From Escherichia coli (GTDB lineage: Bacteria > Pseudomonadota > Gammaproteobacteria > Enterobacterales > Enterobacteriaceae), in NCBI RefSeq assembly GCF_016903815.1, contig NZ_CP069973.1: a stretch of 64,000 nt of DNA, one strand, 5' to 3'. The notes beneath the pieces are model-generated. The model was not told the DNA's origin and did not search any database. It saw only the letters and a list, made by a program, of their open reading frames with translations. Below are positions 1 to 64,000 of the stretch, one piece after another. The number at the start of each line of letters is the position of its first letter. Positions within the stretch are counted from its first letter, which is position 1. The translations under genes and the position numbers were made by a program.

Positions 1-2
1 GC

Positions 3-641
3 ACTCGCACCTTTTCGCTGGGCCTGGCGGGGAGCTTTGCCGGACGTATTGGCAGTGGTATGTTGCCCTTTATGACGCCGGTTTTCCTGCAAATTGGCCT
101 TGGCTTCTCACCGTTTCATGCCGGACTGATGATGATCCCGATGGTGCTTGGCAGCATGGGGATGAAGCGGATTGTTGTACAGGTGGTGAATCGCTTTGGT
201 TATCGTCGGGTACTGATAGCGACCACGCTGGGTCTGTCGCTGGTCACCCTGTTGTTTATGACTACCGCTCTGTTGGGCTGGTACTACGTTTTGCCGTTCG
301 TCCTGTTTTTACAAGGGATGGTCAACTCGACCCGTTTCTCCTCCATGAACACCCTGACGCTGAAAGATCTCCCGGACAATCTGGCGAGCAGCGGCAATAG
401 TCTGCTGTCGATGATTATGCAATTGTCGATGAGTATCGGCGTCACCATCGCCGGGCTGTTGCTGGGACTTTTTGGTTCGCAGCATGTCAGCGTCGACAGC
501 GGCACCACACAAACCGTCTTTATGTACACCTGGCTTAGCATGGCGTTTATCATCGCCCTTCCGGCGTTCATCTTTGCCAGAGTGCCGAACGATACGCATC
601 AAAATGTAGCTATTTCGCGGCGAAAAAGGAGCGCGCAATGA
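3..641 (+). CDS. mdtD: MFS transporter MdtD, C-terminal part (5' end outside window)
   Basis: Open frame from window edge; hydrophobic multi-TM translation; 4-nt overlap with downstream baeS as in the mdtABCD-baeSR operon. Confidence 0.8.
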
Positions 642-2041
642 AGTTCTGGCGACCCGGTATTACCGGCAAACTGTTTCTGGCGATTTTCGCCACCTGCATT
701 GTCTTGCTGATCAGTATGCACTGGGCGGTGCGTATCAGTTTTGAGCGTGGCTTTATTGATTACATCAAGCATGGTAATGAACAGCGATTACAACTGTTAA
801 GTGATGCGCTTGGCGAGCAGTATGCGCAGCATGGCAACTGGCGCTTCCTGCGCAACAATGATCGCTTTGTCTTTCAGATCTTGCGTTCATTTGAACACGA
901 TAATTCGGAAGATAAACCCGGCCCGGGTATGCCGCCGCACGGCTGGCGTACCCAGTTCTGGGTGGTCGATCAAAACAACAAAGTGCTGGTTGGTCCGCGA
1001 GCGCCGATTCCACCTGACGGTACACGGCGACCCATTCTGGTCAACGGTGCGGAAGTGGGTGCGGTGATTGCCTCCCCTGTTGAGCGACTGACCCGCAATA
1101 CTGATATCAATTTCGATAAACAACAGCGGCAAACCAGCTGGCTGATTGTTGCTCTGGCAACGTTACTCGCGGCACTCGCTACCTTTCTGCTGGCGCGTGG
1201 TTTGCTGGCACCGGTAAAACGGCTGGTGGACGGCACGCACAAACTGGCGGCGGGCGATTTCACTACCCGCGTAACGCCCACCAGTGAAGATGAACTGGGC
1301 AAACTGGCGCAAGACTTCAACCAGCTTGCCAGCACGCTGGAGAAAAACCAGCAAATGCGGCGCGATTTTATGGCCGATATTTCTCACGAACTGCGTACGC
1401 CATTAGCGGTGCTGCGCGGTGAACTGGAAGCCATTCAGGATGGCGTGCGTAAATTCACGCCGGAGACGGTGGCGTCTTTACAGGCGGAGGTCGGTACACT
1501 GACCAAACTGGTTGACGATCTCCATCAGTTGTCGATGTCTGATGAAGGCGCTCTCGCCTATCAAAAAGCACCGGTAGATTTGATCCCACTGCTGGAAGTG
1601 GCGGGCGGCGCATTTCGCGAACGATTCGCCAGCCGTGGCCTGAAACTGCAATTTTCCCTGCCAGACAGTATTACCGTATTTGGCGATCGCGACCGTTTAA
1701 TGCAGTTATTCAATAACTTACTGGAAAACAGCCTGCGCTACACTGACAGCGGCGGTAGCCTGAAAATCTCTGCCGGGCAGCACGACAAAACGGTGCGACT
1801 GACCTTTGCCGACAGCGCGCCGGGCGTCAGTGACGATCAGCTACAAAAATTGTTTGAACGTTTTTATCGCACCGAAGGTTCCCGCAACCGAGCCAGCGGC
1901 GGTTCCGGGCTGGGGCTGGCGATTTGCCTGAACATTGTTGAAGCACATAATGGTCGCATTATTGCTGCCCATTCGCCTTTTGGCGGGGTAAGCATTACAG
2001 TAGAGTTACCGCTGGAACGGGATTTACAGAGAGAAGTATGA
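638..2041 (+). CDS. baeS: Envelope-stress sensor histidine kinase BaeS
   Basis: 467 aa; N-terminal TM segments, HAMP-like region, H-box (ISHELRTPL) and HATPase motifs (GGSGLGLAI). Confidence 0.9.
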
Positions 2042-2760
2042 CCGAGTTACCAATCGACGAAAACACACCGCGTATTTTGATCGTGGAAGATGAACCGAAG
2101 CTGGGACAGTTGCTCATTGATTATCTGCGTGCTGCGAGCTATGCGCCGACGCTTATCAGCCACGGCGATCAGGTACTGCCGTATGTGCGCCAGACACCAC
2201 CGGATCTGATCCTGTTGGATCTGATGCTCCCTGGCACCGATGGCTTGACGCTGTGCCGGGAAATTCGTCGTTTTTCTGACATTCCTATCGTGATGGTGAC
2301 GGCAAAAATAGAAGAGATCGACCGCCTGCTCGGACTGGAGATTGGCGCAGATGATTATATCTGTAAGCCGTACAGCCCACGGGAAGTGGTAGCGCGCGTC
2401 AAAACCATTTTGCGCCGTTGCAAACCGCAGCGTGAGTTGCAGCAACAGGATGCTGAAAGCCCGTTGATTATCGACGAAGGTCGTTTTCAGGCTTCATGGC
2501 GCGGTAAAATGCTTGACCTGACGCCTGCGGAATTTCGTCTGCTGAAAACGCTCTCTCATGAACCAGGAAAAGTGTTCTCCCGCGAGCAATTGCTCAATCA
2601 TCTTTATGACGACTACCGCGTAGTAACCGACCGCACCATCGACAGCCACATTAAAAACCTGCGCCGCAAGCTGGAATCTCTCGACGCCGAACAGTCCTTT
2701 ATCCGTGCCGTTTACGGCGTCGGTTACCGCTGGGAAGCCGACGCCTGCCGCATCGTTTAA
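2038..2760 (+). CDS. baeR: Response regulator BaeR (OmpR family)
   Basis: 240 aa; receiver domain ([17 protein letters not shown]) plus winged-helix C-terminus; translationally coupled to baeS. Confidence 0.9.
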
Positions 2761-2939
2761 CATTTTTACCTGCCGGAGAAGGCATTCACGCCGCATCCGG
2801 CAACATAATCCCACGCATGGTCAGCAAACTGACATTATCTCTCCGCCCTGGCAGGCACCAGAAAATCGCTCATACTTTAATCGGTAAACAGTCCTTTTAG
2901 ATGCTGTTTTCGATACGCAATTTCAATCAAGGAGTCATT

Positions 2940-3272
2940 ATGGCTGGTTGGTTTGAACTCAGTAAAAGCAGTGATAATCAATTTCGGTTTGTGCTAAAAG
3001 CGGGCAATGGTGAGACTATCCTTACCAGCGAGCTGTATACCTCAAAAGCCTCTGCGGAAAAGGGCATCGCGTCGGTGCGTAGCAACAGCCCGCAAGAAGA
3101 ACGCTATGAGAAAAAAACGGCAAGCAACGGCAAATTCTATTTCAATCTGAAAGCCGCTAATCATCAAATTATCGGCTCCAGCCAGATGTACGCCACCGCG
3201 CAATCTCGTGAAACCGGAATTGCCTCCGTTAAAGCCAATGGCACAAGCCAGACGGTGAAAGACAATACGTAA
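2940..3272 (+). CDS. yegP: UPF0339 family protein YegP
   Basis: Start chosen at MAGWFELSK with GGAG RBS; two tandem repeats in the protein; expected position after baeR. Confidence 0.8.
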   Translation: MAGWFELSKSSDNQFRFVLKAGNGETILTSELYTSKASAEKGIASVRSNSPQEERYEKKTASNGKFYFNLKAANHQIIGSSQMYATAQSRETGIASVKANGTSQTVKDNT

Positions 3273-3419
3273 TTACGATGCCGGGCGTGGGTTGTTGGCG
3301 TCCGGCGCTTTACCAGCTCCCCCCTACAGCGCTACAATGCCCGCCCTTAAAGTGGGGGCACTCCCCTGGCCGCTTCATCAGGTGAAGCGGATCTGACCTG
3401 TCATCAGAACGAGAGAATT

Positions 3420-4781
3420 ATGTTTAAACCGGAACTCCTTTCCCCGGCGGGAACGCTGAAAAATATGCGTTACGCTTTCGCTTATGGCGCAGATGCTGTT
3501 TATGCGGGCCAGCCGCGTTACTCCCTGCGTGTGCGCAACAACGAATTTAACCACGAAAATCTTCAGCTCGGCATCAATGAAGCCCACGCGCTGGGGAAAA
3601 AGTTTTATGTCGTGGTCAACATTGCACCGCACAACGCCAAGCTGAAAACCTTTATCCGTGACCTGAAACCGGTGGTGGAAATGGGGCCGGATGCGCTGAT
3701 TATGTCTGATCCAGGGCTGATTATGCTGGTGCGCGAGCACTTCCCTGAAATGCCGATCCATCTCTCAGTACAGGCTAACGCCGTGAACTGGGCGACGGTG
3801 AAATTCTGGCAGCAAATGGGTCTGACCCGCGTGATCCTCTCTCGCGAACTGTCACTGGAAGAGATTGAAGAGATCCGCAATCAGGTGCCAGATATGGAGA
3901 TCGAAATCTTCGTTCACGGCGCGCTGTGCATGGCCTACTCCGGTCGCTGCCTGCTCTCTGGCTATATCAACAAGCGCGACCCGAACCAGGGCACCTGCAC
4001 CAACGCCTGCCGCTGGGAGTATAACGTCCAGGAAGGGAAAGAAGATGACGTCGGCAACATCGTACACAAGTACGAACCGATTCCGGTGCAAAACGTTGAA
4101 CCGACGCTGGGGATCGGCGCACCAACCGACAAAGTGTTTATGATCGAAGAAGCCCAGCGTCCGGGCGAGTATATGACCGCGTTTGAAGATGAGCACGGCA
4201 CTTACATCATGAACTCGAAAGATCTGCGCGCCATCGCCCATGTTGAACGCCTGACCAAAATGGGCGTGCATTCGCTGAAAATCGAAGGCCGTACCAAATC
4301 TTTCTACTATTGCGCACGCACCGCGCAGGTTTACCGTAAAGCTATCGATGACGCAGCTGCGGGAAAACCATTCGATACCAGCCTGCTGGAAACCCTGGAA
4401 GGTCTGGCGCATCGTGGCTATACCGAAGGTTTCCTGCGTCGTCATACTCACGACGATTATCAGAACTACGAATACGGTTATTCAGTTTCTGACCGCCAGC
4501 AGTTTGTTGGTGAGTTTACCAGTGAGCGCAAGGGCGACCTCGCGGCGGTAGCGGTGAAAAATAAATTCTCCGTTGGCGACAGCCTTGAGCTGATGACGCC
4601 GCAAGGGAACATTAACTTTACCCTTGAGCACATGGAAAACGCCAAAGGCGAAGCAATGCCGGTCGCACCGGGCGATGGTTATACTGTGTGGATCCCGGTG
4701 CCGCAGGATCTTGAGCTAAATTACGCGCTGCTGATGCGTAATTTCTCCGGGGAAACCACGCGTAACCCCCACGGTAAGTGA
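3420..4781 (+). CDS. yegQ: Peptidase U32 family protein YegQ (tRNA hydroxylation, TrhP)
   Basis: 453 aa; U32-family features incl. conserved Cys-rich segment; synteny. Confidence 0.85.
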   Translation: MFKPELLSPAGTLKNMRYAFAYGADAVYAGQPRYSLRVRNNEFNHENLQLGINEAHALGKKFYVVVNIAPHNAKLKTFIRDLKPVVEMGPDALIMSDPGLIMLVREHFPEMPIHLSVQANAVNWATVKFWQQMGLTRVILSRELSLEEIEEIRNQVPDMEIEIFVHGALCMAYSGRCLLSGYINKRDPNQGTCTNACRWEYNVQEGKEDDVGNIVHKYEPIPVQNVEPTLGIGAPTDKVFMIEEAQRPGEYMTAFEDEHGTYIMNSKDLRAIAHVERLTKMGVHSLKIEGRTKSFYYCARTAQVYRKAIDDAAAGKPFDTSLLETLEGLAHRGYTEGFLRRHTHDDYQNYEYGYSVSDRQQFVGEFTSERKGDLAAVAVKNKFSVGDSLELMTPQGNINFTLEHMENAKGEAMPVAPGDGYTVWIPVPQDLELNYALLMRNFSGETTRNPHGK

Positions 4782-4865
4782 TTAATTTCGATTATTTTTC
4801 CCGGATGGAAAATTCTTAGAAACCGATCACATACAGCTGCATTTATTAAGGTTATCATCTGTTTC

Positions 4866-4952
4866 GCTGAAAAACATAACCCATAAAATGCTAGCTGTAC
4901 CAGGAACCACCTCCTTAGCCTGTGTAATCTCCCTTACACGGGCTTATTTTTT
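4866..4952 (+). ncRNA. cyaR: CyaR (RyeE) Hfq-dependent sRNA; 3' terminator overlaps the prophage att core
   Basis: Sequence gctgaaaaacataacccataaaatgctagctgtaccaggaaccacctccttagcctgtgtaatctcccttacacgggcttatttttt recognised from memory as CyaR; ends in hairpin plus T-run. Confidence 0.8.
4926..4952. repeat. Prophage attachment-site core, left copy (aatctcccttacacgggcttatttttt)
   Basis: Exact 27-bp repeat also at 38117..38143. Confidence 0.8.
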
Positions 4953-5022
4953 ACGCGTAACACAATGAAATAAAAGGATTTATTTCTGGTCACGTCCACA
5001 CATTGACCACATCGACAAAAAA

Positions 5023-5042
5023 GCCCCTCGACTGAGGGGCTT
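5023..5042 (-). terminator. Rho-independent terminator downstream of ogr
   Basis: GC hairpin gcccctcgactgaggggc followed by a U-run on the minus strand. Confidence 0.6.
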
Positions 5043-5053
5043 CCTGTTTGTAA

Positions 5054-5272
5054 TTACATCCACATAATTTGCTGCCCTGACGGCAACGGGTGCGGTCTTA
5101 CGGCGTGGACTTCTCCCGGCTTCACGATGTATCGCTGTACCGACTCATAAGTGATGAATGTGGCGCTGCAATTCACGTTCTGACACTGGTGATAACGCTC
5201 TTTTGTCGTGTCAGTGATATAGCGGCTTGTACGCGCATGTGCGGCATGCTGGCATAAAGGACAATGAAACAT
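5054..5272 (-). CDS. ogr: Late-gene transcriptional activator Ogr (zinc finger)
   Basis: MFHCPLCQHAAHARTSRYITDTTKERYHQCQNVNC...: Cys4 zinc-finger typical of P2 Ogr / P4 Delta; start chosen at internal Met for ~72 aa. Confidence 0.85.
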   Translation of the reverse strand: MFHCPLCQHAAHARTSRYITDTTKERYHQCQNVNCSATFITYESVQRYIVKPGEVHAVRPHPLPSGQQIMWM

Positions 5273-5353
5273 CGCGAGCACCTCTTCCGGTTTTGTTGAT
5301 GGTGCCATTTTAGTTAATTTATCCTTATAAAACAAACAGATAAATAAATTACA

Positions 5354-6517
5354 TCACTCATCATCTTCTGTTTCGTACTCCACATCAGAAAGCCTGACCT
5401 CAAGCTCTAAGGACGTCGTGAAGCCGCTATTATTCAGAAAATGTGTCACCTTAGTGATTGTCCAGTCCTGCTCGTCTATGACGCGCTTAAAGCCTGATAC
5501 TTTAACCGGTGTTTCCGTGTAAATATCAGCACGACCGGTAGCCAGGCTGATGGAGAACTCCGCAACGCCCCGTTGCAGTTTATCCCACTTCGCCTGAGCG
5601 GCACGCATGGCCTGTGCTTTCGTGGCATATACCGTGGTCAGGGCAAAAACGTTGTCAGCCTCACCGGCCATGTATTCACCTTCGCGCGCTTCCGGTACTT
5701 TTGGCGCTTTCTTCTGCCTGACCGGTTTTGCTTTCGGGTGCTCCAGTGCGCGCAGGTGTTTTTCTTTCTTTTTGCGTTTCAGTTTTACCTTCTGCTTTTG
5801 CGGCTTCGGGTCTTTGGTGTGTAACCACTTTGCCGTTACGCCGGTATAGGCTCCACGGTCAGCAATCGCAAAATGATGGCGGTCGCCGTCGCTGCGGGTG
5901 ATGGTAATCTGCGGGATTTTTTTACCGCTGGCCGTCACCCCCTGCCCCGCTTTGAGAAACAGCAGTTTTCCCATTTTTACCGACACCTCACCGCCGTTGC
6001 GTTCTGCAAGACGGGTCAGGAATTTCGCATCAGACTCCTGCGACTGGTCGATGTGCGGGATTTTAATTCCGGCCAGTGACGGAGCGACACTGGCTTCCAG
6101 CCTGTTACGGGAGGCTATCGCCTCAACAATCGCACCGAGCGTGGTGTCATGCCAGGAGCCTTCCCGGCGGGAATTGAGCGTCCCGCGGAAATCTGCACTC
6201 CGGGCGCGGATGGTGACCACATCCGGCGCGCCCCGGTGTTCAACCTCATCAACGGTGAATTTCCCTTTGCATACCAGGGCAAAACCTTTCCAGCCGATAT
6301 ACACCGTCAGGACAGCGCCACGAACCGGCAGCCCGACCTGCCCGTCGGCATCGTTCAGTTCAATATCAAGCTGGTCAGCTTCAAAGCCCCGGTTATCCGT
6401 CAGAGTCATGCTCATCAGACGGTCGCTGATATTGCCGGTAATATCCCTGCTGTCGAGCATCAGCATGTAATCCGGCGTCAGCGTACTGCCTGCATCAAAT
6501 GTCAGCGCATCCAGCAT
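5354..6517 (-). CDS. D: Tail protein gpD
   Basis: 387 aa; size and position match P2 D; lysine-rich central linker. Confidence 0.85.
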   Translation of the reverse strand: MLDALTFDAGSTLTPDYMLMLDSRDITGNISDRLMSMTLTDNRGFEADQLDIELNDADGQVGLPVRGAVLTVYIGWKGFALVCKGKFTVDEVEHRGAPDVVTIRARSADFRGTLNSRREGSWHDTTLGAIVEAIASRNRLEASVAPSLAGIKIPHIDQSQESDAKFLTRLAERNGGEVSVKMGKLLFLKAGQGVTASGKKIPQITITRSDGDRHHFAIADRGAYTGVTAKWLHTKDPKPQKQKVKLKRKKKEKHLRALEHPKAKPVRQKKAPKVPEAREGEYMAGEADNVFALTTVYATKAQAMRAAQAKWDKLQRGVAEFSISLATGRADIYTETPVKVSGFKRVIDEQDWTITKVTHFLNNSGFTTSLELEVRLSDVEYETEDDE

Positions 6518-6996
6518 TATCCCGCCCCCATCATACCTGTGAATCTGGTCGCCAGACTGCCGGCCTTACCGATGAGCGACTCCGCCTGTTTACCGATATC
6601 GCCATAAAGCGCGGCCAGTGATTCATCAACGCGGGTGAGCGACAGCGTAAAATCAATTTTCCGGGGTGTGCCGTCTGCAAAGAAAATACTCCCTGTTTCA
6701 CTCACCTTGCTGATGACATACATACCGTAAATCATGCCGGTGCCATCCAGCAACGGCCACGCCCGGCCTTCCTCTGCCATCAGTCTGAGCGTGGTCATCG
6801 TCAGCTTGCCGCCGGTCAGTTCGGGATAAAGCACACCGGCAAGCGTGATGTTTTCCTCGCCCACACCGAGAAACTGAAAGGCATCCCGTTTACCGATACG
6901 GGAATTTGACGGCCAGCGATAATCTGATTCACGCTGCATGGTCTGGTGTGGCAGCGTCTGGCGCATAAAAACAAACATACCTAACGCGAGCATCAT
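6517..6996 (-). CDS. U: Tail protein gpU
   Basis: 159 aa; position between T and D. Confidence 0.85.
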   Translation of the reverse strand: MMLALGMFVFMRQTLPHQTMQRESDYRWPSNSRIGKRDAFQFLGVGEENITLAGVLYPELTGGKLTMTTLRLMAEEGRAWPLLDGTGMIYGMYVISKVSETGSIFFADGTPRKIDFTLSLTRVDESLAALYGDIGKQAESLIGKAGSLATRFTGMMGAG

Positions 6997-7010
6997 TTTT
7001 CGTCACCTCC

Positions 7011-9458
7011 TTAACCGTCATGCATCATGCTGGCACGGGCGCGCGCACGTTTATCCCGCTCGTATTTTTCGAGCGCATCCTGTAACTGGCGGTCGAGCTG
7101 AGTCCCCGGCGCAGTACCGCCCGTCAGACTGATGTGATATTCGTTTTTACTCTGGTCCACATAAGAGCGGCCAGCCGGTGCCGTAACCGGCTGATAAGCC
7201 TGATAGCCTGCATAAGAGCTGGTCGCCGGAATATAACCACCGGTGCCATACGTGGCGGCATGAGTTCTGGCGGCGGTCTGGTCAAGCGTGCCTGACTCTT
7301 TGTTGATAACACCGAGTTTTTCCAGTACCCAGTCAATACCGCTGCGCAGTTTGTTGAACGCATTAAGCGGCAGCATCAACGCGTCAGCCAGTGCCTGCCC
7401 GAACATGACGCCCGTATCACGGCAACGGTTCAGGGTGTCCCGGGTGGCTTTGACCGGGGCAATCAGGTTTTTAAACCACTGCCACGCGGCCTGTAACTTT
7501 TCGCCCAGCCAGTCAAACACCGGCTTAAGTGGCGTGAACAGTTCCCCCACCGGCGCAAATGCCGCTTTCAGCCCTTCAACCACACCGCCAAAGAATGCGC
7601 TGACAGGCTCCCAGTATTTACGGATAAGTAACGCCCCGGCGACAATGGCGGCCACCACGGCCACAACCGGCCAGCTAATCGCCCCGATGGCCGTCATAAC
7701 AGCACTGCCAACCGTCGTGAAGATTGCTCCCATTGCGCCTGCTGCCGCGATGATGGCATTGATGCCGGTGATAACCGGCCAGGCTACGAGGCCAATGGCA
7801 CCGATGACACCAATCAGTGCCAGTGCACCACCGACAATGATGCCGATGGTTAACGCCAGTGATTTGTTTTTCTGTATCCAGCCGTCGAGTTTTAACACAT
7901 ACTTTGTGGCCGTCTGCGTGAGCTTACGCAGTGCGCCTTCCTGCTGGTCAAACAGGTCAGTCCCCACCGCCTCATAAGCGGACTGAAACTCCTTAAAGTC
8001 ACCGCCGAGGTTGTCCTGCATGATATTTACCAGCTCGGCGGTCTTCCCGTCTGAGGCTTTAAACGCAGCGGTCAGTTTGTCCAGCTTTCCAGTTGAGGCG
8101 GCAGTCATCAGCACGGCGGCGGCTGAGCTGGCCTCCTCCCCGAAAATAGTTTTCATGTATTCAGCCTGCTGGGCAGTACCGAGCCGGTTTTTCTCAAAAC
8201 TGGCCTGCATTTCTTTCAGAATGGTAAATACTGGTCGAGTATTCCCTTTACTGTCTGAGGTTTTCACGCCAAGCTCTTTCAGTGCATCCCATGCTTTTCC
8301 CGTCGGTGCCTGCAGGCGGCTTAACACGGCACGGCTTCCCGTCCCCGCCATTGAACCGGTAATTTTTGCATCATGCAGCGCCCCGACCATTGCGGCGGTT
8401 TCTTCAATGCTGACACCAGCATTTTTTGCCACAGGTGCGGCATAGGTCAGCGCATCGCTCATGCCATCAAAATCGGCGGCGGTTTTGTTCATCGTCATGG
8501 AGAGAACATCCCCGATATGAGCGACCTTATCGTTTGAAAGCTGAAAGGCGGATTTCATCCCCATCAGCAGGGCGGCGTTTTCTTCCATCGTGCGACGGTT
8601 CGCCAGCGCCATATTCAGCGTGACCGGCGTTGCCGCCTGAATGGCATCAACATCCCCACCGGCTTTCGCAATAATAATCTGCGCACCGGCTGCATCATCT
8701 GCCGAGGCTGCGGTATTGTTGCCGAGCTGGCGCGCCTGCTTGCGTAGTGCAGCCATTTCGGCGGAGTCTTTTGCCACACCGAGCACAGCCTGCAATTCTG
8801 AGTTTTTCTGCGCAAACTCATAACCGGGCATCAGCAACTTAACTCCGGCCATCGTTCCCGCAGCAGCAATCCCCACACCGGCAGCGCCCACCGAGGCCAT
8901 ATTTCCGGCCAGTTCCTTTCCGGCCTGATAACGCTGTTTTACTGCGTTAAGTTTTGCCTGTTGTGCACTGACACGCGCCAGCGCGTCACGCTGACGGTTA
9001 AGCTGTGCGGTGGTTTCACTGATACGGTTTTTCAGTCCCTGCTCATCATGTGCAAGATTGCGGGTATTAATTCCCACAGCGGCCAGTTCCCGCTGCTGGC
9101 GTTTAATGGAATCTGTCAGGCGGTTATATTTCGCCTGTAAGTCCTCCGCCGCACGCTTTGCGGATTCCAGCACTTTCGCCTGAGCACGGGTCGGACGTTC
9201 GGTATTTTTAAACTGTGTGGCAAGGGCTTCGGCCTCCTGCCGAGCCTTTTCAAGTGCATGACCAGTCACGGCGAGCTGTGCACTGGTCTTGCGGAATCCC
9301 TCAATACGGGATGCCTGACCGTTCAGCTCGCGCAGTGATTTTTGTGTTTCCCGGATATCCCCCGACAGCGATTTGCTCGCTGTGCGGATGGATTTAAACG
9401 GGCGGGATGCCTGGTCAACAGCCCTGAGCAATACCTGTAATTTTACATTGTTACTCAT
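7011..9458 (-). CDS. T: Tail tape measure protein gpT
   Basis: 815 aa; long coiled-coil N-terminus, Gly/Ala-rich hydrophobic central region. Confidence 0.9.
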   Translation of the reverse strand: MSNNVKLQVLLRAVDQASRPFKSIRTASKSLSGDIRETQKSLRELNGQASRIEGFRKTSAQLAVTGHALEKARQEAEALATQFKNTERPTRAQAKVLESAKRAAEDLQAKYNRLTDSIKRQQRELAAVGINTRNLAHDEQGLKNRISETTAQLNRQRDALARVSAQQAKLNAVKQRYQAGKELAGNMASVGAAGVGIAAAGTMAGVKLLMPGYEFAQKNSELQAVLGVAKDSAEMAALRKQARQLGNNTAASADDAAGAQIIIAKAGGDVDAIQAATPVTLNMALANRRTMEENAALLMGMKSAFQLSNDKVAHIGDVLSMTMNKTAADFDGMSDALTYAAPVAKNAGVSIEETAAMVGALHDAKITGSMAGTGSRAVLSRLQAPTGKAWDALKELGVKTSDSKGNTRPVFTILKEMQASFEKNRLGTAQQAEYMKTIFGEEASSAAAVLMTAASTGKLDKLTAAFKASDGKTAELVNIMQDNLGGDFKEFQSAYEAVGTDLFDQQEGALRKLTQTATKYVLKLDGWIQKNKSLALTIGIIVGGALALIGVIGAIGLVAWPVITGINAIIAAAGAMGAIFTTVGSAVMTAIGAISWPVVAVVAAIVAGALLIRKYWEPVSAFFGGVVEGLKAAFAPVGELFTPLKPVFDWLGEKLQAAWQWFKNLIAPVKATRDTLNRCRDTGVMFGQALADALMLPLNAFNKLRSGIDWVLEKLGVINKESGTLDQTAARTHAATYGTGGYIPATSSYAGYQAYQPVTAPAGRSYVDQSKNEYHISLTGGTAPGTQLDRQLQDALEKYERDKRARARASMMHDG

Positions 9459-9878
9459 TCGTGTTTCCGCTTCGCCGGAGCGCCTTTTCGCGCCATGTGA
9501 TGAGTTCGGTCAGGCTCATGGGATACAGTTCTGATGGCGGCCAGTGAAATATCACTGCCACATCCGCCATCAGGTCATCGACCGACAGATTTTTTGGAAA
9601 CGTCACTGCACCGAGTTCGGCGACAAAAAACCGACCACCTTACCGGCCAGCGCCACAAGGTCAGGCAGTTCCAGCGCGGCGACTTCCTGCTCGGTCAGCA
9701 TCGGTGCCGTCATGCGCGGCAGCACCTTAATCAGTGCATCGACTTCAGAGTTCGCGACCGCTGCCAGACTGACACCGCGCAGCGTCCCGGCATTGGGTTT
9801 CATCAGCGTGACCTGTTCGATAACCTGCTCACCACGCTTGACCGGATTGTCCAGGGTAATCACATTTTCTTTGTTCAT
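9451..9878 (-). CDS. Tail assembly chaperone E+E' (programmed -1 frameshift product)
   Basis: Slippery T_TTT_TTG on minus strand (plus coords 9624..9630) with E codons TTT/TTG in the zero frame; -1 frame traced by hand to a TAA at 9451..9453, overlapping the gpT start. Confidence 0.65.
9603..9878 (-). CDS. E: Tail assembly chaperone gpE
   Basis: 91 aa; position between FII and T; slippery heptamer near 3' end. Confidence 0.85.
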   Translation of the reverse strand: MNKENVITLDNPVKRGEQVIEQVTLMKPNAGTLRGVSLAAVANSEVDALIKVLPRMTAPMLTEQEVAALELPDLVALAGKVVGFLSPNSVQ

Positions 9879-9934
9879 GGTTTTCTCACTTCTGAATCGG
9901 GGTTAACCGGTCAGCCAGGCTGACCGGATGAAAA

Positions 9935-10453
9935 TCACAGGCCGATATTGCGGCGGTGTTGCTCCAGCCGGTCGACGCCGTTCACCTTCTCAATCATGTT
10001 GATGGTGTCGATTTCGACCAGCTCCTTACCGTCCATCGTCAGCCGGAAATAGGTGCAGACCACGGAGATTTTCGACTCGGTATCTTCTCCCTGTTTGCCC
10101 TCGCCGGTGTCGATTTCTTTCTGACGTCCACGCATGACCACCTCGACGGCCACCGTTTCGCCGGTATCGTCGCGCTGGTAAGAGCCTGCAAAACGAATCG
10201 GTACGGAATCCACACCGGTTGCGGCGTAAAGCTCCCAGATAACCGAATCCGGGAAGCCACCGAGCGACCACTCCATTGACAGCGCATCGTCATCAAGGCC
10301 GAGGTCTACCGGTGCGCTGCCGTTCATCCCCGCACCGCGATAGTTTTCGAGCTTACGGGTCAGTTTTGGTAGCGTGACGGACTTCGCGACGCCCTGATAG
10401 CTGTAGCCGTTCAGAAAGACGTTCATTAACTTGAGTTTGCGCGGCATTGCCAT
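9935..10453 (-). CDS. FII: Tail tube protein gpFII
   Basis: 172 aa; size and position. Confidence 0.85.
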   Translation of the reverse strand: MAMPRKLKLMNVFLNGYSYQGVAKSVTLPKLTRKLENYRGAGMNGSAPVDLGLDDDALSMEWSLGGFPDSVIWELYAATGVDSVPIRFAGSYQRDDTGETVAVEVVMRGRQKEIDTGEGKQGEDTESKISVVCTYFRLTMDGKELVEIDTINMIEKVNGVDRLEQHRRNIGL

Positions 10454-10465
10454 CGGTCAGGCTCC

Positions 10466-11656
10466 TTAATTGCTGTTAACCGAGGTGACCAGATTTGCCA
10501 GGTATTTATCGGTAATACGCTGGCGCAGGGTCAGGTTTTCAAGAGGAGGCACCGGTGTATAGTCGTAGTCGATATACAGTTTTCCGGCCTTGAGGGTTTC
10601 CGCATCGTTGGATTCTTCGCTGAACCAGCAGGTCGCATCCACGATATAGCCGTTTGTTTTCAGCTCACGGAATTTGGCATTGATGCCGTCAACGATGTCG
10701 CGAATCAGCGTTGCGGTGATGGGCTTGTCCACCGCCCACATGTGCGCCTCAGCCATCGTGTCGGCCATCACCTGCGCGGTGCGGGTGTAGTTTTCAAAGA
10801 GGAACAGCGGGTCATCAGAGCAGGTACGGTTACCCCAGAATCGGAAACCGTCGCGGCGAATCAGCGTAGTGACGCCTGACTCGTTAAGCAGGTCAGCATC
10901 GGTGCCGGACTCCTGCAAATCCCAGAATACAGATGCGCTGATGCCGGTAACACCGTTTACCCCGACGTTGGACAGCGTTTTATGCCAGCCCTGCTCCTGG
11001 TCGATTTTAGCGCGCAGACCCAGCGCACGGGCGGTGGCATACGCGGTGGCGGTGGTACTGGTGACCGTATCCCATGCGAGGAAATCCGGCCAGATGACCA
11101 TCAGCTCACGCTGGCTGAAATTCTGGCGGTAGGCTTTCACCTCGGAAATGGTCTTACAGCTCCATGCGCTGATATATCCGAAAGCGCGCAGCTTCTGACA
11201 GACGGATGCCAGTGCAACTGCCACCTCTTTGGTATCCAGTCCCGGCACACCGAGAATACGCGGTTTAACACCGGTTACCGACTCCGCCGCCAGCAGGGCT
11301 TTTAGTCCGGTGTACTGACCGTTTTCGTCGGTGGTGCCGATGATATTGGAAACGGTCTGCGCGAGTTTCGTTTCCTCGTCGTCGCCGGTGCCGTCTTCCA
11401 CACGCACGACTACGGTGACCGGTTTTGACTGGTCAGCGATGGCCTGCAACGACGCCGCCAGCGTGCCTTTTTTACCGGCCTTTGCAATTGCGCTCTGCAC
11501 ATTGGTAATCAGCACCGGTTTATTGAGGGGGAAGATTTCCGCATCCGCATCGCTGGCCGTGCAGACCATGCCGACAATGGCGGTGGATACGGTGGAAATG
11601 ACGCGGGTGCCGTCGTTAATCTCCAGCACCTGCACGCCATGATGATAGTCGCTCAT
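10466..11656 (-). CDS. FI: Tail sheath protein gpFI
   Basis: 396 aa; size and position. Confidence 0.9.
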   Translation of the reverse strand: MSDYHHGVQVLEINDGTRVISTVSTAIVGMVCTASDADAEIFPLNKPVLITNVQSAIAKAGKKGTLAASLQAIADQSKPVTVVVRVEDGTGDDEETKLAQTVSNIIGTTDENGQYTGLKALLAAESVTGVKPRILGVPGLDTKEVAVALASVCQKLRAFGYISAWSCKTISEVKAYRQNFSQRELMVIWPDFLAWDTVTSTTATAYATARALGLRAKIDQEQGWHKTLSNVGVNGVTGISASVFWDLQESGTDADLLNESGVTTLIRRDGFRFWGNRTCSDDPLFLFENYTRTAQVMADTMAEAHMWAVDKPITATLIRDIVDGINAKFRELKTNGYIVDATCWFSEESNDAETLKAGKLYIDYDYTPVPPLENLTLRQRITDKYLANLVTSVNSN

Positions 11657-11985
11657 CCGTTTAACTCCGTGGTTAATGGGTGCAACTATTTTCTGTTGGG
11701 CAGTGCATGAGACGCCATTTGACCTGGCTGGTCAGTGGATGAAACAACAGATAAAGAAAATGCGGGCAATTCGCCCGCCTGTCCTGATTTGCACACACTC
11801 ATTTTCCGACTGACAGTTTACATAGCCCAAAAGTTATCAAATCTGACAGTCTGCTTTGAGCAAGAAGCGGACATTTGCCTGTCAGGGTATATGCCGCTCT
11901 GTGGTTATTATCCAGAATCAATAATTCATCTGAGTTGGATGACATATAAAACATAGTTACTCCATGAATAACCATTAGCAGATTA

Positions 11986-12579
11986 TCAATTATGTAAATC
12001 TTTTGTTTTATGTTCTTTAGCGTATTGTGACAACAAATGGCTATAGCGTTTAAGCAAAATATTAGAAAGATTAAGCTCATTCATGAAGTGTTCTTCTAAT
12101 AAGTAACCATCAATATCAACTTTAATATCATTACCACTTTTCATCTTCTGTAACGTAGATTTCACACGCTCCAGCAGGATGCTTTGCTCATGGTAATAGT
12201 CCATAAGAAGAGTAACATCCTCTTTATCAAGCTTACTTAATTCGCTGAAGTAGGATTTAAACACTTTATCAGTCTGGTTTAATGCAATCTGTAAGCGAGG
12301 CCCCCCTAATGATTTGACATTAATGGCAAAAGGCTCGCCAACAAAATGCTCCGAATTTTCGTCAAAGCCAATATATCTCGTTTTATCAAGAAAAGTGAGA
12401 GCGCGATGGTTATTAGCGATTTCATATGCAAACATTGTTCTGATACTGTCCCTCTCAGCCTCCATGCTTATATCATCACGGTGATTTGTATAAAATATAT
12501 TTCCAACAAAGAGAACCATAGCAAGAATCACTGAACTTGCCTCCCAGTTAATATTTTTAAATCGTCGCTTAGTAAACAT
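11986..12579 (-). CDS. AT-rich cargo gene at the Z/fun locus: membrane-anchored protein of unknown function
   Basis: 197 aa; N-terminal TM helix (SSVILAMVLFVGNIFY) then charged soluble domain; lies between G and FI where P2 carries Z/fun; visibly AT-rich. Confidence 0.6.
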   Translation of the reverse strand: MFTKRRFKNINWEASSVILAMVLFVGNIFYTNHRDDISMEAERDSIRTMFAYEIANNHRALTFLDKTRYIGFDENSEHFVGEPFAINVKSLGGPRLQIALNQTDKVFKSYFSELSKLDKEDVTLLMDYYHEQSILLERVKSTLQKMKSGNDIKVDIDGYLLEEHFMNELNLSNILLKRYSHLLSQYAKEHKTKDLHN

Positions 12580-12800
12580 ACCGCACCTTAATTATCAAAA
12601 ATATTCCTTCAGTGTTATCTGGTTAGCCTAAACCAAGTCATTAAAGTCCGCAGGATATCATATACATAAAATGTATTGATTAGAATTTGCACTAATAAAA
12701 TAATGCTTTACTGAAATCTACTCCAGACATAGAGCGGCCTGTCAGATTAGGCTTTACTCTGTGCCATAGATATGTAATCTCACACCAGAGCTTATACAAC

Positions 12801-13328
12801 TTATTGCGGCATTTCCGGCCATTCAGGATTTACAGGATCCACACGGCTGACCAGAACGCTGTAGCGTTCCCATGACTCCAGTCGTGCACGTTCCTCATCC
12901 GTCGCCATATTCAGCCTGACAGCGCGTTCCAGTGGCTGAATAACGCTTTCCGCTTCGGAAAGTAATGCGGCCTTTTGTGATTCTGCCTGTTGTTGCTGTT
13001 CATCTGCCGTATAAATCCGTTTAACCACAGCACCATCCTTAAACATCCATTTACCTGAGTCGTCAGCACGTCGGTTGGAGGTAATATCAGGAACCTCAAC
13101 AACGCTAAAACCTTCAGGGTTAAGCGTTGAAGCATCTCTGGTGATAGCGACAATAATATTATTTTCATCGTAAACAATCTTTATTGTGTCTGGCTGAAAG
13201 TTCTTCACTTCCTCATACCAGTTTTTTCCATCCTCAGAGTAAAGCCAGATAACTCCGTGTTTCTTTGTTAACTCATACTGTTCCAGTGTTTTAGCGTTAC
13301 CCGCTTTTATGTTCTTTAAGTGCATCAT
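12801..13328 (-). CDS. G: Tail fibre assembly protein gpG
   Basis: 175 aa; immediately downstream of H. Confidence 0.85.
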
Positions 13329-13329
13329 A

Positions 13330-15351
13330 TTAAACGCTCGCTACATTATACCAGGTGCCATTTATATACTTTTGAACGGGTCTGTAATAAACGCCCGCTA
13401 TATTATCGGCAGAGTTGGACCCTGTATCCTGAACATTAATACCAGACAATACATGACCTGACGGGCACTGGAAATTCCATGTTTGCCAGTTGTTCACTCC
13501 ATAATATTGCTGTGAACCAAGTCGAACATCTTTCACATATCTGGAATCAAAATTGCCATAGTTGCCAGGAATAACTTGCGAGCCACAAAGCCAGTTACCG
13601 TTATTATCCATGTACGCCTGACCATCGGTGCCATTGGCTGTCCTTGAGTTATTAATCATGTAGATGCCAAATTGCTTGTTCCCCAGTCCACCTATCATGA
13701 ACTTGCGGTCAGCGTGATTCTGGCGAAGCAACGCCTGAGCGCTATCAGTGTTAACTATATTTTTCCCAAAGATAGCGTTGTTATCGCGCATCTGAATCCA
13801 CATACCATTACTGCTGTTAATAGCAAAACGGTCTGAAAGCGTCTCCCCTGAAACATTAAGGCCACGCCCCATCGAAACAGCGCCAGTAGCGTTATTAATC
13901 CATAATGGCCTTAATCCGTTATAAGTCCCCATGTTGTCACCGGAGTTTGTCAACATGAAGTATGTATTTGAACCATCATTACGAATAAAGAATCCGTAAT
14001 TACCATAAGCAATACGTAGGCCGTTTGCTGATTTTGATATGACTTCGCCATTTACAATGGCATTGACAAGAACATACAAAGCATCCCATTTAAGATTCAT
14101 CAGGTCTTTTGTTGTAGTACTCTGGCGGCTTCTCCATTTGAAATATTCATTGCCGTTATCCCCCGTTTCAAACCACATGAATGAATCAGTGTCACCATCG
14201 GCATCATTTTTAAATCCAATCTTCGCCCAGTCAGTATTTCGAATCCAGGCAAGGATTGAGTCGTTTTCAAAAGTAAGTCCACCGGACAAGGTATCGCCAT
14301 TTTTTTGCACGGCGTTCCCGGCTCGGTTTACCGTTTCCTGTAAACCGAGATATTCGATAACGGCGGCAACGGTCGATTTAGCCAGAATATCCCGCCCGAC
14401 TTTTGTCAGGGTTGCCAGGCTGGCAACATCATTCCCCATAAAATACGGAAACCTGTCTGCCGCAGTAGCAAGCCCCGCCAGTGCCGTCAGGGTGGCATCT
14501 TTCGGTTGCTTCCCCGCAAGCGCATTAGTCATGGTGGTAGCAAAATTCGGGTCATTGCCCAGCGCCGCCGCCAGCTCGTTCAGCGTATTCAGTGCGTCAG
14601 GCGACGAGTCTACAAGGGCGGCAATCGCGGCCATAACGAAAGCCGTGTTTGCGATCTGAGTATTATTCGTTCCCTGTCGCGCAGTTGGCGTCGTTGGCGT
14701 TCCGGTCAGTGCAGGGCTGTTTAATGGCGCTTTCTTGTTCGTTTCATCCATTACCGTCTTAACGGCTTTCGGCGTTGCAGCCAGTGTTTCAGACGTGCTG
14801 TTGGTCGCACTGCTTAACTGAGTAAAACCTTTTGCGGTCAGCGAGGCGTCAGGGTGACGTCGTGACTGTTCATGTTCTGCAATTTTGTCATCAACGTAAT
14901 CCTGCGTCGCCATCACCGTTGTGGTGTCGATGGTCAGATCCACTGAGGCCACACTGCTGACGATAATGACCATGCGGCAGGTCTGCGAACGTCCTGAGCC
15001 TTCGGCAAGGGCTGGCTTATAACTTTCGGCCATGTTCGCCACGGCAATTAACGTTCCTGCATCATCGTACAGGCCAAGCTCACGCATCCAGAAACCGCCC
15101 ACCTCCGGCGGAATAACCAGCTCTGCGATAATATAATTACTGTTTCGTTTGTCCTGGCTGATTTTGTTCAGCGCATGTCGCCAGACTTCGTGGATAAGCC
15201 CGGTCTGTCCGGCATCCGGGACAGGCAATTTACCACCGCCATCCCCGACGGCCATCGTGGTAATGTTGACCTTCCGCCCTCCCGGCGCGGTTGCCGCTGC
15301 CAGCTTTGCTGCACCGGCAGTGGTGATAACGGTTTTGAATTTTGTGCTCAT
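13330..15351 (-). CDS. H: Tail fibre protein gpH
   Basis: 673 aa; conserved N-terminus ([21 protein letters not shown]), Ser/Thr/Asn-rich distal domain. Confidence 0.9.
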
Positions 15352-15361
15352 TATTCCTCAC

Positions 15362-15892
15362 TTATCCGGGGTAAACCGTAATTACATCGCCGTCATAAGC
15401 CACACCACCGGCAAACAGGTAGCCGGGAATGTCCCGGGTAATGTTCAGACCAATAAGGTGGCGGCTTGCAGGTTTGGCATCAGCAATCAGCCGTTCCATT
15501 TCCTGATACATTGCCTCTGTGATGCCGCTTTCCAGTACACCAATATCAAGCCGGAAGGTGCCGGGCGGGTCACTGTTTTCCCACCACTCCGTCACGTTGA
15601 TGAGATAGCCGAGCGGCTCCACCACACGCCGGATTGCACCTATTGTGCCTTTATGACAGTGGATGAAATACGCATCGCGGATAACGGCGCGTTTTGTCGC
15701 TTCCGGCCACTTTTCATCCCACCTGTCGACCGAAAACGCCCACGCCAGCCACGGCAGCAGATTTGCCGGACAGGTGTCCGGGTTCCACAGCTCACGAATA
15801 CTGACCGGCGTTTTTTCAATTTCCGCACAGGCTTTTGCGGCGGCGACCTCAAGCGGTGATGAGCCGGTCGGCAGCAGTCGCGAATCACTCAT
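15362..15892 (-). CDS. I: Baseplate protein gpI
   Basis: 176 aa; position. Confidence 0.85.
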   Translation of the reverse strand: MSDSRLLPTGSSPLEVAAAKACAEIEKTPVSIRELWNPDTCPANLLPWLAWAFSVDRWDEKWPEATKRAVIRDAYFIHCHKGTIGAIRRVVEPLGYLINVTEWWENSDPPGTFRLDIGVLESGITEAMYQEMERLIADAKPASRHLIGLNITRDIPGYLFAGGVAYDGDVITVYPG

Positions 15893-16793
15893 CCGAGCCT
15901 CCGGTCACGACGCGGTATTCGGTACAGAAAGACGCCTGCGTACTGTTGAGCACGATGTCGGCCAGTGGTGCAGCCAGTTCGACACGCTGCACACCTTCCA
16001 CATGCAAAGCGGCATAAATGGCAGACAGACGGATGTCGCGCCCCAGCCGGTGCTGTGCCGTGATATACGCTTCCAGCTTTTTCACAGCGGCAGCGCGGAT
16101 GGGTTCGCTTTCGGGACCAGGGTAAAGGTAAAGCGTGGCGTTTATCTGGTATTCAACGATGGCGGCAGACTGCACGGTCACGCGGTCGGCCACCGGCCTG
16201 ACGTCCTCGCCATTAAGGGCGTTACGCACCACAGCCAGCAGGTCTTCGGATGCGACGCCGTTATTTTCACGTGACAGCACAGAGATGGTGACACAGGCAG
16301 GAGACGGACTGGTGACAGAAATATCCGCGACACGCCCGTCAGCACTGCGACCATGATACTGATAGGCTCCCACTGACCCGGCGACGCTTAAGCCCTCAAA
16401 AGCCTGCTGAATACGCAGACGATAATCGGTGTCAGATTCCATCACTGCCGGTGTCGGTGGAATGGTCGAATCATCTGCCGGGGTGATAGTCAGGCGCGTG
16501 GTGTTGTAATTGGCACCAATCACATCAAGGTCATTACCGGCGGCACAGGCCAGCATCACCGCCCGTGCGGCCTCATTCACACGCTGACGCCAGATAAGCT
16601 CACGATAAGCATTTTCTTCCAGCAGTTTGACGAGAGGCTCAGATTCCAGTGTCAGGGTACGGGCGACCGCCTCCTGCTGATCTTCCGGGTAAAGGGAAAT
16701 CAGTGTCGCCTTGCGTTCAGCGAGAATGCTTTCAAAGTCCAGCTCCTCGACCACATCTGGTGCGGGTAGCTGGTTCAGGTCGATAATCGGCAT
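15885..16793 (-). CDS. J: Baseplate protein gpJ
   Basis: 302 aa; position. Confidence 0.85.
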   Translation of the reverse strand: MPIIDLNQLPAPDVVEELDFESILAERKATLISLYPEDQQEAVARTLTLESEPLVKLLEENAYRELIWRQRVNEAARAVMLACAAGNDLDVIGANYNTTRLTITPADDSTIPPTPAVMESDTDYRLRIQQAFEGLSVAGSVGAYQYHGRSADGRVADISVTSPSPACVTISVLSRENNGVASEDLLAVVRNALNGEDVRPVADRVTVQSAAIVEYQINATLYLYPGPESEPIRAAAVKKLEAYITAQHRLGRDIRLSAIYAALHVEGVQRVELAAPLADIVLNSTQASFCTEYRVVTGGSDE

Positions 16794-16797
16794 GGTT

Positions 16798-17145
16798 TCA
16801 ACTCACAGGGATGGTTAATGAAAGTGGCTGGCCGGTGTCGTTGTGCTGGCCGGTTAACGTGACCGTCATTCGCCCGTCAAAACTGCGCTCAGTGGTGACG
16901 GATGACAGGGTGACGCGGGGTTCCCATTTCAGCACCGCCATGTAACAGGCGACCTTAATCTGCAACTCAAGCGCCGGGGTCTGCGGCTGGTCAATCATTG
17001 ATGCCAGCAACGAGCCGTAATCACGACGCATCACCCGTGAGCCGACCGGTGTGCGCAGGATATCGCCGATACTCTGGCTGATATGCTCAAGGTCAGTGAC
17101 AGTCAGGCCATCACTGCGATTCATTCCGAGATAACGCGCTGTCAT
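16798..17145 (-). CDS. W: Baseplate protein gpW
   Basis: 115 aa; position. Confidence 0.85.
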   Translation of the reverse strand: MTARYLGMNRSDGLTVTDLEHISQSIGDILRTPVGSRVMRRDYGSLLASMIDQPQTPALELQIKVACYMAVLKWEPRVTLSSVTTERSFDGRMTVTLTGQHNDTGQPLSLTIPVS

Positions 17146-17771
17146 AAAGGACTCCCGGTTGTGCCGCCGCTGTCGCCGGGGTGTTTGTGGGTATGCAGTA
17201 CCTTACCGTTTGATGAGAGTTCACCGCCGGTGTGTTCAATGTTGCCGCGCATCGTCCCGCCCTTCTGCACTTCCAGCGTGCCGGTAGTCAGTTTGTTAGT
17301 GCAGACCACTTCTGGTGTGTCCAGGGTGACGCGGGTTGATGCTTTCACCGTGACCACTGGTACCGTGGCAGTAACAGAATCAGAAGCCGTCACGCTGGCC
17401 GTTTTAATTCCGCTTACCGTGAGTGCACTGGTTTCAGGTTCATACTCAATCACCGCCCCGTCAGGGAAACGGATATGCAGGGCATCCGCCGACGCAGACG
17501 GCGCAGGGTTATCGCCGGAATAAATCCCCGGCAGAACGAACGCCGTGTCGAGTTCACCGCCCACGGCCAGAATCAGCACCTGTTCCCCCACGGAAGGTGC
17601 CCACCATGTGCGCGAACGCCCAGCGCGATGGGTCAGCCACTGAAGCCAGTCGGTGCACATGCCGCCAGTCTGCACACGGCAGCGACCGGCATTAAGGTCG
17701 GTTTCGACGATAATGCCAGTGCGAATCATATTGCGTATAAAGCGAAGAATTTCATTGTATTGTGCATTCAT
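17142..17771 (-). CDS. V: Baseplate spike/assembly protein gpV
   Basis: Start chosen at MNAQYNEILRF for a P2 V-like length; the upstream ATG at 17849 is an alternative. Confidence 0.8.
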   Translation of the reverse strand: MNAQYNEILRFIRNMIRTGIIVETDLNAGRCRVQTGGMCTDWLQWLTHRAGRSRTWWAPSVGEQVLILAVGGELDTAFVLPGIYSGDNPAPSASADALHIRFPDGAVIEYEPETSALTVSGIKTASVTASDSVTATVPVVTVKASTRVTLDTPEVVCTNKLTTGTLEVQKGGTMRGNIEHTGGELSSNGKVLHTHKHPGDSGGTTGSPL

Positions 17772-17857
17772 TCGATAATAATGATTCTGTACAATCTCGA
17801 AGTAAATCACACCACGATTTCTGGTGCACAGAACAACAAGGGACAACAAAATCCATT

Positions 17858-18931
17858 ATGAGTACTTACTTTTTCTCGTCAGAAACAATGAAAGAATTGT
17901 TCAAAGATTATCTGGTCTTTTTGAACACGCTGACTCCCAGCACAAACTTTGAATCAAACAGAAACAAAATAATTGCTCAAGCAATAAACTTCATTTCCGA
18001 AAACCCTGAAGATTGGGACAAAAAATCCCAGTACAACATTGCTATGATTGGCGACACCTTTAAAAGTTTCTTAAGAGAAAAGGGGGAAGATAACAACAGC
18101 ATCAACCTTATATTCACTTGCTTTTTTAGATTTATCATTGAACCAAGCATTCTCTCTCCGGAAATAGAGTCTCACTTTTCACCACTAAGAACCATCAAGG
18201 ATTTTGCTCTGTATAACTATAATGAATTCGATGAGCGGAGCAGAGCACAGATAGACTTTTCTCTTAGAGAACTGCCATTAGCAATGGTTAAAGAAGTTTT
18301 AAGCTCCAGCAATGTTGACACATATAAAAAATACATTGATAGTTTAAACGAAGGGCGTCAATTTTTCGAAAAGTGCGACTCCTTCTTAAAGGAGCAACAT
18401 GCCAAAATAGAGTCAATTAAAGAGTCATTAAAAGGGTATGAGGTCGCATTTAATTTTGTTGGATTGTTTGATGGCTTTAATTCACTTGGCAAAAAGAAAG
18501 AAAGTGAAATCATGCTATCAAGAATAATTCTTATCATCTTGGCTATAATCATTCCCTCCCCGCTGATATACTATGGAATGCATAAATTACCAACTCTCGA
18601 AACGACAAATGCTGCCACATATTTTATGTCAGCACTACCTTTTGCATCAGTTACATTGATTTTCATGTATTACTTTAGAGTTGTACTGATAAATCATATA
18701 TCGTTACGAACTCAGATTATGCAAATAGAACTCAGAAAGAGCCTTTGTCAGTTCATTCAGAGTTATAGCGACTATTCCTCAGAGATAAGGAAAAACAATC
18801 CGGAAGCGCTTTCAAAATTCGAAGACGTAGTATTTTCAAACATCATGCTATCCGATGATAAGATACCATCTACATTTGATGGCATTGAGCAAATAGCATC
18901 GTTAATCAATTCATTAAAAAATGGAAAGTAA
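17858..18931 (+). CDS. AT-rich cargo gene at the orf30 locus: protein with two C-terminal TM helices, unknown function
   Basis: About 357 aa from MSTYFFSSETMKELF; soluble N-terminal domain, two hydrophobic helices (IMLSRIILIILAIIIPSPLIYYG; AATYFMSALPFASVTLIFMYYF); opposite strand to flanking tail genes; own terminator. Confidence 0.65.
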   Translation: MSTYFFSSETMKELFKDYLVFLNTLTPSTNFESNRNKIIAQAINFISENPEDWDKKSQYNIAMIGDTFKSFLREKGEDNNSINLIFTCFFRFIIEPSILSPEIESHFSPLRTIKDFALYNYNEFDERSRAQIDFSLRELPLAMVKEVLSSSNVDTYKKYIDSLNEGRQFFEKCDSFLKEQHAKIESIKESLKGYEVAFNFVGLFDGFNSLGKKKESEIMLSRIILIILAIIIPSPLIYYGMHKLPTLETTNAATYFMSALPFASVTLIFMYYFRVVLINHISLRTQIMQIELRKSLCQFIQSYSDYSSEIRKNNPEALSKFEDVVFSNIMLSDDKIPSTFDGIEQIASLINSLKNGK

Positions 18932-18936
18932 TGATA

Positions 18937-18959
18937 AAAGGCCAATAACTGGCCTTTTA
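18937..18959 (+). terminator. Rho-independent terminator after the orf30-locus cargo gene
   Basis: Hairpin aaggccaataactggcctt followed by T-rich run. Confidence 0.6.
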
Positions 18960-19033
18960 TTTATTAACATGAAAATTCAAAATAAATTATGCTAATCAAT
19001 TGATTTCTATCTTATATTCTCAGATGATTAAAT

Positions 19034-19486
19034 CTAACGATTCAGGTGAGCCAGGATAATCTCTTCAATCATCTGCACATCCTCACCGGTAAAGCCAAGC
19101 AGAGGACGCGCCGGATAATCAATTTTCTTACCGTCTTTCCGGGTTTCTTCCGACAGACCGAACTGATGCACACTGGCGATTTTCGGTGACTTCCCGCCGT
19201 AAAACTCCATTGATGCCTGTTCAGGGCTGGCGCGGATATGCAAAAAACGACTGGTGATAAGTTTCGCAAACATTTTTCGCTTAACGCGACCGGTCTTTTT
19301 TCTGGCGCTCTGCTGCTGGCGTGGTGCGTAGGGTGTGCCGTCCGGGGCTTTCTGTGCCATCACCCGACGCTGCTGACTCTGCCGCAGACGTTTCGCCAGT
19401 TCTGCACTCAGTCGCCGACGCCCAGACGGTGACAGCGATTCAATCAGTCCGGTCAGCCGGTCTTCAAAACGCTTAAACTCATTCAT
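19034..19486 (-). CDS. S: Tail completion protein gpS
   Basis: 150 aa; position. Confidence 0.85.
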   Translation of the reverse strand: MNEFKRFEDRLTGLIESLSPSGRRRLSAELAKRLRQSQQRRVMAQKAPDGTPYAPRQQQSARKKTGRVKRKMFAKLITSRFLHIRASPEQASMEFYGGKSPKIASVHQFGLSEETRKDGKKIDYPARPLLGFTGEDVQMIEEIILAHLNR

Positions 19487-19946
19487 CCCACTTGCTCACC
19501 AGTTCACCATTGATATAAAGCTCCATCGGGCGATTGACTGGCTCCGGCGGCGGAGGTTCCGGGATATTCTTCACATGCAGCGCACCGTCAACCTCACTGA
19601 CCAGCGTTCGCTCGGTCAGCATCAGGCTGATGCTGATATCAAAGCTGCTGTCATTGTTGATGTCTGCATAAAACGTGAAACCTTTTTTCTGACCTTCGTC
19701 GGTGGTCATGATGTCGGGCTGATTTTCCCGCAGCCACGCCAGCACCGGCACGATGAGCAGGTCAAAATCACCGGTAAAGTCGGTCACAATCACATTGAGC
19801 GTGTAACGCTTTTCGAACGACAGCGACGTCGCCAGCGTGGAGGCAATACTCCCGTTATCCACGAATATCCGCAGCATCTCTGGACTGGTTTTCAGCACCG
19901 TGACGGCATCAGTCAGCGCCCTGCGCAGGCTGTCGGGTTTGAGCAT
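19479..19946 (-). CDS. R: Tail completion protein gpR
   Basis: 155 aa; position. Confidence 0.85.
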   Translation of the reverse strand: MLKPDSLRRALTDAVTVLKTSPEMLRIFVDNGSIASTLATSLSFEKRYTLNVIVTDFTGDFDLLIVPVLAWLRENQPDIMTTDEGQKKGFTFYADINNDSSFDISISLMLTERTLVSEVDGALHVKNIPEPPPPEPVNRPMELYINGELVSKWDE

Positions 19947-20199
19947 CGTTTTCGTCCTGACAGTGTTTAATCATTTTTACCTGGCTGGCACAACGTGCCA
20001 GCGCGTTCTCAAGCTGCCGGATATCGGCACTTAAATCGCCGTTCGTCTCCGGGTCACTGCCCGGCATCGGGCAAAGGCTCACTTTCGGGCAGGCGTTGGC
20101 GACAATCACTGGCGTCGGTGCAGGCGGGGCGCTGGTGCAACCGGCGCACAGCATCAGGCAGGTCAGCACCATACCAGCGGCGAAAATCTTCGTTTTCAT
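19909..20199 (-). CDS. lysC: Lysis lipoprotein LysC (Rz1-like outer-membrane spanin)
   Basis: MKTKIFAAGMVLTCLMLCAGC lipobox signal, Pro-rich; embedded out of frame within lysB. Confidence 0.7.
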   Translation of the reverse strand: MKTKIFAAGMVLTCLMLCAGCTSAPPAPTPVIVANACPKVSLCPMPGSDPETNGDLSADIRQLENALARCASQVKMIKHCQDENDAQTRQPAQGAD

Positions 20200-20479
20200 T
20201 AAGTAACCTCGTGATGGTTTTCTCGCGCTGTGCTTCACGCTTCGCGGCGTTCTCCAGTTCCTGACGCAGTGCCACCTGCGCCAGCTCGTTTTTGTCTGCC
20301 CTGGTGATGGCAACATGAAGCTGATTTTTCAGCATGGTGATGGTCGTCTGCTGTTCACTGGCGACGTTATTCGCCCTGTCCAGCGAGGCGCGCAGGCTGG
20401 CATTTTTGTGTTTCACCAGAAACAGACCGGTCACCGCCAGCGATAACAACACGACCAGCACAATCATCAGCTTTGACAT
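20054..20479 (-). CDS. lysB: Lysis protein LysB (Rz-like inner-membrane spanin)
   Basis: 141 aa; N-terminal TM anchor then coiled-coil. Confidence 0.8.
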   Translation of the reverse strand: MSKLMIVLVVLLSLAVTGLFLVKHKNASLRASLDRANNVASEQQTTITMLKNQLHVAITRADKNELAQVALRQELENAAKREAQREKTITRLLNENEDFRRWYGADLPDAVRRLHQRPACTDASDCRQRLPESEPLPDAGQ

Positions 20480-20892
20480 AGTTCCCGCCCCTCAAAACGC
20501 TGACGGCAGGCCGTACGTATCAGCCGGAAGAACACCGATACCACGAGATAAATCAGCGCGGTAAAAATCCACCCGGCAGCGACCAGCGAGATAAACGTCG
20601 CCACCATCACCACCAGAGCCGCCGCCCGTCTGCGCCACGGCACCGGCTGCAAAAACAGCGACGTGACGATCTTCACGGCCAGCGATTCCGGCGGCAGCTC
20701 CCGCCCGTAGCGTTCCAGCACATACTCCGTGGCATACACGCCGACACCACCGGCAACCACACAGATAACCGTCGCCAGAATCGCCCATGCAGCGACAAAA
20801 CTGACGGCCACGCTCTGCGGGTAAATCAGGGACAGTGCCAGCATCAGCGCCAGCGACACGTTCAGCATCAGTGAAAGGGATAATTTCTTCAT
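20467..20892 (-). CDS. lysA: Lysis-timing membrane protein LysA
   Basis: 141 aa; multiple TM helices; between K and lysB. Confidence 0.75.
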   Translation of the reverse strand: MKKLSLSLMLNVSLALMLALSLIYPQSVAVSFVAAWAILATVICVVAGGVGVYATEYVLERYGRELPPESLAVKIVTSLFLQPVPWRRRAAALVVMVATFISLVAAGWIFTALIYLVVSVFFRLIRTACRQRFEGRELCQS

Positions 20893-20906
20893 GGTGTTTA
20901 CTCCGT

Positions 20907-21404
20907 TTAAGCCGGTACGCCGCCAGCGGTACGCCAGACGGTGACCAGTTTTTCCAGTGAATGCTCACGCTGACCGTAACCGGCACCCGGCAGGGACGCC
21001 CAGATATTGCGACAGCGTAAAATGGCGCGCTCAATGCGTCCCGCCCGGATGTCATCCAGTGCACCGCGTTCGCGGATCAACTGAATGGCGAGCCTGTCCT
21101 GTGACAACGGACTGAAATCCGGCAGGGCAAGCTGTTTGCGGTAGTGCGGCCAGAACAGGTAAAGCTGCTGATAGCGACCGGAGGCCGTGGATTTTTCACC
21201 GCGACGGTTAAACACCTTCGCCGGTCGGCCATGCGCGAACGGGTGGTCACTGTAGTCGGTGAAAATTTCCGGCTTCCCGTCCAGTCCGGTGACTATCACG
21301 TCATAGCCCCGGTTTTTCGTCAGCGGATGATTCGCCGTCCCTTCGGACACCGCCAGCATGTCGAGAAAGGCAGCGATATTCTGATGCGTGTTAATTACCG
21401 GCAT
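20907..21404 (-). CDS. K: Endolysin gpK (lysozyme family)
   Basis: 165 aa; position after holin. Confidence 0.85.
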   Translation of the reverse strand: MPVINTHQNIAAFLDMLAVSEGTANHPLTKNRGYDVIVTGLDGKPEIFTDYSDHPFAHGRPAKVFNRRGEKSTASGRYQQLYLFWPHYRKQLALPDFSPLSQDRLAIQLIRERGALDDIRAGRIERAILRCRNIWASLPGAGYGQREHSLEKLVTVWRTAGGVPA

Positions 21405-21685
21405 TACGGTTTCCCCCTGCCCTTAAAGCGGCGCTGAATGGCAATCTCAATCACCTGATAACCGGCGATACCCAGCATGGAGCCGATGCCGCACACCGCA
21501 GGCAGTGACAGGTCAGGAAACTGCACCAGAACAACACCGGCAACCATCGAGACAAAACCACCGAGCAACATGCGCCCGATAAACAGACGCGGGGTGATGG
21601 GTTCACCACCGGCAAGCACCTTGCCGACAACAATCAGCACCCCAATCATGAAAAGCGACAGGACGCTTTTTTCTTCTGCTGTCAT
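21404..21685 (-). CDS. Y: Holin gpY
   Basis: 93 aa; TM helices, charged C-terminus. Confidence 0.85.
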   Translation of the reverse strand: MTAEEKSVLSLFMIGVLIVVGKVLAGGEPITPRLFIGRMLLGGFVSMVAGVVLVQFPDLSLPAVCGIGSMLGIAGYQVIEIAIQRRFKGRGKP

Positions 21686-21688
21686 GCG

Positions 21689-21889
21689 TTACTCCCACAG
21701 ATTGACAGTTTCAGCCACGGGCGCGGTCTGAACGTCGGGCAGTTCGACGGCGGTGCCGTGTGGCAGCACCGCACCCAGTTCAGCCAGTCCCGGATTTGCG
21801 GCGAGCACGGTCTCAACCACGCCCTCAGTGCGCCCGTAATACCGGACACAAATGGCGTCGAGCGTGTCGCCCTGTAGCGCAAAGGTCTT
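21689..21889 (-). CDS. X: Tail protein gpX
   Basis: About 66 aa from MKTFALQGDTLDAICVRYYG; upstream of Y. Confidence 0.8.
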   Translation of the reverse strand, partial: KTFALQGDTLDAICVRYYGRTEGVVETVLAANPGLAELGAVLPHGTAVELPDVQTAPVAETVNLWE

Positions 21890-21891
21890 CA

Positions 21892-22398
21892 TCAGATTTG
21901 ACTCACGATGCAGCGCGGCTTGTCCTGGATGCGCGCCACTGCCCAGCGCATATCCCGCCACAGTTCATCAATGGTGCTGTCAATGCTGTCGGCCTTCTTG
22001 TCGCCTTTCGCACTGGCATCCACGCCGCGATAACGCTCATAAAGCGACGCGGTCGCCATCGCACACACGGCGCGCTCGTAGTAAAAAACTTTGATGCTTT
22101 CACCGTCGATGTCGTCCGCCGGGACGTCAGCCAGACGCGAAAAACCGGCAGCAATTTTCTGTTCGCGGTACTCGTACAGCTCCGCATTCGTCTCCGCCAT
22201 GCCTGACTTGACGGCCTCACGCAGACGGGCGGGGGCGACAGTCTGCTCAAGGCGCATACGTTCCCGGACGCGCTTCGGGTCGATATCGGGAAAAAAGAAC
22301 GTGTTTTTAATCACCGGCTCGTCGCCTGCCGGTTGCGGGATGACCACCGTACCCTCACCGGACACGGGAGCCTCCTTTCGCGGAATAATCAGCGTCAT
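21892..22398 (-). CDS. L: Head completion protein gpL
   Basis: Start chosen at MTLIIPRKEA for a P2 L-like length; position. Confidence 0.8.
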   Translation of the reverse strand: MTLIIPRKEAPVSGEGTVVIPQPAGDEPVIKNTFFFPDIDPKRVRERMRLEQTVAPARLREAVKSGMAETNAELYEYREQKIAAGFSRLADVPADDIDGESIKVFYYERAVCAMATASLYERYRGVDASAKGDKKADSIDSTIDELWRDMRWAVARIQDKPRCIVSQI

Positions 22399-22500
22399 CA
22401 TGACTACCTCTGAAAAGTCGGGCGGTGGACGCCGGTGCAGTGTCAGGTGATTCACCCTCACTGACCGGCGTGCCGCCCTGGCGCGGGGCGCATTCGGTTG

Positions 22501-23244
22501 TTAACTGGCTTTCTTTTTCGGGCGTCCACGTTTTGCCGGTGTCGCACTCCGGGTCTTACGCGGGGCGCGGGTGGCCGCTTTTGGCTGTGGCTCCGGCTTC
22601 GGTTTCAGCTCCCGCTCCAGTCGTTCAATCTCTTTTTTGACGCCTGCCTGACAGTCGAGCTGTGTCGCACGTTGCAGGTGCGCCAGCGCACCGGCGGCAT
22701 CACCAGCGTCACGCAGAAACAGACCGGTGATTTTGTGCAGCTTTGCGCGCACTTCATCAGGCATGTCTGCCGTGGCGGTCAGTTCAAGGGTGTCCGTCAG
22801 CAGGCGGGTATCCACAGACTCACCGGCAGCGTGAGCGCGCATGGCCGCGAGCGCCACCTCCTCGGTGAACATGTACGGCGGGGTGCGGCGGTGTTTACCC
22901 GGCATGGTCAGACCGTACTTCAGGGCATAACGGGCAATCTCCAGCGCACCGGCAATATCGCCGGTATCCAGACGCCACAGCATGACCGTCATCAGAATGT
23001 CATCCTGTGCACCTTTGCCCTGCTCCAGCACGCCGTTCACCCACGGCAACCAGAACGGCAGCAGTTCGCGCTTTTTCGCGGCCTTAAGCTCTTTTGAATA
23101 AATCGCTTTCAGTGTGCGCTGGTCTGCGGCCAGCTTGACCAGCATCTGCTCATAGACAGTTGCATGTCGCAGCGGGGCGGCTTCCCGCTGCGCGGTCATC
23201 GCTGCCGAGACCCGCATCATGTGGCGCTGTGCGGGACTCGTCAT
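22501..23244 (-). CDS. M: Terminase small/endonuclease subunit gpM
   Basis: 247 aa; basic C-terminal tail; position after N. Confidence 0.85.
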   Translation of the reverse strand: MTSPAQRHMMRVSAAMTAQREAAPLRHATVYEQMLVKLAADQRTLKAIYSKELKAAKKRELLPFWLPWVNGVLEQGKGAQDDILMTVMLWRLDTGDIAGALEIARYALKYGLTMPGKHRRTPPYMFTEEVALAAMRAHAAGESVDTRLLTDTLELTATADMPDEVRAKLHKITGLFLRDAGDAAGALAHLQRATQLDCQAGVKKEIERLERELKPKPEPQPKAATRAPRKTRSATPAKRGRPKKKAS

Positions 23245-23247
23245 CGG

Positions 23248-24321
23248 TTACGCTCCCGGCTCTGCGGTCGCCTTAGCCGGTGTGGAGAAATCACCGACCT
23301 TAATTTTTTCCACCAGACAACCGGCGGCGTAGTCCTCCACCACGTAATCAATGTTCATTGACTCGTAGTTCTCCACGCGGTCGAGTTTCGGGTTTTCCTC
23401 AATCACGCGGCGATGGCTGTCATCCATGTAGTAGATGGACAGGTTTTCCAGCTTCGTGATGAGCATTGCATCCGCCGGGAAGTACGGGACGCGTACCGCT
23501 GGCAGGTTGCCGATGCGTTTCTGGCTGATGATGACGTCAGCGGCCAGCGTTTCGCTGTTGTCCTGCTCCTTGTTGACGATGGGAAAATACTTGTCCGCCA
23601 GTAGCTGACGTCCCACAATCACCACAAGGTCAGGGTCTTCCTGATACCACGGCTCAATCAGGTTGTTGGTCGCATCCATCACCAGTGCATCAAGGCTGGC
23701 ATAATCACCGCCCTTACCCACGCGGATAACCTCAGAGGTGGTGCGGCCTTCCTCGTCAGTGACCTTGCTCATCACGCGCGCCGGGGCTTCATTGCGGTAT
23801 TTCTGCAGCCAGCCGACCGCCACATCCTGCAGCATCGGATTACTGTTGCGGTCAGAGGTTTCGGCACGCTTCACGCCGTTAAAACCGGCCATGATGAAAT
23901 CAAGGGACTGGCGTTTGATAATGGCGTTACGGACACGGAGCTGGAAATCCTGATAACGCGCCCACAGGTCCAGCGTTTTGTAGCGGATATAAAAATCGAA
24001 GTTAATCTGGTCGCATTCGTACTTGTTTGACGCCAGCTTCGAGAAGTCCTTCGGCTGACGCTCGGTGCCACCGGCGGTATCGGTGGTGCTGGCGATGGAG
24101 CCGGTGACACCGATGCCAATTTTTTCCCCTTTCATTTCGCTGACCGGCACAATGTTGATGCGGGTCAGGAAATCAGAGGACTCCTGCATGGTGTTCATCA
24201 GGGTCTGGGTGACCGAAGGTTCAACGGTGAATTTTTTCGACACATCACCGGCGTCGATGCCGTTCAGTTCGGCAACACGGGACAGGTAGGCATTAAATTT
24301 AAAGCGGGTTTCCTGGCGCAT
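23248..24321 (-). CDS. N: Major capsid protein gpN
   Basis: 357 aa; size and position. Confidence 0.9.
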   Translation of the reverse strand: MRQETRFKFNAYLSRVAELNGIDAGDVSKKFTVEPSVTQTLMNTMQESSDFLTRINIVPVSEMKGEKIGIGVTGSIASTTDTAGGTERQPKDFSKLASNKYECDQINFDFYIRYKTLDLWARYQDFQLRVRNAIIKRQSLDFIMAGFNGVKRAETSDRNSNPMLQDVAVGWLQKYRNEAPARVMSKVTDEEGRTTSEVIRVGKGGDYASLDALVMDATNNLIEPWYQEDPDLVVIVGRQLLADKYFPIVNKEQDNSETLAADVIISQKRIGNLPAVRVPYFPADAMLITKLENLSIYYMDDSHRRVIEENPKLDRVENYESMNIDYVVEDYAAGCLVEKIKVGDFSTPAKATAEPGA

Positions 24322-24375
24322 AGTTATTCCTGAAATTAAGGGTTAATCGTGAAGGTTTTCCCGGACTGCCCCCGG

Positions 24376-25230
24376 TCAGCAGTTCGTCATCAGGGCGTCA
24401 CCGCCACCGCCGGTGGCCTTGCTGCGGCGCTGCTGGGTCAGACTTTCGGTGTGGTCGAGACTGTTTTTCAGGCGGCTGAATGCCTGACTGGTTTCATCCG
24501 CCCTGTCAGTCACCTCCTGCTTAAGAGCGGAAAAGGCAGTTTCCATCTCAGCGAGGCGCTGCTCAGTGGCGCTCAGTTTTTCCTGCACATGTTCAGCAAC
24601 AGCGGTCACCGCTTCATGCACGTCATTCAGACGGGCGTCATCGCTGGCCTGTTTGCGGCCAAAAATGGATTTCACCTTTTCGGTCAGGGCGGTAAACACG
24701 GTTTCAGGCAGGTCTTCAAATTCCAGCTCAACAGGCGTTGCCACTGAAATCAGGTTTTCAGGGCTTAATTTGAAGCGGTTCAGGGGGTTGTGTTTTGCCG
24801 TGCGGCAGAATTCCAGGTATTCCGTGCCGAGGCTTGCCGGGTCATCGGTGACGGCCAGACCCACCAGATAACATTTGCCGGTGTTGGCAAAGTTCGGCTG
24901 AATTTCCATTGAGGTATAGACCTTCTGCGCGGCCTTGTTCATCGCGATAAGGTCATCGGTCGGGGTGATTTTCGCAAACAGCGCCCATTTGCCTTTCAGC
25001 GCCGAATCATCGTCAATCTTTTCGGCCTTCAGTTCGGCCACATCGCCATAACGTTTAAAAATACCGTCAGGCAGGATGCCGCGCAGATGTTCCAGGTTAA
25101 TGCGGCAACCATAGACACGCGGGTCAAAGGTTTCGGCCATTTCCTGAATATCCTGCGCACTGATGACACGCCCGTCACAGGTGTCACCCTCAACGCCGAT
25201 ACGAAAGAATTTTGAGACTTTTTTTGCCAT
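24376..25230 (-). CDS. O: Capsid scaffolding protein gpO
   Basis: Start chosen at MAKKVSKFF; divergent from P. Confidence 0.85.
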   Translation of the reverse strand: MAKKVSKFFRIGVEGDTCDGRVISAQDIQEMAETFDPRVYGCRINLEHLRGILPDGIFKRYGDVAELKAEKIDDDSALKGKWALFAKITPTDDLIAMNKAAQKVYTSMEIQPNFANTGKCYLVGLAVTDDPASLGTEYLEFCRTAKHNPLNRFKLSPENLISVATPVELEFEDLPETVFTALTEKVKSIFGRKQASDDARLNDVHEAVTAVAEHVQEKLSATEQRLAEMETAFSALKQEVTDRADETSQAFSRLKNSLDHTESLTQQRRSKATGGGGDALMTNC

Positions 25231-25403
25231 TGTCAGGAGTCCTGAATAGTGATTAGAGGAGTCACATGTCGGCATCAGTTTCCCGACGATGCGCATCCTC
25301 CGCCATCAGTCCCGGATGGCTTATCACTGACACAACAGCACCTTAGCGAATCGCGGGGCGCGACTCAGTAGCCTTGCCGTGTATTCATCACGGCGAGGTA
25401 TTC

Positions 25404-27176
25404 ATGACCATCACCACAGACACCACTCTTTTACACGACCCGCGTCGTCAGGCGGCGCTGCTGTACTGGCAGGGGTTTTCCGTGCCGCAGATTGCCGCCA
25501 TGTTGCAGATGAAACGCCCGACGGTGCAGAGCTGGAAACAGCGCGACGGCTGGGACAGCGTTGCCCCCATCAGCCGTGTCGAAATGAGTCTGGAAGCGCG
25601 GCTGACCCAGCTCATCATCAAACCGCAGAAAACCGGCGGTGACTTCAAGGAAATTGACCTGCTGGGACGCCAGATTGAACGACTGGCACGGGTCAACCGT
25701 TACAGCCAGACCGGCAACGAGGCAGACCTTAATCCGAACGTCGCTAACCGCAACAAAGGCGGGCGGCGCAAACCGAAAAAGAATTTTTTCAGTGACGAGG
25801 CCATCGAAAAGCTGGAGCAGATTTTCTTTGAGCAGTCTTTCGACTATCAGTTGCACTGGTATCGCGCCGGGCTTGAGCACCGCATCCGCGATATCCTGAA
25901 ATCCCGCCAGATTGGCGCAACGTTTTATTTTTCCCGCGAGGCGCTGCTGCGCGCCCTGAAAACCGGTCATAACCAGATTTTTCTGTCGGCCAGTAAAACG
26001 CAGGCGTATGTGTTCCGCGAATACATCATCGCCTTTGCCCGGCTGGTTGACGTTGACCTGACCGGTGACCCGATTGTCCTGGGCAATAACGGCGCAAAAC
26101 TGATTTTTCTCGGCACCAACTCCAACACCGCACAGAGCCATAACGGCGACCTGTACGTCGACGAGATTTTCTGGATCCCGAATTTTCAGGTACTGCGTAA
26201 GGTGGCATCAGGTATGGCCTCACAGAGTCACCTGCGCTCGACCTATTTCTCCACCCCGTCCACGCTGGCGCACGACGCCTACCCGTTCTGGTCGGGTGAA
26301 CTGTTCAACCGGGGACGCGCCAGCGCCGCCGAACGCGTGGAAATCGACGTCAGTCATAACGCCCTTGCCGGTGGGCTTCTCTGTGCGGACGGCCAGTGGC
26401 GACAGATTGTCACCATTGAGGACGCCCTGAAAGGCGGCTGCACGCTGTTCGACATTGAGCAGCTCAAACGCGAAAACAGCGCCGACGATTTTAAAAACCT
26501 GTTCATGTGTGAATTTGTTGACGACAAGGCATCGGTGTTCCCGTTCGAGGAGCTGCAACGCTGCATGGTCGACACGCTGGAAGAATGGGAAGACTATGCA
26601 CCGTTTGCCGCCAATCCGTTCGGCTCCCGCCCGGTATGGATTGGTTACGACCCGTCACACCGTGGCGACAGCGCCGGATGCGTGGTGCTGGCACCGCCGG
26701 TGGTGGCCGGTGGCAAATTCAGAATACTTGAGCGTCACCAGTGGAAAGGCATGGACTTTGCCACCCAGGCTGAATCCATCCGCAAACTCACCGAAAAATA
26801 CAACGTCGAATACATCGGAATTGATGCCACCGGCCTCGGTGTCGGCGTGTTCCAGCTCGTGCGCTCGTTCTATCCCGCCGCGCGCGACATCCGCTACACG
26901 CCGGAAATGAAAACCGCAATGGTGCTCAAGGCCAAAGACGTTATCCGCCGTGGCTGTCTGGAATATGACGTCAGCGCCACCGACATCACCAGCTCGTTTA
27001 TGGCTATCCGCAAGACCATGACCAGCAGCGGACGCAGTGCCACCTATGAAGCCAGCCGCAGCGAGGAAGCCAGCCACGCCGACCTCGCCTGGGCGACCAT
27101 GCACGCCCTGTTAAATGAGCCACTCACCGCCGGTATCAGCACCCCGCTGACATCCACCATTCTGGAGTTTTACTGA
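25404..27176 (+). CDS. P: Terminase large (ATPase) subunit gpP
   Basis: Start at MTITTDTTLL; about 590 aa; position. Confidence 0.9.
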   Translation: MTITTDTTLLHDPRRQAALLYWQGFSVPQIAAMLQMKRPTVQSWKQRDGWDSVAPISRVEMSLEARLTQLIIKPQKTGGDFKEIDLLGRQIERLARVNRYSQTGNEADLNPNVANRNKGGRRKPKKNFFSDEAIEKLEQIFFEQSFDYQLHWYRAGLEHRIRDILKSRQIGATFYFSREALLRALKTGHNQIFLSASKTQAYVFREYIIAFARLVDVDLTGDPIVLGNNGAKLIFLGTNSNTAQSHNGDLYVDEIFWIPNFQVLRKVASGMASQSHLRSTYFSTPSTLAHDAYPFWSGELFNRGRASAAERVEIDVSHNALAGGLLCADGQWRQIVTIEDALKGGCTLFDIEQLKRENSADDFKNLFMCEFVDDKASVFPFEELQRCMVDTLEEWEDYAPFAANPFGSRPVWIGYDPSHRGDSAGCVVLAPPVVAGGKFRILERHQWKGMDFATQAESIRKLTEKYNVEYIGIDATGLGVGVFQLVRSFYPAARDIRYTPEMKTAMVLKAKDVIRRGCLEYDVSATDITSSFMAIRKTMTSSGRSATYEASRSEEASHADLAWATMHALLNEPLTAGISTPLTSTILEFY

Positions 27177-28210
27177 TGAGCAAGAAAAAAGGGAAAACAC
27201 CGCAACCTGCGGCAAAAACAATGACCGCCAGCGCCCCGAAAATGGAGGCATTCACCTTTGGTGAGCCGGTGCCGGTACTCGACCGCCGTGACATTCTGGA
27301 TTACGTTGAGTGCATCAGTAACGGCAGATGGTATGAGCCACCGGTCAGCTTTACCGGTCTGGCAAAAAGCCTGCGTGCTGCCGTGCATCACAGCTCACCG
27401 ATTTACGTCAAACGTAATATTCTGGCCTCGACATTTATCCCGCATCCGTGGCTTTCCCAGCAGGATTTCAGCCGCTTTGTGCTGGATTTTCTGGTGTTCG
27501 GTAATGCATTTCTGGAAAAGCGTTACAGCACCACCGGTAAGGTCATCAGACTGGAAATCTCACCGGCAAAATATACCCGCCGTGGCGTGGAGGAGGATGT
27601 TTACTGGTGGGTGCCGTCCTTCAACGAGCCGACAGCCTTCGCGCCCGGTTCCGTGTTTCACCTGCTGGAGCCGGATATTAATCAGGAGCTGTACGGCCTG
27701 CCGGAATATCTCAGCGCCCTTAACTCTGCCTGGCTGAATGAGTCGGCCACGCTGTTCCGCCGCAAGTATTACGAAAACGGCGCTCATGCCGGATACATCA
27801 TGTACGTCACTGATGCCGTGCAGGATCGCAACGATATCGAAATGCTTCGCGAAAACATGGTTAAGTCGAAAGGCCGCAATAACTTTAAAAATCTGTTTCT
27901 CTATGCCCCGCAGGGGAAAGCCGACGGCATTAAAATTATCCCGCTCAGTGAAGTGGCGACGAAGGACGATTTTTTTAATATCAAAAAAGCCAGCGCCGCA
28001 GACCTGCTGGACGCGCACCGCATCCCCTTTCAGTTGATGGGCGGCAAGCCGGAGAACGTCGGGTCGCTGGGTGATATTGAGAAAGTGGCAAAGGTCTTTG
28101 TCCGCAATGAGCTTATCCCGCTACAGGACAGGATCCGCGAGATAAACGGCTGGCTCGGTCAGGAGGTCATCCGCTTTAAAAACTACTCACTGGACACTGA
28201 CAACGACTGA
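27176..28210 (+). CDS. Q: Portal protein gpQ
   Basis: 344 aa; coupled to P. Confidence 0.9.
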   Translation: MSKKKGKTPQPAAKTMTASAPKMEAFTFGEPVPVLDRRDILDYVECISNGRWYEPPVSFTGLAKSLRAAVHHSSPIYVKRNILASTFIPHPWLSQQDFSRFVLDFLVFGNAFLEKRYSTTGKVIRLEISPAKYTRRGVEEDVYWWVPSFNEPTAFAPGSVFHLLEPDINQELYGLPEYLSALNSAWLNESATLFRRKYYENGAHAGYIMYVTDAVQDRNDIEMLRENMVKSKGRNNFKNLFLYAPQGKADGIKIIPLSEVATKDDFFNIKKASAADLLDAHRIPFQLMGGKPENVGSLGDIEKVAKVFVRNELIPLQDRIREINGWLGQEVIRFKNYSLDTDND

Positions 28211-28596
28211 ACATCGCCGCCTGCGGGCGGCTTTTTTACATCCCGTCATCACGCCCTCACACGCTCACCACCGCACAAAACACCCCTTAGACACACCAAC
28301 GCCCCGACGCACAATCTAAACGCCATCACGACGCGCTCAGACGCTGAAAAAATAAAATCAGCACCACCGCCAGCGCGCAGTGCTTTCCCCGCCTCGCCCG
28401 CCCGCTTCATGAGACGGTTTTGATGCAGTCGCATTTGTCTTGAAAACCAAGTAACTAGACGGCTATCAGTCATAGACAGGCAGCTTTTTTTTTCATACAT
28501 TTTGTATGCAAAATCATGCACGCCTAATCAAGACGAATCTTCGTTCACAGCCATTATGCATGAATGCGAAAATTACTGTTCGAAAAAGGATAATTT
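28211..28596. other. cos / packaging region (by position after Q); also holds the promoter and RBS of the GHKL gene
   Basis: Non-coding stretch after the portal gene where P2 carries cos; exact cos ends not identified. Confidence 0.35.
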
Positions 28597-30021
28597 ATGG
28601 TTTCGTCAAACGTCAAAATAGCAGCATTTCCAGCAAAAAGATTCTTTGTTGAGATGCTCACCCGAGATATTGAGTTGTCTGACTCAATTCTAGATTTACT
28701 AGATAACTGCCTAGATGGTGTATTAAGAAAAAACAATTTCACTCCAGAGCAAACCTTCGGTAAATCAGACGTTTACAAGGGTTACTATGCTCATATTGAA
28801 TTTGATGAGAATAGTTTCAGAATAACTGATAATTGCGGAGGTATTCCAGCAAAACTTGCGGAAAGCTATGCGTTTAGGTTGGGTAGACCTGCAGAACGTG
28901 AGGCGGATGATCTCCCGACAATTGGTGTATATGGTATCGGAATGAAACGAGCGATTTTCAAAATGGGGACATCTGCTCAGATTTTAAGCAAAACTGAAAA
29001 CGAACAATTTTCAGTTACCATTTCTCCTGAATGGATGGCTGATGATGAAAACTGGTCTTTGGAGTTAGAGCGAAATAATGTTGACTTAAACGAAACAGGC
29101 GTCAGCATCCAAATTAACAATTTAAGGAAAGATATTAAAGCATCCCTATCAAAGGATCGTGGCTTTGAAGAAGTTTTGATTAATATCATAGCAAATCATT
29201 ATAGTTTAATCATTAAAAAAGGGTTTGAGGTTAAAGTAAATGGATGTATTGTTAAGCCAAATAGCACCAATTTAATATTTGATGAAGAAGCCATTAAAGG
29301 CAATACCGACGGCATTGCTCCTTATGTATATAAAAATAATTCAAATGGAGTTTCAATTAAAGTTGCAGTTGGATTTTATCGTAACTTGCCTAGTGAGGAA
29401 GAAGAAGAGAATTTATTATCAGGCCGTTCCACAACAGAAAAAGCTGGTTGGACAATTATATGCAATGATCGTGTAGTCCTACATGCGGATAAAACCAAGC
29501 TTACAGGTTGGGGAGAAGCTGGAGTTCCACAATATCATACTCAATTCATCGGAATTTCTGGTGTTGTTATTTTCACATCATCAAATGCTGAATTACTACC
29601 TATCACTACAACTAAACGAGGTGTTGATGGTAACTCTGAGCTATATCTTTCTACTAAAGATTTTATGCGCGAGGGTTTAAAATTCTTCACGGACTTTACC
29701 AACAAATGGAAAAGTAACGCAGAGGAAAGAAAGCAAATTATTAATACTGCATCCAATATGGTTTCAACAACTGAGGTCGACTTTACTAAATCAATTCCTA
29801 GAGAAAACTGGTCGAACGTTCGACGTTCAATAGGAGGAGAAGTTTTCAAACCGAAGCTACCAATGCCTCGGGATTCGGATCCATTACGTCAGATAAAATT
29901 TAGCCGTAGACATAGTGAAATAAAACTGGTGTCAGAGTTTCTCTTTGATGATGCAACTCAACCACCAACAGAGGTTGGTCAATATTGTTTTGATGAATTT
30001 CTAAAAAAGGCTAAACAATGA
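28597..30021 (+). CDS. GHKL-superfamily (MORC/MutL/Hsp90-like) ATPase, cargo gene at the tin/old locus
   Basis: 474 aa; Bergerat-fold motifs read directly: N-box DLLDNCLDG, G1 box DNCGGIP, G2 box GVYGIGMK; AAGGA RBS; AT-rich. Confidence 0.75.
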   Translation: MVSSNVKIAAFPAKRFFVEMLTRDIELSDSILDLLDNCLDGVLRKNNFTPEQTFGKSDVYKGYYAHIEFDENSFRITDNCGGIPAKLAESYAFRLGRPAEREADDLPTIGVYGIGMKRAIFKMGTSAQILSKTENEQFSVTISPEWMADDENWSLELERNNVDLNETGVSIQINNLRKDIKASLSKDRGFEEVLINIIANHYSLIIKKGFEVKVNGCIVKPNSTNLIFDEEAIKGNTDGIAPYVYKNNSNGVSIKVAVGFYRNLPSEEEEENLLSGRSTTEKAGWTIICNDRVVLHADKTKLTGWGEAGVPQYHTQFIGISGVVIFTSSNAELLPITTTKRGVDGNSELYLSTKDFMREGLKFFTDFTNKWKSNAEERKQIINTASNMVSTTEVDFTKSIPRENWSNVRRSIGGEVFKPKLPMPRDSDPLRQIKFSRRHSEIKLVSEFLFDDATQPPTEVGQYCFDEFLKKAKQ

Positions 30022-31010
30022 GTACTGGCGGAAGCATCCCATATCATTTGCGGCAAAACAAAGCCATTGAAAGGAATCTATTTATAGAATCCCTAAGAAG
30101 GTTAAACAATTATACAAACATATCCGAATATGTATATATAGGATTCGGGGGGCCTTTCCTCGAAGATTTCAAACAAATTCATAATTTGTTAAAAGTGACT
30201 AAAATGATATCTATCGAAGGAGATAAAAATGTCCATTGCCGACAACAGTTTAACAAACCATTATCTTGCATAAATTTGGGTGATACCCCAGAAATGAGCG
30301 GAGACTTCATCAATCGCTATAACTTTGACGATAAAACGATCATATGGTTAGATTATGCAACGCCTTCAGACTTAAATGCTCAGTTAAATGAAATAGTTAA
30401 TTTGGTTACAAAGCTAAAACCCAAAGACATTTTTAAGATCACTTTAAATGCAAACCCTGAAGCCTTGGGAAAAAACCCGAGCGAACGAGATCCAAGAGCA
30501 TATAGATTTCAAAAGATAAACGATATTTTGACTCAAGATTTTTTACCACCGAATGCAGTAGTCGAAGATGTCGGATTTAAAAAATACCCTATGCTCCTAG
30601 TTAATGCTATGAGACGCGCAATAGGGCATGGATTAAAAGGTCGAAATGACATAAGAATACATCCATTAACTTCTTTCGTTTATAAAGATGGCCAACAGAT
30701 GGTTACTTTAACAGCTATCGTTCTTGAAAACACTGATACAGAAGAAGCTAAATTTATTGATAATTCCAGAATCAAGAATTGGCCATTTTATGATGGGAAG
30801 TGGAGTAATCCTAAAAATATAAACGTCCCTGCTATGTCTTTAAAAGAAAGGATACATATTGAATCTTTATTACCCGAAGCTTCAGTAGAAAACATCCATG
30901 AAACTCTAGGGTTTTACATTGGCTCCACTCCTTCTGGAGCCAACTCCGATCTAAGTAATTTTATCGAATACTACAAGGTCGTTCCATGGTATTCAAAGAT
31001 TCTTTTTTAA
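30018..31010 (+). CDS. Uncharacterised 330-aa protein, translationally coupled to the GHKL ATPase
   Basis: Start overlaps the GHKL stop by 4 nt; no motif recognisable by eye; AT-rich. Confidence 0.65.
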   Translation: MSTGGSIPYHLRQNKAIERNLFIESLRRLNNYTNISEYVYIGFGGPFLEDFKQIHNLLKVTKMISIEGDKNVHCRQQFNKPLSCINLGDTPEMSGDFINRYNFDDKTIIWLDYATPSDLNAQLNEIVNLVTKLKPKDIFKITLNANPEALGKNPSERDPRAYRFQKINDILTQDFLPPNAVVEDVGFKKYPMLLVNAMRRAIGHGLKGRNDIRIHPLTSFVYKDGQQMVTLTAIVLENTDTEEAKFIDNSRIKNWPFYDGKWSNPKNINVPAMSLKERIHIESLLPEASVENIHETLGFYIGSTPSGANSDLSNFIEYYKVVPWYSKILF

Positions 31011-32118
31011 CTTTTAAACAGTAATCGTATAAAGGTAATAGCATAGCCTCAGCCACAAGCGGACTAACGCTATTACCTATCTGTCTAAAACTGTGCCACT
31101 TTGTAGGATGAAAACGGAACCAATCAGGAAACCCTTGTAACCTAGCTGCTTCACGAGGAGTTATCACCCTAGCTTGAGTAGGGTGAATTGGCCTAACGGC
31201 CTGATAACTCCCCTTGTCACTTCCTGTACCTGCTCTCAAAGTTGGACAAAAACCGTTAGGATTGAGTCGTTGTGATCTCGAAATCTTATCAGTTTCACCG
31301 AATGAAAGTTGTCTATATCTCCTGAGCACTTCCTCCGAATGAGCTGTACCTAAAAAGCCAGATACCAATCCTTTCTTTAAATTTTGAATGGATTCTGCAT
31401 CACCTACACCATTTGGTATATGTCCCCAAAGTCGCTCATAATAGTAACCATCTTTATCCATTTTTACTGAACGCCAGCCTTGCTCCTCTGTCTGCCACTC
31501 TTTTCTTATAGTTCGCGGTAATCCGTAGAGTGCATCTTTGACAAGAGTCTGCTCTATTATATTTTTAGGAAAAAAATCAGATTCTTTTAACTGATTAATA
31601 AAACCTCTTTTAAAACCCATGAAAAATATTCGTGTCCGTGTCGTAGGTGCTCCATAATTTGAAGCATTAACCCTTATTGGATGTAATAAACAATAGCCAT
31701 CTCTAACTAAAGAAAATGCTTCTTCTCTTACTGGATTATATTTCTCACCCATAATTCCTGGAACATTCTCTGCCAAAAAACAAATTGGAGATAACTCACT
31801 TACCAACCTAAAAAAATGAATATACAATTCATTTCTTGTATCATTGGCATTCCTTTTTCCAATGGTGCTAAATCCTTGGCAAGGTGGACCACCAATAACG
31901 CAATCAATGTCCTTTACAGCACATGCAGACAAAATATCTTTTGCTGTAAGCGAGCAGACATCCCGATGCAAATGTGTTGATTTTGGGAAGTTTAACTCAT
32001 GTGAAAAAATAGCATGTTTATCCAGTTCAACAGCTCCAACCAAGTTGAAACCGGCTCGAGTTGCCCCTAAGCTTAAACCGCCAACTCCAGAGAATAAATC
32101 AACTACATTCATATTCAA
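30961..32118 (-). CDS. DNA (cytosine-5)-methyltransferase
   Basis: 385 aa; motif I DLFSGVGG, motif IV GGPPCQGFS, motif VI ENVPG, C-terminal QIGNSVSP; 3' end overlaps the partner gene by 50 bp convergently. Confidence 0.85.
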   Translation of the reverse strand: MNMNVVDLFSGVGGLSLGATRAGFNLVGAVELDKHAIFSHELNFPKSTHLHRDVCSLTAKDILSACAVKDIDCVIGGPPCQGFSTIGKRNANDTRNELYIHFFRLVSELSPICFLAENVPGIMGEKYNPVREEAFSLVRDGYCLLHPIRVNASNYGAPTTRTRIFFMGFKRGFINQLKESDFFPKNIIEQTLVKDALYGLPRTIRKEWQTEEQGWRSVKMDKDGYYYERLWGHIPNGVGDAESIQNLKKGLVSGFLGTAHSEEVLRRYRQLSFGETDKISRSQRLNPNGFCPTLRAGTGSDKGSYQAVRPIHPTQARVITPREAARLQGFPDWFRFHPTKWHSFRQIGNSVSPLVAEAMLLPLYDYCLKVKKESLNTMERPCSIR

Positions 32119-32394
32119 ATAACCATGCTAAAGATTCAACTAACGATCATGTATTCTATCATGACATCAGTCATTGTCTAAAGCCATAGTTGCTTTAAAA
32201 GTTGAATCAAACTAACAATCCCTTAATGTGAGAAAGTGATTTTTCGGATGATTAATAGCCACGCTCCAGCCCCCTGAAGTTCCCAATTTGCTGCTGATGG
32301 TCATTTTGAAAAACTCAAAGCAAGTGAACGACAGTTACTCTCTCCAAGCTCCGACCATCCAAACGAACAATGTAATCCTATGCAATTATATCAG

Positions 32395-34500
32395 CTAGCC
32401 ACTTATCTTCTCTTGCCGAGTAAACATTGGCAAATAATGCTTTAATGTGTTTCTAAACACTCTGACGACCTCTGGGTCACTCCATTCGATAACACCGTCA
32501 TCAACCAGATTAAGCACTGCTGCGGCGTGCTCAGAAGGTGTGGGAGCCGGTAACGAAGTATCACCACCAGTGAGCTTTCCACAGTTATTGACAGGACTCC
32601 GAGGCGCGGCGATGCCGCTTTTTAAAGTCAAAGGCTCAACGACCGGAACTTTCGGCACAATGCGCCAGTCCGTCGTTCTGGTGATATGAATATGACGCGC
32701 GCCGAGATGCGGCGCGTAAATGCCGACCACTCTCTCGACTTCTTCCTCGTACTCGTTAACGTCATCCGACGGGCTACGGGCAACCCTGACAGTCTGACAA
32801 TCGCGCGGGACATTTGCCCCACCCTGCGCGCTGATATACAACGCAAAATCACCACTGTCTGCGGCAGCGCGAGCAGCCTCGACGCGTTCGTCAAACTCAT
32901 CAGCAATACTGACGCCGCGAGGCAATTTGCGTAGTTCACGGTAAGCCCCCATTGTCGGCAGTCCAACCGTTTTAAATTGCGGGATGCGCCACGTTGACGC
33001 CCATGCAGTAACAGCCGCGGCAGTATCTTTCAGAGGTCTGCCGGTATCGTTATCGAGCTGACCATCCAGTGCATAGCCGTCGATGTTTTTTGAGATGTAT
33101 TTCGCGATATACCCCGCAGCACCGCCCCGGTTAAGGTGTTTTGCCTGAAAACGGTTTCGCGCGGCTCCTCTTTCGTCGCCATCCTCTTTGAGCGCATAGC
33201 GACGCATGATTTCGATAATCTGGTTACGCTGGCGCGGATTACAAAAAAGCATCATATGCCAGTGCGGCGTTCCGTCGTGGTGTGGCTCGACGACACGCAA
33301 ACCGTAGACCTGTAAATCATTATCCTTGAATGCCGTGCGCATCAGGCTCCAGATACGGCAGAGATAACGCTGCGCATCCTTTGGATTAAATGCCTCATCG
33401 TTCCAGCCGTGATTTAGCTGGACGGTTTTACTTTCGCCTTTTCTGACCTGACGTGTCGGGTGATACTTTGACGGCGCGGTCAGCGTGATAAACATCCCCA
33501 CATCACCCTCTGCTGCGGCGTAACGCTCAATACCGGCAATGGTGTTCATCAGCTCCATCCGGCGAATTTCAGGATTAGAAATACTGCCCATCACCTTACT
33601 GATAAGGTCGATGCGCTCGCCGGTTTCCCTGTTTTCGAGATCACACGATTTAAGAAATTCCAGATTTGCCTGGCGGCGTGCACGCACATCACGAATGGCA
33701 TGTTTACTGGCATAAGGAGAACGGTCTTTATTGACCTCCCCGACAGCAATCAGTAACGCCTCATGCCAGCGCATACGCTGGCCTTTAAGCTGATGAGTCC
33801 ACCACTCATCGTTAAACAGACGGGCAATGGCAGAATATGCCTGCCTCGTGGTCATCTGCCCTTTACGGTATTTTTTCCAGTAGAGAGGGGATATATTGAA
33901 AGCACGTGCAGCGCCAGCAACATGACCATAGAGGTGAGCCTGCGCCTCATCCGTAAACAGCGATTCTTTTTCGCCATGCGCATCCACCCAGGCATCGCTG
34001 AGTTCCTCATACATCATGAAAAGCTGCGATGAGATACGGGCAGCAAACTTTTTCAGCTCCTTGTCATTCATTCCCGGCAGGCGCGCATAGTGGTCACGCT
34101 CTGCCAGAAACAGTAACGACGCGTCGGTGTTCATTTCATGGCGCTGATTCACACGCTCAATGCGCGGCCATAAACGGCGCTGAAAAGTGGATGTGAGGAA
34201 ATAAAACCCGTGCACCGGGCTTTTATTGCGCCGGATGTAGTCATAGCGTGAAGTAAACAGCGAACGCAAAAAGTAAGGCAGGCGGTTAATCGTGGATAAA
34301 ACACCTTGCACCTGACGCATCTCGTCACGTGTAAGGGGTCTTTCGCGCCCGACAGCCTCGCGTGGCGCGCTCCATGCATAAGCACCGGTAAACGTCTTAC
34401 CGGTGCCTGCAGCAAATGCTGACGGAGGGACAAAACGCCCGGAGGCTTTAATGGCCATATGAGCCAAAAGCCTCTGAACAACGCTTGCTGAGTTGCTCAA
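32395..34500 (-). CDS. A: Replication initiation endonuclease gpA
   Basis: 701 aa in-frame ORF; position at end of early operon; true start may be upstream. Confidence 0.8.
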   Translation of the reverse strand: MSNSASVVQRLLAHMAIKASGRFVPPSAFAAGTGKTFTGAYAWSAPREAVGRERPLTRDEMRQVQGVLSTINRLPYFLRSLFTSRYDYIRRNKSPVHGFYFLTSTFQRRLWPRIERVNQRHEMNTDASLLFLAERDHYARLPGMNDKELKKFAARISSQLFMMYEELSDAWVDAHGEKESLFTDEAQAHLYGHVAGAARAFNISPLYWKKYRKGQMTTRQAYSAIARLFNDEWWTHQLKGQRMRWHEALLIAVGEVNKDRSPYASKHAIRDVRARRQANLEFLKSCDLENRETGERIDLISKVMGSISNPEIRRMELMNTIAGIERYAAAEGDVGMFITLTAPSKYHPTRQVRKGESKTVQLNHGWNDEAFNPKDAQRYLCRIWSLMRTAFKDNDLQVYGLRVVEPHHDGTPHWHMMLFCNPRQRNQIIEIMRRYALKEDGDERGAARNRFQAKHLNRGGAAGYIAKYISKNIDGYALDGQLDNDTGRPLKDTAAAVTAWASTWRIPQFKTVGLPTMGAYRELRKLPRGVSIADEFDERVEAARAAADSGDFALYISAQGGANVPRDCQTVRVARSPSDDVNEYEEEVERVVGIYAPHLGARHIHITRTTDWRIVPKVPVVEPLTLKSGIAAPRSPVNNCGKLTGGDTSLPAPTPSEHAAAVLNLVDDGVIEWSDPEVVRVFRNTLKHYLPMFTRQEKISG

Positions 34501-34723
34501 CCTGCGCGTTTAAATCAGCAAAAGACTTTGCGCTTCCGGTCAGAATATCGTGATGCATCAGGCCGGAAACGAGCTGGCTTAATTTCGGGTAATAACCAAC
34601 CACCGCCAGCCACTCCTGACCGGCGTTTTTACCGCTTTCCGCTCTCTTTTTCTCATGGAGAATAAACTGAAAGCTGTCACTGGTAACGACATAACGTTCG
34701 CCAATTTCTATACGAATGCTCAT
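34448..34723 (-). CDS. Early-operon small protein (orf83-like)
   Basis: 91 aa; position. Confidence 0.5.
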   Translation of the reverse strand: MSIRIEIGERYVVTSDSFQFILHEKKRAESGKNAGQEWLAVVGYYPKLSQLVSGLMHHDILTGSAKSFADLNAQVEQLSKRCSEAFGSYGH

Positions 34724-34944
34724 GCCATTCTCCGGTAATGTTTGTTTTTTGCTTCAAAGACTGACTGACAGGAAACACAACGCGTGGCTGACGGATAAGC
34801 CGCACGACGGGCAGCAGGTATTGGCACGTCACACTCTTCACAAACCAGCGCAGAAGCACCGCAATGTTTTACCCTTGCCGCGTTAATCTGGCGCTCCAGT
34901 AATTCAGCCTGCTGTTCCTGAATAAAATCCACGTTGTCCGGCAT
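34720..34944 (-). CDS. TraR/DksA-family C4 zinc-finger protein (orf82-like)
   Basis: 74 aa; CxxC...CxxC pattern (CEECDVPIP...RCVSCQ). Confidence 0.65.
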   Translation of the reverse strand: MPDNVDFIQEQQAELLERQINAARVKHCGASALVCEECDVPIPAARRAAYPSATRCVSCQSVFEAKNKHYRRMA

Positions 34945-35249
34945 TACCAGCTCCTTTTGTCGTTCAGCTTCTTAAATTCATCAGCGCAATAGCTGGCGAT
35001 TTCTGTCGTTAATTTCGTCAGTTCATCCACGGAGGAGATTTGCTTATGAAATACAGCGCGTTTAACAAGTAAATTGACCACATCAGACAGGAGGTTTAAT
35101 TCGTTCTGATAAATCGCGATAACAGATTCAGTTATTTCGCGTTTTTCTTTATCAAGACCAAGTTGAATAAGAGACAAATCGCCATTTTTCATAACGGCGA
35201 TTTTTAAGGCATTGTTCAGTAATACAACTGAATGAGAACAGGACATCAA
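34944..35249 (-). CDS. Early-operon small protein (orf81-like)
   Basis: 101 aa; translational coupling. Confidence 0.5.
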
Positions 35250-35503
35250 AGCACCTCCCCGCGAGACAACCCGATATTGTGAAATTTTTCCGACTCCTGA
35301 CTGAGCAGCTCGACTATCTCCACGCGGGATAACTCCGCCTTTGTGATATGGCGAATCATGGCGTCAAGATGAGAAGAAAAGCGCGTCGCTGCGTCGGCCT
35401 GTGCTTCGGTTCTGGCCTGTTGCAGCAGTAATGCGTATTTACCGCACTGATTTTCAGAAACTGTATGCATGACTTTCTCCAGGCAAAAAGAAGCCCCGCA
35501 CAA
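35246..35503 (-). CDS. Early-operon small protein (orf80-like)
   Basis: 85 aa; translational coupling. Confidence 0.5.
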
Positions 35504-35533
35504 TTAAGTGCGTTAAAAACTCTGGTTAATTAC

Positions 35534-36034
35534 TTAATGCAGATATTGCTCTGGTTTTACCGATGTCAGAATTGTCGGTGCATACTCAAACAGACTGAAT
35601 AATTCACGTAATGCACGGAATAAAGCTTCACGCCAGTAACATGATTCTTCATTAATTCGCCAGTATGGCTGGTTAAATTCTTTTTCTGTCAGTCGTGCGT
35701 GCATAAATAAAGTGCGGCGCTGACTGACAGTTAAAAAGCTAATATATGCATACTCACTTGCACCGACCTGACGGCGTTTTGAGAATGCCCCACGCAATTC
35801 ATCAATTGCACAAACCAGCCGTTCACGTTCGACGTCGTTCATTTCTTCAAAACGCATCGTTGCGTGACGTTGTTTTAACTGCGCATGAAAGCAAACTGTT
35901 AGCCGTTCGCGCTCCATCATCTGATTATAATAATCACATGTCTCCTGCCAGCGAGGAACGGCAAGATGCTTACCAATTATCCGGCGCATAGTTGCTGGCT
36001 GTTTTTCAACGAGATTGAGCGTCATCACTGTCAT
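35534..36034 (-). CDS. B: Replication protein gpB
   Basis: 166 aa, matching P2 B length and position. Confidence 0.65.
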   Translation of the reverse strand: MTVMTLNLVEKQPATMRRIIGKHLAVPRWQETCDYYNQMMERERLTVCFHAQLKQRHATMRFEEMNDVERERLVCAIDELRGAFSKRRQVGASEYAYISFLTVSQRRTLFMHARLTEKEFNQPYWRINEESCYWREALFRALRELFSLFEYAPTILTSVKPEQYLH

Positions 36035-36225
36035 TTCCAGCCCCTCCGGCTTTTCAGAAAGGTCAGAGCCTTCTTTAACGGACTCTGTTTTTTGGTGCGG
36101 ATAATGATTCCCTTGCGTCCCTTCCCGTGGGTGATGGTGAAGTCAATCGCCCTGGGGCTTTCGTTACGCAATAACTGAGCAATACAACGAGGCTCATTCA
36201 TACGGTTCTCCTTAACGTGGTTCAC
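36031..36225 (-). CDS. Early-operon small protein (orf78-like)
   Basis: 64 aa between cox and B. Confidence 0.45.
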   Translation of the reverse strand: MNHVKENRMNEPRCIAQLLRNESPRAIDFTITHGKGRKGIIIRTKKQSPLKKALTFLKSRRGWK

Positions 36226-36487
36226 CGAGACCTAACCACATCAACCAGCCGTCACGAATCTCTTTAGGACGGCTTTCATAAGCCAGTTTTAGTCCGTTAT
36301 TCCATGCCGGAATGTATACCCAATATTCACCAGCACGCCCCGATACTGACTGAGGGTCAGTAATCTCAATAACTGGTAATTTCCCTTTCTCAATCATGCC
36401 CCTTACAGCTCTTGGAGTTTTACCAATGAGTTTTGCAAACTCCTGATAAGGCACGGCATCAGTCACGCTTACAAGCTGTCTATTCAT
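36212..36487 (-). CDS. cox: Cox (excisionase / Pc repressor)
   Basis: 91 aa, first gene of early operon, divergent from C. Confidence 0.75.
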   Translation of the reverse strand: MNRQLVSVTDAVPYQEFAKLIGKTPRAVRGMIEKGKLPVIEITDPQSVSGRAGEYWVYIPAWNNGLKLAYESRPKEIRDGWLMWLGLGEPR

Positions 36488-36608
36488 CTGCTACGATTCT
36501 CCCTTAGTGCTTCTAATGGCTCCTAATGGCTAATTATTGCCTAAAAGGATAACTCCAGAAGCACAACATTTCACACCATCAGCAAGAAATTACGCAATCG
36601 GAGTAATT

Positions 36609-36908
36609 ATGTCAATAGACGTTTCGGAGAAGTTGAAGCTAATCCGTGAATCTGAAAGGTTAAACCGTAAAGAATTCAGTGAATTAACTGGTGTAGCCTA
36701 CAGCTCACTTTCGAGCTATGAGAGCCGGTCAAAAAACGCTGGAGTTGAAGCCATAATGAAGGTCTTACAACATCCCAGATTTACTAAATATACTTTGTGG
36801 TTCATGACTGATCAGGTAGCTCCAGAAGCCGGGCAAATTGCGCCCGCTCTCGCACACTTTGGGCAAAACGAAACAACGTCGCCCCACTCCGGTCAAAAGA
36901 CTGGTTAA
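36609..36908 (+). CDS. C: Immunity repressor C
   Basis: About 99 aa from MSIDVSEKLKL; helix-turn-helix-like N-terminus; upstream of int. Confidence 0.7.
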   Translation: MSIDVSEKLKLIRESERLNRKEFSELTGVAYSSLSSYESRSKNAGVEAIMKVLQHPRFTKYTLWFMTDQVAPEAGQIAPALAHFGQNETTSPHSGQKTG

Positions 36909-37023
36909 CAATTTATCGTGAATATATTCATCACAAGTGCCTACTATTGGTGGCTAAATTTCAGCCACCACGAAAAAAGCGATTAGTAGTAGCAAAAAAA
37001 AGTACCACTCGGAGGGTTTTCTG

Positions 37024-38037
37024 ATGGCAATCAAAAAACTCGATGATGGTCGATATGAAGTGGACATTCGCCCTACTGGACGTAACGGAAAACGCATCCG
37101 TAGGAAGTTTGATAAGAAAAGCGAAGCTGTCGCTTTCGAAAAATACACGTTGTACAACCACCACAATAAAGAATGGCTATCAAAACCAACAGACAAACGA
37201 CGTCTGTCGGAACTGACACAGATCTGGTGGGATTTAAAGGGTAAACACGAAGAGCATGGGAAATCTAATCTTGGAAAAATTGAAATCTTCACAAAAATAA
37301 CGAATGACCCATGCGCATTTCAAATCACGAAATCCCTTATCAGCCAGTACTGCGCCACCCGAAGAAGTCAGGGTATTAAACCTTCGAGTATCAATCGTGA
37401 TTTAACATGTATTAGCGGCATGTTTACAGCCCTGATTGAAGCGGAGTTATTCTTTGGTGAGCACCCTATCAGAGGGACAAAGAGGCTTAAGGAGGAAAAA
37501 CCAGAAACAGGCTATCTCACACAGGAAGAAATTGCCTTACTGCTTGCAGCACTTGACGGCGACAATAAAAAGATTGCGATTCTTTGCCTGAGTACAGGAG
37601 CACGTTGGGGAGAAGCAGCTCGTTTGAAAGCAGAAAATATCATCCATAACCGCGTCACGTTTGTTAAAACGAAAACAAACAAACCACGCACCGTCCCGAT
37701 CTCAGAGGCTGTTGCCAAAATGATCGCGGATAACAAACGAGGTTTTTTATTCCCTGATGCTGATTACCCTCGCTTCAGACGAACAATGAAAGCAATAAAA
37801 CCGGATTTGCCAACGGGGCAAGCCACACATGCACTAAGGCACAGCTTTGCCACTCATTTCATGATTAATGGAGGAAGTATTATCACGCTACAACGGATAC
37901 TAGGTCACACGCGGATTGAGCAAACTATGGTTTACGCTCATTTTGCGCCAGAGTACCTTCAGGACGCCATTTCTCTTAATCCGCTAAGAGGTGGTACTGA
38001 AGCCGAGAGTGTCCACACAGTGTCCACAGTAGAGTAA
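37024..38037 (+). CDS. int: Tyrosine integrase
   Basis: 337 aa; C-terminal catalytic motifs (HALRHSFATHF ... LGHTRIEQTMVYAH). Confidence 0.9.
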   Translation: MAIKKLDDGRYEVDIRPTGRNGKRIRRKFDKKSEAVAFEKYTLYNHHNKEWLSKPTDKRRLSELTQIWWDLKGKHEEHGKSNLGKIEIFTKITNDPCAFQITKSLISQYCATRRSQGIKPSSINRDLTCISGMFTALIEAELFFGEHPIRGTKRLKEEKPETGYLTQEEIALLLAALDGDNKKIAILCLSTGARWGEAARLKAENIIHNRVTFVKTKTNKPRTVPISEAVAKMIADNKRGFLFPDADYPRFRRTMKAIKPDLPTGQATHALRHSFATHFMINGGSIITLQRILGHTRIEQTMVYAHFAPEYLQDAISLNPLRGGTEAESVHTVSTVE

Positions 38038-38116
38038 CGTTTAAGGGCTTTCAGTGGTAATTTATGCCGCTCAAACCCGCATTGTACCGTTGAAAGCCCC
38101 TACTGGTGACACCCTA

Positions 38117-38143
38117 AATCTCCCTTACACGGGCTTATTTTTT
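38117..38143. repeat. Prophage attachment-site core, right copy
   Basis: Identical 27 bp to 4926..4952. Confidence 0.8.
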
Positions 38144-38313
38144 GTGCATAAACCATAGAGACGGATTGATCCCAGGTGACCGTCTTCCATTGACCACATC
38201 GATAGAATCTCCCTTCATAGCACGATGCCTTTCACGTAACGGCATCGTGCTCGCACAGGTTCCGGCTAAGCACAACCAGAACGCGCATGTTTGACGCTTA
38301 CCAAAAAATATTC

Positions 38314-38631
38314 TCACTCTCCACATTTGAATGTCAGACGAGCGACGCCATGTAATCCTGCACCTTCTGTCTTCAGGTCAACTATCTGCATTTTTTTGCC
38401 CTGAGTAACACAGAAATGAGCTGCATCATTTTTTACTATATTTTCTGCACCAGATATTCTGCCCCTGGCTAAAGAAGCTTCGGCTTCGGTGTAGTATTGG
38501 TTATCGAGTTTACGCTGAATATTACTTTTATATGCAAGACCAAATTTACCGATACTTGTCTCATCATTATGTACAGCACACCCAGACATAAGAAAAACAC
38601 TAATTAATGATATAGCAGCTATCTTTTTCAT
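38314..38631 (-). CDS. yegR: Lipoprotein YegR
   Basis: MKKIAAISLISVFLMSGC lipobox signal; synteny. Confidence 0.75.
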   Translation of the reverse strand: MKKIAAISLISVFLMSGCAVHNDETSIGKFGLAYKSNIQRKLDNQYYTEAEASLARGRISGAENIVKNDAAHFCVTQGKKMQIVDLKTEGAGLHGVARLTFKCGE

Positions 38632-39045
38632 CTTACCTTCCCCCATTAAATACCAACGACACGCTCTGGTGTTAAAATATAATAATGGCATGATTATTAT
38701 AATTGAATAGGATTATAATAAATGTTCTGTACAACATTTCCTACATAAGTAGGAATTACAAACATGAAGCCCTGCCCAGGTATCCCCATGAGGGCTTTAA
38801 TATATTTAGAATAAGATAGTGAAGATGCCACTGTTTAGTTGAATATTAGGTATATGCTCTTTTTTGAAATTTACCGGTGGCTACCGTTAACATTCACTGT
38901 CCCCATTGCAAGCTCCTGGTGGTAACCACTGAATCCTCCATACTTGAACTGATTTTTTATCCTCCGACTTTCATCCTGTTCTGACTCCACCTTTTCTTTT
39001 CTGCTCTACACTATCTACAGACCAATCATAAAGGCACATACGATC

Positions 39046-39945
39046 ATGGCAGAATTTCCCGCCAGCTTACTGATTCTTAATGGCAAAAGTACTGACAATT
39101 TACCATTGCGCGAAGCAATTATGCTGTTGCGTGAGGAAGGAATGACGATCCATGTGCGGGTCACCTGGGAGAAAGGCGATGCCGCACGATATGTAGAGGA
39201 GGCCCGGAAGTTGGGCGTCGCAACGGTGATTGCCGGTGGTGGCGATGGCACCATTAATGAAGTTTCTACGGCGTTGATTCAGTGTGAGGGGGATGACATA
39301 CCCGCGCTAGGAATTTTGCCATTAGGAACCGCCAATGATTTTGCCACCAGTGTAAGGATTCCTGAGGCACTGGATAAGGCGCTGAAACTGGCAATTGCCG
39401 GTGACGCCATTGCGATAGATATGGCGCAGGTCAACAAACAAACCTGTTTTATTAATATGGCGACAGGCGGATTTGGGACGCGTATTACCACAGAAACGCC
39501 GGAAAAATTAAAAGCCGCGCTGGGTGGCGTCTCTTACATCATTCATGGCTTAATGCGCATGGATACTCTGCAACCGGACCGTTGTGAGATCCGCGGTGAA
39601 AACTTTCACTGGCAAGGTGACGCCCTGGTCATTGGTATTGGTAACGGGCGTCAGGCCGGTGGCGGTCAGCAATTGTGCCCGAACGCGTTAATTAACGATG
39701 GCTTGCTGCAACTGCGCATTTTTACCGGCGATGAAATTCTTCCGGCTCTCGTATCAACATTAAAATCTGACGAAGATAACCCGAATATTATCGAAGGCGC
39801 TTCGTCGTGGTTTGATATACAAGCCCCACACGAAATCACTTTTAATCTTGATGGCGAACCGTTGAGCGGACAAAACTTTCATATTGAAATACTTCCGGCG
39901 GCGTTGCGTTGTCGATTACCACCAGATTGCCCATTGTTGCGTTAA
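39046..39945 (+). CDS. yegS: Lipid kinase YegS
   Basis: 299 aa; diacylglycerol-kinase catalytic motif GGDGT. Confidence 0.9.
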
Positions 39946-39982
39946 TCACACTATTCTCTCTTGAACCAGGGAGAATCCGTAA

Positions 39983-40016
39983 TGCCGGATGCGGTGTAAA
40001 AACTTTATCCGGCATA
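39983..40016. repeat. REP (repetitive extragenic palindromic) element
   Basis: gccggatgcggtgtaaaaactttatccggc imperfect palindrome. Confidence 0.5.
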
Positions 40017-40026
40017 CAGAGCAATA

Positions 40027-40806
40027 CTACACCGTAATTAATTTCACCCGTGTCTTCTGCAATGCCAGTTTATCCACCTCTGACACGGCATCATCGGTAA
40101 TAATAATGTCAATTTTTTCGATTGGCAGTACCTGATTAAAACCGCGACGATTAAATTTCGATGAATCGAGAACGGCAATCACTTTATTTGCGGCTGTAAC
40201 CATCGCCCCGCTAATCGAATAACCTTCATTAAAGGTCGTAATACCATTAACCGCATCAATACCATCAGCACCGACAAACATTAAATCGGCATTAATATCC
40301 TGCAATGAACGCTCGGCAATGGAACCATGCATCGAGCGTGTTTTATGGCGGACGGTCCCACCACAGACGACCAGAGTAATGTCTTTATTTTCGGAAAGGG
40401 CAAATGCTGCCGGGAGACTGTTGGTAATCACCGTGATATTTTTGGCGGTCATTAATCCTTCGGCGATAAGCATTGTCGTACTTCCGCTGTCGAGAATAAC
40501 GGTCATCCCTTCGTGGATCATTTTGACTGCCGCCTGCGCTATTCTGTTTTTTGGCGCGCTGGCGAGCTGAAATCGCTCTTTAAACCCAACTTCCTGGGTC
40601 TCGGTTTCACTATTACCGGACATTATTTTCGCCGCACCGCCATGAAAGCGCGTAACCACGCCTTTTTGTTCGAGAAAGCGCAAATCGGCACGGATTGTCG
40701 CTTCCGAGGCAGCAAATACTCCCGCCAGATCCTGAACAAGCACGGTTCCCTGTTCATTCACTAATTGGATGATCTTATTCCTTCGCTCGAATGAATTCAT
40801 CGTCAT
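40027..40806 (-). CDS. gatR: DeoR-family galactitol operon repressor GatR (intact)
   Basis: 259 aa uninterrupted; HTH N-terminus and DeoR sugar-binding domain. Confidence 0.85.
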   Translation of the reverse strand: MTMNSFERRNKIIQLVNEQGTVLVQDLAGVFAASEATIRADLRFLEQKGVVTRFHGGAAKIMSGNSETETQEVGFKERFQLASAPKNRIAQAAVKMIHEGMTVILDSGSTTMLIAEGLMTAKNITVITNSLPAAFALSENKDITLVVCGGTVRHKTRSMHGSIAERSLQDINADLMFVGADGIDAVNGITTFNEGYSISGAMVTAANKVIAVLDSSKFNRRGFNQVLPIEKIDIIITDDAVSEVDKLALQKTRVKLITV

Positions 40807-40905
40807 TTACCCATATTCAATTGTGGCTAGTGTAAACGAAGGGGGACCATTGGTGAATGATCTGTTTTGCACAATACCGGGCCAGCATCACGCTGGCCCG
40901 CGGTT

Positions 40906-41946
40906 TCAGGGAATGAGCAACACTTTGCCCGGCATAGCATTACGAGCGATGTCACGCACCGCCTGGGCGAAGCTTTCAAAGCTTCCACGGTGAGCGATTA
41001 ATGGCTCCAGGCTTAACTTACGTTCTGTCAGCAACCGGCTCGCCGTTTCCCACTCCTGCCCCGGCCAAGGGCTGGAGTAGTTCATCCAGCTGCCGATAAC
41101 CGTCAGCTCTTTACGTAATATTTTGCCAAACGTTGTCGATGTTAAATGCAGATCCTGATGCAACGTGCCCACCAGCGCCAGCTGGGCATGAGGCCCGGCA
41201 ATCTCTACCGCCAGTTCGACGGTTTTCGGGACACCAGCCGTCTCGAGGATAAGCTGATTAAAGCGCAGCTCGCGTAAAACGCCCTGCATTTGCGGCGCGC
41301 TCATTTCAAGGCTGTTAAATGTTAGCATCGCCCCGAAAGATTTTGCCAGAGCCAGTTTTTCTGAGCTAATGTCGATAGCCGTCACACTCTTTGCTCCCAG
41401 CGCGACAGCGCACTGAATTGCCAGCAGGCCAATGGTTCCGGCACCAATAATAATAACGTTTTTATTCTCACAACCTTGCGCTAAATGAAAAGCATGCAGG
41501 CCAACGGTAATCGGCTCAATAAAAGCCCCATCCTCAATAGACATATCCGTGGGTAGAGCAAAGACATTTTTTCGCTTAACGACAATATATTCAGCAAATC
41601 CACCATCACGCCGCGAGCCAATAAAATCATATTTTGCGCACTGGGAATAAAACCCTTTCAAACACTCTGGACAAGTAAAACAGGGTAATAACGGCACACA
41701 GGCAACCGCATCGCCAGGGTGTAAATCATCAACACCGGATCCCACCGCATCAATATAGCCGCTAAATTCATGGCCTAACGTTATTGGATAATAATGTGCA
41801 CCATTTTTAAATATCCTGGGTAAATCGGAACCACATAAGCCCGAGCTGGCAATTTTTACCCGCACCTGATCCTGATGTTTAATTTCAGGAATGACGCTTT
41901 CTGCAATGCGCACGATACCATCAGTATCATTCACCACTGATTTCAT
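40906..41946 (-). CDS. gatD: Galactitol-1-phosphate 5-dehydrogenase
   Basis: 346 aa; Zn-dependent alcohol dehydrogenase fold (GHEFSG, GAGTIG). Confidence 0.9.
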   Translation of the reverse strand: MKSVVNDTDGIVRIAESVIPEIKHQDQVRVKIASSGLCGSDLPRIFKNGAHYYPITLGHEFSGYIDAVGSGVDDLHPGDAVACVPLLPCFTCPECLKGFYSQCAKYDFIGSRRDGGFAEYIVVKRKNVFALPTDMSIEDGAFIEPITVGLHAFHLAQGCENKNVIIIGAGTIGLLAIQCAVALGAKSVTAIDISSEKLALAKSFGAMLTFNSLEMSAPQMQGVLRELRFNQLILETAGVPKTVELAVEIAGPHAQLALVGTLHQDLHLTSTTFGKILRKELTVIGSWMNYSSPWPGQEWETASRLLTERKLSLEPLIAHRGSFESFAQAVRDIARNAMPGKVLLIP

Positions 41947-41993
41947 AAAAACTCCTGATTGTTAAGGGGGATTACCTCCCCCTCAGGTAAAAA

Positions 41994-43349
41994 TTATTCT
42001 GCGAGAACGGCTTTCTCTTGTTTAATAAAACCACGCGCTCTACGCCAGGTCATGAAAATACCGGTCAGATAAATTGCGCCGATAATAATGAAACCGGGAA
42101 TATTTTGCGGGGAGAAAACCTGAATCAGTAACCAGGTAATGGGAGAACCGCCCTGATCCATTGAAGCCACCATACCTCCGGCTTTTAACGCCCCAGCATT
42201 GGCCGCCAGTTGGGTGTGCAAACCAATAGTTTGCGTCGCGATCCACAGGGTGATGCTCATAATGATGACACCCGAGATTAAGGTGCGGAACAGATTTCCA
42301 CGATGCACGGCGACCGCCATCGCCACGAAGAAGCCGATAGTTGCAAGATCGCCAAACGGCAGCACCTGATTACCCGGCACACAAACAGCAATTAAAATGG
42401 TGAGTGGAATAAAAATCAGGCTTGCCGATACCACCGCCGTATGCCCCAGCAGCAACGCCGGATCAAGGCCAATCAGGAACTCCTGACCGCCGAACTTCGC
42501 CTGTAAACGACTACGGGCCTGCTTAGCGATGGGCGTTAAACCATCCATGATGGGTTTAATCACCCGTGGCATCAGCAGCATAACTGCCGCCGTTTTTACC
42601 GCCAGCTGCAATACACCTTTGACATCGTAACCCGCGAGGATGCCGATAATTAGCCCCATCACAAAACCCACGGTGACAGGCTCGCCAAATGGGCCAAATT
42701 TGCGCTGAATATCGTCGGCGCTAAATTTAATACGGTTAACGCCTGGGATTTTCTCGATGATAGCATCCACCAGCACCGCAATTGGCCCCAGATACGCCGA
42801 CGTACCGTGCGGAATGGCAATGCCTTCCAGCTCAAAGAAATTTCGGGTATCGCGGGCAAACCAGTCGCCGAGCTTATAAACAAACGCCGCGTGAATTACC
42901 ACACCCGCCATCCCTATCATCCATGAACCGGTTGCCAGATGCAGCAATGCGCCGGTGAAGGTCATATGCCAGATATTCCAGATATCAACATTTACCACCC
43001 GCGTCATACGGGTCAGTAGCATCGCCACGTTAACCAGAATCGCAATCGGAATCGCCACCAGCGCAATTTGCGACGCCCAGGTCATTGGTGAAGAGCCCGG
43101 CCAACCGACATCGACCACATGCAGATTCAGGTCGAAATTTTCCGCCATCGCTTTCGCCGCCGGGCCAATGGAATCCAGCATTAAGCCAATCACAAGGCCA
43201 ATGCCAACAAAGCCAATCCCGATATGCAGACCCGCTTTAAAGCAATCGCCTGCCTTCATGCCTAATATTTTAGAAAAAATAATGATGACAATCGGCAGCA
43301 TCACCGTAGGGCCGAGGTCGAGAATATAACGCATGACTTCTGAAAACAT
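41994..43349 (-). CDS. gatC: PTS galactitol-specific EIIC
   Basis: 451 aa polytopic membrane protein. Confidence 0.9.
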   Translation of the reverse strand: MFSEVMRYILDLGPTVMLPIVIIIFSKILGMKAGDCFKAGLHIGIGFVGIGLVIGLMLDSIGPAAKAMAENFDLNLHVVDVGWPGSSPMTWASQIALVAIPIAILVNVAMLLTRMTRVVNVDIWNIWHMTFTGALLHLATGSWMIGMAGVVIHAAFVYKLGDWFARDTRNFFELEGIAIPHGTSAYLGPIAVLVDAIIEKIPGVNRIKFSADDIQRKFGPFGEPVTVGFVMGLIIGILAGYDVKGVLQLAVKTAAVMLLMPRVIKPIMDGLTPIAKQARSRLQAKFGGQEFLIGLDPALLLGHTAVVSASLIFIPLTILIAVCVPGNQVLPFGDLATIGFFVAMAVAVHRGNLFRTLISGVIIMSITLWIATQTIGLHTQLAANAGALKAGGMVASMDQGGSPITWLLIQVFSPQNIPGFIIIGAIYLTGIFMTWRRARGFIKQEKAVLAE

Positions 43350-43352
43350 AGG

Positions 43353-43637
43353 TCACCCCTGTAAGATAGTCAGAATTTTATTTTGTAATGCTTCGATACC
43401 GACACCAGAAACAAAAGGCATGCCGTGAACTAACGGAATATCGCCAAAACTACGGTCAACTTTGGCGGTAGTACATATCAAATGCACGCCATCCATATAG
43501 GTTTCTATTTCATTAACCCGACACTGGATTAATTCAACAGGAATATTATGACTCTGACACAACTCTTTAATTTCTTCCGCCGCCATCGTGGAGGTCGCAA
43601 CCGCGCCTCCGCAAGCGACAATAATCTTGCGTTTCAT
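43353..43637 (-). CDS. gatB: PTS galactitol-specific EIIB
   Basis: 94 aa; [16 protein letters not shown]. Confidence 0.9.
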
Positions 43638-43667
43638 AAATAGTCCTTTTTATTGTTACAGAGGGAT

Positions 43668-44120
43668 TTATTCGTCTGAATCTAAAACATACTTTGTGAA
43701 GTATTCCTTTAACTGGGTTTCAGGAAGAGTGATTAGTGTCTCGACGATCTCGGGCTGTTGTAACTTGCCAAATAAACAGCGTAAAAGTTTCAATTGCTGC
43801 TGCGGATTTTCCACAATTAACGCAATAACCAACGATACCGCCACGTCGTTATCATCATCCGCTTGCTGAAAATGAACTTTATTTGTTGGCCTTAACAGAT
43901 AAATGGCTGACGACTTAGCATGAATCGCCTCACAATGCGGTATTGCAATGGCGTGCTGCTCAAGCATTATCCCGGTAGGGAATTCTGCTTCTCTGGCAAT
44001 TAATGCCTGTGGCCAGGTATCATGAACCACACCTTTCGCGAGCATCTCATTACCGATATGGGTTAAAACTTCGCTACGATCGACAAAAGAAATTCCGCTA
44101 CGAACAAACAGGTTAGTCAT
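43668..44120 (-). CDS. gatA: PTS galactitol-specific EIIA
   Basis: 150 aa; position. Confidence 0.9.
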   Translation of the reverse strand: MTNLFVRSGISFVDRSEVLTHIGNEMLAKGVVHDTWPQALIAREAEFPTGIMLEQHAIAIPHCEAIHAKSSAIYLLRPTNKVHFQQADDDNDVAVSLVIALIVENPQQQLKLLRCLFGKLQQPEIVETLITLPETQLKEYFTKYVLDSDE

Positions 44121-44129
44121 ATACCGTCC

Positions 44130-46324
<2,195 letters not shown>

Positions 46325-46436
46325 TTAAATGTCGAGATAACGATCACAAAAACGACAATATGAAAATTGTTCGAGGAGTGAAAGGCAAAAAAACGGCCTC
46401 CCGATAGGGAAGCCGTAGCAAAGTGCGCGTTATTTT

Positions 46437-46472
46437 ATGCCGGATGCAGTGTAAACGCCTTATCCGTCATAC
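46437..46472. repeat. REP element
   Basis: atgccggatgcagtgtaaacgccttatccgtcatac, REP-like. Confidence 0.45.
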
Positions 46473-46499
46473 GTGGCAGTGCTGGTCGTACAAAGCACA

Positions 46500-47552
46500 T
46501 CAGGCGATAGTAATTTTGCTATCGAGATAAACGTCCTGCACGGCGTTAATCAGTTTCACGCCGTCAGCCATCGATTTCTTGAACGCCTTACGTCCAAGAA
46601 TCAGCCCCATTCCGCCAGCGCGTTTGTTGATGACCGCAGTACGCACTGCATCGCTGAGGTCAGTTTCACCGCCTGCAGCACCGCCGGAGTTTATCAACCC
46701 TGCCCGGCCCATATAGCAGTTAGCTAACTGATAACGCACCAGATCAATCGGGTTTTCGCTGGTTAACTTGCTGTACACGCGATCGTCGGTATAACCGTAA
46801 TTAATCGCTTTATAGCCGCCGTTATTTTCCGCCATTTTTTGTTTAACGATATCTGCACCTATGGTCGCCGCCAGATGGTTTGCCTGACCGGTCAGGTCGG
46901 CGGAAACATGGTAATCAACGCCATCTTTCTTAAAGGCGGAGTTACGCAAATAGGCCCACAGCACTGTCACCATGCCCAGCTCGTGCGCACGTTCAAAAGC
47001 CGCAGAAATTTCTTCAATCTGGCGACGTGACTCTTCCGAACCAAAATAGATAGTCGCACCAACCGCCACCGCGCCCATGTTGAAGGCCTGCTCCACGCTG
47101 GCATACAGCGTTTGATCGTAGGTATTCGGGTAACTTAGCGTCTCGTTGTGATTAAGTTTGACGAGGAATGGAATGCGATGCGCGTAACGCCGCGATACCG
47201 ATGCCAGCACACCGTAAGTTGACGCCACACAGTTACAGCCCGCTTCGATCGCCAGTTCAACAATGTTTTTCGGGTCAAAGTAGAGCGGGTTAGCGGCAAA
47301 TGAAGCTCCGGCAGAGTGCTCAACGCCCTGGTCAACCGGCAGAATAGAAAGATATCCTGTGCCAGCCAGACGCCCAGTGTTGTACAACGTCTGCATATTA
47401 CGTAACACCGCTGGCGGGCGATTATTGTCAATCATCACGCGGTCTACGTAGTCATGCCCGGGGAGATAAAGCTGGTCAGAAGGAATAGTCATACAACGGT
47501 GCTGTAAAAGGTTGTCGGCGTCTTTGCCAAGCAACTGCGCAATATCTGTCAT
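46500..47552 (-). CDS. fbaB: Fructose-bisphosphate aldolase class I
   Basis: Start at [16 protein letters not shown]; DeoC/LacD-type aldolase. Confidence 0.85.
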
Positions 47553-47808
47553 TACTATGCTCCCGTAAATTCCGATTGGATATCGGCTATGGATTGTCCT
47601 GGCCCGCCTTTTGCGGGCAATCATAATCCTGGTCGTTACAGGCGAGTTTTTCCATCTTTTGGATGTTTTTTCAGCGTTTTCTGTTGGCTCGATTCATCAG
47701 AAAAAATGTTACCGCGGTCAAGTTTTCACCGCAAAGGTATTTAAAAGGTATTATTAAATGGTATTGTCATCGCGTACCTTACATTACCTGTCATGAAGGA
47801 ATTAAAAG

Positions 47809-49086
47809 ATGAAAACAACAGCAAAGCTGTCGTTCATGATGTTTGTTGAATGGTTTATCTGGGGCGCGTGGTTTGTGCCATTGTGGTTGTGGTTAAGTAA
47901 AAGCGGTTTTAGTGCCGGAGAAATTGGCTGGTCGTATGCCTGTACCGCCATTGCGGCGATCCTGTCGCCAATTCTGGTTGGCTCCATCACTGACCGCTTT
48001 TTCTCGGCGCAGAAAGTGCTGGCGGTATTGATGTTCGCTGGTGCGGCGCTGATGTATTTCGCTGCGCAACAGACCACTTTTGCCGGGTTCTTCCCGTTAC
48101 TGCTGGCCTACTCGCTAACCTATATGCCGACCATTGCGCTGACTAACAGTATCGCTTTTGCCAACGTGCCGGATGTGGAGCGTGATTTCCCACGCATTCG
48201 TGTGATGGGCACTATCGGCTGGATTGCCTCCGGTCTGGCATGTGGATTTTTGCCGCAAATGCTGGGTTATGCCGATATCTCTCCGACTAACATCCCGCTA
48301 CTGATTACCGCCGGAAGTTCTGCTCTGCTCGGTGTGTTTGCGTTTTTCCTGCCCGACACGCCGCCAAAAAGCACCGGCAAAATGGACATTAAAGTCATGC
48401 TCGGCCTGGATGCGCTGATCCTGCTGCGCGATAAAAACTTCCTCGTCTTTTTCTTCTGTTCATTCCTGTTTGCGATGCCACTGGCGTTCTATTACATCTT
48501 TGCCAACGGTTATCTGACAGAAGTCGGCATGAAAAACGCCACCGGCTGGATGACGCTCGGCCAGTTCTCTGAAATCTTCTTTATGCTGGCATTGCCGTTT
48601 TTTACCAAACGCTTTGGTATCAAAAAGGTATTATTACTTGGTCTGGTCACCGCTGCGATCCGCTATGGCTTCTTTATTTACGGTAGTGCGGATGAATATT
48701 TCACCTACGCGTTACTGTTCCTCGGCATTTTGCTGCATGGAGTAAGTTACGATTTTTACTACGTTACCGCTTACATCTATGTCGATAAAAAAGCCCCCGT
48801 GCATATGCGTACCGCTGCGCAGGGGCTGATCACGCTCTGCTGCCAGGGCTTCGGCAGTTTGCTCGGCTATCGTCTTGGCGGTGTGATGATGGAAAAGATG
48901 TTCGCTTATCAGGAACCGGTAAACGGACTGACTTTCAACTGGTCCGGGATGTGGACTTTCGGCGCGGTGATGATTGCCATTATCGCCGTGCTGTTCATGA
49001 TTTTTTTCCGCGAATCCGACAACGAAATTACGGCTATCAAGGTCGATGATCGCGATATTGCGTTGACACAAGGGGAAGTTAAATGA
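47809..49086 (+). CDS. yegT: MFS nucleoside transporter YegT
   Basis: 425 aa, 12-TM pattern. Confidence 0.85.
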   Translation: MKTTAKLSFMMFVEWFIWGAWFVPLWLWLSKSGFSAGEIGWSYACTAIAAILSPILVGSITDRFFSAQKVLAVLMFAGAALMYFAAQQTTFAGFFPLLLAYSLTYMPTIALTNSIAFANVPDVERDFPRIRVMGTIGWIASGLACGFLPQMLGYADISPTNIPLLITAGSSALLGVFAFFLPDTPPKSTGKMDIKVMLGLDALILLRDKNFLVFFFCSFLFAMPLAFYYIFANGYLTEVGMKNATGWMTLGQFSEIFFMLALPFFTKRFGIKKVLLLGLVTAAIRYGFFIYGSADEYFTYALLFLGILLHGVSYDFYYVTAYIYVDKKAPVHMRTAAQGLITLCCQGFGSLLGYRLGGVMMEKMFAYQEPVNGLTFNWSGMWTFGAVMIAIIAVLFMIFFRESDNEITAIKVDDRDIALTQGEVK

Positions 49087-50087
49087 AAACAGAACGTATT
49101 CTCGGTGCTCTTTATGGGCAGGCGTTAGGGGATGCGATGGGGATGCCCTCCGAGCTTTGGCCACGCAGCCGCGTTAAAGCACACTTTGGCTGGATTGACC
49201 GTTTTCTGCCTGGACCAAAGGAGAATAACGCGGCCTGTTATTTTAACCGCGCCGAATTCACCGACGATACCTCGATGGCGCTGTGTCTGGCGGATGCGTT
49301 ACTGGAACGTAAAGGCAAGATCGATCCGGATCTGATTGGGCGTAATATTCTCGACTGGGCGCTGCGTTTCGACGCCTTTAACAAAAACGTACTAGGTCCG
49401 ACCTCGAAGATTGCTCTCAACGCCATTCGCGACGGTAAACCCGTTGCTGAACTGGAAAACAACGGCGTGACCAACGGCGCAGCGATGCGCGTCTCGCCAT
49501 TAGGTTGTTTGCTTCCGGCGCGTGATGTTGATTCCTTTATTGATGATGTGGCGCTGGCGTCCAGCCCGACCCATAAATCCGATCTGGCGGTTGCAGGTGC
49601 GGTAGTCATCGCATGGGCGATTTCCCGTGCCATTGACGGAGAAAGCTGGTCAGCGATTGTTGATTCACTACCCTCGATTGCGCGACATGCACAGCAAAAA
49701 CGCATCACCACCTTCAGCGCCTCACTGGCGGCGCGCCTGGAGATTGCGCTGAAAATTGTGCGCAATGCCGACGGCACTGAATCCGCCAGCGAACAGCTTT
49801 ACCAGGTCGTTGGCGCAGGTACCAGCACTATTGAGTCCGTTCCGTGCGCCATTGCGCTGGTTGAACTGGCACAAACCGACCCGAACCGTTGCGCCGTCCT
49901 CTGCGCTAACCTTGGCGGCGATACAGACACCATCGGTGCTATGGCGACGGCAATCTGCGGCGCGTTGCATGGCATTAACGCTATCGATCCTGCGTTAAAG
50001 GTGGAGCTGGATGCGGTAAATCAGCTTGATTTCAACCGCTATGCCACAGCGCTGGCGAAATATCGTCAACAACGGGAGGCGGTATGA
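49083..50087 (+). CDS. yegU: ADP-ribosylglycohydrolase family protein YegU
   Basis: 334 aa; coupled to yegT. Confidence 0.85.
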   Translation: MKTERILGALYGQALGDAMGMPSELWPRSRVKAHFGWIDRFLPGPKENNAACYFNRAEFTDDTSMALCLADALLERKGKIDPDLIGRNILDWALRFDAFNKNVLGPTSKIALNAIRDGKPVAELENNGVTNGAAMRVSPLGCLLPARDVDSFIDDVALASSPTHKSDLAVAGAVVIAWAISRAIDGESWSAIVDSLPSIARHAQQKRITTFSASLAARLEIALKIVRNADGTESASEQLYQVVGAGTSTIESVPCAIALVELAQTDPNRCAVLCANLGGDTDTIGAMATAICGALHGINAIDPALKVELDAVNQLDFNRYATALAKYRQQREAV

Positions 50088-51049
50088 GCGGCGCTCGATT
50101 ACACACGCTGCTGCCTGAATTAACCACGCGTCAGTCGGTGATGGTCGTCGGCGCGGCGGTCATTGACGTGATCGCCGACGCTTATGCCCTCCCCTGGCGT
50201 GGGTGCGATATCGAACTGAAACAGCAGAGCGTTAACGTTGGCGGCTGCGCACTGAATATTGCCGTGGCGTTAAAGCGCCTCGGCATCGAAGCGGGTAACG
50301 CCTTGCCGCTCGGTCAGGGCGTGTGGGCGGAGATTATTCGCAACCGGATGGCAAAAGAGGGCTTAATCAGCCTGATCGATAACGCCGAAGGTGATAACGG
50401 CTGGTGTCTGGCGCTGGTTGAGCCGGATGGCGAACGCACTTTTATGTCATTCAGCGGTGTGGAAAATCAGTGGAATCGCCAGTGGCTGGCGCGATTAACC
50501 GTTGCGCCTGGCAGCCTGCTCTATTTTTCCGGTTATCAACTGGCCTCGCCCTGCGGCGAATTATTAGTGGAATGGCTGGAAAAGCTGCAAGACGTGACGC
50601 CGTTTATCGATTTTGGCCCACGTATTGGCGATATCCCGGATGCATTGCTGGCGCGGATCATGGCCTGTCGACCTTTAGTGTCACTCAATCGTCAGGAGGC
50701 TGAGATTGCCGCCGAACGTTTTGCTTTATCCGCAGAGATAACAACACTTGGCAAGCAATGGCAGGAGAAATTTGCCGCGCCGTTGATCATTCGTCTCGAT
50801 AAAGAGGGCGCATGGTATTTCAGCAACGACGCTTCTGGCTGCATTCCGGCATTTCCAACGCAAGTAGTAGACACCATTGGGGCGGGCGACAGTCATGCAG
50901 GTGGCGTACTTGCCGGGCTAGCCTCTGGTCTGCCACTGGCGGATGCCGTATTACTGGGCAATGCAGTGGCGTCGTGGGTTGTCGGGCATCGGGGCGGTGA
51001 TTGTGCGCCAACGCGCGAGGAACTACTCCTCGCACACAAAAACGTATAG
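50084..51049 (+). CDS. yegV: PfkB-family sugar kinase YegV
   Basis: 321 aa; GAGD motif near C-terminus. Confidence 0.85.
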   Translation: MSGARLHTLLPELTTRQSVMVVGAAVIDVIADAYALPWRGCDIELKQQSVNVGGCALNIAVALKRLGIEAGNALPLGQGVWAEIIRNRMAKEGLISLIDNAEGDNGWCLALVEPDGERTFMSFSGVENQWNRQWLARLTVAPGSLLYFSGYQLASPCGELLVEWLEKLQDVTPFIDFGPRIGDIPDALLARIMACRPLVSLNRQEAEIAAERFALSAEITTLGKQWQEKFAAPLIIRLDKEGAWYFSNDASGCIPAFPTQVVDTIGAGDSHAGGVLAGLASGLPLADAVLLGNAVASWVVGHRGGDCAPTREELLLAHKNV

Positions 51050-51769
51050 ATCGCTGCGACAGTGGCTGATGCTGTACTCAATAGGCCGTTGCTGTTGGTC
51101 AAGCGCCACTTGCTTGATCACCAGCACCGGTATTTTGCTATCTAACTGAATATGTGACTGAAACTCGGCATCCGGCATCCGGGCGCTAACGCGGGAACGC
51201 GTACGTTGTGGGTAAATGTGCTGGCTGCGGAAGTAGTCATAAAGAGAAATTCCGATGGCATCAACATCATGAATTAAATGCGCAGGAACCCACGATTCCT
51301 CAATTGATACCGCTTCTTCATCGACATAGCGAATACGCTTAAGCAAAAAGACATTACTTCCTGCTTCGACCGCTAGCTGCTGCGCGACTTCTTCGGGACA
51401 TTTCACGACACGCTTGTTAACCCATAGTGTATCGGGCTTTTTCCCGCGCAATACCACCTGCTGAGAAAAACCTCGCGCTTCTTTCAACGAGTATTCGAAG
51501 ATGTTGTTGATCTGCGTACCGTAACCACGCGAACGCGTCACCACGCCCTCTTCTTCCAGCGCCTGCATCGCCTTGCGCACCGTAATGCGCGAAACGCCGG
51601 TTAACTGACTTAAATCACGCTCACCGGGCAAAATATTGCCATGCTCCAGCACCCCGCTGCGCACGGCATTTTTTACCGTTTCGGCAAACTTAATATAAAG
51701 CGGCGTGTTATCCGCCGCTAAAATACGTTCGTTCAGTTGGGCAATCAGCTGGGTATGCGCTTGTTCCAT
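51023..51769 (-). CDS. yegW: GntR-family transcriptional regulator YegW
   Basis: 248 aa; HTH then UTRA-like domain. Confidence 0.85.
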   Translation of the reverse strand: MEQAHTQLIAQLNERILAADNTPLYIKFAETVKNAVRSGVLEHGNILPGERDLSQLTGVSRITVRKAMQALEEEGVVTRSRGYGTQINNIFEYSLKEARGFSQQVVLRGKKPDTLWVNKRVVKCPEEVAQQLAVEAGSNVFLLKRIRYVDEEAVSIEESWVPAHLIHDVDAIGISLYDYFRSQHIYPQRTRSRVSARMPDAEFQSHIQLDSKIPVLVIKQVALDQQQRPIEYSISHCRSDLYVFVCEE

Positions 51770-51820
51770 TTGTCTTTTTCCTGCCAGGGAGTCTGGTGGG
51801 AGTATATCACTGCTTCTTAT

Positions 51821-52648
51821 TTAAGGCGTTTCTTTAATCCCATCAACGAATGCCTGCAACTCCTCCACCGTGCCATTAAATACATTAAAATCCACCGGAC
51901 CATTGATGCCATCTACCTGTCCACGGTCGGAATGCTGCCAGAAGCGCCAGGCCATTCCGTCATTGTCCGGACGACGTTGATAGTAATGAGCCACCCACCA
52001 CGGATATTCATTGAAATAGCCCGCCAGATTCGTGTGATAAAAAACGGCTCCTGAGTAAATAATCGGCTTTTTCCCCGTACTTTTTTCGACCATTTTTAGC
52101 CACTGACTTACCCACTTGCGTAATTCTTTTGCCGATAATTTTCCCCGTTCTTCTACGTCCAGCACGGCAGGGAAATCGCCTTGTGAGAAATCCACCGTTT
52201 GCAGAAATAATCTCGCCTGAACTGAAGCGGATACCGACGGGGAAAAATAATGATACGCCCCGCGCAGCAGGCCATTTTCGCGGCTTAGTTGCCAGTTACG
52301 CGAAAAATAGGGGTCCACCAGCTTTTCGCCTTCCGTCGCCTTGATAAAGGCAAATTGCAAGCGAATACCGTTATCGCGCATTTTTGCCACCCGCTGCCAG
52401 TCGATTCGCTCCTGCCAGCGCGAAACATCTATTCCGTGAATGGTGTAACTGGCAGGAATGCGAATAGCGAAAGATTTAACCGGGCGATAACCGTAGAAGT
52501 GGATGTAGTCTTTAATCTGAATTGCTGTCGAATAGAAAAAATTCACCGTCTGACGCGGATGAATCGCAACGATGGAAATTAGCCCAAGAGCGCATAATAA
52601 AGCGGTGAGTTTTTTTCGACTGGTGATTCTTAGCTGCATTGGTTTCAT
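51821..52648 (-). CDS. yegX: Glycoside hydrolase family 25 (lysozyme-like) protein YegX
   Basis: 275 aa; signal peptide; GH25-like motifs. Confidence 0.8.
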   Translation of the reverse strand: MKPMQLRITSRKKLTALLCALGLISIVAIHPRQTVNFFYSTAIQIKDYIHFYGYRPVKSFAIRIPASYTIHGIDVSRWQERIDWQRVAKMRDNGIRLQFAFIKATEGEKLVDPYFSRNWQLSRENGLLRGAYHYFSPSVSASVQARLFLQTVDFSQGDFPAVLDVEERGKLSAKELRKWVSQWLKMVEKSTGKKPIIYSGAVFYHTNLAGYFNEYPWWVAHYYQRRPDNDGMAWRFWQHSDRGQVDGINGPVDFNVFNGTVEELQAFVDGIKETP

Positions 52649-52703
52649 CCCTGAATGTCAGTGCCAAAGGCTGACAATAACCAAAGCAGCTATAGTACGG
52701 TGC

Positions 52704-53504
52704 TCACCACCAGGCGTGGAAGTGGTGAACCGGACCAATACCGTGACCAACTTCCAGCGTGTCGGCCTGGGCTAACGCCGATGAAAGCCAGCTTTTTGCC
52801 TCCTGTACGGTGTCAGCCCAGTTTGTATGGCGCGGGCGTAGTGCAGCCAACGCCGCAGAGAGCGTACAACCAGTGCCGTGGGTGTTTTGGGTCATAATGC
52901 GCGGTGCAGTAAATCGTTGTTCCCCCTCACGAGTAAACAGCCAGTCAGGGCTTTGCTCATCATCCAGATGACCACCTTTCATTAGCACTGCGCCACAGCC
53001 CATCGCCAACAGCGATCGCCCTTGTTCCAGCATTTCCTGTTCGGTGCGCGCGTGTGGCGCGTCGAGCAAGGCAGCAGCTTCGGGCAAGTTTGGCGTTATT
53101 AATGAAACCTGTGGCAATAATCGACTGCGCAGCGTAGCAACCGCCGAAGGTGAAAGCAGCGGGTCGCCGCTTTTTGCCAGCATAACGGTGTCGAGTACCA
53201 CGTTTTGGATCTGATAACGTTGCAACCGTTCTGCCACCGCTTCAACAATATCGGTTTCCGCCAACATACCGATTTTAGTGGTGTCGATTCGCACATCGCT
53301 GAACACCGAATCGAGCTGGGCGGCGACAAAATCAGGCTCAATGCGATACACCGACTGTACGCCACGGGTATTTTGCGCCACCAGTGCAGTAATCACTGAG
53401 CAACCATAAGCGCCAAGTGCCGAGAAGGTTTTAAGATCGGCCTGAATCCCCGCACCACCACTCGGATCAGTACCGGCAATCGTCAGAGCGTTAATTCGTT
53501 TCAT
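52704..53504 (-). CDS. thiD: Hydroxymethylpyrimidine/phosphomethylpyrimidine kinase
   Basis: 266 aa; [20 protein letters not shown]. Confidence 0.9.
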
Positions 53505-54289
53505 GCCTGCACCTCCGGCGTCAATTGCCAGAGCGCATCAAGGAAATGTGGAACAAAACTGCCTGGCCCCTCGCTACTGGCGACTGCGCGTTCTCCGGCT
53601 TGTTTCATCCAGTGACAGGCAGATGCGATATTTTCCAGCGTATCGCCTGGTAGCGCACAACAGGCAGCGACAACCGCCGATAATGCACAGCCAGTTCCTA
53701 CCACTTTGGTCATTAACGGATCGCCACCGTGAATACCAATGATACGATGTCCATCGGTAACATAATCCATCTCGCCAGTGACCACGACGATTGCGCCAGT
53801 TTCCCGTGCCAGTGTTTGTGCAGCGGGTATCGCATTAGCTGCGGCGTCAGTGGTATCCACTCCCCGTCCACCATTAGCAACGCCAGCTAATGCCATGATT
53901 TCCGAAGCATTACCACGTATGGCGGTTGGCTTATGAGACAGAAGTTCCAGACAAAAACGGCGGCGATAATCGAGTGCACCCACCGCTACTGGATCAAGCG
54001 TCCAGGGTGTTTGAGAGCGTTTTGCCTGTTCAATGGCGGCACGCATCGCCTGTGCGCGTGGCTGCGTCAGCGTGCCAACGTTAATCAGCAACGCACTGGC
54101 GATAGCCGCAAACTGACTGGCCTCTTCGGTTTCGATAACCATCGCTGGGGATGCACCGAGCGCCAGCAAGGTATTGGCAGTAAAGGTTTGCACCACATCG
54201 TTGGTCATGCAGTGCACAAGAGGGGAATGTTGGTGAAAAAGATGTAACGCGTGCGCAGATTGCGCGGAACTCAGCAGGTCGACTTGCAT
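53501..54289 (-). CDS. thiM: Hydroxyethylthiazole kinase
   Basis: 262 aa; coupled to thiD. Confidence 0.9.
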
Positions 54290-54300
54290 AGTTTGCTCCT

Positions 54301-54415
54301 GCCATAACGTGAAGAAGCAATGACCTGGTGGTCCGTGACTTCCCTACGCTGGCATTATCCAGATCAGGTGATACGGGTATTTCTCAGCCTTCACGCAGAA
54401 GGGCACCCCGAGTCG
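54301..54415 (-). promoter_or_regulatory. TPP (thi-box) riboswitch in the thiM leader
   Basis: Minus strand reads ...ggctgagaaatacccgtatcacctgatctggataatgccagcgtagggaa... containing the CUGAGA and ACCUGAUCUGGAUAAUGCCAGCG thi-box elements. Confidence 0.85.
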
Positions 54416-54511
54416 TTTGATTGCGATGATAAATCGCAGAGGAGGATGGTAATGTCCAGCGCACGCGTTGTAAACGAGTAAAAACCGCAGTTTTACAATC
54501 GCGTTAATAAA

Positions 54512-54784
54512 TTATTTGATATAAGAATCCAGCACCTTCAGAACGACATCCAGATCTTCTTCACGTTTTAGCTCATCCCCCTGGTGAACGATGTGTTCCG
54601 TCAGATGACCTTTAATCACTTCCCGCATCAGACCGTTTACCGCGCCACGGATAGCAGCAATCTGTTGTAAAACTGCAGCGCATTCGTGCGGCTCGTCGAG
54701 CATTTTCTTGAGCGCCACGACCTGGCCCTGAATCTTACTGGCACGCGCTTTCAGTTTCTGTTTATCACGGATGGTATGAGACAT
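54512..54784 (-). CDS. rcnR: Ni/Co-responsive repressor RcnR
   Basis: 90 aa CsoR/RcnR family; divergent from rcnA. Confidence 0.9.
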
Positions 54785-54832
54785 GGCAACACCTGGTTAA
54801 TAAGAATATGAAAAATCATAGCACTATTAATC

Positions 54833-54867
54833 TACTGGGGGGTAGTATCAGGTACTGGGGGGGAGTA
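54833..54867. promoter_or_regulatory. Tandem RcnR operator motifs (TACT-G6/7-N-AGTA) in the rcnR-rcnA intergenic region
   Basis: tactggggggtagta (54833..54847) and tactgggggggagta (54853..54867). Confidence 0.75.
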
Positions 54868-54904
54868 GAATCAGATTGCCGAATTAATACTAAGAATTAT
54901 TATC

Positions 54905-55729
54905 ATGACCGAATTTACAACTCTTCTTCAGCAAGGAAACGCCTGGTTCTTCATCCCCAGCGCCATCTTACTTGGTGCGCTTCATGGCCTGGAACCAGGG
55001 CACTCAAAAACGATGATGGCGGCGTTTATCATCGCCATCAAAGGCACCATTAAACAGGCGGTGATGCTCGGACTGGCAGCAACCATTTCGCATACCGCAG
55101 TGGTCTGGTTGATTGCCTTTGGCGGGATGGTGATCAGCAAGCGCTTTACTGCTCAATCAGCAGAACCGTGGCTCCAGTTGATTTCCGCAGTGATCATTAT
55201 TGGCACCGCGTTCTGGATGTTCTGGCGTACCTGGCGCGGCGAACGAAACTGGCTGGAGAATATGCACGAGCATGATCATGAGCATCATCACCACGATCAC
55301 GAAGATCACCACGACCATGGACATCATCACCATCACGAACATGGCGAGTATCAGGATGCCCATGCACGAGCCCATGCCAATGACATTAAACGACGCTTTG
55401 ATGGTAGAGAGGTCACCAACTGGCAAATTTTGCTATTTGGCTTAACCGGTGGCCTTATCCCCTGCCCGGCAGCAATTACCGTGCTGTTGATATGCATTCA
55501 GTTGAAAGCCCTGACACTGGGCGCAACACTGGTCGTCAGTTTCAGCATTGGCCTGGCGTTAACGCTTGTCACCGTAGGCGTTGGCGCAGCAATCAGCGTT
55601 CAGCAGGTCGCAAAACGCTGGAGCGGATTTAACACTCTCGCTAAACGCGCCCCCTATTTTTCCAGTCTGTTGATTGGCTTAGTTGGTGTGTATATGGGCG
55701 TACATGGCTTCATGGGCATAATGCGATAA
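54905..55729 (+). CDS. rcnA: Nickel/cobalt efflux protein RcnA
   Basis: 274 aa; TM helices with His/Asp/Glu-rich loop (HEHDHEHHHHDHEDHHDHGHHHHHEHG). Confidence 0.9.
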   Translation: MTEFTTLLQQGNAWFFIPSAILLGALHGLEPGHSKTMMAAFIIAIKGTIKQAVMLGLAATISHTAVVWLIAFGGMVISKRFTAQSAEPWLQLISAVIIIGTAFWMFWRTWRGERNWLENMHEHDHEHHHHDHEDHHDHGHHHHHEHGEYQDAHARAHANDIKRRFDGREVTNWQILLFGLTGGLIPCPAAITVLLICIQLKALTLGATLVVSFSIGLALTLVTVGVGAAISVQQVAKRWSGFNTLAKRAPYFSSLLIGLVGVYMGVHGFMGIMR

Positions 55730-55947
55730 CTCAATCCTTTAGGCTTGCATGTTATCTTCAGCCCAGGATGATTCTTAAATCAGCTATTTCCGCTGACTCT
55801 CTGCTCGCTAAGGATGCTTTTAGGGCATCCTTTCATTTACACTTTTTACGAAATCATGGGATCACTAACAAAATATCGCTTGCCAGTTATATTGTATGGC
55901 AGGAAAGATATGCGACTGATATTACAGATCCCCAAAGTGGAGAGTTT

Positions 55948-56286
55948 ATGACCATTAAAAATAAGATGTTGCTGGGTGCGCTTTTGCTGGTTACCAGTGC
56001 CGCCTGGGCCGCACCAGCCACCGCGGGTTCGACCAATACCTCGGGAATTTCTAAGTATGAGTTAAGCAGTTTCATTGCTGACTTTAAGCATTTCAAACCA
56101 GGCGATACCGTCCCAGAGATGTACCGCACCGATGAGTACAACATTAAGCAGTGGCAGTTACGTAACCTGCCCGCGCCTGATGCCGGGACGCACTGGACCT
56201 ATATGGGTGGCGCGTACGTGTTGATCAGCGACACCGACGGTAAAATCATTAAAGCCTACGACGGTGAGATTTTTTATCATCGCTAA
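55948..56286 (+). CDS. rcnB: Periplasmic Ni/Co homeostasis protein RcnB (YohN)
   Basis: Start at MTIKNKMLLGALLLVTSAAWA signal peptide; about 112 aa. Confidence 0.8.
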   Translation: MTIKNKMLLGALLLVTSAAWAAPATAGSTNTSGISKYELSSFIADFKHFKPGDTVPEMYRTDEYNIKQWQLRNLPAPDAGTHWTYMGGAYVLISDTDGKIIKAYDGEIFYHR

Positions 56287-56291
56287 AAAAA

Positions 56292-56311
56292 GCCCCCTCA
56301 TCATGAGGGGG
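56292..56311. terminator. Hairpin terminator between rcnB and yehA (stronger for the minus-strand transcript)
   Basis: gccccctcatcatgaggggg with A-run on plus side (U-run for the minus transcript). Confidence 0.6.
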
Positions 56312-56367
56312 AAATGCAGACACCTTGTTATTTTTTATTATTAGCCACTTGCTCGTCTTGCTTGTTA

Positions 56368-57402
56368 TTAGTCGTATTTCACGTTGATTAATGCGGTTGC
56401 CTCCAGTGCGCCAGATTTAACTTTGTTTGTATCGTAGACGTAGTAACTGGCAGTTATCGGAATTGAAACCGTTGTATCTGTAAGTTTTGACTTCGCAGCA
56501 ACTTCCTTTAAATTTGTATATCCTTTACTGCTGTTAGTGATATTTAAAAGTGTGACTGGCGAACCATTACTTTCAAGAATAAACCCTACGCCATTATCTT
56601 CCGCACCTTTCAGGATCGTGTTACTACTGCCCCACAAATCAGAACTTGATAAATACACCTGCATTTTTCGTGATGTTTGATTTTGTTGACCTAATAAATT
56701 TTTACAACGCAGAATAATATCTCCTTTTTTACTATTTATTGTTGCTTTGTTACCTGTGGCTGGTAATTGTGAAACGGGAGTACTCTCTAAAGTAATTAAT
56801 AAATCGTCCGGTTTGCAGGTCGTTGTTATCGGGTTATATGACAATGCCAGATTAAAGGAATAGACACCTGCATTTTGTGCCAATGCATTTCTGTAGCTAT
56901 TTACACATGCATCCCATGACTTGCCACCTAATAAACACAGTAGAAATTGTACTGCGGCACTCCCGCGTGTCGATGATGAAGCACTGGATAATGTCGCAAC
57001 TCCATTAATCATCACTGAACCGCCGCCCCCCGCAGAAACATTCACTTTTGCATTACTGGCTGCAGGTGTCACCGTTACCGAATAACCATTGGTGAAACTG
57101 GTCTGATTATTTGACAACGTGATGTTATTTTTATTGGTCCATTCAAAATGTAAATTTAATTTAATGGTATCGTTATAAAGTCCAACAATAATATCCGACG
57201 GGCTCATAGGGGTGATAGTATTTGTACTCACGCATGACGAATCATTAAAATTATGCTCATAGGTCGCCATTTGTGTTTGAGTAAGTGCAAAATCCCCCTG
57301 AACAACCAAATTGTGCTGAACAGATAACTCACTATAACATGCTGCATAGCTCACTGGCATAACCATCATCATTAATATAAATAGCATTATGCGAATTTTC
57401 AT
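56368..57402 (-). CDS. yehA: Fimbrial adhesin-like protein YehA
   Basis: 344 aa; signal peptide; last gene of chaperone-usher operon. Confidence 0.8.
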   Translation of the reverse strand: MKIRIMLFILMMMVMPVSYAACYSELSVQHNLVVQGDFALTQTQMATYEHNFNDSSCVSTNTITPMSPSDIIVGLYNDTIKLNLHFEWTNKNNITLSNNQTSFTNGYSVTVTPAASNAKVNVSAGGGGSVMINGVATLSSASSSTRGSAAVQFLLCLLGGKSWDACVNSYRNALAQNAGVYSFNLALSYNPITTTCKPDDLLITLESTPVSQLPATGNKATINSKKGDIILRCKNLLGQQNQTSRKMQVYLSSSDLWGSSNTILKGAEDNGVGFILESNGSPVTLLNITNSSKGYTNLKEVAAKSKLTDTTVSIPITASYYVYDTNKVKSGALEATALINVKYD

Positions 57403-57417
57403 AGAACCACCTGACTA

Positions 57418-59913
57418 TTACTGGCAAATATAATTTCTACTTTCATCAATCTCTTTACCGAAGGTGATTGTGCATGAAAGTCCTTGTTGCTTATTAATTG
57501 CCACATTAACCGACGGCGGTACTTCATTGGTGCGAATAAATAACTGGCTTCCCTGGCCGACAACGCCAATATTATGACCATGGATATCATTGACTTCATA
57601 ACCAAACGTTAATGGTTGCCCATCCGTTCTTAACGCTTTTATAAACCAGGGCTTGCGCTGATCGGTATCAAAATTAACCAGTACAACCGCGCCGCGATAA
57701 GGTGCGGCAATTTTCCGGTTACCGCGCAATTCTGCTTCGCTATCGCTTTGCGACACATCCAGCATCAGGTGATTTTCCCGATAAGGTGTCATTCCGTCGT
57801 ATACCACCACTCCATTACGGTTTGTTGTGCGATATTTTTGCCCATTGACATAAGCATCTTTAATTCCTGGCGCATTCATCACTGCAAACGTTTCGGAAAG
57901 ACGGTTCGCCAGATTAACGCCCTCCGACCAGGCGACAATGCCCCCTGAAACACTGGCTCCAGCCTGTAGATAAGTACTCGACTGACTATAACTGCCATTC
58001 ACTGTCGCAACCGGCGCGTTCCAGGTTAAATTCGCTCCAGCTGTCGTTTCATTTCCCTGATGCTGATGACTCAGGTTGACCCCATAGTTAAATTGATCCC
58101 GGCTTCCAACGGTTCCCGATAATCCCGTATTATTTGAGGCAAAACCCTGATCATCAAACGTCGTTGAGTTAGACATATATATTTGCCGACGAGGCGTCGT
58201 AACGTCATCACCCCAATCAAAGGGAATCGATATAAAAATATTAAAACGTTTCTCTTCATGATGATTCTCGTCATAAGCCTGGCTTGCCGCGAGGGTATAG
58301 CTTATCCGTCGCAGGTTGTTGGAATAACTCAACTGATAATCCTTACTGCTGCCGCTACGCCCCCAGTAATCTCGCCATAACGTACTTAAGGACACAGAAC
58401 CCCAGCCTTCTGGCAATGACTGGCTCATATTGGCAGAAAAGCTATTTTTACGGCCAAAATCGTTCTGGTAATAATCGGCAATGTCATAGATATCGTTTTC
58501 ATCACGGCGATAATTATCTTTATTGTTTGCCCAAACATGATCGTTAAATGTCCGGTAATCACGCGACGAATAACGCCAGGCCGCCAGACCAAAACGCGTC
58601 GACGTTTGGCTCACAAATTTGTTGTAGGCAATTTGATAACTTTGCCCGTCAAACACATCGCCGTTGTCTTGTTTACTATGCGACTTCGTGGCATCGACGG
58701 AAATGGCACCAATGCGTGTATTCCAGCCAGTCCCCAAAGTGAACGCGTAATAATTATTCGCGACCATCGATCCGCCATACAGCGTCAATAAGTTATTAAA
58801 ACCATACTGATAACCCGCCTGGACAAAATCACTTTGTTTGCTCGCCCCTTCAATATGGCTACGACCCGCCGCAAAATCATATTTCGACACGCCAGGTTGC
58901 AGCATATTCGGCACCGCTGCATAAGGCACCAGATAGGTGGTTACCGAACCGTCCGCCTCTTTCACGCTGACATCAAGATCTGCTCCACCACCGGCCAACT
59001 GCAAATCTGTAATCGCAAACGGGCCAGGAGGAACCTCTTTCTGATAAACCACAAAACCGTTCTGTTCAATAGTTACCAGCGCGTTACTCTGAGCAATCCC
59101 CTGCACCCGTGGAGTAAAATTCTGTTTCGAGTTAGGCAACATCTGCATATCACGAAACAACCGCACACCGCTGAAGCGAACAGAATCAAAAATATCGCTT
59201 GATGTGTACATATCACCCACGCGAAGCGTGCCGAGAAGTTGGGCAAATCCACGTTCCAGATACAGGGTATTGCTTTTCCACCCCCCTGGATTGCTATTTG
59301 TTTTACTGAAACTGGCATCAGAATGCAGTTGCCACCCCAGTAAGTTTAACCCGCTGTTAAAACGTACATATGTACTCTTGCTATTACCCGACGCTTTATA
59401 GTCGCTGTAATACTGACTCACATAATAAGAGGTATAAAACGCATTAATACCCCGCTCCCAGTTTTCCGGTGGAACATAGCCACTTTCCAGTTCTTCCACC
59501 CACGCCTGCGGGACACTGAAATCGAGACGAAAAACTCCGATATCCCAGGTATAGCTCCCACCCTGAACAAGTTGCTCAAATGTTAAACATTGCTTACCGC
59601 TGGCAAAGTTATCGGTATTAATGCCTAACCGCTTGATAATTTCCCTTGATATACATGTTTCTTGCGGGTTGTCTTTAACAATGATCTCATATTTCCCGCG
59701 CCATTGCTTATTGACATAAATATCGATGTCATACTGCCCCGGCAAGGGTTGATTATCATCAAGACGAATATTTGCAACCTGCTGGTCTTTCATTCCACCT
59801 ATCATAAAATGGGTATCAAAGGTTTCTTCAGCTGCATAAGCTTCAATGCCGAGCAATAACGCTACGATTGCTGATGCAAGTGGGGTCATTCTCAACATAG
59901 GCAGCTCCTGCAA
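57418..59913 (-). CDS. yehB: Fimbrial outer-membrane usher YehB
   Basis: 831 aa; usher size, signal peptide. Confidence 0.9.
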   Translation of the reverse strand: MQELPMLRMTPLASAIVALLLGIEAYAAEETFDTHFMIGGMKDQQVANIRLDDNQPLPGQYDIDIYVNKQWRGKYEIIVKDNPQETCISREIIKRLGINTDNFASGKQCLTFEQLVQGGSYTWDIGVFRLDFSVPQAWVEELESGYVPPENWERGINAFYTSYYVSQYYSDYKASGNSKSTYVRFNSGLNLLGWQLHSDASFSKTNSNPGGWKSNTLYLERGFAQLLGTLRVGDMYTSSDIFDSVRFSGVRLFRDMQMLPNSKQNFTPRVQGIAQSNALVTIEQNGFVVYQKEVPPGPFAITDLQLAGGGADLDVSVKEADGSVTTYLVPYAAVPNMLQPGVSKYDFAAGRSHIEGASKQSDFVQAGYQYGFNNLLTLYGGSMVANNYYAFTLGTGWNTRIGAISVDATKSHSKQDNGDVFDGQSYQIAYNKFVSQTSTRFGLAAWRYSSRDYRTFNDHVWANNKDNYRRDENDIYDIADYYQNDFGRKNSFSANMSQSLPEGWGSVSLSTLWRDYWGRSGSSKDYQLSYSNNLRRISYTLAASQAYDENHHEEKRFNIFISIPFDWGDDVTTPRRQIYMSNSTTFDDQGFASNNTGLSGTVGSRDQFNYGVNLSHQHQGNETTAGANLTWNAPVATVNGSYSQSSTYLQAGASVSGGIVAWSEGVNLANRLSETFAVMNAPGIKDAYVNGQKYRTTNRNGVVVYDGMTPYRENHLMLDVSQSDSEAELRGNRKIAAPYRGAVVLVNFDTDQRKPWFIKALRTDGQPLTFGYEVNDIHGHNIGVVGQGSQLFIRTNEVPPSVNVAINKQQGLSCTITFGKEIDESRNYICQ

Positions 59914-60588
59914 TTAAATTTTGTCACTAATATAGTTGCCATGGTCATCGATAATGGTCAGATACCAGTTATTCGCATTATTACTTTTGACATTAATACT
60001 CTGACTTTCTAAGGGGGCAATCATAATAGTTTCATAATTGACTTTGACATTATTAGCTTTGACATCCGAAATCGTTACCCAATTTGCTGAGTCATTTTTT
60101 ATCACCAATCCATTGCCACTGCGATTTACCAGTAACTTTTTAAATGTCGCTTTATTTACTGGCGCAATACCCGCAGGCCGGTAAAACAATTTAATTCTGT
60201 TTTGCATTGCAAATTTCAGTGCATTCTTGCCCTCTTGCTCTGGACTATTTGGTGGAATATCCAGAACATTCAGATAAAAAATGCTCTCTTTATTAGTGGG
60301 CAGTTTATTCGGCATAATTTTGATTTTTACTTGCTGCCCGGAATTTGCCCCTATTTTTGCCACTGGTGGCGTTAACATGAAAGGAACCTGAATTTTTTCT
60401 GGTGGTAACGACGTATCGCCATCATCAATCCACGCCTGCAGCAGCGAAGAACGGTTTCCCTGATTCATCAACTGCACCATCACTTCTTTATTTTCTGCCG
60501 GGTAAATAATACGCGTCCCGTAGATAACAATACCGGCATGTGCAGGAAGGACCATAGAAGAAATGAGTAAAGCTAATAATCCTTTCAT
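59914..60588 (-). CDS. yehC: Periplasmic fimbrial chaperone YehC
   Basis: 224 aa; signal peptide; PapD-like. Confidence 0.85.
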   Translation of the reverse strand: MKGLLALLISSMVLPAHAGIVIYGTRIIYPAENKEVMVQLMNQGNRSSLLQAWIDDGDTSLPPEKIQVPFMLTPPVAKIGANSGQQVKIKIMPNKLPTNKESIFYLNVLDIPPNSPEQEGKNALKFAMQNRIKLFYRPAGIAPVNKATFKKLLVNRSGNGLVIKNDSANWVTISDVKANNVKVNYETIMIAPLESQSINVKSNNANNWYLTIIDDHGNYISDKI

Positions 60589-60668
60589 CTTAATGCCTCT
60601 TAAATTAAAAGGCCGCCATGGGGATAGCGGCCATGTTTATTACCTGGAGAAACTTGAAGTTTTATTTA

Positions 60669-61211
60669 TTAATCCTGCGCCACACGCATAACCAGAGAAG
60701 ATAACACATCACCTGATTGCACTGAATTATCTGTCAGCTTCAGGTATTTTGCTTTAAACGGAATAGCATATTGACCTTCCGCTGTTTTATAACTCTCAAT
60801 GTTAAAAGGTGCAGAAACATCCAGGACATCGCTGTTATCACCTAAATAGAGATAGTACCCCACGGTATCGTTGCTACTGGCTATCGCCTTATCGTTTCCG
60901 GTTATTTTATCGTTGGTAATCAACGAGAGTTTTACACCAGCAACTTCTTTCGGACAGCTAATTTTTAACATGCTGCTGGTTACACCGACTGCATCATCAT
61001 AGGTCGAGTATTTAGCTTTACCTTCAAAGACAGTGGTTGGTACAGTTGGCATATTAATACTTACTGAATCGCCACCCGCTTCGAATTTACACGGAGATTC
61101 TGCAATATTCCCTTTAATGGTTAATGTTCCGGTATCAACGTCTGCGGCAAATACCCCAGCGCTCATAAAAAAAGAAGAAAAGACAGCGGCAGCAATAATT
61201 GAACGTTTCAT
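60669..61211 (-). CDS. yehD: Fimbrial major subunit-like protein YehD
   Basis: 180 aa; signal peptide, Cys pair. Confidence 0.85.
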   Translation of the reverse strand: MKRSIIAAAVFSSFFMSAGVFAADVDTGTLTIKGNIAESPCKFEAGGDSVSINMPTVPTTVFEGKAKYSTYDDAVGVTSSMLKISCPKEVAGVKLSLITNDKITGNDKAIASSNDTVGYYLYLGDNSDVLDVSAPFNIESYKTAEGQYAIPFKAKYLKLTDNSVQSGDVLSSLVMRVAQD

Positions 61212-61506
61212 AATATGTTCCTTAATAAAATTTATTTTTTGGTTGTTAAGAGTCTGTATCTCTTGGAAACAAATTTCTCACATCAAAAAAGTTGCCGAAA
61301 TGTAAACATATTGTTTTATTGATTTAAAACAAATTAACTATTGCAATATAAACACAACAAATACTTAAGCATATTAAATATTTATCACATCTATTAATTA
61401 ATGCAGATTTTTGTAAGTGGTATTATTGATATAAATAAAAAAGCTGAAATCATTCACACGAATGATTTCAGCTTTCTAAATCCGATTAAAAAACCAGGGT
61501 GGCAAA

Positions 61507-61788
61507 TTAATCGTAGCGATTTAACACGATTCGACGTTTGCTATCGCTACCTGCAACAACCACTTCTGTCGTTACACCTTTGACTGGCGAAGAAACCTGA
61601 TGACGGGTATCAACATCATACGTTAACTGACCACAATACTGTTGAGGTTGACCATTAACCATAGCCATACTGCATGTTGGGGGACTGATCCTGCCATTAA
61701 TCGTTAATGTGGCAGTCTGTGAAGAGAACGCGGGAGAAGCCATTCCATAGGCAAGAAAAATAATTCCTGACAGCCAGTACTTATTCAT
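61507..61788 (-). CDS. yehE: Small secreted protein YehE
   Basis: 93 aa with signal peptide; synteny. Confidence 0.7.
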   Translation of the reverse strand: MNKYWLSGIIFLAYGMASPAFSSQTATLTINGRISPPTCSMAMVNGQPQQYCGQLTYDVDTRHQVSSPVKGVTTEVVVAGSDSKRRIVLNRYD

Positions 61789-62050
61789 TGAACGTTATCC
61801 CTGTAGTAAAGGTTATGCCTGGATAGAATGAGTGCATAACAAACTATAGCTGTACATCCACTACACAGCCACGAAGGATGATAATGAAGCATTGCCTGTA
61901 CGATCAATCGACTTTATAGAGTTTCGGACGAAGGTCCGCAGAATATTTGCAGCATTAAATAAGTGTTCATTAATGCGGCAAAAACAAATACACCGCATCA
62001 ATGTAACATCTCTGCGGTGTATGAAAAACAACCAAAAAGGTTAATACGCG

Positions 62051-63160
62051 TTAGACCGCGCGGAAGGAAATCTCGCCAGGAATGACTTCTCCCTGCCAAT
62101 AAAGCTGGGCTGCAACGCGGTCAGCCAGCTGGCGGTAGATAGCGGTAAATTCGCTCTCCGGACGGCTGATAACCGTTGGCGTGCCTTTATCGAGATCTTC
62201 ACGTAAGGAGATGTGTAACGGCATCTGCCCCAGCAACTGCGTGTGATATTTCTCGGCCAGTTTCTCTGCACCACCGGTACCGAAAATCGGTTCATGGTGA
62301 CCACAGTTACTGCAAATATGCACACTCATGTTCTCGACAATACCGAGCACCGGAACCTCGACTTTCTCGAACATCACAATGCCTTTTTTCGCATCGATCA
62401 ACGCAATGTCCTGCGGAGTGGTGACCACTACCGCGCCAGTTACTGGTATGTTTTGTGCCAGTGTCAATTGAATGTCACCGGTGCCTGGCGGCATATCAAG
62501 CACCAGATAGTCGAGATCCGGCCACAAGGTTTCCTGCAACATCTGCATTAACGCCTTGCTCGCCATCGGACCACGCCACACCATCGCATTGTCGTCAGTG
62601 ACCAGATAACCAATTGAATTGGTTGCCAGTCCATGAGACATAATCGGTGCCATATGGGTACCGTCCGGCGAAGTTGGACGCTGATTTTCTGCACCCAGCA
62701 TGGTGGGTATTGATGGGCCGTAGATATCGGCGTCCAGAATGCCGACTTTCGCCCCTTCCGCCGCCAGTGCCAGCGCCAGGTTTACCGCCGTGGAGGATTT
62801 ACCCACGCCGCCTTTACCGGAGCTGACCGCAATGATGTTCTTCACGCCGTTAATTCCCGGCTGATTCTTCACGCGTTTTAAGGTGGCGATATTGTGCGAC
62901 AGTTTCCAGTCGATAGCTTTCGCCCCGGTGATGCGCAGCAGTTCGGCGCTACATTGCTCTTTTAACTCTTCGAACGCGCTATGCCAGACGAATGGCATAA
63001 CCAGTTCCACATGCAACGTGTCGTCCATCCAGGCGACATGGTGCAACGCTTTCAGCGTGGTGAGGTTATGCTTCAGGGTTGGGTGCTGAAAATTGGCCAG
63101 TGTCCCGGCGACCATTGCGCGCAAGGCTTCTGGTGATTTGGCCTGGGATTGTTCGTTCAT
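62051..63160 (-). CDS. mrp: Fe-S cluster carrier ATPase Mrp/ApbC
   Basis: Start at MNEQSQAKSPE; P-loop GKGGVGKSS and CxxC motif. Confidence 0.9.
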   Translation of the reverse strand: MNEQSQAKSPEALRAMVAGTLANFQHPTLKHNLTTLKALHHVAWMDDTLHVELVMPFVWHSAFEELKEQCSAELLRITGAKAIDWKLSHNIATLKRVKNQPGINGVKNIIAVSSGKGGVGKSSTAVNLALALAAEGAKVGILDADIYGPSIPTMLGAENQRPTSPDGTHMAPIMSHGLATNSIGYLVTDDNAMVWRGPMASKALMQMLQETLWPDLDYLVLDMPPGTGDIQLTLAQNIPVTGAVVVTTPQDIALIDAKKGIVMFEKVEVPVLGIVENMSVHICSNCGHHEPIFGTGGAEKLAEKYHTQLLGQMPLHISLREDLDKGTPTVISRPESEFTAIYRQLADRVAAQLYWQGEVIPGEISFRAV

Positions 63161-63291
63161 CCCGACTCCTTTTTTGTATAGATAAACCATCAGCTGATAG
63201 TTTACCTGAAGAATATAGAGAAGTACTTACTTAACATTTTTCCATTTGGTACTATCTAACCCCTTTTCACTATTAAGAAGTAATGCCTACT

Positions 63292-64000
63292 ATGACTCAA
63301 GTCGCGAAGAAAATTCTGGTGACGTGCGCACTGCCGTACGCTAACGGCTCAATCCACCTCGGCCATATGCTGGAGCACATCCAGGCTGATGTCTGGGTCC
63401 GTTACCAGCGAATGCGCGGCCACGAGGTCAACTTCATCTGCGCCGACGATGCCCACGGCACACCGATCATGCTGAAAGCTCAGCAGCTCGGTATCACCCC
63501 GGAGCAGATGATTGGCGAAATGAGTCAGGAGCATCAGACTGATTTCGCAGGCTTTAACATCAGCTATGACAACTATCACTCGACGCACAGCGAAGAGAAC
63601 CGCCAGTTGTCAGAACTTATCTACTCTCGCCTGAAAGAAAACGGTTTTATTAAAAACCGCACCATCTCTCAGCTTTACGATCCGGAAAAAGGCATGTTCC
63701 TGCCGGACCGTTTTGTAAAAGGCACCTGCCCGAAATGTAAATCCCCGGATCAATACGGCGATAACTGCGAAGTCTGCGGTGCGACCTACAGCCCGACTGA
63801 ACTGATCGAGCCGAAATCGGTGGTTTCTGGCGCTACCCCGGTAATGCGTGATTCTGAACACTTCTTCTTTGATCTGCCCTCTTTCAGCGAAATGTTGCAG
63901 GCATGGACCCGCAGCGGTGCGTTGCAGGAGCAGGTGGCAAACAAAATGCAGGAGTGGTTTGAATCCGGCCTGCAACAGTGGGATATCTCCCGCGACGCCC
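63292..64000 (+). CDS. metG: Methionyl-tRNA synthetase, N-terminal part (3' end outside window)
   Basis: [35 protein letters not shown] (HIGH-type motif) and zinc knuckle [18 protein letters not shown]; open to window end. Confidence 0.9.

Follow-up and report, generated by a model that had tools for sequence, protein, structure and literature searches.

The 3' end of the gene for the small RNA CyaR lies, in this Escherichia coli chromosome, directly against a P2-like prophage, and this raises the questions of how the phage came to occupy the site, whether the RNA gene and its terminator survive the insertion, and whether the prophage is still a competent one. The window analysed here is the whole stretch of 64,000 nucleotides from contig NZ_CP069973.1, and all coordinates are positions in it unless stated otherwise. 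We conclude with high confidence that the tyrosine integrase of a P2-type temperate phage (Peduovirus) inserted it into the 3' end of the CyaR gene, the attachment site that such phages prefer in E. coli; this preferred attB is presumably the site called locI (Barreiro & Haggard-Ljungquist 1992). A P2-type prophage in cyaR is a known and common arrangement, and the first-pass annotation of this DNA read it correctly. The genome paper on E. coli W names the 'cyaR RNA' as the insertion site and lists Wphi2 (P2) in W, ogr-D' in K-12 and P2*B in B (PMC3032704), so that Wphi2 and P2*B share both insertion site and phage type with the window prophage in other strains; ryeE in E. coli is also described as 'previously known to be targeted by phages' (Bobay et al., PMC3603311).

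The cyaR gene and its terminator

An Rfam scan of the whole window returned two matches at the gathering threshold, one of which is CyaR_RyeE (RF00112) at 4864-4949 on the plus strand, with 100.7 bits against a gathering score of 47 and an E value of 6e-19; the match spans the entire covariance model (positions 1-85 of 85). From this match and the length of the K-12-type RNA, which includes the U tail, we place the cyaR (ryeE) gene at 4866..4952 (87 nt, plus strand), as the first-pass annotation had it. The RNA is predicted to fold into three hairpins (-19.8 kcal/mol, z -3.0) and its sequence is the same as in the empty-site strain YDC107 over all 87 nt, including the terminator hairpin and the 8-nt tail, and the gene is thus intact. 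Synteny agrees with the assignment, as the open reading frame directly preceding cyaR (3420-4781) is yegQ (trhP), annotated as yegQ in strain 7/2, YDC107 and K-12. A promoter scan found no strong sigma-70 match upstream of cyaR, as an activator-dependent promoter (cAMP-CRP) would lead one to expect. Elsewhere in the window there is a TPP riboswitch (RF00059, 71.8 bits) at 54324-54420 on the minus strand, in the part of the E. coli chromosome where the thiMD leader lies.

The intrinsic terminator of CyaR, identified by both a terminator scan and the minimum free energy fold, occupies 4917..4952 on the plus strand. It has an 11-bp stem (4917-4927/4934-4944) with, as read from the sequence, one U.G wobble (T4921 with G4940), a 6-nt loop (4928-4933) and a T tract at 4945-4952. 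Most of it belongs to a direct repeat: the 27-mer AATCTCCCTTACACGGGCTTATTTTTT is present in exactly two copies in the window, at 4926-4952 and 38117-38143, the second of these being the exact repeat reported in the first-pass annotation. No further copy is found in the window even with three mismatches allowed, and the repeat was matched in none of 100 dinucleotide-preserving shuffles. Of the 36 nt of the terminator, 27 fall within the repeat; these comprise the loop, 3' arm and T tract in full and 2 nt at the end of the 5' arm, whose first 9 nt (4917-4925) belong to the host alone. Two earlier statements require adjustment on this account. The terminator had been equated with the repeat, and the repeat does carry the 3' part of the gene, but the terminator as a whole is longer, with 9 nt outside the repeat. 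It had also been proposed that the prophage supplies the 3' end of an intact cyaR; the gene is indeed intact and its RNA is that of the empty-site allele, but a phage origin of these bases would follow from the integration mechanism and not from the bases themselves, since the two cores are identical and the point of strand exchange and the phage-derived bases of the left core are therefore invisible in the sequence.

Attachment cores, arms and the empty site

The 27-bp repeat is identical to the reverse complement of the annotated attP core of phage P2 (NC_001895 24356-24382). The left-hand core (4926..4952) forms the ogr-proximal junction on the cyaR side and the right-hand core (38117..38143) the int-proximal junction on the yegR side, with the prophage body, whose late genes are on the minus strand, lying between them at 4953..38116. 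Counting one core, the prophage extends from 4953 to 38143 and is 33,191 bp long (core start to core start), as compared with 33,593 bp in P2. Its left end carries ogr (5054..5272, minus strand) and its right end int (37024..38037, plus strand), the order given in the first-pass annotation. At the right-hand core there is neither a terminator-like site nor a hairpin using the core, and the matching 5' arm is absent there.

Joining the two inner flanks (37900-38143 and 4953-5120) reconstructs an attP whose 412-nt alignment with that of P2 is ungapped and has 11 mismatches (~97% identical); the alignment takes in the sites annotated in P2 for the P and P' arms, IHF and Cox, all of which adjoin the cores on their inner, phage sides. 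The binding sites for IHF, Int and Cox given here are putative, being positions mapped from the P2 annotation. The IHF-site region of the P arm maps to 4953..4984 (P2 24324-24357) and contains, at 4956-4968, a cluster of six substitutions relative to P2, the sole cluster of differences in the attP; all but one of the window's bases at these positions are also present in the K-12 remnant described below. It is followed by the P-arm Int sites at 4988..5015, with GTCCACA and GACCACA repeats identical to P2 24293-24320, and then by the terminator of ogr and the F operon at 5020..5043 on the minus strand (P2 24265-24288), for which the terminator scan reports a hairpin at 5021-5042. On the other side, two TGTCCACA repeats constitute the P' arm Int sites (38003-38029) and are followed by the Cox-binding region (38027-38100), both within the segment mapped from P2 24399-24496; there is a single mismatch with P2 across this side of the attP alignment. 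The Int protein of P2 binds the core as well as two arm sites, the latter with the consensus tgTGGaCa (PMC3448106). At least 120 viral contigs of IMG/VR also contain the AATCTCCCTTACACGGGCTTATTTTTT core, and contigs of 32-36 kb often have it at each end.

The host side of the junctions is equally clear. When the host flanks are joined (4353-4952 and 38144-38743), the resulting 1200 bp are found uninterrupted and 100% identical between yegQ and yegR in E. coli YDC107, and deletion of 4953-38143 in silico yields the sequence of the YDC107 empty site. Homology between empty-site genomes and the window ends at 4952 or 4960 and resumes at 38117, the endpoint at 4960 in some genomes arising because the empty-site and window sequences still partly agree there. 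The alignment to an empty site that had been suggested at first pass thus puts the breakpoints at the core edges, with a contiguous attB in YDC107, and the repeat lies exactly at both host/phage junctions rather than away from them.

Among 5426 complete E. coli genomes the site is un-split (empty or with a short remnant only) in 4565, the int-core-yegR junction is present in 807 and the cyaR-core-ogr junction in 1125; subtracting these counts gives an estimate of ~15% of genomes with a P2-type element at both junctions and ~6% with a left-end remnant like that of K-12. Strain 7/2 has both junctions 100% identical to those in the window and is 99.2-99.5% identical elsewhere, with another gene at the orf30 locus. 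In K-12 the 629 bp at this locus contain ogrK and a D' pseudogene (yegZ), flanked on one side by an intact core and on the other by a degenerate one, GAACTCTGCTACACGGGCTTATTTTTT, which has five mismatches to the 27-bp core, in agreement with the first-pass description of a cryptic P2 remnant. Like the window, K-12 has the cyaR-core-P arm-ogr junction and a nearly identical variant of the IHF region, but it retains 629 bp where the window has a full-length genome between two perfect cores; with its second core degenerate, the K-12 remnant cannot excise.

These observations are consistent with a simple route of integration. The attP and attB would share an identical 27-bp core comprising the terminator loop, 3' arm, T tract and the two 5'-arm bases next to the loop; Int, assisted by IHF bound between core and P arm, would exchange strands within the core, so that each end of the prophage is left with a copy. 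The core on the cyaR side would join the host-encoded 5' arm and so rebuild an unchanged CyaR terminator, and the core on the int side, lacking a 5' arm, would form none. Excision would call for Int, IHF and Cox acting on both junctions. We infer recombination by this route from the observed sequences and junction positions, the identity to the P2 attP and the matching empty sites, and we found nothing that contradicts it.

Two other readings of the junctions can be weighed against the same data. A 27-bp repeat could in principle be due to chance, to the duplication of a terminator, or to a target-site duplication made by a different mode of insertion, and the existence of a direct repeat is the one observation in favor of this. 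Transposon target duplications are far shorter than 27 bp, and the identity of the repeat to the annotated P2 attP core, the P and P' arms on its phage sides, its absence from all 100 shuffles and the coincidence of the empty-site breakpoints with the core edges leave this reading with a negligible probability; a duplication arising other than by recombination is refuted by the attP reconstruction and the empty-site comparison. It is also conceivable that integration alters CyaR function, through termination, read-through antisense to ogr or stability, such that a lysogen is in effect a CyaR variant. The sequence past the T tract does change, from GTGCATAA in the empty site to ACGCGTAA in the lysogen, and 70 nt further downstream there is a second hairpin, that of the ogr terminator, which could work bidirectionally. 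However, all 87 nt of the RNA are the same in the lysogen and the empty site, and among the matches listed in the survey of other genomes described below imperfect terminator stems (with a wobble or a mismatch) occur in 8 of 17 loci beside P2-like arms and in 44 of 102 elsewhere (Fisher p = 0.80). We therefore regard an effect of this kind as very improbable, and favor integration at the core with cyaR left unchanged.

In this respect the prophage resembles a broader group of elements. Tyrosine integrases that use the 3' ends of tRNA, tmRNA and sRNA genes have attP cores that duplicate the 3' part of the RNA gene, which is restored by integration (PMC3448106, PMC3603311, PMC3333887). Comparable insertions are those of phage 186 in a tRNA-Ile gene, of Fels-2 and SopE-phi in ssrA, and at the ryeB/sdsR locus in Salmonella. 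The window differs from the tRNA and tmRNA sites in that the target is the terminator of an Hfq-type sRNA and not a tRNA-like fold, and its core is short by comparison with tRNA, tmRNA and sRNA sites, 27 bp covering part of a hairpin.

Gene content and competence of the prophage

A tblastn search with 42 P2 proteins matched all 37 core genes, mostly at 93-100% identity, the exceptions being H (67%), C (65%) and cox (82%). The P2 gene set is collinear (Q P / O N M L X Y K lysABC R S / V W J I H G / FI FII E T U D / ogr / int C cox B A), and nucleotide identity to P2 is ~97% over 85% of the left 25 kb. The essential P2 genes are all present by tblastn and are full length apart from a shortened A; the structural and lysis genes, int, cox, C and cos are all intact. 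The late-gene activator Ogr is identical to that of P2 over 72/72 residues, and the 337-residue integrase is full length and 99.7% identical to P2 Int. The 19-nt cohesive-end sequence of cos is located at 28380..28398 (minus strand) and is an exact match to P2 cosL. The putative immunity repressor C (36609..36908, plus strand; 99 aa) and Cox (36212..36487, minus strand), which is the excision directionality factor and the repressor of Pc, have lower identities to their P2 counterparts (65% and 82%), indicating that the immunity type differs from that of P2.

The prophage thus shares with P2 the 27-bp core, near-identical arms and Cox region, the gene order and cos; it differs in its tail fibre protein H, in an A protein shorter by ~75 aa and in the six substitutions of the IHF region. 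The P2 genes orf30, fun(Z), orf91, tin and old are absent, with other genes in their place. The fun(Z) and orf30 loci contain genes at 11986-12579 (minus strand) and 17858-18931 (plus strand); one product is 197 aa long with an N-terminal hydrophobic segment (phrog_3829, unknown function) and the other is ~357 aa with C-terminal hydrophobic segments (phrog_9373, unknown function).

A three-gene cargo occupies the old/tin hotspot between cos and gene A (28597-32118). It encodes a GHKL-type ATPase (HATPase_c_3; 474 aa), a PF20553 'putative O-methyltransferase' of 330 aa whose gene overlaps that of the ATPase by 4 bp, and a convergently transcribed C5 DNA methylase of 385 aa. PADLOC recognises a Dcm methylase in the cargo and nothing else; for the ATPase and PF20553 proteins there is no match in PADLOC, NCBIfam or the PDB sequences, and the PHROGs to which they belong are of unknown function. 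The cargo region has no match in phage records, and 45 of the 5426 E. coli genomes carry it, always at an identity of 99% or above. The P2 hotspots are known reservoirs of anti-phage systems (PMC9122126), and it is possible that this cargo is an uncharacterised defence or modification module.

Gene A itself (32395..34458, minus strand) encodes a replication protein of 687 aa, as compared with 761 aa in P2 and 759-761 aa across P2 and vB_EcoM-720R8. The tblastn alignment covers residues 1-684 of 761; homology stops at about residue 666, where A meets the cargo region, and the last ~20 codons diverge there. The first-pass view that a complete P2-like genome is present is borne out by the full set of essential genes and the exact cos, with the reservation that A is without ~75 C-terminal residues. 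The shortened A means that the element may be unable to replicate after excision.

The prophage could be correctly integrated and yet locked in, with a truncation of A caused by a swap of the cargo module blocking rolling-circle replication, such that no infectious phage would result even from an excised genome. The end of homology at the cargo edge would fit this proposal, as would the PGAP call of the strain 7/2 equivalent of A as a pseudogene 'missing C-terminus', and the confinement of the cargo with this A allele to the same 45 genomes, where it is always at least 99% identical, with no sequenced phage record. On the other side, no part of A is less conserved than the missing tail, which is absent from the A protein (694 aa) of the viable phage 186, so its loss is possibly harmless; the ori nick site (P2 nt 29892, at ~residue 620 of A) is within the retained part by alignment; and the other essential genes, cos, int, cox and the att arms are intact. 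On balance we consider a defect of this kind rather unlikely, while giving it appreciably more weight than either of the alternative readings of the junctions, and we favor a P2-type prophage that may still be able to excise.

Neither a Tum homologue nor a LexA box was found in the prophage, and the C repressor is a 99-residue helix-turn-helix protein without a cleavage domain. With all three lacking, no SOS induction is expected, and P2 is classically non-inducible. Mitomycin C treatment, which had been proposed as a way to detect excision, is thus probably uninformative as a test of this prophage.

A diverged arm at the empty site and cyaR loci beyond E. coli

The host DNA to the right of the prophage has a relationship of its own to the phage end. 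The 63 bp flanking attB at 38144..38206 align end-to-end with the IHF/P-arm segment of the phage at 4953-5019, with 46 of 68 columns identical in a global alignment and a score of 20; shuffled sequences score -10.5 +/- 4.4 with a maximum of 6, and none of 2000 reach the score observed. The two segments have the 15-mer CATTGACCACATCGA in common as an exact match. YDC107 has this flank at its empty site and K-12 has a shorter variant of it, and its resemblance to the phage segment suggests that it is what remains of the arm of an earlier, P2-like insertion. A search of phage records for a donor of this arm matched only host DNA included in those records. Because yegR is in a position analogous to that of ogr we considered it as a candidate relative of Ogr, and no alignment was found. 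Between the diverged arm and yegR there is a perfect 11-bp inverted repeat at 38212-38245, AGCACGATGCC ... GGCATCGTGCT; it has no T tract on either strand and sits at the place taken by the ogr terminator in the phage end.

A scan of species-representative genomes with the conserved CyaR motif identified at least 120 loci, of which 119 could be scored. Among the matches listed, 17 of the 119 have P2-like IHF/P-arm sequence immediately after the CyaR terminator (local alignment scores of at least 39; the background does not exceed 19, apart from two loci at 24 and 28). These 17 are distributed across Escherichia (including E. albertii), Citrobacter, Enterobacter, Buttiauxella, Trabulsiella, Huaxiibacter and other Enterobacteriaceae, and ogr is found within 1.2 kb in 5 of them. 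The 27-mers at the core position of these loci take eight forms, which follow the local terminator allele. The junction in Citrobacter youngae is 83% identical to the annotated attP, IHF and Int sites of P2, and we found no sequenced phage with a core of the Citrobacter type. The suggestion that phage occupancy leaves damaged, chimeric terminators was rejected on the comparison of stems given above.

The same cyaR/P-arm arrangement, with CyaR alleles that are not of the E. coli type, is present in two metagenomic viral contigs. Contig L127 (6700-7100, minus strand) has a C-A mismatch in the terminator stem beside a P2-like arm; its core variant was found as a single copy in the scan, and the contig does not include the other end of the element. 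Contig L128 (1-420, plus strand) contains a decayed element, with DNA from the ogr side joined to sequence of the portal gene. A further contig, JAIJJM010000051.1, is labelled 'MAG: Collinsella sp.' and has a cyaR-core-P arm-ogr junction of the E. coli type with an Ogr that is 100% identical; this is probably E. coli contamination of the bin.

Taken as a whole, the survey suggests to us, tentatively and at somewhat less than even probability, that the 3' end of cyaR is an attachment site of ancient origin, to which P2-family phages have kept across the Enterobacteriaceae, and that the 'empty' E. coli attB is itself a scar.

For this strain the finding matters little beyond correct annotation, that is, the exact borders of the prophage and the recognition that cyaR is intact in the lysogen. 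The locus is variable among strains (empty, with a 629-bp remnant, or with a full prophage), which makes it useful for strain typing and for the interpretation of CyaR studies, and the prophage is of more interest for the variable cargo loci that it carries than for its location. If the site is as old as proposed, repeated insertion and decay would have written the DNA downstream of cyaR, possibly including the 3' arm of its terminator, and the phage cores and the terminator would have diverged together.

What the first reader, a model, noticed from the sequence alone, without database searches (positions are those of the whole stretch)
9451..9878. Conserved programmed -1 ribosomal frameshift site for tail chaperones E and E+E'
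On the coding (minus) strand the heptamer T_TTT_TTG (plus coords 9624..9630) lies about 18 nt upstream of the gpE stop with TTT/TTG in the zero frame. The -1 frame, traced by hand, stays open to a TAA at 9451..9453 and overlaps the gpT start, giving an E+E' product of about 142 aa. This is known P2 biology and supports a functional tail module.
Basis: partly seen in the sequence, partly recalled or inferred. Interest (0 to 1): 0.2.

Follow-up and report, generated by a model that had tools for sequence, protein, structure and literature searches.

The report
P2 tail-chaperone E/E+E' frameshift site
This is the well-known programmed -1 ribosomal frameshift site of a P2-like prophage of E. coli, which makes a short and a long tail-assembly chaperone from one start codon; it is intact here but ordinary.

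Summary
On the minus strand, gpE runs 9878..9603 (91 aa). The heptamer T_TTT_TTG lies at 9630..9624 with TTT/TTG in the zero frame, 18 nt before the TGA. The -1 frame stays open to TAA 9453..9451, overlaps the gpT start (ATG 9458) by 8 nt, and gives a 142-aa fusion.

The 461-nt region is about 98% identical to reference phage P2. The heptamer and about 120 nt on each side are identical, and P2 annotates E, E+E' and the -1 shift at the equivalent base.

The -1-frame extension matches Pfam Phage_P2_GpE (E = 1.2e-21). It is the frame under purifying selection, and it holds 8 of the 15 invariant residues of the fusion across 16 divergent Peduoviridae.

All 18 divergent relatives examined keep an in-frame X_XXY_YYZ heptamer at the homologous place. 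Fourteen have T_TTT_TTG; the rest have other shifty heptamers.

No downstream stimulatory structure is present. The heptamer alone is not enriched, and the bare ORF arrangement is not unique in the window; homology and conservation carry the case.

Verdict: already known, and found in about 29% of complete E. coli genomes. It sits in an intact FI-FII-E-T-U-D operon of a P2-like prophage. Low interest.

The parts
9603..9878 (-). gene E: zero-frame product gpE, 91 aa, a tail assembly chaperone
   Evidence: ORF and translation. Pfam PF10109 Phage_TAC_7, 47 bits against a cut-off of 25. PHROG 103 'tail protein', 2.6e-45. Ortholog of P2 E, 19430..19705.
9624..9630 (-). slippery heptamer T_TTT_TTG (X_XXY_YYZ); zero-frame codons are TTT (Phe84) and TTG (Leu85)
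   Evidence: Offset and frame computed. Identical to the P2 site, whose frameshift is annotated at 19685, the base after the G. Invariant in 77 of 77 P2-like IMG/VR loci. In frame at the homologous position in 14 of 18 divergent Peduoviridae examined; the other 4 carry other X_XXY_YYZ heptamers.
9451..9878 (-). E+E' frameshift product, 142 aa. On the P2 convention it is join(9878..9624, 9624..9451), with G9624 read twice.
   Evidence: 142 aa; residues 104-139 match PF06528 Phage_P2_GpE, E = 1.2e-21. Same 428-nt span as P2 E+E', 19430..19857.
9451..9623 (-). E' extension, encoded only in the -1 frame; stop TAA at 9453..9451
   Evidence: Translation. Among 65 haplotypes, substitutions are 11 synonymous to 9 non-synonymous in the -1 frame, against 4:16 and 2:18 in the other two frames. 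Eight of the 15 invariant residues of the fusion (A105, D106, F111, E125, W129, R130, A133, R136) lie here across 16 divergent phages.
7011..9458 (-). gene T, tape measure protein, 815 aa; its ATG (9458..9456) overlaps the end of E+E' by 8 nt
   Evidence: ORF. PF10145 PhageMin_Tail, 1.5e-45. Same length and same 8-nt overlap as P2 T, 19850..22297.
9935..10453 (-). gene FII, tail tube protein, 172 aa, immediately upstream of E
   Evidence: PF04985 Phage_tube, 3.8e-60. Same length as P2 FII.
9634..9642 (-). Shine-Dalgarno-like TAAGGTGGT, 3 nt upstream of the heptamer; a candidate modulator with untested function
   Evidence: Predicted duplex with the 16S rRNA 3' tail of -8.1 kcal/mol, the strongest 9-mer in the E ORF. 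Similar elements recur upstream of the site in relatives but at variable spacing (0-15 nt), so the result is suggestive only.

Best explanation
This is the E/E+E' recoding site of a P2-like (Peduovirus) prophage of E. coli.

Most ribosomes translate gene E in the zero frame and stop at TGA 9605..9603, which gives the 91-aa chaperone gpE. A minority slip back one nucleotide on T_TTT_TTG. The figure is about 10% in P2 from my memory of Christie et al. 2002. The Atkins 2016 review says 2-3 times lambda's efficiency, which I take to be about 3% from lambda's 30:1 product ratio in the same review.

At the slip, peptidyl-tRNA-Phe re-pairs from UUU to the overlapping UUU. Either tRNA-Leu on UUG moves with it, or the A site is filled only after the slip. 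The ribosome then continues in the -1 frame to TAA 9453..9451, giving the 142-aa gpE+E'.

By homology with P2 and analogy with lambda gpG/gpGT, the shared E part coats the tape measure protein gpT. The rarer E' domain is thought to recruit the tube protein, so the fixed E : E+E' ratio supports assembly of a tail of the correct length.

Shown here: sequence anatomy, orthology to P2, protein-level conservation of the -1 frame, conservation of a shifty heptamer across the family, and absence of a downstream structure.

Inferred or taken from the literature: that the shift happens, its efficiency, and the chaperone mechanism.
For: - Anatomy is exact.
- The region is about 98% identical to P2 over 461 nt. 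The heptamer and about 120 nt on each side are identical, and P2 annotates E, E+E' (a 2-piece join) and the -1 frameshift site there.
- Pfam: E matches PF10109 (TAC_7) and the -1-frame extension matches PF06528 (P2_GpE), E = 1.2e-21. The neighbours are tube (PF04985) and tape measure (PF10145).
- 424 phage records encode a homolog of the fusion. In 401 of them a single place covers at least 80% of it, and nearly every row shown is two tblastn pieces, as a two-frame gene would give.
- All 18 divergent Peduoviridae loci examined (window and P2 included) have an in-frame X_XXY_YYZ heptamer at the homologous position. Fourteen are T_TTT_TTG; the others are T_TTT_TTT, T_TTT_TTC, C_CCT_TTC, A_AAT_TTT and G_GGA_AAG. 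Heteropolymeric heptamers fit tRNA slippage and do not fit polymerase stuttering.
- In 12 of 16 divergent loci the -1 frame has no ATG/GTG/TTG between the heptamer and the conserved core, so E' can only be reached from E.
- Purifying selection switches from the E frame (37 syn: 3 nonsyn) to the -1 frame (11:9, against 4:16 and 2:18) downstream of the E stop. Most invariant residues of the fusion lie in E'.
- Literature: TTTTTTG, 91 aa and 142 aa, and no downstream structure in P2 (PMC3091744). P2 efficiency is 2-3 times that of lambda, and the G/GT chaperone model is described (PMC5009743).
Against: - Nothing in the sequence argues against it.
- No expression data exist for this prophage. Whether it is inducible is unknown.
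- No canonical stimulator is present. The 50 nt downstream fold no better than shuffles (z = +0.68), and there is no conserved structure.
- The SD-like element lies only 3 nt upstream. From my knowledge of dnaX/RF2 studies, that spacing is not the one that stimulates -1 shifts.
Confidence: 0.93

Rival explanations
1. Transcriptional slippage. RNA polymerase stutters on the T6 run and inserts one extra U (or deletes two) in a fraction of the mRNAs. Standard translation of those mRNAs then gives the fusion.
For: The site is a homopolymer run. A +1 U transcript would encode ...GFFVAELG..., the sequence produced by T7 DNA variants seen in public assemblies. Protein length alone cannot tell the two mechanisms apart.
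Against: From my own knowledge of the slippage literature (Wagner 1990; Baranov 2005), a run of six T is shorter than the runs of about 8-9 or more that give efficient slippage by E. coli RNA polymerase. Relatives use heteropolymeric heptamers at the same place (C_CCT_TTC, A_AAT_TTT, G_GGA_AAG), which cannot support stuttering but fit tandem tRNA slippage. The literature treats P2 as ribosomal frameshifting.
Confidence: 0.03
2. No recoding. E' is an independent small gene, a 51-aa ORF at 9606..9451 starting at GTG, as RefSeq/PGAP annotates it ('GpE family phage tail protein').
For: A GTG lies in the -1 frame 17 nt after the heptamer. Many genome records annotate a separate short CDS there.
Against: In 12 of 16 divergent relatives no ATG/GTG/TTG exists in the -1 frame between the heptamer and the conserved core, and where one exists its position is not conserved. 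The in-frame shifty heptamer is conserved instead. As I recall Christie et al. 2002, fusion-polypeptide analysis showed E' is translated as an extension of E; that paper is not held in the library, and it is cited.
Confidence: 0.02
3. The site is intact but silent. The prophage is cryptic or defective elsewhere, so the frameshift is a frozen relic that is never used in this strain.
For: No expression data exist. Three cargo hot spots and the end of gene A differ from P2. Prophages often decay, and public assemblies contain E-E' genes with run-length changes or internal deletions.
Against: The prophage aligns to P2 from one end to the other, about 4926..38202. All F-operon genes have full P2 lengths at 96.6% identity, and no structural gene was seen to be truncated. 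The divergent blocks are known variable cargo positions of P2-like phages (own knowledge).
Confidence: 0.1

Closest known systems
Bacteriophage P2 genes E and E+E' (NC_001895 19430..19857; Christie, Temple, Bartlett & Goodwin 2002, J Bacteriol 184:6522)
   Same: Same genes, lengths (91 and 142 aa), heptamer TTTTTTG, 18-nt distance to the E stop, 8-nt overlap with T, and neighbours FII and T. About 98% nucleotide identity, with the heptamer and its flanks identical.
   Different: About ten scattered substitutions, nearly all at third codon positions. One amino-acid difference in E (N29 here, S29 in P2).
Phage lambda gpG/gpGT and the conserved tail-assembly-chaperone frameshift of long-tailed phages (Levin 1993; Xu, Hendrix & Duda 2004, 2013, 2014)
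   Same: Two overlapping ORFs between the major tail/tube gene and the tape measure gene. A -1 shift near the end of the first ORF gives a minor long product with the same N-terminus. The proposed role is chaperoning the tape measure and recruiting tube subunits (PMC5009743).
E. coli dnaX and IS911-type -1 frameshift sites
   Same: An X_XXY_YYZ heptamer decoded by bacterial ribosomes, giving two products from one start.
   Different: Those sites use a downstream hairpin or pseudoknot 5-9 nt away and an SD-like element 10-14 nt upstream (own knowledge). Here there is no downstream structure, and the SD-like element lies only 3 nt upstream.

Membership tests
P2-type gpE / gpE+E' pair (Peduoviridae) | The first ORF belongs to the E/41/14 tail assembly chaperone family (PF10109). 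| tested here: met
   47 bits against a gathering score of 25, residues 7-85.
P2-type gpE / gpE+E' pair (Peduoviridae) | The -1-frame extension belongs to Phage_P2_GpE (PF06528). | tested here: met
   76.3 bits against a gathering score of 23, E = 1.2e-21, residues 104-139 of the fusion. PHROG 1756 and PHROG 6416 also match.
P2-type gpE / gpE+E' pair (Peduoviridae) | An in-frame X_XXY_YYZ heptamer near the 3' end of E, with the -1 frame open to the start of the tape measure gene. | tested here: met
   T_TTT_TTG at 9630..9624; -1 frame open for 58 codons to TAA 9453..9451; 8-nt overlap with T.
P2-type gpE / gpE+E' pair (Peduoviridae) | Gene order FI - FII - E/E' - T - U - D. | tested here: met
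   ORFs and Pfam hits. One colinear block with P2 17433..24382.
P2-type gpE / gpE+E' pair (Peduoviridae) | Two products are actually made (E and about 10% E+E'), and both are essential for tail formation. | not testable with these tools
   Known for P2 only from the literature (Christie 2002 not held).
Tail assembly chaperones of long-tailed phages (lambda G/GT type) | The chaperone fold of solved tail assembly chaperones (for example HK97, PDB 2ob9). | tested here: inconclusive
Tail assembly chaperones of long-tailed phages (lambda G/GT type) | Binds the tape measure protein; the long form binds the tube protein; both are absent from mature virions. | not testable with these tools
   Described for lambda (PMC5009743). 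Inferred here by position and homology.
Stimulated bacterial -1 frameshift sites (dnaX / IS911 type) | A stable hairpin or pseudoknot 5-9 nt downstream of the heptamer. | tested here: not met
   The 50 nt downstream give z = +0.68. The only notable hairpin (9572..9532) starts 52 nt downstream. The consensus fold of 13 relatives has 3 pairs and no covariation.
Stimulated bacterial -1 frameshift sites (dnaX / IS911 type) | An SD-like element about 10-14 nt upstream of the heptamer. | tested here: inconclusive
   TAAGGTGGT is present at -8.1 kcal/mol, but 3 nt upstream. Relatives show enrichment (Fisher p = 1.4e-4 if the loci were independent, which they are not), with spacing of 0-15 nt.
Transcriptional slippage sites | A homopolymer run long enough for polymerase stuttering (about 8-9 or more), with homopolymers conserved in relatives. 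| tested here: not met
   The run is T6. Relatives carry C_CCT_TTC, A_AAT_TTT and G_GGA_AAG at the same place.

The most novel reading that the evidence does not exclude
The Shine-Dalgarno-like element just upstream of the heptamer (TAAGGTGGT, 9642..9634) is the strongest anti-SD match in gene E. [quoted passage not shown] It could be a previously undescribed 5' modulator that sets the E : E+E' ratio through mRNA-16S rRNA pairing, in a site otherwise thought to lack stimulators. At 3-nt spacing it would more likely dampen than stimulate the -1 shift.
Probability: 0.12. Interest if true: 0.3.

Novelty: already known. Interest (0 to 1): 0.07.

Why it matters
It matters only for annotation quality. 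RefSeq/PGAP records usually split this gene into 'phage tail assembly protein' and a separate 51-aa 'GpE family phage tail protein' CDS. Automated pipelines therefore under-report the fusion.

An intact site, together with full-length FI, FII, T, U and D, supports calling the prophage tail module potentially functional. It adds no new biology. The same locus at 95% identity or more is present in about 29% of complete E. coli genomes (1586 of 5426).

Tried and rejected
1. **Heptamer enrichment.** TTTTTTG occurs 28 times against 23 expected. The motif by itself is uninformative.

2. **Mechanical uniqueness.** Six sites in four mechanical ORFs in the window share the bare arrangement, so the arrangement alone proves nothing. 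The other five sites were not examined further.

3. **Downstream stimulatory RNA.**
   - The 100-nt fold gave z = -2.5, driven by a hairpin at 9572..9532 that starts 52 nt after the site. That is too far to act as a stimulator.
   - The first 50 nt gave z = +0.68.
   - RNAalifold on 13 relatives gave 3 pairs with no covariation.
   - Rejected for this window.

5. **NCBIfam.** No model matched E or the fusion.

6. **A database protein that looked like an annotated frameshift product.** I first took the exact 142-aa protein P0001 ('GpE family phage tail protein') as evidence that the frameshift product is annotated. Its DNA has a T7 run, in draft assemblies where the sheath, tube or tape measure genes are also broken. 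It is best explained as a homopolymer sequencing error, so I dropped it as evidence.

7. **The primary paper.** Christie et al. 2002 (PMC135442) is not held in the library. Its content is cited second-hand or from memory.

8. **The plasmid search.** only showed that P2-like tail modules also occur on plasmid records.
Full report
**1. The observation**

On the minus strand, the ORF 9878..9603 encodes a 91-aa protein ending ...GKVVGFLSPNSVQ*. TTTTTTG occupies 9630..9624. Its offset in the gene is 248 (248 mod 3 = 2), so the zero-frame codons are GGT TTT TTG, which is T_TTT_TTG in X_XXY_YYZ register.

- Six codons (18 nt) separate the heptamer from the TGA at 9605..9603.
- After a -1 shift the frame stays open for 58 codons to TAA 9453..9451, and the product is 142 aa.
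- The +1 frame closes after 16 codons.
- The next gene, an 815-aa tape measure protein, starts at ATG 9458..9456 and overlaps the E+E' end by 8 nt.

Every coordinate and number in the finding is correct.

**2. Is it more than chance?**

Not on the motif. TTTTTTG occurs 28 times in the window against 23 +/- 4.8 expected.

Not on bare geometry either. A mechanical scan of all ORFs of at least 80 aa found 128 in-frame X_XXY_YYZ heptamers. Six of them, in four ORFs, lie in the last 30 codons with a -1 frame that runs at least 40 codons beyond the stop. The case rests on homology and conservation.

**3. What it is**

The 801-nt region is 98.5-98.9% identical to many Peduovirus P2 isolates. Over 461 nt it is about 98% identical to the reference P2 genome, and no difference lies within about 120 nt on either side of the heptamer.

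The reference P2 genome annotates E (19430..19705), E+E' (19430..19857, a two-piece join, 'shares amino terminus with gpE; -1 frameshift; essential tail protein') and 'site of -1 translational frameshift' at 19685, the base after the heptamer's G. Lengths and overlaps are identical to the window.

Pfam places the surrounding genes as follows:

| Gene | Pfam family | Score |
|---|---|---|
| E | PF10109 (tail assembly chaperones E/41/14) | 47 bits |
| -1-frame extension | PF06528 (Phage P2 GpE) | E = 1.2e-21 |
| upstream gene | PF04985 (tail tube FII) | 3.8e-60 |
| downstream gene | PF10145 (tape measure) | 1.5e-45 |
| further upstream and downstream | sheath, gpU and gpD families | above cut-offs |

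A blastn of whole P2 against the window shows a P2-like prophage from about 4926 to 38202 in minus orientation. The complete F operon (P2 17433..24382, including the pF promoter region, ogr and the attP arm) forms a single block at 96.6% identity. FI, FII, E, T, U and D all have exactly the P2 lengths.

The locus is common. 1586 of 5426 complete E. coli genomes carry it, nearly all at 95% identity or more.

**4. Comparative evidence that the -1 frame is expressed through the heptamer**

*Close relatives.*
- Among 77 P2-like IMG/VR loci (64 distinct 428-nt haplotypes), the heptamer is invariant and all give a 142-aa fusion.
- In the E-only part, substitutions are 37 synonymous to 3 non-synonymous in the E frame.
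- Downstream of the E stop, the -1 frame is the best preserved: 11:9, against 4:16 and 2:18 for the other two frames.

*Distant relatives.*
- tblastn of the fusion finds 424 phage records. In 401 of them a single place covers at least 80% of the query, and nearly every row shown is two pieces, as a two-frame gene would give.
- I fetched 16 divergent loci with 35-80% fusion identity. Hosts were Klebsiella, Erwinia, Yersinia, Burkholderia, Salmonella, Ralstonia, Pseudomonas, Zymomonas, Vibrio, Mannheimia and E. coli.
- With the window and P2 this makes 18 loci, and all 18 have an in-frame X_XXY_YYZ heptamer at the homologous column. Fourteen are T_TTT_TTG. The others are T_TTT_TTT, T_TTT_TTC, C_CCT_TTC, A_AAT_TTT and G_GGA_AAG.
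- The distance to the zero-frame stop varies from 15 to 66 nt, so the nearby stop is not itself a conserved signal.
- In an alignment of 16 fusions, 8 of the 15 invariant residues (A105, D106, F111, E125, W129, R130, A133, R136) lie in the -1-frame part.
- In 12 of the 16 loci in that scan there is no ATG/GTG/TTG in the -1 frame between the heptamer and this conserved core. The only general route into E' is from E.

The heteropolymeric heptamers in some lineages fit tandem tRNA slippage and cannot support polymerase stuttering.

**5. Mechanism**

Established knowledge for P2:
- The shift occurs at TTTTTTG and gives the 91-aa E and the 142-aa E+E'. No downstream structure is present (PMC3091744, citing Christie et al. 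2002 and Xu, Hendrix & Duda 2004).
- Efficiency in P2 and its relatives is 2-3 times that of lambda (PMC5009743). From memory of Christie et al. 2002, the figure is about 10%, and both products are essential.
- In lambda, gpG and the G part of gpGT bind the tape measure protein, the T domain binds the major tail subunit, and neither protein is in mature virions (PMC5009743).

I infer the same logic here. Many gpE molecules and a few gpE+E' molecules coat gpT, and E' recruits the tube protein FII.

My own tests for stimulators:
- The 50 nt after the heptamer fold no better than shuffles (z = +0.68).
- A hairpin at 9572..9532 exists, but it starts 52 nt downstream and lies in conserved coding sequence.
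- The consensus fold of 13 relatives has 3 pairs and no covariation.
- Four other lineages (Fels-2, FLC5, the Zymomonas plasmid and E. coli phage 520873) have their own candidate hairpins 5-9 nt downstream, with z from -1.9 to -3.3.
- Upstream, TAAGGTGGT (9642..9634) is the strongest anti-SD match in the whole E ORF, at -8.1 kcal/mol and with a 3-nt spacer. The 20 nt upstream of the heptamer tend to hold the best SD-like element of the ORF in relatives as well. The median rank is 0.15, and Fisher p is 1.4e-4 if the loci were independent, which they are not. Spacing ranges from 0 to 15 nt, so this is suggestive only.

The identity of residue 85 is not fixed by the sequence. The curated Wphi product reads GFLVAELG, which is the tandem-slip form with Leu. 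A P-site-only slip, or an extra U in the mRNA, would give GFFVAELG.

**6. Structure**

An AlphaFold model of the fusion built from the 16-sequence alignment is confident (pLDDT 89.6, pTM 0.78).

- Foldseek against PDB found nothing significant.
- A sequence search of PDB found nothing.

This is consistent with a chaperone fold but falls below the usual threshold.

**7. Rivals**

- *Transcriptional slippage.* Disfavoured by the short run and by the heteropolymeric heptamers in relatives.
- *Independent initiation of E' at GTG 9606*, as RefSeq annotates it. Disfavoured by the absence of a conserved start codon and by the P2 experiments.
- *A silent relic in a defective prophage.* This cannot be excluded without induction data, but no defect was seen in the F operon.

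**8. A correction to my own first reading**

The database protein identical to my 'GFFV' fusion (P0001) is not an annotated frameshift product. Its DNA has seven T's, in draft assemblies where neighbouring tail genes are also fragmented. It is most likely a homopolymer error. Other in-frame fused ORFs (P0009, P0022 and others, reading 'GFVAELG') have four T's.

**9. Verdict**

This is textbook P2 biology, orthologous and essentially identical to the experimentally characterised site. Novelty: already known. Interest: low.

Noticed in passing
window 4926..38202: The finding lies in a complete-looking P2-like prophage in minus orientation. It is colinear with NC_001895 at 91-98% identity, except at the cargo positions, part of the tail fibre gene H/G region and the 3' end of gene A.
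   Followed up: partly
window 28427..32441: The P2 tin/old position carries AT-rich non-P2 cargo (GC about 0.35-0.39). It holds a 474-aa GHKL-type ATPase (HATPase_c_3) at 28597..30021 (+), a 330-aa PF20553 'Methyltransf_35' protein at 30018..31010 (+), and a 385-aa C-5 cytosine DNA methylase at 30961..32118 (-) (PF00145; PADLOC MTase_II, 5e-100). It is a possible restriction-modification-like or defence cassette.
   Followed up: partly
window 11871..12728 and 17735..19029: The P2 Z/fun and orf30 positions are replaced by AT-rich inserts. They encode a 197-aa ORF (11986..12579, -) and a 389-aa ORF (17762..18931, +). Neither has a Pfam or PADLOC hit.
   Followed up: partly
L101-L104 (Logan SRR23384629 and sister runs), L108; proteins P0009, P0015, P0017, P0020, P0022, P0063: Public assemblies hold in-frame fused E-E' genes in which the T6 run is T4 (GGTTTTGTC). 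The product reads 'GFVAELG' and there is no separate gpE, in otherwise intact FI-FII-E-T-U clusters. This could be a real two-base deletion in a clonal prophage or a sequencing artefact. The near-identical contigs also differ from each other by 1-2 gaps.
   Followed up: partly
L105-L107 (NCBI draft assemblies), protein P0001: A 142-aa 'GpE family phage tail protein' identical to the Phe85 version of the fusion comes from a T7 run. In two of the three assemblies (L106, L107) the sheath, tube or tape measure genes are also fragmented, so it is most likely a homopolymer error that mimics the frameshift product.
   Followed up: yes
window 9451..9606 and L099: RefSeq/PGAP annotates E' as a free-standing 156-nt CDS ('GpE family phage tail protein') starting at GTG 9606, rather than as a ribosomal-slippage join. 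Several phage records do the same with different start points.
   Followed up: yes
window 9634..9642 (-): A Shine-Dalgarno-like TAAGGTGGT lies 3 nt upstream of the heptamer and is the strongest anti-SD match in gene E. SD-like elements recur upstream of the shift site in relatives at 0-15 nt spacing. The enrichment is suggestive but is not robust to relatedness among the loci.
   Followed up: partly
window 9532..9572 (-): A stable hairpin (arms CUGAUGGCGG / CCGCCAUCAG) starts 52 nt downstream of the heptamer, inside the conserved DDLMAD...HWPPSE coding stretch. It accounts for the z = -2.5 of the 100-nt fold. It is too far away to be a canonical frameshift stimulator and shows no covariation.
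   Followed up: partly
L088 (Fels-2), L089 (Burkholderia FLC5), L095 (Zymomonas plasmid), L097 (E. coli phage 520873): These relatives have their own candidate hairpins starting about 5-9 nt after their heptamers, with z from -1.9 to -3.3. They may be lineage-specific 3' stimulators that P2 and the window lack.
   Followed up: no
window 34203..34209 (-), 15811..15817 (+), 27971..28031 (+): The mechanical scan flagged five other in-frame shifty heptamers near ORF ends with long open -1 frames. One of them is GGGTTTT followed by a 603-codon -1 frame in the gene A region. They probably reflect ordinary overlapping or antisense ORFs and were not examined.
   Followed up: no

Follow-up and report, generated by a model that had tools for sequence, protein, structure and literature searches.

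A candidate membrane defence gene in the S-V slot of P2-like prophages of Escherichia coli

Overview

Here, we analysed a gene that occupies the orf30 slot, between the tail completion gene S and the baseplate assembly gene V, of a P2-like prophage in Escherichia coli (RefSeq assembly GCF_016903815.1, contig NZ_CP069973.1). The whole stretch of 64,000 nucleotides of this contig that was analysed is referred to as the window. The gene is a horizontally exchanged accessory gene ('moron') of P2-like phages and is under purifying selection. Its product is predicted to combine a fast-evolving cytoplasmic domain with a conserved two-helix membrane hairpin. The slot, and the fact that it carries cargo, were already known; what appears to be new, judging from profile and sequence comparisons, is a protein family with no detectable relation to known defence or membrane effectors. 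Our tentative reading, which we consider possible rather than probable, is that the gene may encode a single-gene membrane anti-phage defence of the abortive-infection type, expressed in the lysogen. In any case, the gene makes a solid candidate for experiments.

Cargo gene and its boundaries

The cargo gene (17858..18931, + strand) is an intact open reading frame of 357 codons plus a stop codon that begins with ATG, and its translation is a member of PHROG 9373. On its left lies V (17142..17771, - strand) and on its right S (19034..19486, - strand), so that it is located on the strand opposite to both P2 genes. The annotations of V and S were taken from E. coli strain 7/2, in which the region is identical. 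The GC content is 34.9% in the cargo gene versus 56-57% in the flanking tail genes, and the drop starts near position 17730, inside the first codons of V. An AT-rich, inverted gene of approximately 357 codons in the orf30 slot had been proposed in a first-pass annotation made from the letters of the DNA, and both the gene and its length were found as described.

Three starts were considered for this frame. The longest frame that includes the cargo ORF begins with a GTG at 17762 and would give 389 aa, and RefSeq places the start at 17888 (347 aa, WP_223479977.1). The residue F6, which is invariant in 43 homologues and nearly so in a set of 140, belongs to an FF motif (residues 5-6) that is kept across the family. 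Because F6 is conserved yet lies upstream of the RefSeq start, the start at 17858 is favoured; this supports the view that the RefSeq start is ten codons too late, and 17858 is preferred in this study.

The cargo gene is a real gene under purifying selection rather than a chance ORF. The dN/dS ratio was 0.13 in comparison with a 92%-identical allele and 0.23 in comparison with a 76%-identical allele; when the two halves of the gene were treated separately, it was 0.29 for the N-terminal half and 0.105 for the C-terminal half. Frameshifted loss alleles exist as well, as would be expected of a costly and optional gene.

Terminator and upstream region

A GC-rich hairpin flanked on each side by T-rich runs (18934..18960, no strand assigned), located by a terminator scan and by fold energies, begins three bases past the stop codon of the cargo gene. 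This agrees with the separate terminator that had been noted at 18937..18959. The hairpin folds strongly on both strands, with fold energies of -16.2 kcal/mol (+ strand; z -5.6 versus shuffled controls) and -14.3 kcal/mol (- strand; z -3.7), and the consensus terminator scan called it on the - strand only. In the P2 record, the corresponding position is annotated as the terminator of the late operon whose last gene is S. Considering both the two-strand folding and the position of the P2 terminator, the hairpin would serve two converging transcripts, and it is probably a bidirectional terminator for the cargo gene (+ strand) and for the late operon ending in S (- strand).

The divergent intergenic region between the start of V, as given by RefSeq, and the start of the cargo gene is 86 bp long (17772..17857). 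This interval must hold the late promoter of the V operon together with any promoter of the cargo gene, and the equivalent interval of the P2 record contains the annotated site at which the activator of the pV late promoter binds. A promoter scan found no consensus sigma-70 promoter on the + strand of these 86 bp. An alignment of the upstream regions across four genera showed weak conservation, and a CATAATG block was weakly conserved in it. With its opposite strand and the bidirectional hairpin, the cargo gene would usually behave as an independent transcription unit, and we infer that it is expressed in the lysogen.

Distribution and exchange of the cargo gene in the S-V slot

The composition, the inversion and the terminator bear out the earlier view that the gene is horizontally acquired slot cargo, and the orf30 locus is indeed one of three regions of P2-like phages reported to harbour genes of foreign origin (PMC3091744; PMC6823313). 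Newer surveys of defence hotspots in P2 have centred on other regions (PMC9122126; 10.1101/2024.10.15.618418; 10.64898/2026.02.27.708500). Among 5426 complete E. coli genomes, the V/S region was present in approximately 1571, and 59 of those had the cargo gene. The slot is mostly empty in E. coli, with approximately 66 bp from V to S, and the other occupants found in this species are unrelated cargo that is also inverted. These alternatives include P2 Orf30 (261 aa), a 247-aa protein that has been reported in phage R18C too (PMC6823313), a pair of small ORFs and a 359-aa toxSAS-like GTP pyrophosphokinase, which matches the PADLOC candidate PDC-S33 at 2.9e-17. Judged by their family matches, the 247-aa, 126-aa, 66-aa and toxSAS-like proteins bear no evident likeness to the cargo protein. 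Like the cargo gene, P2 Orf30 and the other occupants lie in this slot, are inverted and AT-rich, and share their terminator with the late operon ending in S. P2 Orf30 differs from the cargo protein in having no sequence similarity to it, and homology between the two was rejected (NP_046770, 261 aa; best BLASTP E value of 1.4 over 45 residues).

The exchange reaches slightly beyond the cargo gene. When five slot variants were aligned, the first ~14 codons of V were found to differ from their counterparts in other P2-like prophages of E. coli, so that they were exchanged along with the cargo gene. The exchange unit also takes in the promoter region.

A scan of IMG/VR detected the family in 80 viral loci, and local tblastn placed the gene between V and S of P2-like phages in 67 of them. 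The V and S proteins encoded at these 67 loci were 37-100% and 40-100% identical, respectively, to those in the window. A single locus (L084) had the cargo gene co-oriented with the late tail genes, the gene being on the opposite strand in all the rest. The same order of V, cargo gene and S was also observed in P2-like phages of Yersinia, Citrobacter and Pantoea. Among the distant loci, the identity of the cargo protein was not correlated with that of V (rho 0.10, p 0.52), and no co-divergence of the cargo gene with the phage backbone was seen. This uncoupling implies that the cargo gene has had its own history inside the P2-like group. The gene is a moron of P2-like phages: it is flanked by core genes, it is variably present, its GC content is 35% versus 56% and it is accompanied by a terminator, the promoter search having been blank.

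Family members outside the slot

At the remaining 13 of the 80 viral loci and in the chromosomal examples, the homologue is a lone gene in accessory positions. At one of the viral loci (L088), the homologue is preceded, at a distance of 32 bp, by the gene for a CI-like repressor, from which a Cro-like gene diverges, and it is followed after 2 bp by an AbiC/AbiP-like gene. A gene homologous to the latter (putAbiC) was also found two genes downstream of a family member in an unrelated island of a metagenome-assembled genome, in which resolvases and a primase are present. A fixed two-gene system with an AbiC-like partner was considered and rejected, as an AbiC-like neighbour was observed at only 2 of all the loci collected. 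Other neighbours include phage DNA methyltransferases, a PAPS-reductase-like accessory gene, PDC-S31 and a SIR2/pAgo-like match. Family members were also identified in integrase islands, one in Sedimenticola and another, beside smpB, in a different genome, and one chromosomal homologue was without any mobile-element context. No SMODS, SLOG, TIR or reverse transcriptase gene adjoined the homologue, which was a lone gene in every context examined.

Homologs and database searches

When 1.84 billion representative proteins were searched with a profile, 926 clusters at 50% identity were identified, 673 of which were below 1e-30. Nearly all members are approximately 355 aa long and match from end to end, and none of the 926 clusters has been named in its source. 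The family was detected in Enterobacterales, and the relatives in the AlphaFold database are named from Vibrio, Pseudomonas and Acinetobacter.

The protein had not been recognised at first reading, and the searches agree: PHROG 9373, which has no assigned function, was the only family that it matched (E value of 2.6e-134, residues 13-356 against positions 7-387 of the 388-position profile). Among the 5027 defence protein models of PADLOC-DB v2.0.0, none matched the query at E<=1, and five divergent homologues gave only chance-level matches (BnzB at 0.0056 and PDC-S13 at 0.0061). No meaningful match was obtained in Pfam when the query and 183 relatives (43 plus 140) were scanned singly, nor any match in NCBIfam for the query and 10 distant members, nor any below an E value of 0.3 in a profile search of PDB sequences. 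Foldseek searches against AFDB50 returned family members only. Two of these relatives bear SLATT names in UniProt, a label that was not reproduced by Pfam or NCBIfam. DUF6161 (PF19658), a family that a language model has marked as candidate defence, matched one of the 140 members (E value of 2.7e-3) and not the query. The accessions and PHROG 9373 were unmentioned, and experiments on the family were absent, in the literature searched, a search that did not cover a 2025 survey of E. coli prophage defence, and the RefSeq accessions tried were absent from the DefensePredictor supplements.

A divergent branch of the family is present in Klebsiella, with proteins of 388 residues. By tblastn, only residues 107/137-349 of the cargo protein were covered, and a profile of the N-terminal domain alone gave 15.8%. 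When hhalign was used, the branch was aligned over residues 31-357 (99.8% probability) as a full-length homologue, which ruled out a swapped N-terminal domain in this phage-plasmid branch. The Klebsiella relatives were found in 223 plasmid records, most of which are approximately 110 kb in size, like the phage-plasmid pJN2-26.

Predicted architecture of the protein

An AF2 model built with the family alignment (pLDDT 79.6) is all-helical and shaped like a long hairpin of helices whose tip is hydrophobic. All coordinates below are on the + strand. Residues 1-150 (17858..18307) are predicted to form a cytoplasmic domain, within which residues 9-149 fold as a seven-helix bundle (pLDDT 93.8 and pTM 0.89 when this domain was modelled alone). 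This domain is fast-evolving, with a mean pairwise identity of 23% among 140 diverse members. A continuous long helix (residues 151-231) follows. Its first part is a variable stalk (residues 151-195, 18308..18442; mean pairwise identity 22%) that runs into the first transmembrane helix (TM1), with the short loop coming next. Residues 196-217 (18443..18508) contain the conserved juxtamembrane motif AFNFVGLxxGFxxLxxxK (column entropy of 1.74 bits), in which N199, F200, L203, G206, F207 and K214 are invariant or nearly so.

TM1 corresponds to residues 218-241 (18509..18580), with values up to 2.4 in a 19-residue Kyte-Doolittle window, and is hydrophobic in every aligned homologue. The short loop of residues 242-252 (18581..18613), presumably periplasmic, is the most variable segment (3.55 bits). 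The second transmembrane helix (TM2), residues 253-280 (18614..18697), was delimited by hydropathy and invariant columns; it contains the conserved residues P261, Y271, F273 and R274 and starts a second long helix (residues 252-313), which is followed by two helices of low confidence. Residues 281-357 (18698..18928) represent a conserved cytoplasmic C-terminal region that includes, in this order, QIELRKSLCQFIQSY, KFExxIFSNIM and KIPSTFDG, the AF2 confidence being low for residues 330-357. Hydropathy thus confirmed the two adjacent hydrophobic helices noticed in the first-pass annotation. Two further elements of that description have to be revised: the soluble N-terminal domain, put at about 240 residues, comprises approximately 215, and the supposedly short C-terminal tail is 77 residues long and better conserved than any other region.

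Both hydrophobic helices have basic residues next to their cytoplasmic ends, the loop of 11 residues between them is near neutral and there is no signal peptide. These features point to an inner-membrane hairpin with both the N and C termini inside (N-in/C-in) as the likely topology. The TM helices have few conserved polar residues, so that the sequence gives no clear sign of a pore, and the hairpin could be a mere anchor.

The family is most conserved in the C-terminal region after TM2. The column entropy was lowest just after TM2 (residues 281-330, 1.37 bits), followed by the motif before TM1 and by the C-terminal tail (1.77 bits), and the mean pairwise identity of residues 196-357 reached 43% among the 140 members. 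In these sequences F200, Y271, Q289, R293, F299, Y303, F321, F326 and G342 are invariant. Both this gradient and the invariant residues suggest a functional core near the membrane on its cytoplasmic side, which would consist of the membrane hairpin and the cytoplasmic juxtamembrane and C-terminal helices and would exclude the periplasmic face.

A possible abortive-infection effector

Several properties of the cargo gene are hallmarks of a gene that benefits the lysogen: it is mobile cargo, selected and optional, it is mostly on a transcript of its own and at least one copy is within an operon expressed in lysogens. Genes of P2-like phages that benefit the lysogen are typically anti-phage. In addition, the identity of 23% in residues 1-150 versus 43% in residues 196-357 suggests the pattern of a variable sensor and a conserved effector. 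A fast-evolving cytoplasmic domain, a conserved membrane-proximal module and negligible exposure to the periplasm favour an abortive effector over a blocker that faces the periplasm.

It had been suggested at first reading that the architecture resembles single-gene abortive-infection or superinfection-exclusion membrane effectors. The support for a defence role is circumstantial and comes from the genomic context, namely the toxSAS-like PDC-S33 candidate in the same slot, the cI operon of L088 with its AbiC-like gene and the accessory neighbours elsewhere; the known defence models were unmatched. The argument from location is weak, since such slots carry non-defence cargo too.

In the scheme that we infer, from the topology and the expression in the lysogen to the defence role and each step of the mechanism, the prophage would express the cargo protein in the lysogen with both protein ends in the cytoplasm. 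The fast-evolving N-terminal bundle and the stalk would act as the sensor or regulator of an infection cue, and the juxtamembrane motif, the two-helix hairpin and the C-terminal helices as the effector. Once activated, the effector might form oligomers that depolarise or perforate the inner membrane or compromise it in some other way, and the infection would fail.

Among known systems of this kind, the lactococcal AbiZ and AbiC/AbiP, lambda RexB, T4 Imm and HK97 gp15 are, like the cargo protein, encoded by prophages or plasmids and embedded in the membrane; of these, it may resemble AbiZ and RexB. The cargo protein did not match the Abi models of PADLOC, and its size and topology are unlike those of the small entry blockers.

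Some observations count against a defence role. They include the lack of a known defence homologue, the lack of a promoter call, the orientation of the gene at L084 and the single chromosomal copy outside mobile elements. The strong and long-standing tie of the gene to a single slot in a single phage family might instead point to a role in P2 biology.

If the cargo gene is a defence gene, it would represent a widespread single-gene membrane system without homology to known ones, and the small S-V slot would be a third productive place to look, the two larger hotspots having already been mined. The combination of a fast-evolving cytoplasmic domain and a conserved membrane-proximal module would also make the protein a tractable model for the coupling of a sensor to a membrane effector.

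Alternative explanations

The alternative that survives best, although we consider it not very likely, is an accessory gene that is not anti-phage. It would encode a membrane protein of lysogenic conversion or of the phage life cycle, kept for a benefit specific to P2-like phages. Modulation of the host envelope, lysis timing or an interaction with P4-type satellites would be conceivable examples, and we hold these to be of the same limited likelihood. Such a role would fit the occupation of the same slot in very divergent P2-like phages (67 of the 80 loci, with V identity down to 37%), a slot that lies between two late operons and in which the L084 copy is co-oriented with the late genes, and it would also fit the absence of matches to defence models. 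Moreover, hotspots are known to carry mixed cargo (10.1101/2024.10.15.618418). However, the gene is an optional one: in most P2-like prophages of E. coli the slot is empty or holds unrelated cargo. The family is also present in unrelated phages, phage-plasmids and islands. The orientation and the terminator set the gene apart from late transcription, and its divergence is independent of that of the backbone. If the gene is not involved in defence, its persistence in this slot across divergent P2-like phages would point to an unrecognised accessory function in P2 biology.

Superinfection exclusion is, in our view, unlikely. A membrane protein constitutively present in the lysogen would then block genome entry at the inner membrane without killing, and it would do so, which we also regard as unlikely, by disturbing either the ejection channel or a host inner-membrane factor required by the phage. 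A prophage-encoded inner-membrane protein made from a lone transcription unit on the opposite strand is compatible with such a function; one homologue is situated within a cI operon, a classic site of exclusion genes, and the P2 accessory genes fun(Z), tin and old have exclusion functions. However, the protein is predicted to be almost wholly cytoplasmic, and the exposed loop of ~11 residues is its least conserved part. The entry blockers T4 Imm and HK97 gp15 are much smaller, and a large fast-evolving cytoplasmic domain suits a sensor more than a passive plug.

We consider it improbable that the cargo protein is a divergent two-TM effector of the SLATT type whose nucleotide-signalling or reverse-transcriptase partner was lost or never present. 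Equally improbable is the corresponding trigger, a diffusible or nucleic-acid signal produced elsewhere. SLATT proteins, which are known from CBASS-like systems and DRT10, are like the cargo protein in their two-helix hairpin with conserved cytoplasmic helices and in their association with mobile elements, and SLATT effectors have been proposed to kill or arrest the cell via the membrane, as is proposed here for the cargo protein. The layout given for SLATT in a recent report (10.64898/2026.04.29.721553, citing Burroughs 2015) is similar to that of the cargo protein, which does have two TM helices with conserved flanking cytoplasmic segments, although this feature is not specific to SLATT. It differs from SLATT in its own N-terminal region of 215 residues and in the absence of a cyclase, SLOG or reverse-transcriptase partner, and no conserved partner gene was found in any context. 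The SLATT profiles of Pfam matched neither the query nor any of the 183 members, even at E<=0.1, and no SLATT match was obtained in NCBIfam or PADLOC. In mechanism, a SLATT-type effector would overlap with an abortive membrane effector.

A further and highly improbable reading is that the family is a new class of phage-borne executioners of cell death that act alone. A cytoplasmic domain of the four-helix-bundle type, similar in structure to the cell-death domains of MLKL (N-terminal domain), plant NLRs (CC and CC-R) or HeLo-like proteins, would gate an oligomeric channel made of the two-TM stalk and hairpin. The protein would then be a bacterial or phage counterpart of the eukaryotic helical-bundle death effectors, long kept in one slot of P2-like phages, and its gene would have been swapped among phages, phage-plasmids and islands. 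With respect to two-TM channels with a hairpin of stalk helices (CorA/ZntB and MCU) and to alpha-pore-forming toxins whose hairpin tip is hydrophobic (XaxAB/PaxB, colicin Ia and IpaB), the matches were those of generic long helical hairpins, as also given by Rad50, prefoldin and ESCRT-III. CorA and MCU were absent among the structural matches listed, and the cargo protein has no conserved loop motif such as GMN.

Finally, it is hardly credible that the gene is a mere passenger, decaying or silent and at present without a function: AT-rich foreign DNA is often silenced in E. coli, no promoter was called and frameshifted alleles exist, but the dN/dS ratios of 0.13-0.23, the 926 diverged clusters of conserved length, the many invariant residues and the high-confidence fold all argue against it.

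Independent exchange of accessory-gene hotspots

Comparison of the window with the P2-like prophage of E. coli strain 7/2 (L001, 4190..41175) revealed that the three accessory-gene hotspots of these phages do not travel together. The S-V region was 100% identical between the two, whereas the Z/fun slot of strain 7/2 was occupied by a Shedu nuclease, and the region after its portal gene by an FRG-domain protein, a reverse transcriptase and an HTH protein (all according to RefSeq annotation), unlike in the window. This implies that the hotspots reshuffle independently of each other. In strain 7/2, the neighbour of the prophage was pflB at its ogr end and pflA at its integrase end; the prophage thus sits in the pyruvate formate-lyase locus, between two genes that are normally adjacent.

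In the window, the Z/fun slot, located between the tail-fibre assembly gene G and the sheath gene FI, contained an ORF of 197 aa (11986..12579, minus strand) that had no match in PADLOC or NCBIfam. The old/tin hotspot (28597..32118), a cargo region 3' of the portal gene, held two overlapping plus-strand ORFs, one encoding 474 aa (28597..30021) and the other 330 aa (30018..31010); PADLOC and NCBIfam gave no match for either. They adjoin a minus-strand gene for a cytosine-5 DNA methyltransferase (30961..32118; PADLOC MTase_II, 5.2e-100), and the ORF pair and the methyltransferase may together form a restriction-modification-like or novel system.

Start codon and left boundary of the S-V cargo gene

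In RefSeq (WP_223479977.1), the S-V cargo gene starts at 17888, which leaves out ten codons (17858..17887). As an FF motif conserved throughout the family falls within these codons, the RefSeq start is probably a mis-annotation, judging from sequence conservation. On the left side of the cargo, the first approximately 14 codons of the baseplate assembly gene V (17730..17771) and the V promoter region were AT-rich and diverged from the corresponding sequence in other P2-like prophages of E. coli. The recombination boundary of the cargo therefore lies inside V.

Natural alleles, orientation and neighbours of the cargo family

Frameshift alleles of the cargo gene were found to occur naturally (protein handles P0004 and P0382, and comparison locus L042). 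One of them, represented by a cluster of 56 sequences, encodes a 201-aa product that stops just short of the first TM helix; a second encodes a 323-aa product, and a third, 1070 bp long with a 1-bp deletion, was present in a viral contig.

The inverted orientation of the family is not universal: in a divergent P2-like contig (L084, 4764..7989), the family member between S and V shared the strand of the tail genes and lay 20 bp upstream of V. In a temperate phage (L088, 4913..8167), a family member (X) was observed in the arrangement cro / cI - X - AbiC-like, and in an unrelated metagenome-assembled genome island (L008, 8001..11077) a putAbiC gene, homologous to the AbiC-like gene of the phage (29% identity, E 5e-21), was near another family member. 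These were the only two occurrences of such a pairing that were observed.

Other cargo was also identified in the S-V slot. In E. coli FDAARGOS_1284 (L012, 1024..2103), the slot contained, on the inverted strand, a 359-aa protein annotated as 'GTP pyrophosphokinase' that matched the PADLOC candidate PDC-S33 (2.9e-17) and may be a fused toxSAS of the CapRel type.

What the first reader, a model, noticed from the sequence alone, without database searches (positions are those of the whole stretch)
28597..32118. Candidate undescribed modification-linked defence cassette at the P2 tin/old hotspot: GHKL ATPase + coupled unknown protein + convergent C5-cytosine methyltransferase
Between the portal gene/cos and replication gene A, where P2 carries the anti-phage genes tin and old, this prophage carries three visibly AT-rich genes (roughly 35-40% G+C by eye, not computed). 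The first encodes a 474-aa protein with all three Bergerat-fold motifs of GHKL ATPases (DLLDNCLDG, DNCGGIP, GVYGIGMK) and a long C-terminal extension. The second, 330 aa, overlaps it by 4 nt. The third is a convergent C5-cytosine methyltransferase whose 3' end overlaps the second gene by 50 bp. A methyltransferase tightly linked to an ATPase module at a known phage defence hotspot suggests a restriction-modification-like or modification-dependent immune system. GHKL/MORC-like ATPases have been noted in R-M-like operons in comparative-genomic work (recalled from memory), but I do not recognise this GHKL + 330-aa + Dcm-like trio as a named system.
Basis: partly seen in the sequence, partly recalled or inferred. 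Interest (0 to 1): 0.85.

Follow-up and report, generated by a model that had tools for sequence, protein, structure and literature searches.

The report
Prophage MORC-like ATPase–methyltransferase trio
A P2-like prophage of E. coli carries, at its known anti-phage hotspot, a tightly conserved three-gene cassette (a MORC-like ATPase, a coupled methyltransferase-fold enzyme and a dedicated DNA cytosine methyltransferase) that is widespread on mobile elements, has no nuclease and has never been tested, and most likely is an unnamed restriction-modification-like immune system.

Summary
Three intact genes lie at 28597-32118, 37% G+C against 52% in the flanks, between P2 portal gene Q and replication gene A.

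ORF1 is a MORC-like GHKL+S5 ATPase; its model's best structural matches are MORC3, MORC2 and SMCHD1. ORF2 is not "unknown": it is a full-length member of Pfam PF20553 (Methyltransf_35), a class I SAM-methyltransferase fold. ORF3 is a C5-cytosine methyltransferase of one distinct subfamily (PDB 3g7u).

ORF1 and ORF2 are adjacent in every complete locus of 93 examined, usually with a 4-nt overlap, and they co-evolve (r = 0.94). The Dcm subfamily lies within the ≤10-kb flanks in 75 of 93 loci, in several orientations. In Dcm-anchored sampling, 31 of 33 subfamily loci have a paraMORC module and 0 of 45 generic Dcm loci do.

The trio rides on P2 hotspots, lambdoid prophage CP-933R of O157:H7, a Pf inovirus, Tn7-like elements and defence islands. 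PADLOC has no model for ORF1 or ORF2. Rousset 2022 lists the arrangement in a supplementary table but did not test it.

Best reading: an R-M-like or "RM+Abi"-like system, a new variant of the paraMORC-Dcm systems predicted in 2008, with a methyltransferase-fold protein in the effector slot. Function and mechanism are inferred, not shown.

The parts
27176..28210 (+). Context: P2-type portal gene Q, the left border of the hotspot
   Evidence: ORF. Annotated 'phage portal protein' in the 100% identical E. coli 7/2 record. A portal homolog flanks the trio in 23 further fetched loci, alongside gpA.
28216..28231 (+). Terminator-like hairpin after gene Q
   Evidence: GC-rich 6-bp stem followed by a T-run. 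This is a consensus match only.
28473..28573 (+). Two promoter-like sites upstream of ORF1 (28473-28501 and 28544-28573)
   Evidence: Consensus scan, 9 of 12 matches each. The number of sites in the region is not above chance. Weak evidence.
28597..30021 (+). ORF1, a MORC-like GHKL+S5 ATPase of the paraMORC type (474 aa). ATP-binding domain at about residues 30-159. S5 transducer domain carries invariant K340 in the TTTKRG motif (nt 29614-29616). Family-specific C-terminal domain at residues ~348-474.
30018..31010 (+). ORF2, a PF20553 (Methyltransf_35) class I SAM-methyltransferase-fold protein (330 aa), translationally coupled to ORF1. Motif I is VYIGFGGPFLED (nt 30132-30170). The motif II acid is E67 (nt 30216-30218, in the stretch 30201-30221). 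Motif IV is WLDY, with D112 (nt 30351-30353, in the stretch 30336-30365).
30961..32118 (-). ORF3, a C5-cytosine DNA methyltransferase of a subfamily dedicated to paraMORC modules. The likely start is the ATG at 32112. The catalytic motif GGPPCQ lies at nt 31861-31899.
   Evidence: TIGR00675 scores 175 bits against a cut-off of 100.65. PADLOC MTase_II E = 5e-100. PDB 3g7u E = 4e-155. The association test is and TRD conservation.
30961..31010 (.). 50-bp convergent overlap of the ORF2 and ORF3 3' ends
   Evidence: The same -50 overlap is kept in all P2-hotspot copies, and -40 in a second prophage group.
32153..32180 (-). Promoter-like site (TAGACA-16-TAGAAT with an extended-10 TG) upstream of dcm
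   Evidence: 10 of 12 consensus match. Consensus match only.
32395..34500 (-). Context: replication gene A, the right border of the hotspot. It is truncated at its cassette-proximal 3' end.
   Evidence: 97% identical to an intact 766-aa gpA up to about residue 684, then it diverges and stops. RefSeq flags it as a pseudogene.

Best explanation
The cassette is a mobile three-gene 'Dcm-paraMORC' module, most likely an R-M-like (or 'RM+Abi'-like) anti-phage system that works without a recognisable nuclease.

Proposed mechanism:
1. The C5-methyltransferase, from a subfamily found almost only next to such ATPases, puts an m5C mark on resident DNA at a conserved motif. The enzyme features are shown; the marking role is inferred.
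2. The MORC-like GHKL+S5 ATPase dimerises on ATP binding and clamps or scans DNA, as MORC, MutL and topoisomerase ATPases do. It detects DNA that lacks the mark, or a disturbance of methylation during infection. This step is inferred.
3. Through its family-specific C-terminal domain it controls its obligate, translationally coupled partner, the PF20553 enzyme. That protein occupies the slot which sister modules fill with a fused HEPN-like toxin domain, so it is the effector. It would be a SAM-dependent transferase that chemically modifies nucleic acid (phage DNA, or RNA of the infected cell) and so blocks phage propagation. This step is inferred, and the substrate is unknown.

On this reading the Dcm also protects the host from the ATPase-effector pair.
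For: Gene integrity and coupling:
- All three genes are intact, and ORF1 and ORF2 overlap by 4 nt.
- GHKL and MT35 are adjacent in every complete locus across Proteobacteria, Cyanobacteria, Planctomycetes, Acidobacteria, Bacillota and Actinobacteria.
- GHKL and MT35 co-evolve, r = 0.94 overall and 0.82 among deep pairs.

Linkage to the Dcm:
- The Dcm lies within the ≤10-kb flanks in 75 of 93 loci (within 300 bp in 64), in at least four arrangements. That argues for selection on linkage rather than shared ancestry of one operon.
- In Dcm-anchored sampling of IMG/VR, 31 of 33 subfamily loci have a paraMORC GHKL: 23 with MT35, 8 of the longer GHKL2 type.
- The two exceptions have the Dcm at or near a contig end.
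- None of 45 generic Dcm loci has a paraMORC GHKL.
- The Dcm target-recognition region keeps its length in most loci and is about as conserved as the catalytic core.

The two operon proteins look active:
- The ATPase motifs and the S5 lysine are invariant, and the best structural matches are MORC3, MORC2 and SMCHD1.
- MT35 has a class I methyltransferase fold. G44 and D112 are invariant at the motif I and IV positions, and an acidic residue (E67, or D) holds the motif II position. Several other polar residues are invariant too.
- The MT35 family is large: 2214 clusters at 50% identity with E ≤ 1e-3. The best 150 hits, the only ones listed, are all standalone proteins of about 300-380 aa.

Sister module:
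- The same Dcm subfamily pairs with GHKL2 proteins. Their C-termini match PD-Lambda-5_A, part of a validated defence system (E = 2e-23), or Aga_HEPN.
- Some loci hold both modules around a single Dcm.

Context:
- P2 hotspot in 23 further fetched loci.
- Lambdoid prophage CP-933R of O157:H7, intact in 172 of the 173 E. coli genomes that carry it.
- The moron locus of inovirus PfAC20.
- Tn7-like cargo.
- Chromosomal neighbours HEC-01AB, a TIR effector, PDC-M38B and PsyrTA.

Precedents:
- paraMORCs were predicted to act in R-M systems (Iyer 2008).
- paraMORC3, a Shedu-type protein (VcSduA), is experimentally anti-phage.
Against: - There is no experimental evidence of phage protection for this trio anywhere in the searchable literature.
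- No nuclease or other known toxin fold was found in ORF1 or ORF2. The effector role of a methyltransferase-fold protein has no precedent.
- About ten cyanobacterial loci carry the GHKL-MT35 pair with no Dcm within 10 kb. The pair can therefore exist without a linked Dcm.
- The Dcm co-evolves with the pair only loosely at depth, r about 0.4.
- The P2 hotspot also carries non-defence cargo (Rousset 2022).
- The chromosomal neighbours scanned were picked by eye, not at random.
- Phage-borne methyltransferases often serve the phage itself, for anti-restriction.
Confidence: 0.5

Rival explanations
1. This is an epigenetic or repair module that serves the mobile element or host rather than immunity. 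The Dcm (and perhaps MT35) methylates DNA to evade host restriction or to regulate genes. The MutL-like ATPase assists m5C-linked very-short-patch repair or chromatin-like organisation.
For: - A Vsr-like gene accompanies the module in 15 genome loci.
- MutL is a GHKL+S5 protein and is among the structural matches.
- Iyer 2008 allowed that some paraMORCs were recruited to repair.
- No nuclease is present.
- Orphan methyltransferases are common on phages; cites a review.
Against: - The window cassette has no vsr.
- This reading does not explain why the partner slot is filled by HEPN-like toxin domains in sister modules.
- It does not explain why the module is repeatedly found in defence hotspots and islands of unrelated elements.
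- It does not explain an obligate ATPase-MT35 pair in Dcm-less cyanobacterial loci.
Confidence: 0.2
2. This is a selfish addiction (post-segregational killing) module. Like many Type II R-M systems, the trio mainly stabilises the prophage: loss of the Dcm exposes the genome to the ATPase-MT35 pair.
For: - R-M-like logic and tight linkage.
- In the decayed copies seen, the ATPase or MT35 is broken while the Dcm stays intact (L037, L049, L076). The only E. coli copy lacking the Dcm also has a truncated MT35.
Against: - The number of decayed copies is very small.
- Dcm-less pairs exist in cyanobacteria.
- Addiction and defence are not mutually exclusive, so this is more a second role than a true rival.
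Confidence: 0.15
3. The three genes are two unrelated neighbours, an orphan prophage Dcm and a separate two-gene unit, which happen to share an AT-rich island.
For: - The Dcm is on the opposite strand with its own promoter-like site.
- The Dcm is absent from about 20% of MT35 loci.
- Deep co-evolution with the pair is weak.
Against: - Dcm-anchored sampling gives 31 of 33 subfamily loci with a paraMORC neighbour against 0 of 45 generic Dcm loci.
- The only phage GenBank record with a close Dcm homolog is the one that carries the trio.
- Linkage survives at least four different gene orders.
Confidence: 0.03
4. [quoted passage not shown]
For: A triplet with analogous architecture is described by Bellieny-Rabelo 2021.
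Against: - No PF19191 or PF19192 match in any of the 51 and 58 family members scanned.
- ORF2 has a methyltransferase fold, not a receiver fold.
Confidence: 0.02

Closest known systems
paraMORC/MORC GHKL ATPases in R-M-like operons (Iyer, Abhiman & Aravind 2008, PMC2292703)
   Same: GHKL plus S5 architecture with a conserved basic residue and a family-specific C-terminal extension. Neighbourhoods contain a cytosine methylase and Vsr. The genes are laterally mobile and were predicted to function in R-M-like systems.
   Different: That paper's partners are SF-II helicases, RE-fold or HNH nucleases, TIR or an HxH domain. No SAM-methyltransferase-fold partner appears in its main text. Which of paraMORC1-5, if any, ORF1 belongs to could not be determined here. 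None of those systems with a Dcm has been characterised experimentally.
Dcm + paraMORC-HEPN fusion (Anantharaman 2013), i.e. the 'GHKL2' sister module found here, and PD-Lambda-5 'RM+Abi' (Vassallo 2022)
   Same: The same Dcm subfamily and the same kind of GHKL+S5 N-terminal module. The two occur side by side around one Dcm in several loci. PD-Lambda-5 is a validated prophage-borne methyltransferase-plus-effector defence system.
   Different: In the window the effector is not a fused HEPN-like domain but a separate PF20553 protein. ORF1 and ORF2 give no PD-Lambda-5 hit.
C5-MTase + HEF_HK (GHKL) + Response_reg_2 triplets (Bellieny-Rabelo 2021, PMC8011034)
   Same: A three-gene architecture of a C5-methyltransferase next to a HATPase_c_3 protein and a smaller obligate partner. 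The function is unknown.
   Different: Neither the HEF_HK nor the Response_reg_2 domain is present. The partner here is a 330-aa methyltransferase-fold protein.
Shedu type I-D / VcSduA (paraMORC3)
   Same: A GHKL ATPase that controls an effector. Both ATPase and effector are required for experimentally shown anti-phage activity.
   Different: VcSduA is a single polypeptide with a DUF4263 PD-(D/E)xK nuclease and no methyltransferase. No such domain is present here.
Classical Type II restriction-modification
   Same: A DNA methyltransferase tightly linked, often convergently, to a second activity. It is carried on mobile elements.
   Different: No restriction endonuclease fold was detected. The partner is an ATPase plus a second methyltransferase-fold protein.
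Eukaryotic MORC2/MORC3/SMCHD1
   Different: Only 15-17% sequence identity, and ORF1 lacks the CW, coiled-coil and hinge domains. Any functional parallel is an inference.
Mza (MzaABCDE; a PADLOC model; origin recalled from memory as Gao 2020)
   Same: It contains a MutL-like GHKL protein (MzaB) in a methyltransferase-linked defence system.

Membership tests
GHKL ATPase superfamily (Bergerat fold) | Motifs I-III (N-box ExxxNxxD-like, DxGxG, GxxGxG) that form the ATP site | tested here: met
   DLLDNCLDG, DNCGGIP and GVYGIGMK are present and invariant or nearly invariant across 51 homologs. Pfam HATPase_c_3 matches 51 of 51 members.
MORC/paraMORC-type GHKL+S5 ATPases (Iyer 2008) | An S5-fold transducer domain after the GHKL domain that supplies a conserved basic residue | tested here: met
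   [not shown]
MORC/paraMORC-type GHKL+S5 ATPases (Iyer 2008) | Gene neighbourhood with DNA (mostly cytosine) methylases and Vsr | tested here: met
   The Dcm is within the ≤10-kb flanks in 75 of 93 loci, and Vsr-like genes are present in 15.
MORC proper (as opposed to paraMORC) | The MORC-specific sequence motif in the S5 domain that unifies the family | not tested
   The motif is not spelled out in the text retrieved. Assignment to one of paraMORC1-5 was also not possible.
Pfam PF20553 Methyltransf_35 | Full-length match to the family HMM | tested here: met
   E = 5.4e-85 over residues 3-328. 58 of 58 homologs match.
SAM-dependent class I methyltransferases | Rossmann-like seven-strand fold with a glycine-rich motif I, an acidic motif II and a motif IV residue at the end of strand 4 | tested here: met
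   [not shown]
O-methyltransferase (the name given by Pfam and RefSeq) | Methyl transfer to an oxygen acceptor | not testable with these tools
   The nearest structures are mostly N- and C-methylating RNA enzymes at 9-11% identity. The name has no experimental basis that I could find.
C5-cytosine DNA methyltransferase | The conserved motif set, including the catalytic PC (motif IV), ENV (VI) and RxR (VIII); score above the curated cut-off | tested here: met
   GGPPCQGFS, ENVPG and TRTR are present. TIGR00675 scores 175.3 bits against a cut-off of 100.65. PDB 3g7u matches at E = 4e-155.
Type II restriction-modification system | A cognate restriction endonuclease (nuclease fold) next to the methyltransferase | tested here: not met
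   [not shown]
[not shown]
   ORF1 gives no MzaB hit. Homologs give only marginal hits. There are no further genes in the cassette.
PD-Lambda-5 (RM+Abi) | Match to the PD-Lambda-5_A effector protein | tested here: not met
   No hit for ORF1 or ORF2. Hits occur only in GHKL2 proteins of sister loci.
HEF_HK / Response_reg_2 + C5-MTase triplet | The PF19191 and PF19192 domains | tested here: not met
   Neither domain appears in any family member.
Anti-phage defence system (functional class) | Reduced phage propagation when the system is expressed | not testable with these tools
   Only contextual evidence is available: hotspots and islands, and a catalogue entry without a test in Rousset 2022.

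The most novel reading that the evidence does not exclude
This would be a nuclease-free 'restriction by modification' system. A bacterial MORC-like clamp reads the absence of a dedicated m5C mark and directs a SAM-dependent transferase to chemically modify invader nucleic acid (or host RNA), arresting infection. That would be both a new effector chemistry for prokaryotic immunity and a direct prokaryotic antecedent of the eukaryotic link between MORC ATPases and DNA methylation in silencing.
Probability: 0.15. Interest if true: 0.9.

Novelty: new variant of a known kind. Interest (0 to 1): 0.66.

Why it matters
If the trio is a working immune system, it would be the first characterised member of the Dcm-linked paraMORC systems predicted in 2008. 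It would also put a methyltransferase-fold enzyme in the effector slot, which no named defence system does.

It is common and easy to reach:
- About 4% of complete E. coli genomes carry it.
- That includes essentially the whole O157:H7 and O111 lineage sample, where it sits in prophage CP-933R.
- The partner protein family has more than 2000 clusters at 50% identity, found across many phyla.
- A crystal structure of a close homolog of the methyltransferase already exists (3g7u).

It also offers a simple bacterial model for how a MORC-type ATPase is coupled to cytosine methylation, which is an open question for the eukaryotic proteins.

In practice, annotation pipelines currently call it an 'incomplete R-M system' or an 'O-methyltransferase'. 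Both labels are probably misleading.

Tried and rejected
- PADLOC, NCBIfam and PHROGs scans of ORF1 and ORF2 gave no named family. PHROGs returned only two 'unknown function' groups.
- Sequence searches of the PDB with ORF1, ORF2 and the MT35 profile found nothing significant.
- A nucleotide search of GenBank phages found no match.
- Literature searches for Methyltransf_35, PF20553, GHKL with O-methyltransferase, paraMORC, HATPase_c_3 with DNA_methylase, and 3G7U found no paper on this trio.
- A lead that the Vibrio cholerae WonAB system might be this pair was wrong. WonA is an ABC ATPase and WonB a PD-(D/E)xK nuclease.
[quoted passage not shown] This could not be reproduced with NCBIfam, and the name carries no known function.
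- No Rfam family lies in or around the cassette.
- Promoter and terminator scans are no better than chance overall.
- I could not look up the Dcm in REBASE because it is not available here.
- I considered a hidden nuclease in the ORF1 C-terminus, or a MutL-type endonuclease domain. I rejected both for lack of any match.


Full report
**1.

The window contains three ORFs:
- 28597-30021 on the + strand, 474 aa.
- 30018-31010 on the + strand, 330 aa, overlapping ORF1 by the 4-nt ATGA.
- 30961-32118 on the − strand, 385 aa from a TTG start. RefSeq starts it at the ATG at 32112, giving 383 aa.

The convergent overlap between ORF2 and ORF3 is 50 bp. The cassette is 37.1% G+C against 52.2% for the flanking prophage.

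The flanks are terminase P and portal Q on one side and replication gene A on the other. Both Rousset 2022 and Vassallo 2022 define this interval as the P2 old/tin defence hotspot. The window is 100% identical over this stretch to a P2-like prophage next to yegR/yegS in E. coli strain 7/2. The cassette is present at ≥99% identity in 45 of 5426 complete E. coli genomes.

**2. What the three proteins are**

*ORF1.* It carries Pfam HATPase_c_3; all 51 family members scanned match this family, and 2 also match the related HATPase_c at E ≤ 0.001.
- A 51-sequence alignment shows invariant ATP-site residues and an invariant lysine in a TTTKRG motif.
- ORF1 is therefore a MORC-like GHKL+S5 ATPase with a conserved C-terminal domain of about 125 residues that has no match.

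*ORF2.* It is not an unknown protein.
- It matches Pfam PF20553 (Methyltransf_35, 'putative O-methyltransferase') end to end at E = 5e-85.
- In a 58-sequence alignment G44 and D112 are invariant at the canonical motif I and IV positions. Position 67 (motif II) is always E or D. R19, Y40, R75, Q76, W110, D224, P271 and E277 are also invariant.
- That pattern is what one expects of an active enzyme with a defined substrate pocket. The 'O-' in its name has no basis I could trace.

*ORF3.* It is a complete C5-cytosine methyltransferase. TIGR00675 scores 175 bits against a cut-off of 101, and PADLOC MTase_II gives E = 5e-100. Its close homolog is PDB 3g7u, at E = 4e-155.

No nuclease, HEPN, TIR or other known effector fold was found in ORF1 or ORF2. 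No Rfam RNA lies in the region.

**3. The trio is a conserved unit**

I fetched 54 loci from one-genome-per-species contigs and 39 from IMG/VR, anchored on ORF2.

| Test | Result |
|---|---|
| GHKL gene directly upstream of MT35 | every complete locus, usually with the same 4-nt overlap |
| Taxa covered | Enterobacteria, Vibrio, Pseudomonas, Burkholderiales, Cyanobacteria, Planctomycetes, Acidobacteria, Bacillota, Actinobacteria |
| GHKL-MT35 pairwise identities | r = 0.94 (0.82 among deep pairs) |
| Dcm of the same subfamily (phmmer E 1e-70 to 1e-270) | present in 75 of 93 loci, within 300 bp in 64 |
| Dcm arrangements | downstream convergent, downstream co-directional, upstream co-directional, upstream divergent |
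| Dcm co-evolution with the pair | r = 0.78 overall, about 0.4 deep |
| Dcm target-recognition region | keeps its length in most loci; about as conserved as the catalytic core |

The conserved target-recognition region points to one orthologous methyltransferase family, probably with a shared or similar target.

The reciprocal test is the strongest. I anchored on the Dcm in IMG/VR.
- The hits split cleanly into 33 subfamily loci (≥41% identity) and 45 generic Dcm loci (≤33%).
- Of the 33 subfamily loci, 23 have GHKL-MT35 next door. One of these shows only MT35 because the contig ends there.
- 8 have a longer paraMORC ('GHKL2').
- The remaining 2 have the Dcm at or near a contig end.
- None of the 45 generic loci has either kind of module.

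The only GenBank phage record with a close homolog of this Dcm is the one that also holds the pair.

**4. A sister module and what it implies**

GHKL2 proteins (546-610 aa) share the GHKL+S5 core. After a low-complexity linker they end in a helical domain that matches PD-Lambda-5_A (E = 2e-23), Aga_HEPN or PD-Lambda-3_B in PADLOC.
- Such paraMORC-HEPN fusions in R-M neighbourhoods were noted by Anantharaman et al. 2013.
- PD-Lambda-5 is an experimentally validated prophage defence system, described as a compacted 'RM+Abi' system.
- Several loci hold both modules around a single Dcm.

So the same methyltransferase serves ATPases whose effector is either fused (HEPN-like) or, in the window, a separate translationally coupled protein. 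By position, the PF20553 protein is the effector.

**5. Context**

Besides 23 further fetched loci in the P2 Q-A hotspot, the trio lies in several other settings:
- The lambdoid prophage CP-933R of E. coli O157:H7 EDL933. It is intact in 172 of the 173 genomes that carry it, and 3g7u is that copy's Dcm.
- The accessory locus of the filamentous phage PfAC20, where a 2025 paper read it as an incomplete R-M system.
- Tn7-like elements.
- One Microvirga plasmid, where only the ORF2 homolog was examined.
- Chromosomal islands next to HEC-01AB, a TIR effector, PDC-M38B and PsyrTA. Those neighbours were chosen by eye, so this is weaker evidence.

The ORF2 family is large: 2214 clusters at 50% identity with E ≤ 1e-3. 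The best 150 hits, the only ones listed, are all standalone proteins of about 300-380 aa.

**6. What is known**

- Iyer et al. 2008 defined MORC and paraMORC GHKL+S5 ATPases and showed their linkage to cytosine methylases, Vsr, helicases and nucleases. They proposed roles in R-M systems. No methyltransferase-fold partner is mentioned in the main text.
- Bellieny-Rabelo et al. [quoted passage not shown] Those domains are absent here.
- One paraMORC family (paraMORC3, a Shedu type) is experimentally anti-phage.
[quoted passage not shown] The tested-systems table contains no matching sequence, and the text does not mention the arrangement.
- PADLOC v2 has no model for ORF1 or ORF2.

**7. Interpretation**

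*Shown by computation:*
- Three intact genes with enzyme-like conservation.
- An obligate ATPase-MT35 pair.
- A dedicated Dcm subfamily.
- Mobility and residence in defence hotspots.
- A sister module with a toxin-like domain in the equivalent slot.

*Inferred:*
- The Dcm marks self DNA.
- The MORC-like ATPase senses unmarked DNA or disturbed methylation.
- MT35 is the effector that modifies nucleic acid.

I give this R-M-like or RM+Abi-like defence reading about 0.5. The main weaknesses are the lack of any experiment, the absence of a known toxic activity, and roughly ten cyanobacterial loci where the pair has no Dcm within 10 kb.

The rivals are:
- An m5C-linked epigenetic or repair role (0.2).
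- A mainly selfish addiction role (0.15; not exclusive of defence).
- Coincidental neighbours (0.03; nearly excluded).
- Two-component-like signalling (0.02).

**8. Verdict**

The finding is real and well delimited. It is neither an artefact nor a known named system. It is also not wholly undescribed: it is a new variant, with a new effector partner, of the predicted paraMORC-Dcm class, and it has been catalogued but not tested.

It is attractive for experiment because it is short (3.5 kb), is common in E. coli including O157:H7, and bears on how MORC-type ATPases are coupled to cytosine methylation.

Noticed in passing
window 32395-34500 (-): Replication gene A is 97% identical to an intact 766-aa gpA up to about residue 684, then diverges and stops. 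Roughly the last 80 codons, on the cassette side, are lost. RefSeq flags the gene as a pseudogene in the identical strain, so the prophage may be replication-defective.
   Followed up: partly
L096 3547-7046 (E. coli O157:H7 EDL933, prophage CP-933R): A second version of the trio, about 66% nucleotide identity in the Dcm gene, sits in a lambdoid prophage. It is intact in 172 of 173 E. coli genomes (O157:H7, O111 and others). Its Dcm matches PDB entry 3g7u; that 3g7u is the EDL933/CP-933R protein is recalled from memory, not shown by a tool result.
   Followed up: partly
NZ_CP038372.1 (E. coli O157:H7 F6294), hit H78: This is the only O157-type copy that is incomplete. It keeps the ATPase and the first third of the MT35 gene; the rest of MT35 and the Dcm are missing. 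That fits, anecdotally, with loss of the Dcm being tolerated only when the partner is broken.
   Followed up: no
L095 280-3711 (Pseudomonas inovirus PfAC20): A filamentous phage carries the trio with all three genes co-directional at its accessory locus. The source paper scored it as an incomplete R-M system with only a methyltransferase.
   Followed up: partly
L005, L006, L009-L012, L023, L024, L028, L049, L111, L112, L118, L120-L122, L130: A sister two-gene module pairs the same Dcm subfamily with a 546-610-aa paraMORC. That protein's C-terminus matches PD-Lambda-5_A or Aga_HEPN. Its linkers hold striking low-complexity repeats: PQETQI in L111, QDQQ in L112 and DPN in L130.
   Followed up: partly
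L049 9274-13864 (Photorhabdus luminescens): Only a short remnant of the MT35 gene survives beside what looks by eye like a transposase fragment. Dcm, GHKL2 and Vsr are intact, and a PsyrTA system lies directly upstream.
   Followed up: no
L015-L020, L022, L025, L027, L033 (cyanobacteria and Parabeggiatoa): The ATPase-MT35 pair stands alone here, with no C5-methyltransferase within 10 kb. In L017 a HEC-01AB system follows it about 740 bp downstream, after one intervening 202-aa ORF.
   Followed up: partly
AFDB entries B8IIG2 and A0A6M0K1W3 (the latter matches the species and 339-aa length of the L034 protein): [quoted passage not shown] NCBIfam release 20 gives no hit for the L034 protein, and the name has no known function. 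'TcmP' is also the name of a tetracenomycin O-methyltransferase (recalled from memory), so the 'O-methyltransferase' label could be a naming carry-over. That last point is speculation.
   Followed up: partly
Rousset 2022, supplementary file 6 and file 7: [quoted passage not shown] A Vibrio parahaemolyticus 'Kinase-methylase' candidate (GIY-YIG + HATPase_c_3 + TadZ_N + DNA_methylase) is listed too. GHKL-methylase cassettes therefore recur in prophage hotspots.
   Followed up: no
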